DNA of 64,000 nucleotides from Adineta vaga (taxonomy: Eukaryota; Animalia; Rotifera). Of the stretch, positions 1 to 64,000 are shown one piece after another. The stretch is taken from positions 8,184,001 to 8,248,000 of the forward strand of contig CP075496.1 of the NCBI GenBank assembly GCA_021613535.1. The letters run 5' to 3'. The position numbers and the translations under genes were made by a program. Within the stretch, counting starts at the first letter, position 1, and each line of letters starts with the position of its first letter. The notes below the pieces were generated by a model. The model worked only from the letters and a program-made list of their open reading frames with translations, did not search any database and was not told the DNA's origin.

Positions 1-477
1 TCCATTCGATTATTCAATTGTGCTAAATGATGATGATTTGGAAGTTCAACATGCCAAAGATTTCGAGATCGTTTCAACAATATGGTAACCTGTCTATATC
101 TACGATGAGAATGTGAAATTGTACATGAAAAACATGATTTAAATCATACATTATCAACGCAACAACTAAAACTAATTCTCATCGAAGATAAAGAACCGAA
201 TACAGTTGTTGATCAAATAATTTTTACATGTACATCAAAAACCTATCCATGTCCATTTGAATATTGAATTGATTCTCTACATGTGAAACCTAATGTTTCT
301 TATCGTCTTGAAGCAATGTTTGCTGATCGAATGATATCAAAAACAAAATTAAATGATTTAAAACATTTGAATAAAACTTCTCATACAAAAACTAATCGTC
401 CTCGAACGTTTAAAATCAATCCAACAATGAGCACGAATATACATGATTATCGAATTGTTCTTATAAATTCAGAATAA
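1..477 (+). pseudogene. Disrupted 3' gene fragment with weak resemblance to YbaY/YscW-type beta-sandwich lipoprotein domain
   Basis: Frame 2 reads PFDYSIVLNDDDLEVQHAKDFEIVSTIW. Frame 1 reads LKLILIEDKEPNTVVDQIIFTCTSKTYPCPFEY*IDSLHVKPNVSYRLEAMF, with an in-frame TGA at 265-267. I found no phase-compatible acceptor for the GT at 85. Truncated by the window edge. Confidence 0.25.
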
Positions 478-875
478 ACATATAAGAAACATTCAAACTG
501 ATTTGAGTGTACTGCAATGTGATGAAAATATTTCTTTTTCGTCATAAAAATGTACTGAAAAAATATCGTCAAAATTTCAATTTTAGAGAAACAAATGTAA
601 AGCAAATCTTTAGTATGCATTCTGTTTCATGATAAAATGTAAATCATAGTTTATCAGTTAATTCTATACAAAAAATTTTCTGTGTTGAGAATAATGATCA
701 TTGATATTATCATCATAAAAGAAGAATATACGTTTCACGATGGAATGGATTTCTTTTTTATTTTCACTCAAACATTATCACAAAAAAAAATATTATATTG
801 AAATAGATTCACACGGTAAGCGGATTGCCGTTGAATCAGATTTGTTTTTAGTGTTAATATGAAATCTTTTTTTTT

Positions 876-2590
<1,715 letters not shown>

Positions 2591-3117
2591 AATTGTTTTC
2601 GTTTAAGCTGGAATAATATAGATGGAGAAGTAATCTAGAGAGAAAAACACACTGCAATAGGTTTATCAAATAAGAAAAAAAAAGGAGAAACAAGAAAAAT
2701 AAGTGTTCGTAACTTATGAAGCATCCTATCGAACCATATACGTGTATATATATACACACCATACATTTGCCTTGATTATTAAGGCCATCAGGAACGTTAA
2801 ATTTTACGTTTCAATCCTCCATCATAAAAAAGTACTTCATCGAAGAGTGTCGCTTGTGTATGATGTATGATTTATCAAAAAAGAAAATATAATATCCATG
2901 TTATTGCAGTCCGTTACATAACTGAGTAAGAGAAAGAAATGTTTCGCTTGAATAAATTTTGTAAAGTAAGCAACAGAAATATATGCTGCACATATGAATG
3001 TGATATATATATAAATCAAAACTCGATTTATTTTAGAGTTCAATTTATTAAATTAAATGATTAAATACAAGTATAAGCAAAGCAAGCACAAGAGTGTCAG
3101 AGTTGTCAAAAAGTTAA

Positions 3118-4332
3118 TCAATTATTATCAATTGATTGACGATTATTTGTACCCCATATAAATCTAGAAGAAAACTCGAAAGATAAAATAATTATTATTG
3201 AAATGAATGCATACCGATAAAATCCACCAGCAATTGTTCCACCAATCAAAGGACCTATCCAATAGATATAATGATGAGACCAGATATTAGCAAATATAGC
3301 TGGTCCTAAACTACGAGCTGGGTTGAATGAACCGCCAGTTAACATATTTCTACGAATGATATTCATGAAGAAAAACTTGATCTATCATTCAATAATTATA
3401 CTTACGATGCAAGAATACATACACATAATGCAATACCATTATAGATAGGAGCAAAATTACTTTTCGATTTATTATTAATTGATACTAGAAGGATCACTGT
3501 GACGAACACGAAAGTCAGCAGTAATTCAAGTGCTAAACCTATAAAAACAAACGTTTATACATAACTTAAATATTCATTCTGACCTTCCCACCAATCGATA
3601 CGATCCATGATATGTCCATTTCTTCCTTTCGAACTTTTAATTGTTACGAGAAAAGTCGCTCCACCATGACAATGATGATACGCTGTTGTATGTGAAAGAA
3701 GCTATACAAAGAAAATCTAAATTTTACAAATGATTTTTATCCGAAGTACTAACACGAAATATTCCAGCTGCCATTGTACCACCGATCAATTGCATAATAA
3801 TATAGAGTAAACCTTTTTTTAAATCGATCGCACCTGCAACAAACATGCCTACTGTTACAGCAGGATTAAAATGACCACCACTACAATTCATATGTGTAAT
3901 TACAACTTATATGATCTATTAGCAAAAAATTAAACCTGATATGTCCTAGACTAGCAATGAAGATCATCAACGAAAGACCAAAAGAAAAGGCAGTTGTTAA
4001 TGAATGATATATAATATCATCATTGCAACCACCAAGTAATCCAATTAGAATAAAGAAAGTTGTTCCTACCTAATTGCAGAGAAAAACATCGGATCGAATA
4101 TAATTAAATCATTATTCTGTATAATAACTTACTAATTCTGCAATGATTGGTTGAATAATATTCGTAAATGTACTCGTTTTATTTTCGTTTTCATTTATCG
4201 ATCTTTAAAACAAAACAAAAAACCGAGATTTAGAAATCTTCATTATTTTAATGAAATTTACTTCGTTTTCTTTGCTGGATTGGATCCTTCTTCTAAATTG
4301 TAACAAGCAGGTGCCGATGGATTGAGTGTCAT
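3118..4332 (-). CDS. Aquaporin (MIP family, AQP8-like), multi-exon
   Basis: Two NPA boxes (GGHFNPAVT ~3855-3880; GGSFNPARSLGPA ~3300-3340), HYIYWIGPLIGG and LALELLLTFVFV. Start MTLNPSAP at 4330-4332, TGA at 3118-3120. Confidence 0.93.
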
Positions 4333-4882
4333 TGATTGATCAATTCGTACACATAAAAATGACTCTTCTCAATCGTCAAAGCTAATCTTATATATATTTT
4401 TTTTCCATGTCGCTCTGATTTCGTGATAATGACAAAGATCGTATTATTTGTTTTTGAATCTTTTCTTTATTATTATACAGGGAACAAAATATCGATTAAC
4501 ATTAGATTAGATTATTTATAGGACTTGAAAAAAAAACAAGAAAATATCTATACAAAATCGAAAAATTGTCTTTCGTAGACTCAAGTATGATAATCATTGG
4601 TCATATAAAGATAGATAAGATATTGTTTTCTTTTGTCTGTTATTGATTATTTCTTTACATGTGTTTGTCGAAGAATGTTCTTTTACAGATGTACTTTTCT
4701 TGAGAGCATATGTTTTCCATCGAATATAATTCGTGAAAATCAAAAGTATAAGATGAAAAAAACTTGTTTATTCTTGTTCTGTTATAATTTAATTCTGTCT
4801 TGAATTTCGTTATAAAAAGAAATATCACAATACTAACATATATATAATATCAGTTCGATTTCGGACTTTATATCTGTTAGCA

Positions 4883-7800
4883 ATGGATTGGAATTTGTTG
4901 TATCTTCGTTTTATGTTTCTGTTATTTATTCTAATATTATCTGTTCGTGCAAATGACGGTTAGTAGAAGATTTCCATATGATTCTATAAATTTATGTTCT
5001 TTATTTTTATTGAGCCTTGTTAGATCAGAGTTTTAGTGTATCTTCCCGTAGTCGGGAGTAAACAAAATTATCAACAAAAAGGTCCTAGAAAATATAGTTC
5101 TCCAATGAAATTTTAGATCAACAAATGTTTTAAGTTAATAGAACGGGAATCTCATATCAAGAATAGGATTCTAACTTTACACAAATAGATAAGAATATCC
5201 GTTGTTAGTATGTATCATTTCATCAAAAACGTTCATGATAATCTGTTTGATTATTTTTATAAACGTACTTAACTATTCCTGTGAAAATGAAGTTACGAAA
5301 TAATATTCTAGAAAGTTAACATTGATGAATGTAATAATGATATTAGTATAGATGCTTTTCGTCATATAAATGACACTTTCTTTTAAATATCGAGGAATAA
5401 AAGGATACTAATTTACGTGATGGATTTATCTGATTCCTATGATATAGTTTTGATTTTGCAAATGACAGAGATTAACATTTTTCTGCTATCAATAAGAAGT
5501 AAAAAATAGCTTTTAAGAGTCATTTAGATGGGTATTTTTGTAGCATGTATCAAAGAATCCTTTTCGTTACATTTAAAACCCAAAATGAAATTCGATTTAA
5601 TTTGCATGAAATTACCGATAAATTTTCAGTTGAAGGAGTAGCAAACCTTTTCTTTTTCTTATAAATTATAGACAATGCAACGACAACACAAAATACAACT
5701 ACACAAACAACAACGACGACTAGCATACATACGAATACCACCTCCTATGTTGTTAATTTCTCCACCAGTACCAGTAATACAACCATTTATACTACTACTG
5801 CATCGACCACCAAAAGTACTACTAGTAAGTTTTATTAAAATCAACATATATGATAACGATCTTATTTTGTAAAATCGAAACACTTTTTATTAAATGAAAT
5901 GGAATATTTTTGTTGTTTGAGGAAGATAAACACTTCTTATAACGAATATTTACGAAATAATAATCGAAAATGAAGCGAATACCGAGAAAAGACAAGTTAT
6001 ATTTTGTTGATGAACATCAATGATGCATTGAGACAAATATATCTATTGATTTATTTGAGCTATCAATATTCTGGCAGCTACTGGAACAAGTATTAGAAAT
6101 CTGTTTGACAATTCGACTAACCCGACACGATTAATTGATCCACCGGGTAATATCACTATTGATGATGCAATAGATAATGCTGAAGATCTTCTCGATTTGT
6201 TGACGTTGACATCCACTGCTTCTTCAATCGATGTACAAAATTTAACTGAATTATTTAACCTTGCCAAAGGTCTTCAGATGTTGCAACCCTATTTTACTGA
6301 TTTATCGATGACAAATATATCTATATCGGATAAAAATCCTGCAAATTTTCGAAACATCAAGTCAAAGATTAGAACACTTGGAATTACTAATCCTAATTAT
6401 AAAAATTTACTTAAAACTATTCTTACCAATATTACTGATGCTATGAAAAGTAACGTATTTATTTTGAAATTTTAATAATGTCTTTCACTTTTTGAAAAAC
6501 TAGTACAGCATTTGATTTTCAGATTCAGCCATTGATGATGTACCATATCCAGATGGAGAGCGAATGATCTTGAAAGCTAATTATCAATATTCAACTAACA
6601 AAAATGATCGAACAGCTTCGTATTTAATCAATGTTCGTCAAAAAGATTCCATCGGGAAAGGCAGATATGTATTTGATGGTGTATCATCTGATATTTATTC
6701 TTCTGTTACGTGTATATATTATGATACTAGTAATACAGAAATACGACGTATAGATTCCAAGTCAAAACCAGCTTTTTGTGATGTGTTAGATGAAGATATA
6801 CCAGATATCGATAAATTAGAAATGCGTGTGTATGGTATCTTTTCATCACCAACAGATGGTGACATTACATTTGATGGTTTTTATGTACCGATGAAAACTA
6901 CATTACGTGGTATAACACCTTATTTTTTACAAAATAATATGTTAAACAAGTATAATAATCGTGATCAACTGTCTCGTATGATTAAACAAATGTTGTCTAA
7001 AACCATTGTCTATTAATTAATTCCATTTTTTTCTAAGGTACATTGATAATGCCATCATATCCATCTTCACCGCCTTTTCGAACATATTATGTTCCATCAC
7101 CTGCTCGAAGTATTCAGTACATTTCACAGCCAGTCACTGGTAAAAGTATTCCTCGTTAGAATCAAAGGGAGATATGTTTCTTTTTATTACTTAGATACTG
7201 CTCAATCGAATTCGTTTTTGACAACTGCATGCGATAAACCACAATCACTATCAATTTCAAGTAATTCTCCTTATGCAATTAAGCAGGGTAATACATGGCT
7301 AATCAATATTAACCAAATATATGGTATGGCAGTGCCTGTCAATTCAGTTTCAATTAATACTCAAGGAGAATTCATTGGTGGAATTATTCTTCTAACATTG
7401 ATTAATAGTAATCAACAACAGATTGGTACATATAGACCTCAGACGAATATTAACACTCTTGTAATATTTCAAAATCTTCCATCAATACCTATTGGCAGTT
7501 TTCAACTTCAATTTCCTACTGATACTCAATCAAATAGATATTTGGTAGATATTGTCGTCTGTCCACAATCGAATGCTGTACCACTGACAAGTATTCTATG
7601 AAGTTATGCAATTTCACACTGTTTTTTATTCTTTGTTTTGCATCTAGATACCTTGCTAGATAATCAAGTACAAAACGTGCCTTCGTATCTTTCGAACAAC
7701 AACCAAGTACCATTCAATGAAATAACACCTCAACGTCAGTTTCAACAAGTCTCACGTAAGATATTTCCTTTTTCTTCGTGATAGGATAGACTGTAATAGA

Positions 7801-10126
7801 AATGATATATCAGTCTCTAATCTACTCCTTGCATAAAATTAAATAAGACTTGCATGAACTAAAGTTAATGTTTAGATTGCATCTAATACAGGTATTGATT
7901 CAGATCAAATTTAATGTTACTACTTGCCGTTATCTTGATGATGGTGAAACGAGATTATTGAATTACCACAAATATGTTCACTCACTTCTTCTCGTGTTTT
8001 ATAGACAAAAATCGCAATTAATTGTTTCGTTTTAGCTACGGCTTATTTTGCTGCTGATAATCCACAAAGTCAATCTTTAGTACAAGAAATACCTGACGAA
8101 GAACAGATTAAAACATCTAGTCAGTTGGATTCACAAGCATCACCTTCTACATTTATGAAGCAAGGTGATCAACAAATCGATTCTTCATCAGTCTTAGAAG
8201 GAGAACCAGATGACGATACATTGATCAACCAGGAACAATTACCATTTTCATCAGCATTAGAACAAACAGATAAGGATACACCAGAATCTCAGCAAACGCC
8301 ATCTTTAGGACGTATGCTGCAACAAGGAAAATCGTTCGGAGAACAACAACTATCATCTTCATTATTCAACGATGAACAAAGTAATCAAGATCAAGTATTT
8401 CAATCAGATATGCCGGAACAAGCAAGACAATTAAATCAAGTTTATCAAAAGGCGGTGCCTTGGATGTCTGGATCGGGACAACCAGACCAAATAGGACAAG
8501 ATAATCAGCAAACATCCTCATTTTCTAGTCAACCATGGCAGTCACAGCAAATGTCGTCTCAACCTTATCAATGGGGATCATCACAATCATTCGATCAAAA
8601 CAATCAACAAGTATCATCATCACCTTATCGACCAAAACCCCCAATGCAATGGGACCAAACAGGATCATCGAATAATCCGTACGGTAAGCGATACATCAAA
8701 TATGCAATAATAATTAGATTAAAACCTATTAAAAGCAGAACTTTATAAATTACTATCTTTATAGGATCATACAATGGACCAAATGATCGTGACCCATCAC
8801 CAATGTCTGACTTCAATAATCAAAAACCAAATAATAACGGTCCTTATGGTCAAAAACCTGGGTTGAATCAGAATACAAATAGACCACCAAAACCATATCC
8901 ACCGAACCAACCTAATAAAGGTTAGTATTTCTTTGCCTGCTATCTATCGTACAACAATTCATATTTAGGTCTTCATACACCACCTCTGACGATGCGTTAT
9001 TCTAATGAAGAAGTTCCATGTACACTCTATCTTGTGCGTCCAGGATCACGGCGAATTGTTTCCAATTTAACAGATGATCAAAGTGTTACATGGACAGTAC
9101 AAGTTCCACGGAAATATGGTTATGCCTCAATACCTAATATTGTTAGTGCACACAATACTGATTTTGATCAATTAGTTGTCAACTATGTGAACGTAGATCA
9201 AAGTCCTACACTACTACCAAATGGTACTGCCTTAGAATTTATTTCAACTCCGGATGCAAACGATATCAATACTTTTCCTGATGATATTCCTGCTCAAATG
9301 CTGGAAGTCGTTGTTGATGGAATTTCACCTGTTGCATCACCATCATCGCTCGAAATTCATATGATTATTTGCTATAAACCATTAACTGCTCTTCAGGTAT
9401 GCTAAATTGTCATAGTTTTCGTGAGTTTTTATGCGAGTTCTAAGTATCTCGTTTTATAATAATGAGCATGGTCATTCGATTCCATTTACATTAATTTGTA
9501 GTCTCAACAATCACAACAACCAAATAATCAATATCAACAAACGCCTTCACAATCACAACGACCACCTTCAAAATCATTTTCATCTAATCAATCACCATAT
9601 AGTCAATCAAATCTTCAGTCTCAACAATCATGGCAACCAACTGTAAGTAATTATTTGTATATTTCTCATTATTCGAGACGATCTACGCAATCTTCTTGCA
9701 TATAAAAAGTAATATTTGGTAAAGAAGAATTTTTTACATGTATACAATTACATTTAAGTCTCAACGAAGTTACAAATGTTTAGTTGAGAAAATTCTAAAT
9801 AAAGAATATGAATCTATGCGATTGTCAGAATACCATTATGATTAACATATATATTGAATTAGTCACGTACACCTCAATCTCAATATCAACAGTATCCACA
9901 ATCAAACACCAAACCAATGACTCAACCGTCTATGACTGCTTCCATACCAACAAGAAATCCTAGTGGAACACAAGGTTACTGTAATTGTAATTGCCAATGT
10001 CCCTCAAATGCCGTTAAGCCAATAATTCAAGGTGCTAATGTTGTTTATCAATATTCATCACCAACATCATCATCATCACAACAACAGCAGCAGCAGCAAC
10101 AAAGAGGCCGACGACGACGACGATGA
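4883..10126 (+). CDS. Large secreted multi-exon protein: signal peptide, Thr-rich mucin exon, Cys-bounded beta-sandwich-like domains, Q/S/P-rich region, C-terminal CNCNCQC and polyQ/polyR tail
   Basis: Starts MDWNLLYLRFMFLLFILILSVRA. Exon 5672-5824 reads NATTTQNTTTQTTTTT. Domains at ~7195-7590 (TACDKP...LVDIVVCP) and ~8970-9397 (VPCTLY...IHMIICY). Ends YCNCNCQCP...QQQQQQQQRGRRRRR*. Some exon joins are uncertain. Confidence 0.7.
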
Positions 10127-11154
10127 TCACAATCAGATGCTGATTCTGATTCTCTTCAAGCGTGAAAAACAGTCTTGTTGGTATGATGAGAGCTACAATT
10201 TTAATTATTCTCTTCTTTATTCTATCTTTCAAATATATTATATATGGGCTTAAAATGACCTAATAAAAAAGAATTTATATCGAAAAAAACTCTTACATTA
10301 AGGATTACATCACAGACATCACCCCACTAAAATATCTTCTTTTAAAACACGTAAATTAAGGCAATTAATAAAATAGATGTGAATACCTAAGCTTAAAGCA
10401 GAATTTAGCTAATATTTGTATATCATTGAAAACGAATACAAAATTAAAAATTGTCTTTCACAAAGTATGTCAAGCACAATACGTTAATTAGAAAGAAAAT
10501 TGGACATCTTTTTCAAGATGAATCTGATTCCGATAGATCTTTTTCCTTTGATGTATGATCTATAGCAATATTATCAACTGTTCAAATGAATATTGATTGT
10601 AAAATCAGTACATAAATACGTAGTAGGATATCAAAATAGAAATAGAGAAATGATTTATTGAAAGAATATATATTTGTTCGATTGTATCTTGTTAATATTC
10701 GATACATATGTGTTAATTGATACGAAAGGTGAGAAAATGGAAAGAAATATTTGAAAGATAATTGATTTCAGTTCTTTTGATATACGTCCTAGTTATGAGT
10801 CGATTTTTGAGCTTGTTTTACAAAAATATACAGTTATCATATTGAATTAGAAACTTTGTCTTAGCAACACTAGTTTTTAATATAAGAAAACGTTATGTTT
10901 GATATTGTTCGAAACTATGATATAAATTGGAAAAATAAATCATAGTTTTATTTTCAGAATTCCATTTCATTGCTAATGATCAAATGAAATCATTTCCATA
11001 TATACGGTTCATTGGTTTCAGTCGACTGATTTCTAGAACATTTGCTAAGTTCTTAAGACTGATACTAGTTGCATTTTTCTAGTCATTCTCATTGTGCGAC
11101 GAAAACATCTTCTTTGTAGTACCTTTTCTATTGTATAGTAGAACTCCTTGGTCA

Positions 11155-13593
11155 ATGTATCAACAACTCGATCCCACTGATGTTCCACGAAAGATCAAGT
11201 AAGAATTTCAAGAATATCAATCTTGATTTCAATTCATTGTTGAAGATTATACACAAATGCAGCATTTATCTTCAATTATGTACTTGGTTTATTTGTTTGT
11301 CTCATTCTTGGAGTCATTATTGTTGCGCTCATTCCACTTTATCTACCAGTTCATAATGAAAATGCAAATCATTTTAATAATAAGTCATTTCTCTTCTTTT
11401 TCTATCGTATTTTCTTACTTTTCATTCTATGTAAACGTCATACATTGGATGTTCATGCTTATTGTTATATCAATAATATTACTCCAGCAAATTCGACGAT
11501 AACGATGATGATTGAAGAATCTGATTGGTTTAGTATTAAACAAACAGTAAACGAATATCATGATCTATTCAGAAAATTCGATAGTCTCATCTTTAGATTC
11601 AAAATTTGGTTCATTCAAAAGTAAATCATATCGAATTCGCTAATATAGCAGATGTACGAATAGTTGATTCTATAACTGAAACAAATGGTAATCTTGCTTC
11701 GAGGTGTAACGTGCAGGGTTGTCTACAAATCTTAGGACAAGTAGTTTTTCCTACTACTTGTTCTTCAGCATGTCAATTACGTACAATGAAGAAAATTGAA
11801 AGTTTGAACGTAATTGAACCATCGATTAAAATGAATCTGACTTCTACATTGAATGTAAAATATATGCTGGAATTTGATGCATTCAATTTTGGTAAGAAAT
11901 AGTTATTCGTTGCTGTTACTTCAGTTAGTATTCATATCAATATTCTTTCTCTTTTTTTCTTGTAGTTATCTTGAAAAGTAAGTGAATTAAAACTCGAAGT
12001 TTGGATTGCAGAAAATCCGATACTTTAGATCAAAATTATGTTGATCAAGCAGAAATGTTTTTAATATATAGTCTTATGAAAAATCAAAATCGTATGTCTT
12101 CATTGAACAGTAGTCTGGTTGATAATTCAAGTTTAACGAATATAAGACGCTTAGTAAGTTTTCAAAACAAAAATCACACAAATTCAATCTTCTTCGATAA
12201 ACATTTGCTTATAGGTATCTAATGATATACTTCAATCTCATGCAGATATTTGTAAATTTTCTGTTATTCAAGCAGAAGTATTTCAGATTTTAGAGTTATT
12301 AAATGTCACTATTATAGTTTCATTTACATCTCCATGTACCAATGATTGTCAACAATTACAAATAAACAAATTACGAAACATAACTTCAATCACTTATCAA
12401 TCAATTGTTTTTACTTATGCGGGAAATGTTCATAATTATAATGTTTCTCTCAATGGTAAATTTATATATTTTTTTAGTACAGATTTCTTGTATAGTTCCA
12501 TATTTTGCAGGTGTTTATCTGGCAATATTCACGATAATCCCATCGACGACTATTCAAAGCACATTAAGTAAGATAAACGATGATGAATATTGAAATTTAA
12601 ATGAATGCATTACTAGTGCCGAATAATACAACATTTGAAATGATCTTAAGTATATCGTTCGTTACTCTTTTAATAATTTCAAGTATGCTTATCTATTCAT
12701 AGATACTACAGCGTCGATATTTGATGTCAGCTATAAATTAGATTCATTTGATTTGATAACCAATAGTGATTTCGAAGGTGGTCCTATTGTCAGCAGTTCG
12801 AGTTTAAATGATTTATCAACCATGGTGAATATAGAAGACGGAGAGAATGCATTCAGTCATTTATTTACACTATTTTCTTCAGATGCAAACAACAATATCG
12901 AATAATGCAAAGATCAATGTCATTGTTTATAATGCCAGCATTACGAGTGACAATGCAAATACATCAACAAAGTTTGAATAACTATTCTTTTTGATAATGA
13001 ACAAAGATCTCTTATTCTTTTTAGAACATTATCATCTCTTTATATTCTTCGTCTTGTTGTGTATTACATTTATCCGATAACATGTAATGAATGTATACAA
13101 AATAGCGATGATGCAATCAAAAGAACACCTGTATTAACAAAAATAGTACATATTCGAAATGCTTCACTCGTTAATATATCTTACCCGTCTGATATTGTCA
13201 AGATTTGTAAGTATATTAGAATATCCTATTCAATATATGTTCTGAAATGCTTTTATTTTCAATATTTCCAGCACCAGATGTTAAAACAACCATCATCCCA
13301 TCTATGTCGACAGGTATGCCTTAACATTCTAAAATATCAACTGTTATAAGTAGATGTATTTATCAGCTTTAACATCGATTGGTCATACTCCAGCAAATGT
13401 AATGTTGCATTCTACTATTAATCAACATGATCATACTCAACGTCAAAGCACTGAACATACCAGTACTGCTCATCATTCCACAGGCCATACTACTCATCAT
13501 TCAACAGGTCATACAAGTCATCATACTACTGAACATACAAGTACTGTTCATCATACAACACAATATTCAACAACTCTTGGCACAACAGAATAA
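11155..13593 (+). CDS. Type II membrane protein with repeated Cys-pair ectodomain segments and His/Thr-rich C-terminal tail
   Basis: MYQQLDPTDVPRKIK spliced to a signal-anchor YVLGLFVCLILGVIIVALIPLYLP. Recurrent segments TCSSACQ, PCTNDCQ, TCNECIQ. Tail AHHSTGHTTHHSTGHTSHHTTEH. Start codon is uncertain. Confidence 0.65.
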
Positions 13594-13703
13594 AAATTCC
13601 ATAAAAATCAAAACATTTATCAAGCTAACTTTCATTACTATCTATAATTTTTTTCATATTGAATTTCTTTACAATGTTTTATTTTCAAAAACTAAAAAAT
13701 ATA

Positions 13704-14825
13704 TTAAACAAGAAAGTTGTCTCTCGGTAAATCAGTACCAGATTCAAATGTACTCCATTTTTGTTTTGGTATATCTTTAAAAACTTCTTCTAAACGTTGT
13801 TGACCTACTGCATCATTACTATATTTTCGAATGAAAATTTTGCCAATTCGATTTGGATATTTTGCATAAATACTTGCATAGATATCAGGATCTTTTTGAA
13901 ATATATCACCAAGTAATACAAATGTACGATTGAATGTATTCGTAATAAACATTTCGAGAGTGTCCGTTTTACTTTTGATATAATTACTAGACATAAAGAA
14001 TGAAATGAAATCTATATCAAACCATGTAAAATGACGCATATGAAATGAACCAGATGGAAATTTTTCTCGATCAAAAAATTCACGTAAAAATGGATAAAGT
14101 TGATCGGGAGATGCAGTTAGATATGCGAATGTTGCATTGTACTGTTTTTGCCAATATTGATAAATATCTGACATACCTGTAACAGCTTTGAAATCGCCAC
14201 TAAATGTATTTATTAAAGTTTCTGTTGTTGATGTTACACCTGTAATTTTAATTGTATCATCAATATCACTAATAAATGTGATACCATTATCATCACTTAA
14301 ATAAATTTCACCTACAAATAACAAGACACATACATAAATGATTTTTCTTTCTACAGTAACAATCTTACCGGCAGCGTGAATATTTTTATTTGGAACAGAA
14401 ACTTGATATAATACTTTAGCAGCATTACCATCTCCACGTACGAATCGATTCATTTCATCATTCGTTATTTGAAAGGGATTTTTAATTCGACCTTCATCAT
14501 CAGTTTTTGTACACATTGATCGATTTAAACCATTGATACATATATCTTTATTTTCTTCTCCATCAGCAGTAAATAATTTAATACGATTGAAATCAAAATC
14601 TTTTTTTATTATTTTCTCGAAAGATTTTTCAATTGCTTTTGCTTTAAGATAATTTTCTTCATAATACCAACCTCTATTATATAAAAGCCAATCTGTGGAA
14701 GGTACTTTTGAATGATCTCGAAATGCAGCAGATGGAACAAGAATAATATTTTCTTTACCAGAAAGAATAAATGCACTTGCTATTGAGAATAAACATACAA
14801 TCAAATAGAATAATGCACTAGCCAT
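13704..14825 (-). CDS. App1-family (DUF2183/APP1_cat) phosphatidate phosphatase-like protein with signal peptide; one 57-nt in-frame intron (14312-14368)
   Basis: HAD-type ISDIDDTIKIT (DxDxT), FAYLTASPDQLY, FPSGSFHMR, FVLLGDIFQKDPDIY and IGKIFIR. Hydrophobic N-terminus MASALFYLIVCLFSIASA. Intron GTAAGA...TTGTAG. Confidence 0.88.
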   Translation of the reverse strand: MASALFYLIVCLFSIASAFILSGKENIILVPSAAFRDHSKVPSTDWLLYNRGWYYEENYLKAKAIEKSFEKIIKKDFDFNRIKLFTADGEENKDICINGLNRSMCTKTDDEGRIKNPFQITNDEMNRFVRGDGNAAKVLYQVSVPNKNIHAAGKIVTVERKIIYVCVLLFVGEIYLSDDNGITFISDIDDTIKITGVTSTTETLINTFSGDFKAVTGMSDIYQYWQKQYNATFAYLTASPDQLYPFLREFFDREKFPSGSFHMRHFTWFDIDFISFFMSSNYIKSKTDTLEMFITNTFNRTFVLLGDIFQKDPDIYASIYAKYPNRIGKIFIRKYSNDAVGQQRLEEVFKDIPKQKWSTFESGTDLPRDNFLV

Positions 14826-14867
14826 AATCAGTAGTTAATGTGTACTATGAGTCGCACTATAAGAACC

Positions 14868-14874
14868 TTATATA
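14868..14874 (-). promoter_or_regulatory. Putative TATA box of the App1-like gene
   Basis: TATATAA on the minus strand 43-49 nt upstream of the ATG; similar spacing recurs at several neighbouring genes. Confidence 0.4.
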
Positions 14875-15159
14875 CTCGTAAAAATGATTTATTCGTTACA
14901 TAATTGATATGAGAGGTATAATTATTCTATAAGGAAAATATAGATGACATCAACCAACTCTATGACGTCTTTCATTTTTCGTCAATGGAATGAATCATCA
15001 TTTCTTCCGATTACGTGGGTAGTTATACATGACAGCAAAAATTACTATCGGTAAGGTTCGAACGTTCTGTACCCTTTCGAAACATTACTCATGAAAACAA
15101 TCACATATAGAAATGAGACATTACTTCTTGAATCATCCAGAAAAAAATATTCTATGCTT

Positions 15160-15645
15160 TTATTGAATTAAACTTTTAAGTATATCGTGAAATGATTTCA
15201 ATGTATCTAATGCTTGATTTTCGGCATCTTTTACATTGAAAAAATTCGTTTTCAAATCAGTCATAAGTATATCTTTCACTTCGTTAAAAAATGTTGTACA
15301 TGTGTCTGTATTATTTGTCAATTTCTCTCGATTATCCATTAGATTTATATAAGCGAGAGTACCAGGAAAGATTCGAATTGTGTCATCTGTTTTATGTAAT
15401 GTTTCATTCATTTTGTTCAAACCAATTTCAGCACGATCGGGATGTTGAATTAAGTATGAACATATTTCCTTTGTAGTTGTACGAATTGGATCACTAAAAA
15501 ATGATGATTTCCAGAATGGCCATTTTATACTAACCGGCAAAAATGCAGAGTTCATACCAATAAATACGCATAACTAGAGATTAGAATTTAGATAAAATAT
15601 AATTGTCAATAAACTTACGAGAAGAAAGCGTCCAGTGAGATGCAT
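15160..15645 (-). CDS. Small secreted helical orphan protein (~145 aa, 2 Cys), one intron
   Basis: MHLTGRFLL|LCVFIGMNSA signal peptide split by a GTAAGT...TCTAG intron, continuing into ORF 15160-15555. Confidence 0.75.
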
Positions 15646-16132
15646 AATGAATACGAATGAATAGATTAGATTTTACTGTATGAATTTATATATTTTGATA
15701 AATTGTATAAATTAGCATTGATTTTTTTTCTTGCATAAAAGGTATGATCCTTAAACTTATATTTATTATGAGAGTGAAGTATGTTTTGACGTTTCATGCA
15801 AATGAAGTATTTAAAAGAGAGTGACGAAAAATCATTTTCATGCTTGAAAAAGCAAAATAAACTTTTTTGTTGTTTACTAATTTTTCTCGTGATAATTCGA
15901 AAATATGTTCATATCTTTTTCAATTTGATCAACACACACTTTTGCTATGCCCTCATTTCTTCTCTATTCTTATGTTTCTATATCAAAATTTCTATATTAA
16001 AACCATTTGTTGCTCTGATTTCTTTTGCTTTTCATCGAAATCAAGTCTGATATCTGAGTTACCCATATCACTGGATACATATGGTATTATTCATTTGAAT
16101 TGAAATCAATTCCTATTAGAAAAAAAGACCAA

Positions 16133-19100
16133 ATGAAAAGACTGAACGATATTCGATTCGTTATTTTGTTTCTTAGTTTTTATATTTATCAATATGATTG
16201 TTCAAGAAATGATATTTCATCAACATTTGTTTATGGAGAACGATCATTAGTAAGTCAATAGTTTTTATCAAGTAAATCAAATGACTATGTCCATATTTCT
16301 AGTTATTTGATTCCGAAGAAGAGCAAAGAAACATTGTACGTCGATCAGTGACCAGTACTAAGTGTATGTTTGAATCAATATAGATCGGATTTTTTTGAAT
16401 GAAAAGTTTTAATTCAGGTGGAAAAGATTTAGTATGTTTAAATGGTGGTAAATGTAAAGATCATCAATGTCAATGTTCGGAGAATTTTATGGGTCATGAT
16501 TGTAGTATAGGTATTATAGATTTGATTATGTTTCGAAAGAATTGATTGTTGGTTTTGTTTTGATAGCACGATGTGATCGCAATTGGTGTTCTCAAACAGG
16601 AGGAAAATGTAAAAATAAAAAACATTGTCAATGTTCACGTCGATATAGTGGTCCTGATTGCAGTGGTGGTATGTAAATCGAAAGAAATATATTTCGAAAA
16701 ATAGATGTTTTTATTGTATAAAATTTAGTCAAATGTAACAATGGAACTACAAATAGTTTAATCTGTTTCAATGGTGCTACCTGTAGTAGTAATATGGAAA
16801 CATGTCTTTGTCGTTCAGGTTATTATGATAATGGAACGGGTTGTTTAACAAGTTAGTAGTTGACATTTGTTAATGTCAAAAACAAAATCAATATTGAGTT
16901 TTAGAACAATGTTCAAATGGTGATTTATGTTTTACAAATAATGGCGTTTGTACAGCAAATGGGTGTAAATGTCGATTGAATACTACAACTGGAATTGATT
17001 GTTCTCAAAGTAATTCTTTTATCTATGTAAAACAAAAAAGATAGATATGTCTTTGTCAATTACCTAAGGTTTATGTGGAAAATCTGGTCTAGTCTGTTAT
17101 AATGGAGGTTTTTGTACTGACGATAAACATTGTCATTGTTTAAACGGATGGACTGGTGTCACTTGTAATAGTCGTAAGAAAAAGAAAATCTACATTTTAT
17201 TATAAAAATGCTTGAATGTATTGATTTATTTAAGGAAAATGTCCGGGATTTAAAGATCTTATTTGTCATTCATCTGCTTGTCCTGCAATTGGTAGTGCAA
17301 CAGTATGTCAATGTTCAGGACATGCCAAAGGAAAAGATTGTTCTGGAAGTAAATAAATTGTTTCTTTTTCAATAGAAAGCAATAATAATACTTCAAAATT
17401 TCATCTATATAGTAACCTGTGGTTATAAAGGATTAGCTTGTTATAATAGTGGTACTTGTAATATAACAACATTGACATGCTCTTGTCTAACTGGATTCGG
17501 TGGACCTGATTGTAGAGCAGGTATATGAATAATTTATGTAGAGAATCTATTGAATACATGTTTTATTATCTCTTACTACTTAGTTCAATGTGCGGGACAT
17601 CCAAACTTGTTCTGTTATAATGGTGGTTGTCCACCAGCAAGTCATGGTGCTGATGCACAATGCGTTTGTACAGATGTGTATACGGGTTCAGATTGTTCAC
17701 AGACAATATGTAGTCATAGTGCAGTTACATGTTATCATGGCGGTGAATGTATTGATGGGCGAACTTGTAGTTGTCCACAAGGTTATGGAGGAATCGATTG
17801 TCGTGGAAGTAAATAAATTCTATGATAAATAAGTATGCGATTTAATTTATTCTAGTTCCATGTGGATCGGGATTTTGCTATCATGATAGCAAATGTTTAA
17901 TCGATCAAAAAACAGGCGAAGCTCAATGTCATTGTTCGGGTGATTATACACTTCTTGATTGTTCAGCAGAAAAATGTTCGGAAAATGGTCCGATTTGTTA
18001 CAATGATGGAGCTTGTGAAAAAGACGAGCATGGTAATTATATTTGTCAATGTATAGGACAATGGGGAGGTACTGATTGTTCTGCAAGTAAGTTGTATCTT
18101 AAAAGAAATTACATATCAACGTATGAGATTGGTTCTTGTGTACATAGCTTCATGTCATCATGCTTTATGTTACAATGGAGGATATTGTGATGATAAGAAC
18201 GATGTCTGCATATGTATCAATGGTTGGCAAGGAGTTGATTGCCGAGCAAGTAAGACTTAATCATATTACTATCTATAGCACAACAGTTCTTTTTCAGGAT
18301 CATGCGAACCTAATGGACTTGTATGTCATAATGGTGGATTATGTCTAGTATCAGCTAATGCTAGTTTCATCTGTCAATGTGAACACCCATGGACAGGTGT
18401 AACTTGTGAAGAGCGTTAGTACAATTGAATAATAATCAGATAGTTTTATAATTTCTTTTACAAATATCATATAAAAATAGAAATATGTGGTGTTAAGGGC
18501 ATTGTTTGTCGAAATAATGGCGTTTGTTCAGTGACCAATATTGATTCACATTTATCATCAACATGTATATGTCCATATGGATTTGCTGGTGATGACTGTT
18601 CAGCTGTTACATGCGGTTCAGAAGGTAATGCTTGTTTTAATCATGGTCATTGCGATGAAACAACAGGAACTTGTGTATGTCCTCCACCACTAACCAGTGA
18701 TGATTGTCGAGGCAGTACGTAACTTCTGAGAATATGTTTCTTTTTCTTCATATTATTACATGTATTTTTATATTCTAGATATATGTGGTACTGGTACAGC
18801 TGATAGTATCGTTTGTCAAAACGATGGTGTTTGTGTCTTGAATAGTGAAGGTGAATGGACATGTAGTTGTACACGAGGATGGACAGGTCCATATTGTATG
18901 TTACATTTGTGTGGTGATGATCCATCATCTAGTTTAATGTGTACACATGAAGGAACGTGTGTACATTCAGCAACGACAGGTGTTTATTCATGTTCATGTC
19001 AATCTCAATGGGCCGGTATCGATTGTTCGGGTATGCGATGTTTAGAACCTGAAATTACATGTTATAATCAAGTTGATTATAATGCTGACATCTGTACACC

Positions 19101-19603
19101 AAAAGGATGTGATTGTCTTAATGATGGTTATGGAGCTGATTGTAGAGGTGTCAGATGTGGTCTCGAACCAGGTCGATGTTATCATGGAGCTGTATGTATT
19201 GATCCTCATCGAGGTATCTGCTCATCGTGTCCAAATGATGTTAGTGGCAAAGATTGTTCGATGAGTACTGTCTCGAATCTCACTTTCCTTATTTCTAATT
19301 TTGATATTTAGTGAAATGTCCTGGTATTAGCAGTGGTCACTGTTATAATGGTGGTATTTGTGTTAATGGAACGATCTGTTTATGTGGTCATCGAAGTGAA
19401 TGGTCTGGTATTGATTGTTCGGAAAGTAAGTTTGTAAAGAATTTTTTTTTATTTTGAAAATAAAATCGTATCGTATAGAGCAGTGTTCTGGAAATTATAG
19501 ATGTTTGAATGGTGGTTCATGTGGTAAAAATGCTGTGGCACATCAATGTATCTGTCCACCGTCGTTTGAAGGAGCCACTTGTGAAAAACATATAGAACAC
19601 TAG
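16133..19603 (+). CDS. Secreted tandem EGF-like repeat protein (~21 repeats, no TM)
   Basis: Signal MKRLNDIRFVILFLSFYIYQYDC and propeptide ending IVRR/S. About 21 units of C-x(n)-C(Y/F/L)NGGxC-x(n)-CxC-xxxxxG-xxC, mostly phase-1 exons. Ends ATCEKHIEH* (TAG 19601-19603). Confidence 0.92.
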
Positions 19604-20007
19604 CTATTCATTTTAACAATAGTAAATCAGTATTTGAAATGATTCGAAATAGAAAAAAAATATGCATCTGCTTTTGTTTCGAATTGTGAAAATTTGTTAA
19701 ATATTCTATAATAAAAAAATATACGCTGAAATGTTGTCTATCTCTATTCTATAGATTATTCACAGATTTATCAACGTATTGTAGATTTTGCTACCCTTTC
19801 TTTGAATCTAAATGATGATTTTTTAAAAATATTTTAATAATAGTCAGTTTTATTTAAAAGTATTTTTAATCTGTCCAAAAATAAACATATACTGATCAAA
19901 AATGAGTAGATATTATGTTTCTTTTATCACAAGTACAGATTAATAAAGAGACGGGAATAAAAGAAATTGAAAAAATATTCATATTAGTCTTTTCATGGCA
20001 AATTATC

Positions 20008-23000
20008 TTATTTAAAGAATAATGCAATTGCAGCAATCAAGAATAATAATAATGAACTATATCGTATACGATCAAAGCCTAAAATGTAATATCAATAGAA
20101 AAATCAATCGAATGTCGTCAAAGAATATTTTACCATTCACGCATCGTTGTATTGGTCGACCAAATGAATCTAATATTTGTTCTTCATGTTGTTTATCATT
20201 ACAACTACATCGTTGTCCTTTGCATATCATAACAGGACCACATTGTTCATCTTTTGTACATGCTGCACCTACCGCTCGAACTAAATCATCCAAAATAGTT
20301 TCACAAACGAAAACAAAAGAAATGAATTCAACCTACCACATTTCGTTTCATATTCATAATATGATGGTTGACATAAACATTTATTTTCATCTCGACTACA
20401 AAGTGAATTTTCATCAATTTCTCGACACATACTTTCACGATAAACACATTTATCATTATTCAATTCATATCGAACTTTAAATAAGGAAACATAATATCAA
20501 TAAAATGTAATGAAAGAAAACTTTCAACATACCACATTGTGATTGTTCTGGTCGATAAGCAGTTTTACATTTAACACGTGTACATACTTCATCACATTGA
20601 AGTGAATCATTGAGTTTAACATCAGGACTAAGCATGCCAAGAAGTGTTCGATTACAATATTGATGAAGTTCAAGTTTATACGAATTTGCAACTTAAAAAA
20701 TACAAAAACAATTTATCTACTATTCAAGCATACCATTACTCACCACAAATAGAACCAGTTTGATGATATCCTTCTTTACATACACATTTATATCCACGAC
20801 ATTCAAAATTTAGTGCTGTACGACACTCAGGAAAACATTGGTATTTAACTAATTGAAAATACATTACTTTTCATCAGAAAAAAAACACAAAAAATGTTTA
20901 TTTACCACATGTTTGTGTTTCTGGATCTAATAAATATCCTTCTTGACAATGGCATACTTTGTAGGCAGAAATATGAGGTAAATAACCACATATAACATTC
21001 TGTTTGTTGCCACAGTCTCCATCAGTATTACATGAATATAAATCATATTCATGAGCACCAGGAAAGATATTCATAGATAATGATTCTATTCAAATATTAT
21101 CAGAATAAAAATTTCCATCTCATTTTATCACATGAACTTACCACATTCATTATTAGAATTCACGAAACTTAATTTACGATCACAGTAGCATTTCTCGTTT
21201 TGACAAAATGCGAATTCACCATATTTACTAATACAATTTTCATTCGTAAAAGTTTGACAAGTTGTTGAATTTGCCGTTGAAATATCAACAGCACCAATTA
21301 GAGGAATATTGGCTAAGTCTAGAAGGATAGATTGCATAAATTAATTGTTTTTCTTTATTAAAGGAAAATTGTCTTACTGCATGTGCGACTATCACTGGAT
21401 TTATAGTAGTTTTTTTCACAAACGCATGCCCAGGTTGTAGAGTTCTGTTTAAAAATGTTAACAATAAATATGCTTTTCAAAACAAAAGAAAATTCAATAT
21501 TCATACTGATTCGAAAATTTCCGTATTGGCTGGACAAGTTCGAACACCTTTAATATCAGCAGTCATTTCATCAATTAGAAAATCTTTAAAAAAAAATATT
21601 ATATCGATAGATTACGATAAATCTGCATTCTTCTTACGGCAGTAGGTATTTTCAAATACTGCATATGCAGCAGATTTGCAAATGCAATATCTTCCCTTTG
21701 TGGATAACATAGCACCAGTACCAAACCATAATCGACAACCAGCGTCATTTAGACCATCTATACTTGGTGCAGTAGAATCATCATCGGAATAAACTCGTGT
21801 TGTAATTGGTGCTTAAATAACATTAAACAATCATTTAATAATAGTTCCAATATTCAGAAAGGTCGCATTAACTGCGACTGTTGACTAATAGCTTACCACA
21901 TTTGTTGCCATCTTTAATAAAACCAGTATCGCATACACATGATTGACCTGTTCCAGTGCTACTATGTGGTGGACAATATTCCGAATCACTTGGATTTGTC
22001 AATACAAACTCGAGAGAATACCCTAGTTAGAATATTGCAATAAGAAAACAAAGATACAGCAGGATTCTAAGAATATACTTACAGCATCCTGTGGTATTAT
22101 CATTTACAAATGCTCCATTTTGACATTGACATAATTCATGGTTATATGGTTCTACTGGTCCTGTAAACCAAGTTTTACAATCTGATTCAGTTAAAATATT
22201 AGCTGCTGTTATTGTTAATCCTTGATACTCAACTAATTGTGCTTTTTCTAAAAATAAAAAAAAATTGGTTTTTAATTCATCTTTTGTTTCTTCTGATATT
22301 AGAATTCGTTCATACCGCAATCATTACTATTAGTTGTAGCATGATAACCAACATTACATTTGCAATGATCACCATTGAGATATGAATTTTCGGGACAGTC
22401 TTCCATCGGTGAAACAAGTCGTTGATTGACTGGCGCATCTATTTATGTATCAAAAAGTCATATACAACATACGTTTTTCTTAACCATATAGATTACTTAC
22501 AACAATAGGTGTTAGCATTATTTGGAAAACTTTGATTTCCAGAACAGCGACAATCACCATCGGTAAATAAGAAGACTCTTTTACCAAATGATTTCGTGCA
22601 TACTTCATCGTACAATCGATTTGAATTCGGTGAAAAGATTTCAGAAGATAGTTTCAATTCTAAAATATTCTCAATCAGTTATGAGAATTTATACTATACC
22701 AAATATTACATACCACATTGACGATTATCATTGACTACTTTATATCCATTAGGACATTCACAAATACCAGTAATGTTATTTCGTAGTGCATATTTTGGAC
22801 ATTGATCATCATTTGAATTAGTTTTTTTACCAATAAAATACACTAAAGGAAGAGTGATTAATAATATATTCGATTAGAAATAATGAAAATCGTTTCTTAC
22901 CACACTGCGTTGAATTATCCATATCGACAAATTTATCTTTACCACATGAACAAACGTATTTATCTTCTCGTGCCCGACATGTTAATGGTTGTGGACATAG

Positions 23001-24419
23001 ACCATTTTCAGCAAATGCTTGATCGTTTGAAGTAATTCGAGTACAACTACCATATTCAAGTACATCATCTGCCCATGTACGTTGAATTTTCTCTATTGAC
23101 ACATTTTAAATCAAATCAGATGAATAATTCTTGAACAAAAACAAACAAGAATATTTACCACATGATCGATCTTTAGTATCGAATTTGTATTCTGCTGCAC
23201 ATGCACATAATTTATTATCTACTTGGTATTGACCATTTGATTGATTGGCACAGTTACTTGTAAAATCATTAGTATTTAGATCATAGGTATTAGGAAAAAT
23301 CATCAAAGAGTTTGTCGATCGTTCTTAAATAATATAAAGATGTAAATATAATATTTATAACTGCTGACATACCACATTTATTATTGTTCTTAACATAACC
23401 TGCTCGACACCAACATGTTGTTTGTGTTATGTTTATACATACTGCATTGTTATCTTCGCAAACGCCACATTCAGGATAAGAAGTTTGTAAAGAATTCAAT
23501 GGAGATAATAAGGAAGTTTTAATTGGTTCTTTAAAGGAAAGAGAATAATCCTTAGAGAAAAAAATAGTAACAATATTTTTTACCACATCGTTCATTTTCA
23601 TCTTTAACTTGATAACCATATGGACATTTACAAAATTTAGCTGTTGGATGCTGTCCATCATCAACACATTCGGCTATAATATCAGTACATGAAGTTCTAT
23701 CAGAACAAAATGCATTATTCTTATTTGCATCTGCCCAATTACTATAAATTTTAACCAATTTTCGTCCTAGAAAATGATCATTCATTGTGTTTATTGAATA
23801 TAAATATGATCATCAAATACGTACGGCAACCAGTGTGGTCATCGCTAGGTTCATAACCATTTGCACATGTACATCGTTGATTAGAACAATATTGTGACCA
23901 ACATTCTACATGATTTGCGCAAGTATTATTTAAATTTTTGACTAGAATTAAAAAAAAAACCATTTCCGATCAGTTTTAAAATGATTTGAATTTTCGACAT
24001 ACAACACGTCCATTTTTGGCGTAAAACCATTCGAACAGTGACATTTCTTGTCTCCAGAACAGACAGCATTATCTACACAATGCTCTCGTTCTTCACATGT
24101 TTCTCCTTCATATGCCGAATGATGATTAAGTGCTACAAAAGATAAAAATCAAATATATATTTTAATTGAAATCAAGTTTATTCTTCGACTACTCACCACA
24201 TGATGAATTACATGGTCGATATAATGGTAATTTACATTGACATTTTCCTTCTGAACAAACCAAACTAACTCCTTCGCATGGTACATCATTTGAACAAGAT
24301 CCATCCAAGACAGCTAAATATAAATTTAATGATATATTGAAATTATCGAGTACAAATTTACCAGCATCTGTCAGTAAGATTGAGAATACTATGATATAAC
24401 TGTAGAAAAACAACATCAT
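20008..24419 (-). CDS. Cys-rich EB-module/EGF-like repeat surface protein with predicted GPI signal, multi-exon
   Basis: Signal MMLFFYSYIIVFSILLTDA. Repeats such as LDGSCSNDVPCEGVSLVCSEGKCQC and VGAACTKDEQCGPVMICKGQRCSC. Hydrophobic end YSSLLLFLIAAIALFFK*. Confidence 0.85.
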
Positions 24420-24959
24420 TGTGTATTTTAGTTATTTCGTAATGAAATCTGAAAAAAAGAGAGTCGAGTTGTTTTAATGTATGAAAATCTCGATATGAAT
24501 GACAAGAAAAAGTGAAGAAAATTCGTTATTTCTACCTGCATATATTCAGTTACGATTAGTCAACTCACCGAATATCAAATCTCTTTTATTTGATTGATTC
24601 TTCAACGCCTACCTTTTTTAGACGAAACCAAACTACGAACGAAATCGAACAGGATTATATTTTGTCAAATAAATCGTATTATATATCGACTTACTCATCA
24701 ACTTTTGCTGTGAAATATGAGAGATCTTTATATAGACATAAAGCATACACAGATATTTTACTTGAAGATAGAAATACTCAACAAGTAATCTTATCTTTGC
24801 GTTACTTTTCAATAGAAAAGAAAATTGAAATGATTAACTCAAATATCGTACTTTTTTCTCAGATATTTTGATTATCAAAGTCCATGAGATCATATGATTA
24901 TTTCTCATACAATCTTATGCAATCTCATTAAAATTCACCCGCCTTTCAAAATATCAATA

Positions 24960-26357
24960 ATGCATGTCTATTCTCCAATTATACACATCATAGTAGTTCT
25001 TCATTCTTTTCAATTCAGTAAACTATGTGAATGGTGATTGGAAGTGTTTATTTTTTGAAAAAATAAAAAAATGAATAGTAATTAAAATCAAATTAGGTCA
25101 CCTATACAATGTGGTTGTTGGTTTAATAGTTCGACATCAGGATTATTAACAGATAGAATTATTGGTGGATTTGAAAGTATTCCTCATTCATGGCCGTGGA
25201 TAGTTAGTATACGAAAGCGAACAACAGATAAACCACTCGGCATACCCATCTGTGGTAATTCTTTTCGAAAGATAATCAAAAGATCATATTAAATTTCATC
25301 AATAGGAGGAACATTAATCAGTGAACGACATATTTTAACTGCAGCTCATTGTTAGAATTAGAATATTTCTAAACATCATTATAGACTTTCGTATTCTATT
25401 CAGGCTTTTATGATACTCTTGTCAATGAAAAGAAATCAATTGACAACTATTTGTTTATTATTGGAGCACACTATTCAACTGATACACATGTTTATTCAGG
25501 TATTTTCGCCCACAATGTGACAATACTAATAAAGCTTGTCTTTTCTTCTTTTAAATACAGATTCAGTTGTTCGTTTAACTGCATCACTTATTATTATCCA
25601 TGAGAAATATAATTCCTTTCGTCAAACGGATGATATTGCTTTGGCGGAACTTGAAGAAAAAGTTGATTTTGAAAATAATCATTTAGGTGCTATTTGTTTA
25701 CCAAAACAATCAGAACTAAATCCTTCAGATGGAACATTGACTGTGTAGGCAATTTTTATTGATAGAAATAAATAGAAAAAGATTTGTATTTGTATTTTCT
25801 AACACAAACAAAGTGCTGTTGGTTGGGGTCGTCTTTTTGAAACTTCACAACATAGTAGTGATACTCTTCAGCAAGTTATTTTGGTTATTGAAGAAGGACA
25901 ACAATGTGATCGAATTAAATCAGGCAGTCAAATGAATAGTCAACTATGTGCTGGTTCTTTACATACAGAAATTAGTCGAGACACATGCCATGGAGACAGG
26001 TAGATACTCAACTATTACGAAATCTATTTCGTGTTATTGTCTCTTTATCTTGCTATTCTAATAAAATCTTATACAAATTTTAGTGGTGGACCATTGATGA
26101 CTCGAACAGTTGATGATCTTTGGGAAATCGTTGGTATTACAAGTTATGGTAAAGGATGTGGACGTTTGAATGAATTTGGTGTTTATACTCGTGTTAGTAT
26201 ATATTCTAATTGGTTGAATATAACAATGAAAAAACTGTATAGATATACATCCAGATCAATGAATACACCTAGAAACGTCTTTTTAAATTCGGCTACTACC
26301 TATTCTACTCTGAATTATTTTTCATTTTTATTGTTTATTTTATCATTATGGAAATAA
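24960..26357 (+). CDS. Trypsin-like serine protease (S1A), likely GPI-anchored
   Basis: Activation site DR/IIGG, HSWPWIVSI, TAAHC, TDDIAL and RDTCHGDSGGP (intact triad, Asp in S1 pocket), IVGITSYGKGCG, GVYTRVS. Hydrophobic C-terminus. Confidence 0.95.
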
Positions 26358-26484
26358 ATGAAATCGTTTTCTTCGATGATTTGTAGCTATCCCGTTATTT
26401 TCTTTTATTGATTGAAGCAAGAGAAAAAAAAAGAAACAAAAATATCATTAAAATGTACTGTAATATTGATTTTATTAGTGATGC

Positions 26485-28081
26485 TTATTTCTTAGCATAA
26501 GTAGAATCTGGACTAAGACCAGAGCTTCCAATAGCTGCACCTGCTAATGGAAATGTACCAGCAGCTGCTGGGTATGCACCAACGGCTGGATATGCAGCGG
26601 CACCTGATTGATATTGATATCCCGATTGATATTGACCAACCTAAATAGACAAAATATTTGACAATTTAATAGTTAGACGAATAAAATTCTACTTGAACAG
26701 CTGGGGCTCCAAAAGATGGATATGTAAGAGCACTATGAACGGCGGAATGAGTTTCATGGTAAGTTGATGAAACATATCCACCATAATTTAAAGCTTGATG
26801 ATACATATGGAAGTCATCATGTAAATGAATGCCAAGTCGTGTAAGTAAGTCAAATGAAAAGTATTGAGCATGATATAAATAAGTACCAAGTGTTGTTAAA
26901 TGACCGCTGTATGATCCATAACCAGCAGCAATAAAGGAACTTAATGATATTGTCGAAGGACATGGCCAGAGATTTAACGAACGAAATTGTTCAATGGTAT
27001 AGTAGGATCTAACGTAGCTATAGTAACCGACATTACTAATAAGCATATTGCTATGAAAAAAGCCTGCACGAATCATATCACTAACAATAGTTGATTGTTG
27101 AGTTTCTTGATACATAAATTCAGTTGTTTGCGTTTGAGAAACAGCACTTGTAGCAAATGGATAACAACCAAAATTTCTAAACGTATCTCGTGATACATGA
27201 CCATGTTGCATGGCAAGCAAACCGATGGGAGTAACAACTTTCGAAGTACCATAGACGTATTTTGCAGAAATTAAATGATCAAGACTTAATTGAAAATCTC
27301 CATTTAATTGACAAGCTGTAGAAGGAAAATTTGATGGTAAATAATGAATATATGCAGCAGTGAGACCAAGTGCCGTTGGAAGACAGTTTGAATGTAAATA
27401 TCCCGCTTGTTGAAGAAAACTAGATGTGATCATCTCATTTGGAAATGGATATAGACTAAGTGATCGAAGTTGTGATGGAAGAACATGACCAAAAAGACTT
27501 GCCATAACACCTAAACCAGTTAACACACTTGATTGACCAAAACGAGTGATATATGCAGCATTTAATAAACCATCAGAATCAATTGATTGAATAGGAAATA
27601 AGTTAAGTGCTGAAAGTTGTGGTATTGTTAAATGACCACAGTCGAGAGCTGAAAATGCATCTTGTGTAAAATAATTCGAATTTGGTACACACATGCCACC
27701 ACTTTGAAGTGCTGGCATAGAAACCAAACCACTAAGGAAGAATTTTCGTTGTTGAACATAATTGACGGTGTTTTGAAGTTGAATACCGACTTGAGTGTTT
27801 CGAGCAGCATATTGATCACAGCCAGTAATTTCACCATAATTGCAAGGTCCTTGCAACAATGGTGATGCTAGATATGGTGAAACGTCACGTTTCGAACGAC
27901 GTTTGACCGTTTGTTTTTGACCATTATTTAATGCCGATTCAATTTTCCATGCATCTATTCATGTTGACAATGAAGAACGAAGATTCCTTCGAAAATATTC
28001 TTTAAAATTCTACTTACCAAGATGTTGGATGGTTAAATCCAATAAAACAAGAATTAGAATGGTTGATACGATACGATTCAT
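26485..28081 (-). CDS. Secreted, furin-site-containing protein with ~6 tandem ~45-50-aa repeats and Y/Q/G/A/P low-complexity tail
   Basis: Signal MNRIVSTILILVLLDLTIQHL|DA, then KRRSKR/D, then repeats of the form (I/L)SxxxLxxAGY-x5-7-LTxLG-xx-A-xxx-GH-xxxx-QLRSLxLYP. Last exon VGQYQSGYQYQSGAAAYPAVGAYP...YAKK*. Confidence 0.85.
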
Positions 28082-28817
28082 GTCGGTAGTGCAGGATATG
28101 AAAAATTCGAAGATTTACTTCAGTTTATATACTTGACGTTAATTAAGAACTGTTTTGTATTTTTAATGTAGAAAATATTTTCAAATATCAACCATATGCC
28201 CAAGTTGCTTATTTTTTTCGGATACAAACAAAGATTTCTCTCTATTTAATTAGGAATATTCAATAACAATACCATGTTTTTCATCATTCGAAATAGAGAA
28301 CACGAAATATGATACAAATTATCTAACATCGTATAATTTCATTTACTTGTTTCAATCAAAACATCTGGTACTTGAATAAAACACATATTTTCTCAAATTC
28401 AGATCCCACGTCTGAAAATAACGAATCTAATATCAATCAATATTGTTGGACACATGTTTTCTTTATTAGATTCTATTTTTTTGTAACAAAATACATGTTT
28501 GTTGATATTTTTATTTATAACGACATTTTTATGCAAACATTATGATTGTTTGATTGAGGGTGAATACTATCAATAAAAGATAGTTATGATCGAACTAATT
28601 TAATATTAAGAAAAACTAAGTTTTTGAAAATTCAACGAATCAAAACTTTAGTAAATATGTGTTGATCTAAGAAGTCGAAATGAACGAATCCTATTATTGA
28701 TTTAAAATAAATCTTTTCAAAAATAATATCGAACGACTTAAGTATTTTATGATTGAAATGACGACGAATATACTTAGGTTGGTTGACGAGTAAGCTTAGG
28801 ATCATATTTCATTCAAA

Positions 28818-28824
28818 TATAAAA
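28818..28824 (+). promoter_or_regulatory. Putative TATA box of the DUF4855 gene
   Basis: TATAAAA 37-43 nt upstream of ATG 28861. Confidence 0.4.
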
Positions 28825-28860
28825 TCAAACTCATAGAAAAACAATAATCAGTTTGATACG

Positions 28861-31233
28861 ATGATGTCTATCATAAATGCAATCATATTTCTTATTGTCT
28901 TTGATTATATTCATAAAATCAATGGCATCGATTATCTAGGTTATCCAACTATTGATCAAGCAGGTTTTCATCATAATGCTCTACTCTATATTGATGGAAT
29001 TCATTCGCCAGAAAAGTTAATGTTCTGGTTAACTGGTTCATATGATTCTCTAGATTCTCATCATGTTATTTTCGATACAGTCACTATAATTGTTGAACGT
29101 ACACCGTACAACTCTGTGACAGCTTATTCAACAAATCAACGAGATTGGACATGGTTTCTTGATATGAAACTTACTGGTGAATATGGTATACTTTCTAATT
29201 TAACTCAAGCTTTAAATCGATTAGAACCAAGAATTAAACCTTTACAAATTATTGTCATGTTACCGTATATTGATTTAATTGGACAACAAACATTTTCATC
29301 TACATTAAATCTTGCCATACAAAATCATCGTCAACAAGCAATTGAATGGTATGTACAAACGGTGAAAGAACAAGTAAAACAATATTCAAAATTACATCTT
29401 TGGGGAATTTATCTTATGCGTGAAGATATTGCTTTGGATAGTAATGAACAAGTAACAAGAGAAATCAGTGACATTGTGCATTCACATCAATTACGTTTAC
29501 TTTGGATACCATATACAAGTGCAAGTAACTGGAATAATTGGGCAAATTTAGGTATTGATGTAGCTATTCTTCAATCTGGTTATGCGTTTTCATCACCATT
29601 AATGCAAGGAACATTCAATGCTGGTCGACTACGAGCAACTGCTAAACTTGCTCAAAAATATGGTTTAGGTGTTGAAATTGAAACAAATCAAGGTGCAAGT
29701 ACAGATTATGAAATAGCACTTTTACAAAATTATTTAGCACAAGGTTTTATTGATGGTTATCAGTTTGTACCAACAGCTTATTTTCTTGGTAATTATGATA
29801 CAATTGCTCGATCGAAACAGGCATGTAATCTTCTTCGTAAATATACATCTGGTCTTCAAATTGAACCAACCTTTCTTACAAATCTATCATGGTCTTGGAC
29901 AAATAATCCAATATCTCAAGCAACAATCAATATTTCATCATCAGTCATACCACAAGCTATTCGAATTAATTGGTCAACAAAACATAGAAATTGGTCGGGT
30001 AAGATTAAAGTAGAAGGATATATTAAAATAGATAATAGTTATACATGGAAATTGTTAAGTAGTACTGAGGTAGGTGAAAAAAATTGGCGTGATGAAGATT
30101 GGAGTAGTACATTACTACCATTTACAGTATCATCTTCTCAAACAATTCTATCAATACGAATATCATTTACTAGTGATTATTTTATACCTCAATTAACCAA
30201 TGAAGATCTCATTATTGAACAGATTCCAAATGGTATTGCCCTTCAAACAAGTACAGGTGCTCCATATCATATAATACCTACAATGCATACTTATAATCCT
30301 CAATATGGCGATTCAACTAATCAAACAATATCCAATTTTTATCGTGGTCTACTTACAGATAGACAATGGTCCATTGATCATTGGCAATCAAAAATGTCTA
30401 TTGGTTGGGCAAATGATATGTCGACTCATCCATTTATACGTATCGCAATTGATTTTGGTCAAATAATTCATATTGATCAAATTTTAGTTCGTATGCATGG
30501 CGGTACACATGCAAGTATTAATTGGCCTAACATTGCTCGTATACTGATTAGCAATGATTGTATACCATTTTCACCATATAGTTCATCGGATTGTTCAATA
30601 AAAAGTTATCCATGTACTGATCGTGTGATCACTGGTGGTACAGATACAAATCAGGGAGGTATTTTATCTTTTACATTTTCGAATTCTCTCCGTTGGGCAA
30701 CACTTGAATTTCAACCAAATGGTTGGCTTATGATTGATGAAATACAAGCTTTTGCTAATGGACGTGATATATCACATTTAATTCAATATTATCTTCTGAC
30801 ACCACCAACTTCTAACTCATTATCAACAAGTATTTCTTATTCTGATGATGGAGTTCGTCTTACAGATGGTGTTATATCTGGTGTAATGGGATCTCTAACA
30901 GGATGGATGAAAAGTGAAACACGTTCGATTATTATTGATCTATTAGTTATTCGAACTATTCGTGAAACATCGGTTTGGTCATTGATTAAGTCAGATTGGG
31001 CAATTGGTCCACCGACATCAGTCATTGTTAGTACAAGTTTAGATGGAAATACTTGGATTTTATTTGATAAACAAGGACAGATGCAAATGGGCGAACGTAT
31101 ACTAGATGCTCAACGTTTATTTCTAATCGCTAGTTATCCAAGACAAACTCGATATATTAAATTTGATTTTCCCGTTGATCAACTTACTCCTGGGTGGTGG
31201 ACAATGATATCTGAAGTATCAGCTACTGATTAA
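28861..31233 (+). CDS. Intronless secreted DUF4855-like (TIM-barrel, glycoside hydrolase-like) protein with C-terminal discoidin/CBM32-like domains; probable bacterial HGT
   Basis: 790-aa uninterrupted ORF with LWGIYLMRED, LLWIPY...WNNWANLGIDVAILQSGYAF and GLGVEIE (DUF4855-like pattern). C-terminal YGDS...LLTD and YSDDGVRLTDG, IxIDL/IDFG and WxMIxE motifs. N-terminal signal peptide. Confidence 0.85.
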   Translation: MMSIINAIIFLIVFDYIHKINGIDYLGYPTIDQAGFHHNALLYIDGIHSPEKLMFWLTGSYDSLDSHHVIFDTVTIIVERTPYNSVTAYSTNQRDWTWFLDMKLTGEYGILSNLTQALNRLEPRIKPLQIIVMLPYIDLIGQQTFSSTLNLAIQNHRQQAIEWYVQTVKEQVKQYSKLHLWGIYLMREDIALDSNEQVTREISDIVHSHQLRLLWIPYTSASNWNNWANLGIDVAILQSGYAFSSPLMQGTFNAGRLRATAKLAQKYGLGVEIETNQGASTDYEIALLQNYLAQGFIDGYQFVPTAYFLGNYDTIARSKQACNLLRKYTSGLQIEPTFLTNLSWSWTNNPISQATINISSSVIPQAIRINWSTKHRNWSGKIKVEGYIKIDNSYTWKLLSSTEVGEKNWRDEDWSSTLLPFTVSSSQTILSIRISFTSDYFIPQLTNEDLIIEQIPNGIALQTSTGAPYHIIPTMHTYNPQYGDSTNQTISNFYRGLLTDRQWSIDHWQSKMSIGWANDMSTHPFIRIAIDFGQIIHIDQILVRMHGGTHASINWPNIARILISNDCIPFSPYSSSDCSIKSYPCTDRVITGGTDTNQGGILSFTFSNSLRWATLEFQPNGWLMIDEIQAFANGRDISHLIQYYLLTPPTSNSLSTSISYSDDGVRLTDGVISGVMGSLTGWMKSETRSIIIDLLVIRTIRETSVWSLIKSDWAIGPPTSVIVSTSLDGNTWILFDKQGQMQMGERILDAQRLFLIASYPRQTRYIKFDFPVDQLTPGWWTMISEVSATD

Positions 31234-31404
31234 TTTCTTGCAAAAACAAAATTTGATTTTAATTTTCAGATGTCATGTTTATTTTTATTCATAATTTTAT
31301 TTGAGCACATGACAGAAAAATTTCAAATAAGCAAATAAAAGTTAAGTCAACGATCTTTTTTTTCATTTCAGACATAATATATTCATTGATAAAAAAAAAC
31401 ATCA

Positions 31405-32235
31405 CTAACCACTTGTAATTCGAAAACATCCTCCACAGGCATCGTATGCTGCATTACGTGTATAATCAGAAATTGCATTTGAACAAGCTTGACAACCGTT
31501 ATATTCATTATCTTCATTGCAAGGTATACTATAACGTTGACTAGCAGCTTGTAAACCAGTTGATTGAACAACATGTATTACTCTCATTTGAGTAGTTGGT
31601 GGAGGTGCCATAACAACTTGTCGATATTGAACACTCTGCGATAGTAAATCTCTAGTACAATCGGCAGCAGTCGAAAGCGTTACCTCATGAGAACGAACGT
31701 ATTTAATTAAGGCTGGAATTCTAGTTCGAAATGATTGCCAACTAGCACTACTTAAATCAGTAGTATCGTCCGGAGCTGTCATTTGATCAATAGCATCTTT
31801 TTCTTCATCATATTTATCAATCATATCTTTTGCAAACTTTTCGATCGAGTTACATGTCTCGTTATGTGACTTAATATAATTTTCGTAAGCTTTAATAATT
31901 CGTTTGATACCGCTACGTAATTCATCTTGAATTTCTCTCCATTCTGCAGCACATGATGTACCTTGAGCGCTTGATTCTGCCATTTTGTCAGCAAGTTTAC
32001 TTACTTTTTCACGGATTTTGTCTATGGCTTCTTTATCATTTTCAATTTCTTCACTGACTTCATTATTTAATTTTTTTGCACCCACGCGAGCGAGTGCATG
32101 AAGATCGTCTGCTGTTTCTTGTAAATCTGATTCTCGTTTGTAACGTGATAAATAATTGTTTTGAACACTGAATTCATAAGAATAATGAATACAATCAAGA
32201 ATGATAACGAAATTGATCAATGATGATAAGATCAT
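31405..32235 (-). CDS. Intronless secreted coiled-coil/helical orphan with furin site and C-terminal Cys-rich mini-domain
   Basis: Likely start MILSSLINFVIILDCIHYS (ATG 32233-32235) with TATA-like sequence at 32290-32297. RYKR/E site, helical charged core, C-terminal CNEDNEYNGCQAC...DACGGCF. Confidence 0.8.
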   Translation of the reverse strand: MILSSLINFVIILDCIHYSYEFSVQNNYLSRYKRESDLQETADDLHALARVGAKKLNNEVSEEIENDKEAIDKIREKVSKLADKMAESSAQGTSCAAEWREIQDELRSGIKRIIKAYENYIKSHNETCNSIEKFAKDMIDKYDEEKDAIDQMTAPDDTTDLSSASWQSFRTRIPALIKYVRSHEVTLSTAADCTRDLLSQSVQYRQVVMAPPPTTQMRVIHVVQSTGLQAASQRYSIPCNEDNEYNGCQACSNAISDYTRNAAYDACGGCFRITSG

Positions 32236-32840
32236 TTCGATTTGATTAGAAGGAAAAAATAGAAATAAGATTTCACTTGATTTCAAGTATTTATATAAGA
32301 CAGTAGATAGAAACATATTTGCAATAGTTTACATATGCTTTTTATTTTATATTTGATTTGAATTTCTGGACAATCTGTATAAACTTCAAATGGAAAATAT
32401 TGAGTTTTTCATTTAAGATATTCATTTATTACTGATTGAAAACAAATATATGTTTATGTCTATCTTCAAGGTTACATACAATTTCAAGTATAACAATAAA
32501 AAATACATCATATTTGTAGCAAATTATGAAGAATTTCACTATGTAATATGAATTGCATAGGTTTTGAAAAACGAAAAAAAAAAGAAGAGGATATCACGAT
32601 TTCTACTCATCTTTCAAGACACGTGCGCTCTCATACGAAAGATTTACTCATTGGTTTCAGTTTGTTTACCAATGACGTTTTGTTATCAGTGACTGACTTG
32701 TCAATGAAAACTACTTCTACCTATCTACGCTTCATTTCGTGAAGTATATAACAAGGTCTAATTTTGTTCTCCGGTGATCACAGACGTGTTGTGAATAAAC
32801 ACTCATTACATTGCAATATCTTTTTCATTTAATCATTCAC

Positions 32841-35800
32841 ATGAGTGCTTCGGTAAGATAAAAAAATAACATATACACATTTTATCTAATACTTGAACAT
32901 GTCCAAATTGTCTGAGAATATTCTACATTATGATTGAGATTTTATATTATTTAAAGATTATCGATCAGGTTAAAGATGAGTATGATTAAGCTGTTAGAAA
33001 AAGTGAGAATATAAGACGATGACAATGATTAGAAAAAGTGTAAATGTTATGTACGTGTGCATTTATATGCATGCATCAAATGTACTATATGTGATACTTG
33101 TCTACTGTTCTTTACTTACTTCAACTCATATTCATGCCAATGAGAAAGAGCATATGTATTGATTAAGTATATTCTTTCGTTATTGTTGTTGCTGTCGTTG
33201 TCGTCGTCGTCGTCGTTCTTCTCTTCTTCTTCTTCTTCTTCTTCTCCTTCATCTAATGGATAGATTAATCTGTCTGGTATTGTATCGAGAAACATACATC
33301 AAGTGTCTTCTTTCTATCGCATTCTAAATATGTAATCGATCACTTTCTTTGTTTTAGGCGACTGCTACAACCACGGAACGTAAATCGTTCTTACCATTAC
33401 GAGTACGCTCGACTACAGTTGCAGGATCGAGTAATATGCCAGCATCATCTCGTTCGATCACACCTGTTCCTATATCCATGCCATTGGGTGTACAAAATGA
33501 TTCGTTAATTGATTTATGCTATTTTGATTTGTTTTTCATCGCTGTTTGTTTTTATTGATTTCTAGTAAAGTATCATTTGCCGTGGGAGATCGTGTATTAG
33601 TCAATGGACTCAAAATTGGAACTCTACGCTATGTTGGAACAGTTAAATTCGCTTCTGGATTATTCTATGGTATTGAATTGGATGAACCTGAAGGTAAACA
33701 TGATGGACAAGTGAACGATTTTCGGTATTTATATTCGCATGAAATATATTCTTTGCATTTTTATATGATACTTGTTTGTTTTTACAAAGATATTTTCAAT
33801 GTAAAACGAATCATGGAGTATTTGTACCGTATGATAAAGTTGTCTTAGCACCTCGAGAACGAACATTAGTATGTATTTATCGACAAGAAATCATTGAAAT
33901 TAAAAGAAAAATCATACATTTCAGTCAACATATCGAACGATTAGTCGTTTAAGGCCTCCAGCAATAACTCGTACTATGACAGTGTCATCAGCAATAACTA
34001 TTAAAACTGAACGACATACAATTAAACCACCTTCTCCACATATTCCATTACCTGATATTATACCAACTCCAACAACTCCTACGCAACCCATCGCCATAAA
34101 CAAGTCAATTAATGATCCAGTCCTCACCGATGATCTTGTTCGTTTCATTTATCCGAAAACAAATCTCATTTTTAATTCTAGGATACAATGACACCAACAG
34201 AAGAACCAAGTTTAATCTGCAATTCAATACTTCAAATTCAACCAACAACAATCGATGAACGTATGTTTCAATTTTTTTCTTAAAAAAAGTGCATTAAATT
34301 CTCATTGCTTTAGCTTCGGAAACGATTGAAGCTGATTTTACTGATAGTGTCTCGCTAATTCTTCATCAACTTCAACAAGATGAAAAACCTGATTTTCTTC
34401 ATTCACGTGGTTCATTAACCATCAGTGAAGGAAGTACGAATGATGATGGAGATGATGAGAATGACGATAATATTAGTGATGATTGTGATAATGAAAGTAT
34501 TCCTGGATCAAGTATTAGTGAAAGAATACAAATCATTCGTCGTTCATTATCAATACATGAATCAACAAAATCTGTACAAACAGATCTATCCTTCGATATC
34601 AATGATAATATGTTGATTATGAAAAATACTTCATTAGAATCGACATCACTTTCAAATTCAAATAAATCATTAACCGATTCATCAACATCGATTAATAAAT
34701 TAAAAATGAACTCTACATATAATAAATCAGTTAGTAGCAATAAACGATTAAGTATTCCAACTTCAATATCAACTATAAAGAAAGGTTCAGAAAATTCATT
34801 GACAGGAAAACAATCGATTAAATATTGTTTACTTTTCTTAAGATTCTGAACGAAAAGGATCTATTACAGTAATAAATACTGCGTCTTCAACGCGAAAATT
34901 ATCTTTAATACCATCAAAAAAAGGATCTCCAGCTATGACTAGACAAAATTCTATCAACTCAATTGTTTCATCAAGTTCACAATCGAGTAAATTCTCATCT
35001 TTTCACATATGCTTATAATCTATTTGATTAATTCAGAGCTCAATCATTCTCTTTCATCAACAACTTCAATCGATGATAATCACACTGAAGTTATACCAAA
35101 TTCACGAAGATCATCGAACACAAATTTAAAATCATCTTCCACTACAACTCGAAAAGTATCTCATCCAACTAATCTTCTTGATTCTGGTAGATAAATTTTC
35201 TTTCAAAACTTCATCTAAGTTCTTTTTTTGTGCAGATAAAAAAACGATTTCGTCTCAACATTTATCGTTGTAAATTTTAAACAATTTCCTCGATTTTAAA
35301 TGAATATATTTCATTTTAATTCTAGACAAAAATCAGTTATTCAATCATTTGAAGATCAATCAAGAAAACAATATCAATATTTACTCAAACAATTCGATAC
35401 ATTATGTATTATGAGTCAATATTATCATTCTCAAGTAAAAGATTTCGTTTCCAAGAAGATGATAGATTACAATCTTCTTTTCATAGAATGAGCAAATCAA
35501 ACAACATTATGAACTTCAACTGAAGAAAGGTAGAAATGAATCGATGAATTTATTTTCATGAAACTTTTTTCTTCGTTTAAATTCAGTTCAAACGGCAAGT
35601 AATCAACTGAAGGTACATCTTGAGATCTTTTGCATTGAACAGAAAGAAAAGTTAATTGTATCGAATAGATTTCGATCGATCAATTACAAACATCACATCA
35701 AAATGAGTTGAGTACATTAGAACAACAACATCGAAATCAACTTGATACGATCAAAGAACTTCATCAACAACAAATCATTGAATATCAACAAAATCTTGAT

Positions 35801-36745
35801 AAAGCATCAGTAAATATCAATGATTTCTTTTTATCGCAAAACATCTTCTCGATTCTTTGTTTGTGTACAGAATGAAAAGATAGAATTCGAAATTCGTTGT
35901 AAATCTTTGCAAGAACAAGTCGATAGATTTATGGATGAAATGGCAAATAGTGAACATGCAGATCCATTGTTACGGCGTGTTGAAATCTTAGAAAAAGATC
36001 GAACAAGTTTACAAACTGTATTAGAAATTCGAAAACAAGAATTAACACAACTACGAACGAAAATTAATGAACAAGTTTTTCAAGTAAACGATTTTCATAA
36101 GTTTAATTTAGAAACGAATTTGATTTTAGCGTGAAGATCAACTTGCCTTACAAAAACGAATTGATATGGTTGAAAATCGAAATCAAGATCTTGTTTGTTT
36201 ACTTCGAAATTGGCAATTAAATGAAAAGTAAGTTGACTAATCTGTGTACGAGAAAAAAGAAACAACAATTCAATAAATAAATCGATAATAGAATAGTGTA
36301 TCAGATGTTGGCACCAGCTGTCGAATAGAGATAACGTTTCTGTCATTATCATTATTAAAATATGATATGAATAGATAATATTATCCTTGAAAATAATATG
36401 TTTTTTTTTTCCTCTATAAAAATTGATATTTACGAAATAAGTATGATTAACTTGTATTGTTTCATATCTTCTAGAGCTATTGCTGTTGAACGTGATCAAC
36501 TTAAAGAACAAATAGCAATATTAGAACGTGATAATCGTCAATTAACATTTCAAAATGAAACGTTACTCTATCGTCTTCGTGATCGACCCATATCAACATC
36601 TCAACCTCAATCATTAAAATTGAATTTAACTGCACCTATTATTCCACCAAGTCGTGATCGAACACATAGTTTATCTACACTTATGATAACAAATATACAT
36701 AAGACTGATTGTCTTTCACGGTCATTATCATTAAATTTCCTTTGA
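32841..36745 (+). CDS. CAP-Gly domain protein with SxIP-like motifs and MTUS1/MTUS2/CCDC69-like C-terminal coiled coil
   Basis: CAP-Gly VGDRVLVNG..GTLRYVG...FASGLFYGIELDEPEGKHDG...YFQC..NHGVFV. Motifs KSFLP and KLSLIPSKK. C-terminal SLQTVLEIRKQELTQLR and NRQLTFQNETLLYRL. The first exon (MSAS, 32841-32852) is tentative. Confidence 0.85.
33183..33250. repeat. Compound trinucleotide microsatellite (GTT/GTC/CTT)n in an intron
   Basis: ttgttgttgctgtcgttgtcgtcgtcgtcgtcgttcttctcttcttcttcttcttctt. Confidence 0.8.
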
Positions 36746-37561
36746 AATCGGTGATTTCTTCAATTGACTCTTCGAGAATGTCTATTGACTAAGATTTCGC
36801 TTTTAAATTTGACAATATTCAATCTATATGCCTGCATCTACTTGTGTGATACGAATTCTTTACATCGACACTCTCTTTTCTTTTTTTTTGTATTATTTAT
36901 ATATTTGATTTTCTCTTTGTTTTAAATATAAATATTTATTTGCATTTGTCTTCCTATGTGGTTATAATTAGAAGAAGAAGAAAAAAAACAAATATATTTT
37001 TTCATGTTGATCTGATATGACGTAAGAAATAGTTATTATTCATTTGGTATGATATGCTAATTACGAATGTTATTCATAGTGAAAACAAGAAAAGATTGTA
37101 TAATATTTTTTTATTATAAACAATTCGTGTAACGAAAAAAGTTCTTTATCTAGATCGGTTATTTTTGTTTTTTTTCTTCTATTGACAAAGACCTTGGTTT
37201 ATGAACGGCAAAACTATCGTTCGTATGAAATTGAAAATTGAAAGCAAATGTTTTCATATGAAACATTTGTTCTTTTGTATTTATTAGAGATTTTATCTAA
37301 AAAATTGTCACACATATGTTTTAATTCATTTCTAAAGAATGAATATCAAGAAAAGCGATCAATTGAAAGCAAAATATCTGAAATACCATTCATCTGTTAT
37401 AAATTTAATCCAATAAACAAAACGAATGATATTTTCTTAATAAAATACAAAAGAAATAAAAGAAAACTCAGATGTTCGAATCGAACTGATTTTCGATATG
37501 AATATTCTTCTATTCGTTATAATAAAATAACATGTTAACAATTTAAAACGCATCTTCAGTA

Positions 37562-40500
37562 ATGATTTCTTTTTATCTTCTCTTGATTTTCATTTGTTCT
37601 CTAATCAAATCGATTTTGACAACAACCCAATCACCATTTGAATTCATCTTCGATTATCATGATAAACAAATCATTGATACAAATTTTACTATAACAACAA
37701 AGTTAATTCATAATCAATCTCAAACAATCGATTGTGACAATCATCGATATGGTTTATGTCTTGTTGAGATATCATTAAAAATTCAATCGAATACATTATC
37801 GACACAATGTTCGTGTCAATTACCAGCAAGATTACGTACAAGTTCAAAACAGGACTATACTTGTATTTTACCAACAACTGATGCTACTGAACAACCATCA
37901 TTGACAATGGTAGTTAATTCGCATGAATCAGAAAAACTGTTTCCAATTGCAACGGCGAATTTTCGATATGCATCAAGATATTCAGTTGAAAAACAAGTGG
38001 AAATTCCAATTGTCATTCGGGTAACTGTTCTCACAAGGAAAAAAAAACATATACAAATTTGTTTTTAGACCAAACAGGATATTAGTAATGAAAATATTCT
38101 GTTACGAACTATTCGAAGTTTGCGAAATCGAATTGATATAAATGATGCAATTGAAAGTGAGCTTGATGATCCTGAATGTACACTTTATAATTATGGTAAA
38201 TAAATGAAATCGAATGATTAGTTGATAAATACAGGTCCGCCGTAGTTTATTTTGTTTAATTTCAGATTATCGTTATACAAATCCATCAGGTTTAGCAAGA
38301 ATCGATCAAGTAAGACATGATGTTTTTTGACTTATACGAAAGTTTTAAGTCAATTTCGTTGCAGTTGGATAGTCCTGTTGCATCGGCTGATTTCGCAAAT
38401 GTAAGTTAAGTGATGAAATTTTTTCTTAACACCATCTCTCTTGTAACTACAAAAAAAAACACATTAAAAGTAATCATGATAAACATCAGAAGAAAGAGTT
38501 CATGTGATTTTCATTATTTTCTTCTTCTTTATAATCTATTGTTTATTGTGTTGTTTTGTTTTTAGGATGTTCTCACAAGTTTGGAAAACAGATTGATAAA
38601 TAAATTTTCATATTTCATATTTTGTTTTGTTTTTTATTGAAAGATGATAATTCAAATGAACGAAAAGGTGAAATCGTTCGTTTCGTCACAAAAAGCTGCA
38701 CTGTAATTCCACCACTCTATGGTAATCCAGATGTTGAATCGATTCGAGTAGCTAGTGCACCAGATATTATCATTGATCAACGTATTGATCGAAATATTGA
38801 TCCAGAAAGTGATGGTATCGATTTTCCTTATATGAAAAGATATATTTTTCTTATACGAATGAAAATCCATATTTATTTACAATTTATTGTTGTTCCCTCA
38901 TGCAATGTGAATTTCTTTTACGTCGTTGCTCATTATGATACAGGAGAAACGGAATTCTATCGATCGACAGTAGGACAAAGTCCAGTTGTTCAAAACTTTC
39001 GCGTGAGACCTACAAAATATTTTGAAGTACATCTGAATTCAACTGATAATGGTTTACCACCGAATGATGTGACATTGAATGTGGTATGTAGAATTTCATC
39101 AACTTTTTGAATGATTTTCTTTGTTCAATATTCAAGGCTTATTGTGTTACACCAAAAGAGGAATGTCCGACTGTAAGTAAATGTATTAATGTTTTGTTAG
39201 AAGGAGAGAACAGTTATTTTTTATGCATTAGGTTATCAATCCAATTTATCCATCGGATGATTACATTGGAACTGTCAACGTGGATGTCAGTTAATAACGT
39301 ATACTTTTGAATATAAATTTTTGTTATTATTATATAGATTAATGCCGATATAAATGGTAATTCATTGTCTCCGTCTGTTCCTGTAAGTAGCTATTTTTTT
39401 TATAGCGTGCTGTTTCGAATGTGAAGATTTTGCTTTTTAAATAGATATTAGACGAAACATTACCTGCGACGTCGTTCATACCATCTCAAAATCCTGTGGC
39501 TGGTGTTGATGTTAGCGTAAGTTTATAATTTATTCATTTTACAAATGAAATAGATAATGACCAAACTCATGTTTTTACGAACAGATTGACACCGAAAATA
39601 TTCCATCACCATTCTATGTAAGATATTCTTGTTTAATTATCTAAAAAAGATGAAAGTTATTTCTATTTTTCAGAGTATTAATGCTGATTTTATACCACAG
39701 CCGACAACGTATGAATCAAGTTATGCGTCTCCTATTGTAAGACTTAATCATTGAAATTATATCTTGCAGCTTTGATTTCATTTAGAATGTTCCACGTCAA
39801 GAATTAGCGGATATCTATCATTCACCTGTTTCGATCATCGGCACCGTCGATATTAACATTGTGAACAACGATCAATCAAATATTCCAGTAAAAAAGTCTT
39901 TCTTCTTCTTATTTGTTTTATGTTTCTAAATATGCTATAGATCCTTAATCAGATGCCGATTGCTTCACAAGTTGTACCTCAACCAACGATATATGTCGCT
40001 GATCCTATCAATAGATCTCCCTTTGTAAGAATTATTTGAAAACAGGATTTACATCTTATTATTTCGTTAGATTGCTAGCCGAGAAGAAATAGTAAATGTG
40101 CCAACCAAATCTTCTGATATTGTTGGTACCGTAGATGTTAGCGTAAGCTTCTCATCTCTAGTTTATCGTCTGATACTTCAACTATGCAATATGATTATTA
40201 TCTCTATTTTATAGATATCTGCCGATACTCCTGATCTATCGTTTTCAAATGATGCTCTTATTGTATGTTCTCTACGGAAAATGATAAGTTCATAATAATT
40301 TAATAGAGTAACAAAATCACATTTCTAGATCATTCTATCACTCATTTAAAAACCGATACAGTTTTTACACTTCATCTGCTAGAATACGGATTATATCTTA
40401 CATCTCTTTTTAGTCACCAATATCTACTTATGATCCTTTACCACCGATGCGAACAACACAAGTACCTGCAAACTATGCATGCTACAACAATCTACAAATT

Positions 40501-43500
40501 GTTGGACATATCAATGTACAGAACATCTTCGACATTAATTCACCTCAAACAACAACCACAACATTATCAGACATCCTCAACTCTCAATCATCATCACCAG
40601 TAAGTTCATCAACAACTCAATACTGACCTTCTTTTATTATTAGGGTTATTCATATCCATCGTTTCACTATCCATACCATACTATTGTCATCAATCTTCGA
40701 GTCAACATCTATGTTCAAGCACTCACTCTTGGATCACAATCGAACGTTCAACGATTTGGTCTTCGACTGTACAATCCTGATCGGAATGTTGATGACACAT
40801 ACTATTCATCGACCGTGCCAGAATATGGAAATCAGCCAGCTATTGTTCGTATTCCACTGGCAAAGGTAGCTATTCGTTTGTACTTGAATTTATACACGAC
40901 GAATGATGGACGACCACCAAGTGACATGAAGATTGTGATTGTGAGTAGATGTTATTGGATGAGATATATGTTATTATGTTGATTGAATAGAATGCATGTT
41001 TTGATACCACATCCTCGTTAGATAGTGGTGGTAGTGAGAGAATAGGTGGTCAATATTATCGAAGTCCAGATGTCGTCCAAATACCATCTCCAGTTAGTAG
41101 TTTAGCTAGATTCCATATTTTAATGATATTATAAGAACATTTTGAACAGATTTTCAACTATAATTCTGATACAATATCGCAACCATATGTTCCATCAAAT
41201 GATATTCTTGGTACTGTGGATGTAGATGTCTCGGTAAGATTAATATATGAATATATTCTATCAGTTATACAGTTGTATACTTCAAAAGATCGATAATCTA
41301 CCATCCTTATCAGTACCTGCACAAAATAATCCAATTGAAACGCTTTATTCGAGAGTTCGAATACCATATGTAAGTGAAGTGCGTATCATACGGAACAAAA
41401 CATTTGTTGCGTTTTATAGGATACGAATACTGGTCGTGTAGCACTTGATTATGGAGCTCCTTCATCAATGAATTTAAACTCAAATTCGCCTGACTATATA
41501 ATGGTTTGTTAGTTGTTTTTATACTATTTAATGTAATGAAATTGTTGTTCAGAATGATAATTATGATCAGTCACCATCAGTCGTTGGAACAATTAATGTG
41601 GATGTAAGATATATTCAAATTGATAGTTAACTTTATGTTCTTAACTAAACTATATTTATTTCTATTCATAGATTGACATAGAAACTCCAAGTTCGCCCGT
41701 CTCCGGCAGCTACTATTCAGTCTGTATATAAAGTCTAGTATTCTCAATAAGCTTTCGCGTACATTGTAGACGATTATTGAACAACCTAGAACACCTACAA
41801 TTCTCAATTATGCCAGTCCAATATTAGTGGTAAGGTTTTCTATTACAATGCTCCTGATACATTTCAGAACCGAATCCTTTTCTTTTTGAGCAAATTAGTG
41901 CTCAATATTTTACTTGTATTTATACTCTCTCTGTCTGACGGATCAAAAGCATGATACAAAGAAAAAGTAATGAACAACATGTTTCGTCTTTATGCTTTAG
42001 TCACCAATAGCTACTTATGATCCATTACCACCGATGCGAACAACACAAGTACCTGCAAACTATGCATGCTACAATAACCTACAAATTGTTGGACATATCA
42101 ATGTACAGAACATCTTCGACATTAATTCACCTCAAACAACAACCACAACATTATCGGACATCCTCAACTCTCAATCATCATCACCAGTAAGTTCATCAAC
42201 AACTCAATACTGACCTTCTTTTACTATTAGGGCTATTCATATCCATCGTTTCACTATCCATACCATACTATTGTCATCAATCTTCGAGTAAACATCTATG
42301 TTCAAGCACTCACTCTTGGATCACAATCGAACGTTCAACGATTTGGTCTTCGACTGTACAATCCTGATCGAAATGTTGATGACACATACTATTCATCGAT
42401 GGTACCAGAATATGGAAATCAGCCAGCTATTGTTCGTATTCCACTGGCAAAGGTAGCTATTCGTTTGTACTTGAATTTATACACGACGAATGATGGACGA
42501 CCACCAAGTGACATGAAGATTGTGATTGTGAGTAGATGTTATTGGACGAGATATATGTTATTATGTTGATTGAATAGAATGCATGTTTTGATACAACATC
42601 CTCGTTAGATAGTGCTGGTGGCGAGAGAATAGGTGGTCAATACTATCGAAGTCCAGATGTTGTACAGGTACCATTTATTTCACCAATACAGCAGCAACAG
42701 CAACGAGAAGCCTCAGTAATTTTTAACTGCTAAGATTCATTGATTTTTTCAAAACGAAGTATTATTTTGATTAGATTGTTAGTTACAATTCTGATGTTAT
42801 GACGTTACCCAACACTGCATCAAACAATATTGTTGGTACTGTCGATGTATCAGTAGGTTTTATGTTTAGCTCTTTTATTACGTTTTCATTTCCATACTTG
42901 AAGATCGATACTGTATCATCTATATCCGCAGCATTGCAGAATAGTCAAATTGAAACGATTTATTCTGGTATTCGAACACCATATGTGAGCAATAGGTTTT
43001 GCTATTGACCATTGTATTCGAAATGTAATTGTTTTTCATACTTTAAAGGAGTCAAATAGTAATTTGGTTACACAATTTGCACCAAATTTTGTACCAATAG
43101 CTTCAACGAACATCAACAATGACAGAAGGATACTAGGACAGAATCTTGTTGGAACAGTGGACGTGGATGTAAGTTAGATGGATATGAGAATTGGTTCCTT
43201 TGAAGATTACTATGAACTGATGAATCCTTGAATGTTTAAGGTTGAAATCAATGGTCAGCCTGTACCAATAGTTGATAATGGTCAACCGGTATGTTTATTC
43301 AACTTGTTCTACAAATCTTCCATACTTATTTTTATAGATATTTTCTGCCGCAAGTCGTACTCCTTCTGTATCATATTATTATAGTCCAATATTACAAGTA
43401 GGCATCGAGTTTAAAGATATTTCTATTGACAGAAAGACGAAATTGTCCCAGAAATTGTATACGATGTTTTCAATAATTTAGTTTTCCGGATTTTCAGAAC

Positions 43501-46500
43501 TTCTGATAGTTTGTTTCCCTTATGAAGTTGAAGAAAACTCTGACTTCATTTTTGATTTTTCTCGTCATCACTATTCAAAAGCTATCATATCCATTCCAGA
43601 TAACTCATATTTCTATTTAGTCACCAGTATCTACTTATGATCCTTTACCACCGATGCGAACAGCACAAGTACCTGCAAACTATGCATGCTACAACAATCT
43701 ACAAATTGTGGGACATAGCAATGTACAGAACATCTTTGACATTAATTCACCTCAAACAACAACCACAACATTATCAGACATCCTCAACTCTCAATCATCA
43801 TCACCAGTAAGTTCATCAACAACTCAATACTGACCTTCTTTTATTATTAGGGCTATTCATATCCATCGTTTCACTATCCATACCATACTATTGTCATCAA
43901 TCTTCGAGTCAACATCTATGTTCAAGCAATCACTCTTGGATCACAATCGAACGTTCAACGATTTGGTCTTCGACTGTACAATCCTGATCGAAATGTTGAT
44001 GACACATACTATTCATCGATGGTACCAGAATATGGAAATCAGCCAGCTATTGTTCGTATTCCACTGGCAAAGGTAGCTATTCGTTTGTACTTGAATTTAT
44101 ACACGACGAATGATGGACGACCACCAAGTGACATGAAGATTGTGATTGTGAGTAGATGTTATTGGATGAGATATATGTTATTATGTTGATTGAATAGAAT
44201 GCATGTTTTGATACCACATCCTCGTTAGATAGTGGTGGTAGTGAGAGAATAGGTGGTCAATACTATCGAAGTCCAGATGTTGTACAGGTACCATTTGTTT
44301 CACCAATACAACTACAACCATCATATGTAAGTGGTACTAAGCTTGTGATCAACACTTTTTCGCTTAATAGGGCGTCAACTATATCTGTATTGCTTGTGTT
44401 TCATCATATTCTCTATTTTAGATGACTGATCTTGGCGAACTAGTTGATAATCAAGCGCCAACATCAGCGTTGAGTGGAACAATCGATGTCATTGTAAGTT
44501 ACATCTTATTAAAGAATGAAATAACATTTTATGCTGGGATTGATTTTAGGTGGTGAGCTATCTGAAGAACTGTTTGAATAGATACAACATTTCTCGTACA
44601 ATAACATTTGTAACTATTCTGATTTTAGGATAATACCATTGGTCAACCATCAGGATCTTTCGGAGGAGTAAGTTATACAAGAAACGAATTTTGAATTATT
44701 ACGAAAATTATAAAATCAATAAAGGATAATTTTGTAGACTTTATTTTTATGATTTTCATATCTATTTAATCTAGTACATAATTCTGTAATATTCTAGTTA
44801 CTATCACCAAATAAACCAATATCATTTTCTCGTAAACCGGGTCAATGTTTTGAACAAATTCTTGTTGTTGGTGGTCCACATATAACCATGATTCGATCAC
44901 GTAATCCTGCTCATCAAATGGTTGGATCAGAAATTAACTATGGTGGTACAGGATATACATTTACATCTCCAAGTGATTCTTATGAATTCGAAATTCATTT
45001 CGTTCAACCATTTACAATGAAATATGTATTTATTCCGTATTCTGCAAATGTAGAAAGTTTTAAAGTCGAAGCATCGCATGCTGGAATGTTAGCTGTATTC
45101 ACTTCGAAAACTACGAATGATGGTGTAGTTGTAGATGGATTTCCTCCTATGTTAATTTCCATGTTAGTAGTTATCATTACTCATACTACGGATGGTTACT
45201 TACCAAGCCACATAACACTTAGTATTGTATGTAAAATTAGGTTAACTGTCTTGTGATACGACTCTTCATGATTGTTTTAGGGTGTTTGTAATCCCATATA
45301 TTCACCATCGAATGTAAGTATAGACGAACAAAGTGATAATGAATTACCCTTTTAGTTGAGAATGAAATTTTACGTGATACGGGTGTAAAAGATAGCTTGC
45401 AGACAGTTACTTTAATTTAACAAATTTTCACAATTTTCTATATGGTTTAATAAACATCGAAGCATCTGTATGTAAATACCGATCAATAGTACTAGTCAAA
45501 GATCTATGAATTTAGTTGGAAAAGATTCCGATATCTCTGCTCTATCTCGTTTTGATGATTGTTTTTTAGGAAGGTAACGAAATTCCTGAAATTACAGATT
45601 GTACTTCACAATTGCGTTTATTTGATAATCCTGAACAAGTTACTCGAGTAGACATCAAAACTCCTGTCGGACATTTGAAAGCTAATAATCTAATAAATCC
45701 TAATCAAAATGGAATGGAATTTTTTACAATAGGCACACATACCATCGATATTGTATTGGCATTAACTCTTGCAATTAATTCCGTAGAATTTCATCCGTTA
45801 AGTAACATTGATAGTTTTATATTACAACTTCATCAATCACATCAATATTATCTGGAAATAATGTCTAATATTGGTTCAAAAAGTATCAATCAACTCGATA
45901 ATGTTCAAGCGAATTTAATACGTATTATTATACTTGGAACATACGATGGTAATCCACCTAATCAAGTATCAATTAAAATAGTAAAAAGATATATTGAATC
46001 AATTAAATATTAGAAATAGTATAATTCCCTTTTGTGAATATTTTAGGCTGCTTGTATACCCATACGCTTACCAAGAATTATGGCAAGTCCATTTAAATAC
46101 GTGAGACAAATATGATTTATATAAGAATACGTAATCGTAATATTCTTTTCCTTTTCAAGGAAATGATAACGAAACGAAGAAAATCACCAAGAATAGATGT
46201 AAGAACGTATCCTTCTGCTATAGGCTCAGCCCATGAGTCAACATATCTTTCGTATTCTAGAATAATCGTGGTGTGATCTTGACATACCAGGTAAAAATAT
46301 TTGAATATATGAATTTGTTCCATGTATTGTTTTCCTTAGGATCAACCGGAACAATCACAAACGTCTATGGAGCTAACAGCAAATATTAATGTATATAACA
46401 AAAATATTGAACAAATACATTAGATTCGAACTCAATGTATTTCTTTTTCTTTAGTTACAAGCAATTCAACAGTCTTCTATAGATACATTTGCGTCACCAG

Positions 46501-49500
46501 TTCTGGTAAGAATTATTGTGAATCTTTCTCTTGTTAAAGAGAAACTCATACCTTTCACAGCAACCCTTATGGTCTACTGACTATATACCATCCATTCGTA
46601 TTCAAGCACCAACAAATGTTCTGGTAACTAGTATACCATAAGTCTTTGTATTGCTTTTTACAACATCTGAAAAACTTCCTCATTTAGCTAGAGCCAATTC
46701 AAAATCCTGTAGTGCGCAGTCAATCATCGCCCATTGTCGTGAGTCTTAGCCTCAGAACATTTGTAATCCTACTACAGTATTCTTTCTCACTGGTCACAGA
46801 TGCTAGCACCGACATATACACCAGCATTTGTCAATCAACCATCACAATCACAACAACTACTTCAACAAACATTGTTCAGTCCGATTCTGTCTCAATCGCA
46901 GGGAAATGTACGGCAACATAGGTTTTACTCTATATATTCTATAAACATATATAACTTCGGCTAAAAACAATTTTTTACTGATTAACTCATGGCCAAATCG
47001 AAATTATACTTTAGGTACCAATACAACGAATTGTTCAAACTTTACAGCCAACTTATCTCACAAGATCACCTTCTGGATTCACTTGTTCACACAACTATCA
47101 AGTCACTACCAATCTACATATCAACAACATCTACACTCTATCACCTTCTTCATCTCCTACATCCTTCTCATCTATCTACGATTCAACTTCATCCAATTCG
47201 CTCTCTACTAACAACGTTAGTTCTCCTTTTCGTATATCATCGTCATCTATGTTTTTGTCTATTCTAGGGCTATTCATTCGATTCACATCATTATCCATTT
47301 CATACTATTGTTGTTACTCTCAAGTTTACAGCCTATGTTCAATCACTCTCACTCGGATCACAATCAAATGTTCAACGGTATGGTCTTCGATTGTATAATC
47401 CTCGTTCTGATGTCGATGACACATACTATTCATCCGTTGATCCCACTACTGGTCAACCAATCATCTCCAATATTCATATGGCAAAAGTGGCTATTCGTTT
47501 GTATATCAACTTGTACACAACATCAGATGGTCAGCCACCAAATAACATTCAGCTCAATCTTGTATGTACACTTTTCTACATGATGATGATGATTTGAAAT
47601 TGTTTGTATTATGCTGATGTATAGAATATTTGTTTTGATCTTCGATCAAGTGAAAGTAGTGATGATGTTGGTAGATCGATGATGATTGGTACACCGATAG
47701 TGGCAAGTCCAGTGGTGGTGGTAGTACCAGATCGTAGATTAGTCGTGGAACAACCACAACTATCGATAGTTCCAACTGTACTGATAATACCAAGTCAAAT
47801 CATTGTAAGTTACATAAATCAATGTATAGGATCTGTCGTAGTCATAGTTATGAATTGGTAATTGAGACGTCTAAAAGACTTATTTTGAAGAAATATTTTT
47901 CGCAAATAATATAAATCTCGTGTTTACTTTGAATAGTTCACGTTTGTTTGTTGTTGTTTAGGAGCAATCTATGCCAGACAGTATTTTTACCGTGAGTGCA
48001 ACCAAATATTGATGTTTTTCTAGGATTGGTGTCGACTGATTTTTCATCTGTATTTATAGAGGACCATTCCAATCGTTCAACCAAGTTTTATGCAGCCTGT
48101 TCGAACCCCTGATACATATGTTGTCGTCGATACGATTCCAAGTTCAGTAAGTAAAATAAATTTTTCTTCTCAAACTCAAACAAATTCATATTCAAAATGT
48201 GTTTTTTTCGTTTGGAATAGATTTTACCAATGCCACAAACAATTGTACAACCAAATCCATTACTGATTATAAGCGTATGTAAAATTATTAACATCACATT
48301 GAATACGTTTATACTATAGGAACCGATTCAACAACTACCAATGCGATCAACGGCGATATTGTCAGAAAGACTTGTTCCAATACAAAAATCTGTAAGATCG
48401 ATCACATTGATTGACGAAGTTTTTGCTTCACACTTCATTTATTACGTAAACCACTCAGATAGGACCTGAAAAAGCCGTTTTTGAGATCATGTATCGTAAG
48501 GCAACTAGAGTTGTTTTTGTCCATAGTTAATCACCTAATAGTATCTTCAGTGTATTATCTGTTCAATTGAATAATACTGCAGTTCTGCATACAATTTCTC
48601 CGCATGGTGTTGCGTCTACTACAACTGTTTTATATATTCTATAGATTCAATCCAACACACAATTTATTGAACTTACGTATCCGTCTCAAATCATAGTAAG
48701 CACAGTTGATTAAGAGATGCAACAATTCAAAAAAAGAATTCTTGACTTTTAGCCAAGTCCCATATACGAAGAACCGATTATTATCGAACAACGATTGCTG
48801 CCAAAGGTATCTTCCTCAATAACTCTTATCATTTACTAATTACTTTTTCGAAAGTTTTCGTTGGTTTTATTTCCCTTGTTCATAGCATAGGGCTTCACTA
48901 TGAATATTCATCTCTGACGTCAAGACATAATCTCATCTAAATGTTACCTATAAATCTCTAGGTGCCGATACAACGAATTGTTCAAACTTTACAGCCAACT
49001 TATCTCACAAGATCACCTTCTGGATTCACTTGTTCGCACAACTATCAAGTCACTACCAATCTACATATCAACAACATCTACACTCTATCACCTTCTTCAT
49101 CTCCTACATCCTTCTCATCTATCTACGATTCAACTTCATCCAATTCGCTCTTTACTAACAACGTTAGTTCTCCTTTTCGTATATCATCGTCATCTATGTT
49201 TTTGCCTATTCTAGGGCTATTCATTCGATTCACATCATTATCCATTTCATACTATTGTTGTTACTCTCAAGTTTACAGCCTATGTTCAATCACTCTCACT
49301 TGGATCACAATCAAATGTTCAACGGTATGGTCTTCGATTGTATAATCCTCGTTCTGATGTCGATGACACATACTATTCATCCGTTGATCCCACTACTGGT
49401 CAACCAATCATCTCCAATATTCATATGGCAAAAGTGGCTATTCGTTTGTATATCAACTTGTACACAACATCAGATGGTCAGCCACCAAATAACATTCAGC

Positions 49501-52500
49501 TCAATCTTGTATGTACACTTTTCTACATGATGATGATGATTTGAAATTGTTTGTATTATGCTGATGTATAGAATATTTGTTTTGATCTTCGATCAAGTGA
49601 AAGTAGTGATGATGTTGGTAGATCGATGATGATTGGTACACCGATAGTGGCAAGTCCAGTGGTGGTGGTAGTACCAGATCGTAGATTAGTCGTGGAACAA
49701 CCACAACTATCGATAGTTCCAACTGTACTGATGATACCAAGTCAAATCATCGTAAGTGATTTGTTCTCTTCATATCTAGTTAATAATTAACGACCTGCTA
49801 ACGGATGAACACGGAGCTACATTTTTTTAATATATGTCATATTTTCTAGGAACCACCTGTAGTATATCGTATGATTGATCCTGTTCCATCTGAATTTGTT
49901 GCAGTACGTAAAATGATTTTGTCCGAGTATATGTGTTGATTGTTCTGTATATAGCAACCAATTATTCAAGAACCACTAAGAGTATCGTCGAGACCATCGG
50001 TAATCACATCAATTGAAGTTGAAGCTGAAATATCACCAGTACGCATCTTCTAGAGATTCATAGCTATAGTTTTTTCAAGGAAAATACCTTTTTTAAACTC
50101 GAAAAGGGCCACAGTATTTGAAATGAAAAATGTCTATCAGAGTTCAATGTGAGAGAAGAAAAGATCACTCAATGAGTTATAGATTGTTTGGAATGAAACT
50201 AGCTTAATATATGATTCTCTACGTAGATTGAATCTGTGCCAGAAGTTGTTATTCATAGTATTCCATCATCAATTATTCAACAACCAGTACGTTGGGTGTG
50301 GCAAGGGTTAATTCTAGAGAATTTATTGTTTTTGATAGATAGTAATGGAAATACGAACACCTGTATTTGCGCAATCTGTACCAGTCGAACGTGTGCGACC
50401 TATGGTATCGTCAACTGTAGTAAGAACTATTTTTAGTGAAGTAAGTAATGTTTCATCAATTGAAACCTCCTTAAAAACAAAGTAAATAGTTCAATAATAT
50501 GGCAATTCATTTGCTCGCATTATGGTGATACTTAATCACTAGTTTTCTAATATTTAGATACGAGAAGCTCCAAAAGACACGATTTTTACTATTTCATCAC
50601 CAATTATAAATGTAATTATTCTAGTTTATACAATAGGCAGTATATATATATGTATTTGTCTATCTTCTAGCAGAGAGTAGAAGAACAACCTCGCTGGGTC
50701 ATCAGACAGCAATCGACCCCGATTATTCAGCAAGAACGAATAGTAACACTACAGAGAGATCCATTGTATGTTTCTCGTTTAGTTCAATCTGATCCTTCAC
50801 CTAATGTAAGTAAAATAACGATGCGCAGATGTATAATATATTTTGAGAATTACTTGCCATCAATAAATAAATTTAAAATGTTCTACAGAGCAAACAACAA
50901 TTAGAAAGTTTTATTAAACAATCATCATACGTGTAAATTTCATTCATTATTTGTTTTCTAGGTGGAAATAACAGTAGAGATTAACGAACAGACATATCCA
51001 TCACTCGCCATTGTAAGTAATTAGTTCATAATTTCATTAGTCTGAACCAGTTCTCTATTTTCTTTAGCCGAGTCCTAACTATATCCAACCAGCTAAACAA
51101 ACAATCGTATATGAGCAACGCTTACCCACTGAAATCTTGCCACTGGTACCCATCGAAGTAAGGAAATTTCTTTCTAATAGTATGTTCATAATAACGGTTC
51201 GACTATATCGAATAATCAATCGTTCATCCATCCATTCAGCTTTTAGATCATGATCTGTTTGTCAGTTATCAAGAACGAGTAGATCATCTCATAAAATTGA
51301 CGTTATTGTTAATTATTCTGATGCTATGAATTCTCAGAAAGCATTTTCCATTCGATTGTTTACTCGACAATCTTACATCTATCTCTGACATCGTCTGAAT
51401 TAATCGGTTTCATTGTCCTTGCACATTTCAATATTTCAACAGTCATTCTCTAAGAAGCTATACAAAAATATCTTTTCAGACACCTGTACGTCAAATACTT
51501 CAAGTACCGCAAAGAGTACAATCCATCGCATCACAGCCAACTTATCTCACAAGATCACCTTCTGGATTCACTTGTTCGCACAACTATCAAGTCACTACCA
51601 ATCTACATATCAACAACATCTACACTCTATCACCTTCTTCATCTCCTACATCCTTCTCATCTATCTACGATTCAACTTCATCCAATTCGCTCTTTACTAA
51701 CAACGTTAGTTCTCCTTTTCGTATATCATCGTCATCTATGTTTTTGTCTATTCTAGGGCTATTCATTCGATTCACATCATTATCCATTTCATACTATTGT
51801 TGTTACTCTCAAGTTTACAGCCTATGTCCAATCGCTCTCACTCGGATCACAATCAAATGTTCAACGGTATGGTCTTCGATTGTATAATCCTCGTTCTGAT
51901 GTCGATGACACATACTATTCATCCGTTGATCCCACTACTGGTCAACCAATCATCTCCAATATTCATATGGCAAAAGTGGCTATTCGTTTGTATATCAACT
52001 TGTACACAACATCAGATGGTCAGCCACCAAATAACATTCAGCTCAATCTTGTATGTACACTTTTCTACATGATGATGATGATTTGAAATTGTTTGTATTA
52101 TGCTGATGTATAGAATATTTGTTTTGATCTTCGATCAAGTGAAAGTAGTGATGATGTTGGTAGATCGATGATGATTGGTACACCGATAGTGGCAAGTCCA
52201 GTGGTGGTGGTAGTACCAGATCGTAGATTAGTCGTGGAACAACCACAACTATCGATAGTTCCAACTGTACTGATGATACCAAGTCAAATTATTGTAAGTG
52301 ATTTGTTCTTTCGTGATCTTGTGAATAATCAACGACCTGATAACTGATGAACACGGAGCAAAAAGTTTTTATTACATGTCACCTTTTCTAGGAACCACCT
52401 GCAGTATATCGTGTGATTGATCCTGTTCCATCTGAATTTGTTGCAGTACGTAAAATGATTTTGTCCGAGTATATGTGTTGATTGTTCTGTATATAGCAAC

Positions 52501-54218
52501 CAATTATTGAACAACCACTAAGAGTATTGTCGAGACCATCGATAATCACATCAATTGAAGTTGAAGCTGAGCTCACACCAGTAAGTTGTTTTTTGAAAGG
52601 TAACGAACGAGTGAATGTATGTATGAAGAATAAATTGATTGCATTTCAAAATACCAAAAGGAAAATATACAGTTCAGTAGTATGCTGATTTGAGGAATAT
52701 ATCACGGTGTAGAATATACAAAAGAAATAGTTGAATTATTGATTCTTTCTATGAATAAATTTGGTCAAGAGAATAATTTTATTGATTGCATATATAGATT
52801 GAATCTGTGCCAGAAGCTGTTGTTCATACTATTCCATCATCAATTATTCAACAACCAGTACGTTGGGTGTGGCAAGGGTTAATTCTAGAGAATTTATTGT
52901 TTTTGATAGATAGTAATGGAAATACGAACACCTGTATTAACGCAATCTATACCAGTTGAACGTTTGCTACCAGTGTTGATCAAAGAGCAACAATCTGTGG
53001 CACCGCTAGCTGTTATTAGAACCATCTACAGTGAAGTAAATAGAACCAAGATCTATATTTTTATAGCTTATTTTCTTATATAGAATTTACCTTTGCCACA
53101 AAATACAGTGTATACAATACCATCACCAATAATTGAAGCACCGGTAATTATTTAACTACCATATATCATGGAAGATTGCTAGGTCTGATTTATGTATACT
53201 TTAAAGAGCAACATTGAAATAACAGCAAGTATTTCACTTATGGAAAGACCTAATGAATATCAGCAACAGCGAATAATTGCTCCGTCACCTATTGAACGTA
53301 TTGTGATACCTTCAATTGTATCACCTGCTATAAGAACTGTGTATAGTCCGGTAAGTGCTTTCTCTCTATTGAATCAATTGTTATAGGCTACTGAATACTA
53401 TTTAATTGGAAAGTCGAAAATCGAAACTTATATCATTTGTAGGTTAGAACGATGCCATTAACGATCATGGACACGGTCCCGTCACCAATCATTAATGTAT
53501 GTAATTGAAATAATATTTTAGTAGTAGTTGATTTCCATAAAATAATACACAGGAATTAATTTAATTCAAATGAGGTGATCATAGTTCATATTGTGAGTCT
53601 CATTGAAGTTTATCCATATTTTTCGTTCTACTAATATAAAATTCAAGTTTGAAAAGAGATGGCTGATTAAACTTCGAATATTTCTAGGCACAAATTGAAG
53701 TTCAGCTTATAGAAAATACATATCCATCTCAAATTATTGTATGTAATTCGAAAAGTAGATAAGTAAAGACAATATAACCATTGTTTTGTATGTGTAGTCA
53801 AATCCTGTTTATACTCAACAGTCTATTATAGAAAGACGTTTACCGAATGAAATACTTCGTTATGTACCTGTTGAGGTAAGTTTTCTTATATGGATTTCAT
53901 ATTGTGTTTCTCATGAAAATACTCGAATCAACATATTCTTGTCTTTTTTTTTCATATTATAGAGTAAAATACCATTTATCCATATGGTATCTTCGCCAGT
54001 TATGGTGAGTTTTATTCGAATCAATTTTCGGTTCGATCTATTATTTGAATTTTGAATAGGTATCACCACCTGCAGTAGGAACTGATTATGTGATGCGTGT
54101 ACCCATTCAAACTCCACTCATACGTACTGAAACATGTAGTTGTCAATGTTCCAGAAGCGGATCAATATCGATAGTTTATGATAATGTTGAACAAAGTTGT
54201 TCAATTCCGATGATATAA
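37562..54218 (+). CDS. Giant secreted modular protein (~80 exons): 9 Cys-bounded beta-sandwich (discoidin/galactose-binding-like) domains joined by P/V/I/S-rich phase-0 micro-exons; C-terminal CSCQC
   Basis: Signal MISFYLLLIFICSLIKS. Domains end T-x-D-G-x-P-P-xx-(V/I/M)-x-(L/I)-x-(I/V/L)|xxC at ~38644-39172, A1-A3, ~44798-45313, ~45570-46100 and B1-B3. Chain of GT-AG introns. Last exon 54060-54218 ETCSCQCS...IVYDN. Confidence 0.8.
40414..41092 (+). repeat. Intragenic 3-exon cassette A, copy 1
   Basis: Near-identical, including both introns, to the copies at 42001 and 43621. Confidence 0.95.
42001..42715 (+). repeat. Intragenic 3-exon cassette A, copy 2
   Basis: Offset 1587 nt from copy 1. 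Confidence 0.95.
43621..44326 (+). repeat. Intragenic 3-exon cassette A, copy 3
   Basis: Offset 1620 nt from copy 2. Confidence 0.95.
47015..47804 (+). repeat. Intragenic 3-exon cassette B, copy 1
   Basis: Near-identical to the copies at 48962 and ~51534; shadow ORFs 47391/49338/51880 are identical. Confidence 0.95.
48962..50440 (+). repeat. Intragenic cassette B, copy 2, plus four downstream micro-exons shared with copy 3
   Basis: Offset 1947 nt from B1. Exons EPPVVYR.., QPIIQEP.., IESVPEV.. and IVMEIRTP.. recur at 52392-53035. Confidence 0.93.
51480..53035 (+). repeat. Intragenic cassette B, copy 3, plus downstream micro-exons
   Basis: Offset 2542 nt from B2. The 5' end of its first exon is unique (TPVRQILQVPQ), then near-identical from cagccaacttatc. 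Confidence 0.93.
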
Positions 54219-55276
54219 GAAAAAGGCGAGATCATCATCTTACGGATAAAGACGATGATAATTATTTCAATACAATCATCTGAATGTGATGATTTCCATG
54301 TTTTATATCACTCTGCTTCTGACTGAATGTATTTGTTATTTTTGTTTCGATATTCAAAATATATTAAGAAAAAAGGATGACATCTACAAGAGCAGCGATG
54401 TATTACTAGCACAATATGTAAAAATTAAAATTGAAGTTTGCTCTAAATCAAAGTTTAAAATAGAATCAATTTATTTACTTAGAAATGATATACATACCTA
54501 TTGAACAAAGAAGGAAAATTCAAATGAACTTTTGATTACTATAGAATTTGCTCACCAATAGTGAGTTAGACTGAATCATTTTTGTATGATAGATAATGTT
54601 GTACGAATGAAATGTAAATGAATGAGAATATAGAATAGTTCTAATTTAATTGCCTGAAAAGATAAAACATTTATATTTATATTTCAAGCAAATCCTATCC
54701 ACTAAAAGATATGTCAATCATATGTTTAAATTTTTTGAAGTTCATATTCAACTCATGTTACTACGAACTCTGAAAACAAAAGAAAAATAAATTCTTGAGG
54801 TATTGCAAACTATCGTGGTAAAATACATATTTCTATACCATATTATTACTCAATTAGGTTCATATATGCGTAGAAAATTCGATATTTTTTATTGATGATT
54901 GTATTATTCAGCTGATTCTTGAGAATATTCTCAAGGACAACGATACATTTCGAAAGAATTAGAGTGTGCATTTTCTTGATATTCAGTCTAAAACGTATCT
55001 ATTCCATTTAACTACCAGAGAAATACAGCTGGTGAATAGATCGATTATGTTTCGCCAAATAATGTTTTGGTTTTAGTTTCAGGACATTCTGCAGATAGTT
55101 TAACAAAGCATGTTACCAAATAAAAAACACATCTGCTGTATTTGTTAGTCCATTTTACAGATATAATCATAAATTCAACAAAACATGTGCTTCTGATTGA
55201 ATGCATATCACTACCGTTCTTATTACAAAACCTTTTTTTATTAACCAACAATACATACTTCTCGCAAATAGTCGCG

Positions 55277-56234
55277 ATGTACTCTACTTGGATCACATGG
55301 TCTCTCATCATCTTCTCTTTTAGCATTCTCATTATGAAAATTCATGCTACAACATCAAGTGAACACATCATCTTCTGCTTTCTTTCATTTTCATTTTCAT
55401 TCCATATTTTACATTTCACATAGATCTCAATCCACAAAACACATCTCATCCACACTCTCTTCATTTCATTCCATCCATACCTCCTCACAATGGTACGAAA
55501 CAACACCATCATTCACAATTCTATATCTCTCTCACTCTCACTTATCTACTTTTTAGACACTAGCCATGATAACGAAGGCAAAGATCATGATACAGAACCA
55601 TTGAAAAACAATGGTCGTGGATCACATGAAGCATCTTCTCAAAGTATTCATTTTTTCTTTTCCTATCCGATAGTGATATTCTTGTCTAGATTATGCTGCT
55701 GAAAACAATGCAACACATGGTATACCAATTGATCAGTTTCAACAGATGATTCTCGATGAACATAACAAATATCGTCGACAATCATGTGCTGATAATCTTC
55801 AAGAAGACGATGAACTACATGCAGAAGCAATGAAACGAGCACATAGCTTGGCTAACGGACATGTTCTCCCATTACCTGATGAATACAATGAAAATGATTT
55901 TGAAATTGATACAGGTGATCCATCGAAGATCACAAGTAAGAATGCTTGTAGTTGTGTGATATTTGTAATGACTAAGAAATGTGTATTTGTAGGTGAAATG
56001 ATTGTGAAAGATTGGTTTGATCAATCAAAACATTACAATGTTGAAAAAGAAGAATCGGCATTGAAATATTGTCAACTGGTATGGAAGAGTTCTAAGAAGA
56101 TGGGTGTTGGTCATGCATATGATAGTCATAAGTTGTATGTGATAGTATTGTACAAACCATCTGGAAATCTTCGTGGTGAATTCGAAAGAAATGTCGGTTG
56201 TGGTTCTCAAAATCAGCAGAAGAAAAACAAATAG
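55277..56234 (+). CDS. Secreted CAP/SCP/PR-1 superfamily protein (GAPR-1-like), copy 1
   Basis: Signal MYSTWITWSLIIFSFSILIMKIHA, His-rich linker, ILDEHNKYR, WFDQSKHY, YCQLVWKSSKKMGVG, LYVIVLYKPSGN; 4 introns. Confidence 0.92.
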
Positions 56235-57213
56235 CTAGAGAACTTTTAGTTTTTTTCATCAAACAAAAAATATTTTTTTTTGTTTTAATATCTGATTAAT
56301 TCGATGAATAAAATCTTAAATATTCAGAGATTATTTCTAACTTGCTTCCAAGTTAATTCCAATTAATAACATTTACCTTGGAATAATATTCGGTATAGAG
56401 ACTGGTTTGATAGTTGGCGTGAAATTAATTCCATTTCAAGTCTCGTACCTCGAGAAGTTTGTTTAAATCACAAAGAACGAAACAAGTGACGTCAAACATT
56501 ATTAAGCAGTTACTATACACTACAGAATTGTTTGAGTAGTAATTTAGTCATAGTTTCACAGAATAGATTTTAGTGGAAAATAAGAAAAGAATCGTAGATA
56601 TAAATTTACAGGAAAAAAAAGGAACTAAAAGCAATACTGTTTTGTTAACAATCGAAGATTTCAAGAGTACCTGTTTATTGACAACCAACTATTCGTTACT
56701 TTGTTGAAAAGAATGAATTCATTTACGTATATTTTAGAACACTTTTCAACAGTGAAAATATGAATTGCATGTACATTGAAATTGCCTGAGAACCATTTCG
56801 ATACGAATCTCCTCCTCAATGTGTTCTTTCAATTCTTTCTATTTAAATTTCTTACGTTACTTCGCTCACCATTAGAGGCAAGTTTCAAGCGCAGAAGCCA
56901 AAAAAATCATAGACAGACATCTCTACGAAAGAAATCTCCATGCATACATAATAACAACAAATAATTCATCAAAATTATTATATGTATTACTGGAAAATAG
57001 CACTTTTTTTGCTTACTCTGATAGTAAACAGGCATGTACACATGTGATTTTTAATATGTTTTCATAAAAAGTCTTTCGTACAGTCGTGCATATAAACTGA
57101 TTGAAGTCAATCAATCGAAGATCTAAATAAATTATAAAATCATATGTATAAATAGATATATATATCAACATTTGTAAGAAACCTTTTCATTATTTCTGTT
57201 TAGAGAACCATAA

Positions 57214-57837
57214 ATGAAGAAAACTCGTCGATCAAAACCTGATTCTCAAAGCCAAATAATTTCTTTCATTTCAGTTATTCTTGGTGTGATTGCATTAGTT
57301 TTGACTTGTGTCGGCGTCGCAACACCTAGTTGGTACGTCAGATATACACTCGATAGTAATTACGGCGTATTTTATAAAAGCTCTTCGGCTAATTTTTTCT
57401 ATTCATGCACTTATTTCATTGATGGCTCATTCGGTAGGTGCGTAAAACGTAATGACTCATCCTATGCTTATCCTTCTTTTGCACAAATCGCTTGGACGGA
57501 TGGTTACTCTCAACGTATGCAAAATGCTGGTGCTCTATGCATTGTTGGTATTATTTTTCTAACTGTCGGTACCATAACTACATTTGTTATGACAGTGATT
57601 TATCTTCCGCTGTGGATTAATTTTCTACCACCTGTAGTACTATTTCTCGCTTGTCTTTTCATGGTCGCTGGCATGGCTGAAGGTTCAAATTTTTTTATTT
57701 ATAATGGTTATTCAGTTATTCTTTATCAAAGTGGCCATGTAATAACCATATTTGCTTTGTTAACAAGTGCACTTGCAGCAGGTCGTAACCATTTCGCACG
57801 TTCCACTGAAGCACATATAAATACTGTTCCACAATAA
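57214..57837 (+). CDS. Claudin/PMP22-like tetraspan membrane protein, copy 1 (single coding exon)
   Basis: Four hydrophobic helices, ATPSW after TM1, NFFYSC-x10-C in loop 1, GYS..L before TM4. Confidence 0.85.
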   Translation: MKKTRRSKPDSQSQIISFISVILGVIALVLTCVGVATPSWYVRYTLDSNYGVFYKSSSANFFYSCTYFIDGSFGRCVKRNDSSYAYPSFAQIAWTDGYSQRMQNAGALCIVGIIFLTVGTITTFVMTVIYLPLWINFLPPVVLFLACLFMVAGMAEGSNFFIYNGYSVILYQSGHVITIFALLTSALAAGRNHFARSTEAHINTVPQ

Positions 57838-58515
57838 TTTAAAATATATATTGATTTCATTGAGCTACTGCGATCGTTTATGTACCTACAGTCTATATCG
57901 AGTTACACATTATTTAGTTTATTCAATAAAGATGATTAAATACTGATAAAATTACAAAAAAAAACTTTTCTATCACCATTATCAGTCTTATGTGCCTTTT
58001 CTATTTGATACATAACTTCTATTTAATTTCGTGCGATTTGTGTTTTCTTAGACATATGCTCCAGAAGTTTCTTTGCCTCTTAAACCGATGTTCATAATAA
58101 AAGGAATTTGTTTCGTTCATACTGCCTATTTTACCAACTGATCGTAGTAAAATATTGGTATATCCACGTAGAAACTGGGTACAGTAGAAAATGCAATACC
58201 AATTCCATTCCTATTTTCAAGACACTCATTCTATATTGATTTATTTCACATTTTTTTCTTATCTTTTTCTCGTTACTTCATCTTCCTCCAAATAATAATA
58301 CAGCATACTTACATACCTATAGTTTTGAGACAATCTCTAAGTAGATTAATATTCCTCTATCCTAAACAAAAACACACCTGCTACTCTCGTTAGTCTATTT
58401 TATAGATACACTCAAAAATGTAACAAAACATGTTTCCCATCCTGTGCAGTAACATTATTTTCAAATAAATTTTGCACTTCCAACAGAAAGTTAATACTTA
58501 TCAGAAAAGTCTATC

Positions 58516-59457
58516 ATGTTTTCTCCTTGGTTAGTAATTTCTTTCAGCATTTTCATTATGCAAATTCATGCTACAACATCAAGTGAACACATCATCTTCT
58601 GCTTTCTTTCATTTTCATTTTCATTCCATATTTTACATTTCACATAGATCTCAATCCACAAAACACATCTCATCCACACTCTCTTCAATTCATTCCATCC
58701 ATACCTCCTCACAATGGTACGAAACAACACCATCATTCACAATTCTGTATCTCTCTCACTCTCACTTATCTACTTTTTAGATACTAGCCATGATAACGAA
58801 GGCAAAGATCATGATACAGAACCATTGAAAAACAATGGTCGTGGATCACATGAAGCATCTTCTCAAAGTATTCATTTTTCTTTTCTTATCCGATACTGAT
58901 ATTCTTGTCTAGATTATGCTGCTGAAAACAATGCAACACATGGTATACCAATTGATCAGTTTCAACAGATGATTCTCGATGAACATAACAAATATCGTCG
59001 ACAATCATGTGCTGATAATCTTCAAGAAGACGATGAACTACATGCAGAAGCAATGAAACGAGCACATAGTTTGGCTAACGGACATGTTCTCCCATTACCC
59101 GATGAATACAATGAAAATGATTTTGAAATCGATACAGGTGACCCATCAAAGATCACAAGTAAGGATGAATGAAGTGATGTGATATTTGTAATGACTGAGA
59201 AATCTGTATTTGTAGGTGAAATGATTGTGAAAGATTGGTTTGATCAATCAAAACATTACAATGTTGAGAAAGAAGAATCGGCATTGAAATATTGTCAACT
59301 GGTATGGAAGAGTTCTAAGAAGATGGGTGTTGGTCATGCATATGATAGTCATAAGTTGTATGTGATAGTATTGTACAAACCATCTGGAAATCTTCGTGGT
59401 GAATTCGAAAGAAATGTCGGTTGTGGTTCTCAAAATCAGCAGAAGAAAAACAAATAA
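58516..59457 (+). CDS. Secreted CAP/SCP/PR-1 superfamily protein, copy 2
   Basis: Signal MFSPWLVISFSIFIMQIHA. Mature protein is essentially identical to copy 1 (offset ~3223 nt). Confidence 0.92.
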
Positions 59458-61292
59458 CTAGAGAACTTTGTCGATCTATTATCATTTATTTAAAAATATT
59501 CAACTAATAAATTATAATCGGAGATGGAATTCATTTCTTTTGTGAAAAAGAAAAATAGAAGGAACGATCAGCTTGTTGTGATACCGAAGTAAACACTAAA
59601 TCGTCATCATCTACTAAACATGAGTTAAGCATAAGTTAATTAAGGATTAACATGTAGAATATAATGAACGAATGTTTTCAGTTTTCATATAGAGAATATA
59701 TCGATGGAGCATATGTAATATTGGAGCTTATTGAAATTATTTTGAAATTGATCTGTTAAGAGTATTCTAAGTTGTAAACATCTAATCTGACTGATTAAAA
59801 ATAGTGTTTTCAATCAAAAGCCAACGGATAGCATTACCATTCATATTAGTGTATTGTTTGAAATAATTACTTTCTATTCAATTGAAAGAGATGCTTTCTC
59901 TGTTTCTTTCATGCCGACTAATACAGAATGATCGATAATATTAGGATACAACTCGAAAAACCATTAACATTTTGCGGCGAAATATTGTTCTATGATCGCT
60001 AAAAATTCTTTTTTTTGAAGACGTCGATAGAAAAACAAACTGGAATGAAATTAGTTTCTCCATTATAATGAATTCTTTCCACTTAACAACAAAGATTTAA
60101 CAAATAGAATAATTCTGCTCCGATGCTTCTCAATTCGATGAAACAAAAAAAAATCATTTCCTTTGGTCTAATCGATTAATGAAAACGAAGTTAATAATCA
60201 CGTTAAAAATGAAATTACAAATACATAATCAACATAGACATTATAAAATGTGTCAAATATTGATTGAATGAACCATTCGATCATTCTATTTAGAACTATT
60301 CTCGATGAATTGTGAAGTCTATTTTGTACTTTTGCATAAGATGAAAATGCGCACTTCTATTTACATGTTCTTGAATAAGTGAACAAAAATTCTCAGTACT
60401 GTACATTTGAGAGAGGAGTACCAATTCAACTCATAACTGTTTTAATGAAATGGTGTTATATAAAAGTCGTAAAGAAAAAACAAGTACGAAGAAAGCAATC
60501 TTTCATACACGATAATCACTGAAAAATATTGATCAAATCAATTTGAAGATTTGAATATTTCATTCATACATTCTCTGTACTATGTTGTATTGTGTCGATA
60601 CAATATTTTCTCTTGAAGCGTCAATAATCATAGAGTAAAGATCGAGAAAAGTGTGTAGTAATAGAACTTTCAAAGGGCATAGAGTCGAATTGTAAAATTC
60701 AACAATTGCTCCCTTGGCAACAATGAAGTGCTAAAATGACGTTATTTCTTTTTCATTATTCGTAAAGTTGTGATTAGCACAATCAATGATAGATGACGAA
60801 AAAATTTTTTTTCGAATTTTTTACTCTTTTTTTTCTCTTTCTACATGAATCAGTTCTTAGAACGTACGAGAGAGAGAGAAAGAAGGAAGAAATGAACAGA
60901 ATAATATGCTAATAGAATTTCAGAATATACTAACCAATAATGAATCATTTACTAAAGCTAGACTGTTTGTTACTAAGCATTGAGATTTTTCTCTATATTC
61001 TCTTTGTTTGTTAGTCCTAAGAATAGCGAAGGAAAAGAAGCATACATGTTTATTTGTAACTGTCAACATCACATTTCTCGCACCTTCTCGGTTAAGTAGT
61101 ACAAATCTTCTTGTGAACCTGAAATCTGTAACTTAGCTACGAATATAGTATAAAGGGACGAATACTTTCCGTTATTATTAAAAAAAAACGTACAACTAAT
61201 CAATTGATAAACATAAGGTATGTGAAAATGCTTCAAATTGATGATAGTTATTCTTTTATTTATTTATTTATATCAATATAGACATCAAAAGA

Positions 61293-61885
61293 ATGGGTCC
61301 ATCACCGGATAGTATGAGTCAAAAGATTGCCTTTATTGCAGTCGCTTTTGGTACGATTGCATTGATACTTGTCTGTGTTGGTGTTGCAACACCGAATTGG
61401 TATTTAGGATATACTCCAACCAGTTCGACTGACTATTATAAAAGTACATCGGCTAATTTCTTTTATTCATGCAGTTTTGGAAGTGATGGTACATATTATA
61501 ATTGTACAAGACGTGAAAATGGACTTTTCTATTATCCATATAGTTCTAATTGGGGATGGGCAACTGACTTTTCTTATCGTATGCGAAATGCAGGTGCTCT
61601 CTGCATTGTTGGTATTATTTTGCTAGCTGCAGGTGTTATACTTACCTTCATTATGGCCTTAGTTTATTTACCAGCATCGGTTAATCTTTATCACCAGTGT
61701 TGCTCTTCCTTGCTTGTCTTTTTATGCTTGCTGGTATGGCTGAAGGTTCACGCTTTCTAATTTGTAATGGCTATTCAGCAAATCTTTATCAAACAGGTCA
61801 TTTGTTGACTATGTTCACTCTCTTTTTGAGCGCATTTGCTGCTGGTCGTATTCATTTTTCAGCTACGACTGGTGCTGGAAATTAA
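61293..61885 (+). CDS. Claudin/PMP22-like tetraspan protein, copy 2, with a 1-nt frameshift near 61687-61689 (sequencing error or null allele)
   Basis: ORFs 61293-61760 and 61697-61885 align to the N- and C-halves of copy 1. Adding one T to the TTT run gives NLLSPVLLFLA, versus NFLPPVVLFLA in copy 1. Confidence 0.8.
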
Positions 61886-62608
61886 TACAGTTAAAAACAA
61901 GTGTTCATACACATATAAACTTTTTTTTTCATATTTTCTGTATGATTTCTTTTAATCTTTATCTTTTTGTTTGATTCTTATCATAATACATAGTACTGAA
62001 TGAACTTCAGTTCAAAATCGTGTATAAGCATAACGAATAAGAAAACATGTGAAGACAGAAAAAAAAGTATGAACATCCTTGATGACATATGGTTCATTCT
62101 CATATATTATAAGATTGATTTCAATTGCAAATCTATGCAAGAGAAAAGTTGACGTTTGACATAATCAATAGTCAAATATCTTCATTTACGTTTTATTAAT
62201 GTGAAATTTCTCGTTTGAAATGATTTTGTAACTATATCAACTTAAACTTAGATAATGTATCAAAACAGAAGACAGAAAAAGCAAAAGAGCAATATAGTTA
62301 GATATACTATTTATAAATACATATGTGTTCTAAGTTATATCCACATAAGATATACTGTAGATCAATTTATTTTTGAAAAAAATACACTCAAAACGTCTTA
62401 TTTCTTATTTAATGAATTGCACACTAATTGTAACTAACATACTATACAATTTTTGATATTCTCTATCAGTCTTTTGTTAAACAATCGGTCTTGTTTCGAG
62501 AAATGTTTTCTTGAATGTAGTTTGTTTAACATGACATCTGTTTTTTATTTCATTATTATATAAATAAGAAACAATTGGATATGTTTTTCTATCAATTTAT
62601 CAAGCAAG

Positions 62609-63199
62609 ATGATCTATCAAAACATTGATTTATTTCAATATTTCTACTCAATAGATCAGTATTGTACGTGTTGATCGCAAGATTCAATAGGCAATTCCAA
62701 TGGATTTCCTAGTATTCCAGGTAAAAATTCTGTTTAGATATTGAGATTTTATGAGTACTTTTCTTTAGCTGATCTTCTATCAAGTCTAAATAAAGCATGC
62801 ACTGATGATACTTATCCGCATCATGAATTATCAGATTGTATTAATGATGCTGGTAGAAATGGTGATGTTTATCAACTTAAATTTGATTATGGATTTTGGG
62901 ATCATATGATTCATAAATTAATTATTGGACTATTATCACAAGTAAAAACGATTACTAGAAGCAAATTAATGTTTTTTAATGCAGATAATAACGGCATATT
63001 AGATGATATTGACGATCCTATTCAATATACATCATATCTACATGATCTGGGACAATCAATTGATATTTTACATCACAATTTTTTATTCTCTTATGCAATA
63101 TGTTTTTTAAATTACTCTATAAAGATTTTTATTTTTTTTGAATTTTATTCAAGCAAATTCATTGTTTGTTATTACTGGTCCAGTTCTATTCTCAATTGA
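62609..63199 (+). pseudogene. Degraded gene fragment of unknown family
   Basis: Apparent GT-AG intron 62721-62768 followed by protein-like sequence (DAGRNGDVYQLKFDYGFWD). The upstream exon is interrupted by stops and the ORF runs into intron-like T-rich sequence. Confidence 0.3.
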
Positions 63200-63474
63200 T
63201 TCACCAAAGCAACGTTACAATATTTCTTGTGACTGTCCAAACATGAATACGTGCATGTGGTTTTGAGGTGATCGAGCAACTAGTGTGAAAGCATATAATT
63301 CAGTTCTTTTGTTCTTCACTTTACAAGACATTAGCAATCGAACATTAACATATGTCAAATTTATTCAAAATCGTCGTCAAATTCTAGCAGCCTTATCACT
63401 TGTGAGATTATTTAGTACGAAACAAGGTATAATTTCATATTATTGAAGTGAAAAAATCTTTTTTTTTATTTCAG

Positions 63475-64000
63475 TTTGTAATAGTTTACCAAAAAATGTA
63501 TGGCTATCCGCTAGAAGTATGCGTCTACCACGCTATATTTTACGGCAACGTACTTAGAAAATAATAATCTGATTTTGATTGCTTGAGGAACATATAACAG
63601 ATTGAATGTTCTATCAAACGTATATATCTATGATCCAAATACTGGTTGTTATAATGTATCACAAATGAATACTTCTCGTATGAAGCATTCTGCAATTTAT
63701 TATAACAGATTTGGTATAGTTCTTATTATGGGAGGCGTTCTCAATTCTTCAGAATTAGTTTCCATTGTTGCTTCAGTATCACACGCAGTAATGAGTACAC
63801 CTCGCTATCATCATGTAATCGACATCATCTTCACCTCCAATCTTCTCATTGTTGGTAGAAAAGGAGTTGGCAATTCTTCGGAGACAATCGAAGAATATAT
63901 ACGAAATTCATTTAGTTTTCAGGTAATAGCGGAAAATTACAGGTGGTAATAATCATTGGCACGTATTTTCGACCTGTTATTTATATCATGTTGACTACAA
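63475..64000 (+). pseudogene. Kelch-repeat (beta-propeller) gene remnant
   Basis: WLSARSMRLPR..TAT, LIA*G (TGA in place of a GG glycine), VYIYDPNTG, MNTSRMKHSA..VLIMGG, MSTPRYHH..LLIVG. Frameshift and stop present; runs to the window edge. Confidence 0.7.

What the first reader, a model, noticed from the sequence alone, without database searches (positions are those of the whole stretch)
37562..54218. Giant secreted gene built from dozens of symmetric phase-0 micro-exons: a candidate combinatorial-splicing system
Seen: about 80 exons by hand count. Every linker exon I checked is phase 0 at both ends and a multiple of 3, e.g. 39137-39172 (36 nt), 39232-39285 (54), 39338-39382 (45), 39445-39516 (72), 39585-39617 (33) and 45281-45313 (33). 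The domain cassettes are also phase-0 bounded. Known: arrays of short symmetric exons let schistosome micro-exon genes (MEGs) generate variant secreted proteins by exon skipping. Inference: any subset of these exons could be skipped in frame, giving a length- and valency-tunable lectin-like or structural polymer in a probably asexual animal. I do not recognise this as a described family.
Basis: partly seen in the sequence, partly recalled or inferred. Interest (0 to 1): 0.78.

Follow-up and report, generated by a model that had tools for sequence, protein, structure and literature searches.

The report
Rotifer 83-exon all-phase-0 discoidin-chain gene
A bdelloid rotifer gene of about 83 predicted exons, nearly all joined between codons, would encode a large secreted chain of nine discoidin-like domains; the uniform exon phase most likely records growth by exon duplication, and mix-and-match splicing remains untested.

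Summary
Phase-free gene models give 83-89 exons at 37562-54218; after curation 80 of 82 introns are phase 0 (neighbouring genes 24 of 110). The gene is single, bdelloid, and has a syntenic orthologue (L008) with 58 of 59 introns in phase 0. 'Micro-exon' is overstated: the median internal exon is 72 nt, exons of 36 nt or less hold 2% of the coding sequence, and introns are ordinary (median 60 nt). The predicted 3,236-aa secreted protein carries nine discoidin/F5-8C-fold domains on Ile/Pro/Ser/Val-rich linkers. Each domain's closing cysteine lies in a separate exon, so not every subset can be skipped without breaking a fold. The best reading is growth by duplication of class 0-0 exons plus likely gene conversion: L008 has its own 21-exon phase-0 array, and cassettes are 98-100% alike within a species, introns included, but 75-89% between species. 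MEG-like combinatorial skipping is untested and less likely, given short introns and splice sites that are not weak. Precedents are sponge aggregation factors and SmPoMuc. I found no description of the family in ten literature searches.

The parts
37562..54218 (+). Whole predicted gene: 83 exons (84 with the 3-nt exon), 9,711 coding nt, 3,236 aa
   Evidence: homologue P0008 spans first to last exon in one annotated protein
37562..38020 (+). Exon 1: predicted signal peptide and a cysteine-bearing beta-sandwich N-terminal domain
   Evidence: hydropathy peak at residues 1-19; model pLDDT 60; best fold Z 7.2, not distinctive
38069..38578 (+). Exons 2-5: two overlapping RxxR candidate convertase sites (residues 166-172) and an acidic stretch; holds both phase-1 introns
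38644..39172 (+). Discoidin-like domain A (exons 6-7)
   Evidence: profile match; cysteines 245/376
39232..40262 (+). Linker 1: exons 8-16, all 0-0, recurring GTVDV-type motif
40414..41092 (+). Domain cassette B1 (exons 17-19)
42001..42715 (+). Domain cassette B2 (exons 26-28)
43621..44326 (+). Domain cassette B3 (exons 34-36)
44550..44552 (+). Probable 3-nt micro-exon (left out of the 83-exon count)
   Evidence: picked by the phase-free model; same AG-3nt-GTGAG arrangement at the same place in L005, absent in L003
44798..45313 (+). Discoidin-like domain C (exons 39-40)
   Evidence: model pLDDT 86.5; Z 10.5-11.5 to DOC, discoidin I and CBM32
45570..46100 (+). Discoidin-like domain D (exons 41-42)
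46160..46907 (+). Linker exons 43-49; replaced in L008 by an unrelated, much longer tandem exon array
47015..47804 (+). Domain cassette E1 (exons 50-52)
48962..49751 (+). Domain cassette E2 (exons 59-61)
51480..52293 (+). Domain cassette E3 (exons 70-72)
52392..54004 (+). Last linker, exons 73-82; exons 73-76 are a recent copy of exons 62-65
54060..54218 (+). Last exon: CxCxC...C motif. Relatives continue into RKRR and an acidic tail; the window stops just before, where run X1 lacks 2 nt

Best explanation
This is one bdelloid gene predicted to encode a secreted chain of nine discoidin-fold domains on Ile/Pro/Ser/Val-rich spacers, and its uniform phase 0 is most likely the footprint of growth by in-frame exon duplication, with likely gene conversion keeping the domain cassettes alike. 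Shown in sequence: the phase bias, the nine repeats with one cysteine pair each, cassettes near-identical within a species including their introns, and an independent phase-0 exon array in the orthologue. Inferred: only 0-0 units can be duplicated, lost or swapped without a frameshift in a gene whose boundaries are already phase 0, so every surviving change keeps the phase. Length and valency therefore vary at the DNA level between lineages, and most exons are probably spliced constitutively across short introns. Function is inferred and weaker (about even odds): a convertase-trimmed, possibly disulfide-linked, multivalent glycan- or surface-binding scaffold of an extracellular layer such as mucus, glue or egg coat.
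For: Orthologue L008 (syntenic) has 58 of 59 introns in phase 0 after merging one false split. Its D-E linker holds 21 exons of 114-255 nt whose best matches within the array are 66-94% identical, with a 390-nt tandem period, and no counterpart in the window. Ten short bdelloid loci gave 51 of 51 phase-0 introns downstream of the domain exon; three more gave 6 of 6, 5 of 5 and 16 of 18. Cassette numbers vary: B 3 here, 4 in L008, 1-3 in annotated models; E 3 here, 1-2 in others (partial models). B copies are 98-100% identical within each of five lineages and 75-89% between them. Internal introns match 43-44 of 44, 49-50 of 50, 51-52 of 52 and 63 of 63 nt, while most flanking introns match only about 30-70%. 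The linkers between B copies are no closer to each other (score 211) than one is to another species' linker (235), which suggests old duplication and later homogenisation. Introns are as short as the neighbours' (60 vs 59 nt); donor sites are not weaker than the neighbours', and linker exons are not significantly weaker than domain exons (p=0.31). Exon skipping across eukaryotes goes with longer flanking introns and weak sites (PMC6142364). Precedent: 154 of 155 sponge aggregation-factor introns share one phase, read as shuffling (PMC5400394). A neighbouring modular gene has 26 of 29 introns in phase 1.
Against: Only 47 of 76 exons (7-82) fall into detectable homology groups; 29 are singletons, giving 41 groups in all, so duplication is shown for part of the gene and assumed for the rest. 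[quoted passage not shown] Linker order differs between the window and P0001, and L010 lacks one cassette relative to L008; both may be assembly errors at near-identical repeats. Neighbour splice-site scores include mispredicted introns, which lowers them. Of 18 exonic differences among the 40 listed (of 236) in run X1, 13 are non-synonymous, which fits weak constraint or diversification. No ligand, localisation or processing was tested.
Confidence: 0.66

Rival explanations
1. MEG- or titin-PEVK-like combinatorial splicing: the 53 pure-linker exons, and whole three-exon cassettes, are skipped in many combinations, giving length- and valency-variant secreted polymers, and phase 0 is kept by selection for this.
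For: 77 of 81 internal exons are 0-0; the 53 non-domain exons have a median of 60 nt; phase stays 0 even among 41 sequence-unrelated groups (0.5^41 = 5e-13); probable 3-nt exon. SmPoMuc combines homogenised exon repeats with alternative splicing (PMC2576457), so the two mechanisms can coexist.
Against: Median intron 60 nt; 45 of 76 exons have both flanking introns of 100 nt or less; splice sites are not weak. Domain exons cannot be dropped singly without losing a cysteine partner. Exons missing from relatives' annotated proteins come from genome-based predictions and are not isoform evidence. Duplication alone predicts the same phase pattern.
Confidence: 0.15
2. Phase 0 arose mostly by intron gain or intronisation at codon boundaries in a low-complexity coding region, not by exon duplication; symmetry is a by-product with no role.
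For: 29 singleton exons; in L008 a domain intron appears to begin about ten codons earlier than in the window, inside protein-like sequence; the phase-0 introns inside the B and E domains are not module boundaries.
Against: Only 3 of 82 exon ends are AG, so no proto-splice-site signature; whole exon-plus-intron units are demonstrably copied; I know no gain mechanism that would give 80 of 82.
Confidence: 0.12
3. The locus is several genes, or the repeated cassettes are assembly artefacts.
For: No piece listed for run X1 spans the whole stretch; cassettes are 97-100% identical.
Against: One open frame over 83 exons with a single N-terminal signal; P0008 runs from first to last exon; X1 covers 30 of 30 bins, and unique linkers between copies are present as contigs; relatives also carry multiple copies.
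Confidence: 0.05

Closest known systems
Sponge aggregation factors (AqAFs; MAFp3/MAFp4), PMC5400394
   Same: Large extracellular modular proteins with nearly all introns in one phase (154 of 155 phase 1; MAFp3/4 all phase 0), multi-exon domain cassettes, short introns in one species; splicing proposed there as a possibility.
   Different: Calx-beta, VWA and Wreath domains instead of discoidin-like ones; allorecognition role; no homology found.
Schistosoma SmPoMuc polymorphic mucins, PMC2576457
   Same: Exon-plus-intron repeats homogenised by concerted evolution; secreted; copy number varies.
   Different: A 27-bp exon in 1-kb tandem repeats, introns about 550 bp, multigene family, alternative splicing shown. 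Here the homogenised units are folded-domain cassettes separated by divergent linkers.
Schistosome micro-exon genes (MEGs), 10.1101/2023.06.21.545858
   Same: Signal peptide; many exons with lengths divisible by three.
   Different: MEGs have 10-20 exons of 6-81 nt (mostly 15), introns of 0.1-5 kb and proven isoforms. This gene has 83 exons, median 72 nt, introns of 60 nt and nine folded domains.
Class 0-0 secreted disordered proteins (enamel and SIBLING genes), PMC3632108
   Same: Built by adding and tandemly duplicating 0-0 exons that encode proline-rich or disordered segments.
   Different: Small vertebrate biomineral proteins without folded repeats.
F5/8 type C / discoidin / CBM32 domains
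   Same: Predicted beta-sandwich fold, Z 10.5-11.5; one cysteine pair at the domain ends.
   Different: 6-18% identity; no Pfam match; equally close to non-lectin DOC domains, so sugar binding is not shown.

Membership tests
Schistosome MEG | Coding sequence mostly in very short exons (6-81 nt, majority 15 nt) | tested here: not met
   25% of coding nt in exons of 81 nt or less, 2% in exons of 36 nt or less; definition
Schistosome MEG | Long introns, 0.1-5 kb | tested here: not met
   median 60 nt, range 44-322
Schistosome MEG | Exon lengths divisible by three | tested here: met
   77 of 81 internal exons 0-0
Schistosome MEG | N-terminal signal peptide | tested here: met
   by hydropathy only, residues 1-19; no dedicated predictor was available
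Schistosome MEG | Many isoforms by skipping of central exons | not testable with these tools
   needs reads of this transcript
Schistosome MEG | Restricted to Schistosomatidae | tested here: not met
   named homologues are Adineta, Rotaria and Didymodactylos
F5/8 type C / discoidin domain | Galactose-binding-like beta-sandwich fold | tested here: met
   domain C model pLDDT 86.5; Z 10.8, rmsd 3.0 over 125 residues to discoidin I; Z 11.5 to HERC2 DOC; the other eight domains linked by profile
F5/8 type C / discoidin domain | Match to the Pfam model PF00754 | tested here: not met
   no such hit at E<=1 for 6 of 6 exons scanned; the B and E exons scanned are partial domains
F-type or CBM32 lectin | Sugar-binding residues and activity | not tested
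   no binding-site analysis done
Sponge aggregation factor | Nearly all introns in one phase | tested here: met
   80 of 82
Sponge aggregation factor | Calx-beta, VWA/VWD or Wreath domains | tested here: not met
   none in the 6 large exons scanned; the nine repeats are discoidin-like
SmPoMuc-type polymorphic mucin | Exon-plus-intron repeats under concerted evolution | tested here: met
SmPoMuc-type polymorphic mucin | Tandem 27-bp repeat exon in 1-kb units | tested here: not met
   no such array

The most novel reading that the evidence does not exclude
A free-living, largely clonal animal diversifies one secreted multivalent lectin-like polymer at two levels: combinatorial skipping among about 53 phase-0 linker exons despite 60-nt introns, and gene conversion plus unequal exchange of whole domain cassettes. 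This would be the first MEG-scale exon-skipping system in a short-intron genome.
Probability: 0.12. Interest if true: 0.8.

Novelty: new member of a known kind. Interest (0 to 1): 0.42.

Why it matters
As read here, it is an apparently undescribed protein family, conserved across bdelloid genera, and a candidate for the extracellular layer of an animal known for surviving desiccation. It is also a clear case of module growth under a phase constraint. Cassettes homogenised together with their introns, between divergent linkers, offer a natural marker for measuring intragenic gene conversion in a lineage with little or no meiosis. If skipping proved extensive, it would contradict the link between exon skipping and long introns.

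Tried and rejected
RNA: no RNA holder listed for 37500-47400. Five of the nine RNA-guessed runs were laid (X7; X5, X9, X10, X11); no joint was listed within the gene (one joint row was not shown), while X5, X9 and X10 gave spliced contigs on the upstream neighbour. This is no evidence on expression or isoforms. X1, X3 and X4 behave as DNA (no joints). None of 40 proteins from assembly sources (39 with no annotated name, plus P0018) spans the three domain C-D exon junctions tested, so no transcript-derived protein was found. No whole genome is held, so the genome-wide phase test was replaced by 10 predicted neighbouring genes, several themselves modular. Pfam gave nothing at E<0.02 for 6 exons; the PDB sequence search gave one hit at E=1. 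The N-terminal domain stayed unassigned. Remote hits P0041, P0043 and P0044 were judged chance. Exons dropped from the free model: 41891-41932 (X1 has a 2-nt insertion inside it), 44371-44373, 45396-45467 (homologues join across), 51342-51392, and 44550-44552 (later supported). The span 48392-48644 may hide an exon and is unresolved. L011 was not modelled (script error). Literature searches with no description of this gene or family: (0 papers); the library lacks most subscription papers, and no supplements were read. Earlier scan findings: nothing returned.
Full report
Observation. I built a gene model that scores splice sites only on their intron side and may choose any phase. It gave 89 exons from the ATG at 37562 to the stop at 54218, with 84 of 88 introns in phase 0. 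Trained only on neighbouring genes, whose predicted phases are 24/69/17, it still gave 82-84 phase-0 introns of 86-94 and shared 67-73 of 82 introns with the curated model. Curation against homologues merged one false split, dropped five exons and moved four boundaries: 83 exons, 3,236 aa, 80 of 82 introns phase 0, 77 of 81 internal exons symmetric. The excess is far beyond chance (p 2e-29 against all neighbours, 5e-10 against three housekeeping-type genes, 5e-13 even if 41 homology groups are counted once). On the upstream neighbour the method matched 6 of 9 RNA junctions exactly and tended to add false small exons. Indels listed for DNA run X1 fall in introns in 11 of 12 cases.

The median internal exon is 72 nt. 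Exons of 36 nt or less hold 211 of 9,711 coding nt, and only one curated exon is under 28 nt. Introns have a median of 60 nt, like the neighbours' 59 nt. Schistosome MEGs have 10-20 exons of mostly 15 nt and introns of 0.1-5 kb (10.1101/2023.06.21.545858, passages), so membership fails. One true micro-exon is probable: 3 nt at 44550-44552, with the same splice sites at the same place in L005 but not in L003.

Organism and family. Named homologues are bdelloid rotifers (Adineta, Rotaria; 57-90% identity on the domain exon), with a distant Didymodactylos hit. A search of 1.84 billion representatives returned 13 proteins; the only named non-bdelloid hit looks like chance. One annotated homologue, P0008, spans first to last exon, and L008 shares the two upstream neighbours, so this is one orthologous gene.

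Protein. Residues 1-19 are the most hydrophobic stretch; the next-highest lies inside folded domain C, and I see no membrane anchor. An unassigned beta-sandwich follows, then RxxR sites at 166-172. A profile finds nine related domains. Domain C folds confidently (pLDDT 86.5) as a galactose-binding-like sandwich: Z 11.5 to HERC2 DOC, 10.8 to discoidin I, 10.6 to CBM32. Foldseek and the language-model search agree; Pfam does not detect it. A shared fold does not show sugar binding. Each domain has one cysteine near its start and one as residue 3 of a separate downstream exon (9 of 9); that these pair follows from my recall of F5/8C domains. Linker exons are rich in Ile, Pro, Ser and Val (13, 12, 11, 10%). 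The last exon has a CxCxC...C motif that relatives follow with a basic site and, where complete, an acidic tail. The window stops just short of this, at a place where X1 lacks 2 nt, so the window carries a truncated allele or an assembly error.

Why phase 0. In a gene whose boundaries are phase 0, only 0-0 units can be copied or lost in frame. This process is visible. Exons 73-76 copy 62-65 with two introns 100% identical. L008 has replaced the D-E linker with its own array, 21 exons of which are 66-94% identical to their closest neighbour in the array, all phase 0. Thirteen shorter loci gave 78 of 80 predicted introns in phase 0, and the domain C or D exon ends at the same phase-0 GT in 34 of 40 assembly proteins (6 without a match). 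Domain cassettes group by species (98-100% within, 75-89% between), their internal introns are near-identical while most flanking introns are not, and the linkers between B copies are as close to other species' linkers as to each other. I infer old duplication with continuing gene conversion; recent lineage-specific duplication with fast linker change is not excluded. The limit is that 29 of 76 exons have no detectable relative in the gene.

Splicing. Isoforms could not be tested. Indirect signs lean against mass skipping: short flanking introns, donors not weaker than the neighbours', and no significant difference between linker and domain exons, whereas skipping goes with long flanking introns and weak sites (PMC6142364, passages; exceptions exist). 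In favour are short exons, symmetry and the 3-nt exon. At most 53 exons could be dropped without breaking a domain.

Comparison. Uniform phase in large extracellular modular genes is known: sponge aggregation factors, 154 of 155 phase 1, with MAFp3/4 all phase 0 (PMC5400394, passages), and class 0-0 enamel and SIBLING genes (PMC3632108, abstract and section 19). Homogenised exon-intron repeats occur in SmPoMuc (PMC2576457, passages). This window holds a second single-phase gene, 26 of 29 phase 1. A survey of rotifer secreted lectins, which relied on Pfam models, reports no matching bdelloid protein in the passages I saw (PMC8878817). Other papers were seen only as search listings.

Verdict. 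The feature is real and the family appears undescribed, but the architecture is of a known kind. Best explanation: duplication footprint with gene conversion (0.66). Combinatorial splicing: 0.15. Interest 0.42.

Noticed in passing
window 20008-28081 (-): Predicted secreted or membrane protein with about 20 cysteine-rich, EGF-like (my recall) modules, mostly one per exon; 26 of 29 predicted introns phase 1.
   Followed up: partly
window 4953-10126 (+): Predicted Thr/Gln/Ser-rich protein ending in a CxCxCP motif and RRRR, like the C-terminus of this family; 9 of 13 introns phase 1; the domain profile did not match it.
   Followed up: partly
window 54213-54284: Run X1 lacks 2 nt here; the frame then continues into RKRR and an acidic tail as in relatives, so the window's stop may be an allele or an assembly error.
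   Followed up: partly
L008 9841-10903 versus L010: Two assemblies 99.8% identical differ by one 1,063-nt domain cassette: copy-number polymorphism or assembly collapse.
   Followed up: partly
L008 9949-10000: The intron inside the B domain appears to start about ten codons earlier than in the window, and the lost codons still look protein-like; possible intronisation.
   Followed up: no
protein P0040 (unnamed, 2,106 aa): Many near-identical copies of a distantly related domain on Ser/Thr-rich, mucin-like linkers; possibly a second family of this kind.
   Followed up: no
window 55334-57837 and 58558-59457 (+): Two near-identical tandem genes with a CAP/SCP-like domain (name recalled).
   Followed up: no
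window 28864-31233 (+): Intronless 789-aa secreted-type ORF, 63% identical and syntenic in L008; origin not examined.
   Followed up: no
window 32841-36745 (+): CAP-Gly gene, spliced in RNA runs X5, X9 and X10; a public annotation (P0032) fuses its orthologue to part of the giant gene, probably in error.
   Followed up: partly
window 876-2590 (-) and 3118-4332 (-): Adenosylhomocysteinase-like and aquaporin-like genes (names recalled), used as phase controls.
   Followed up: no
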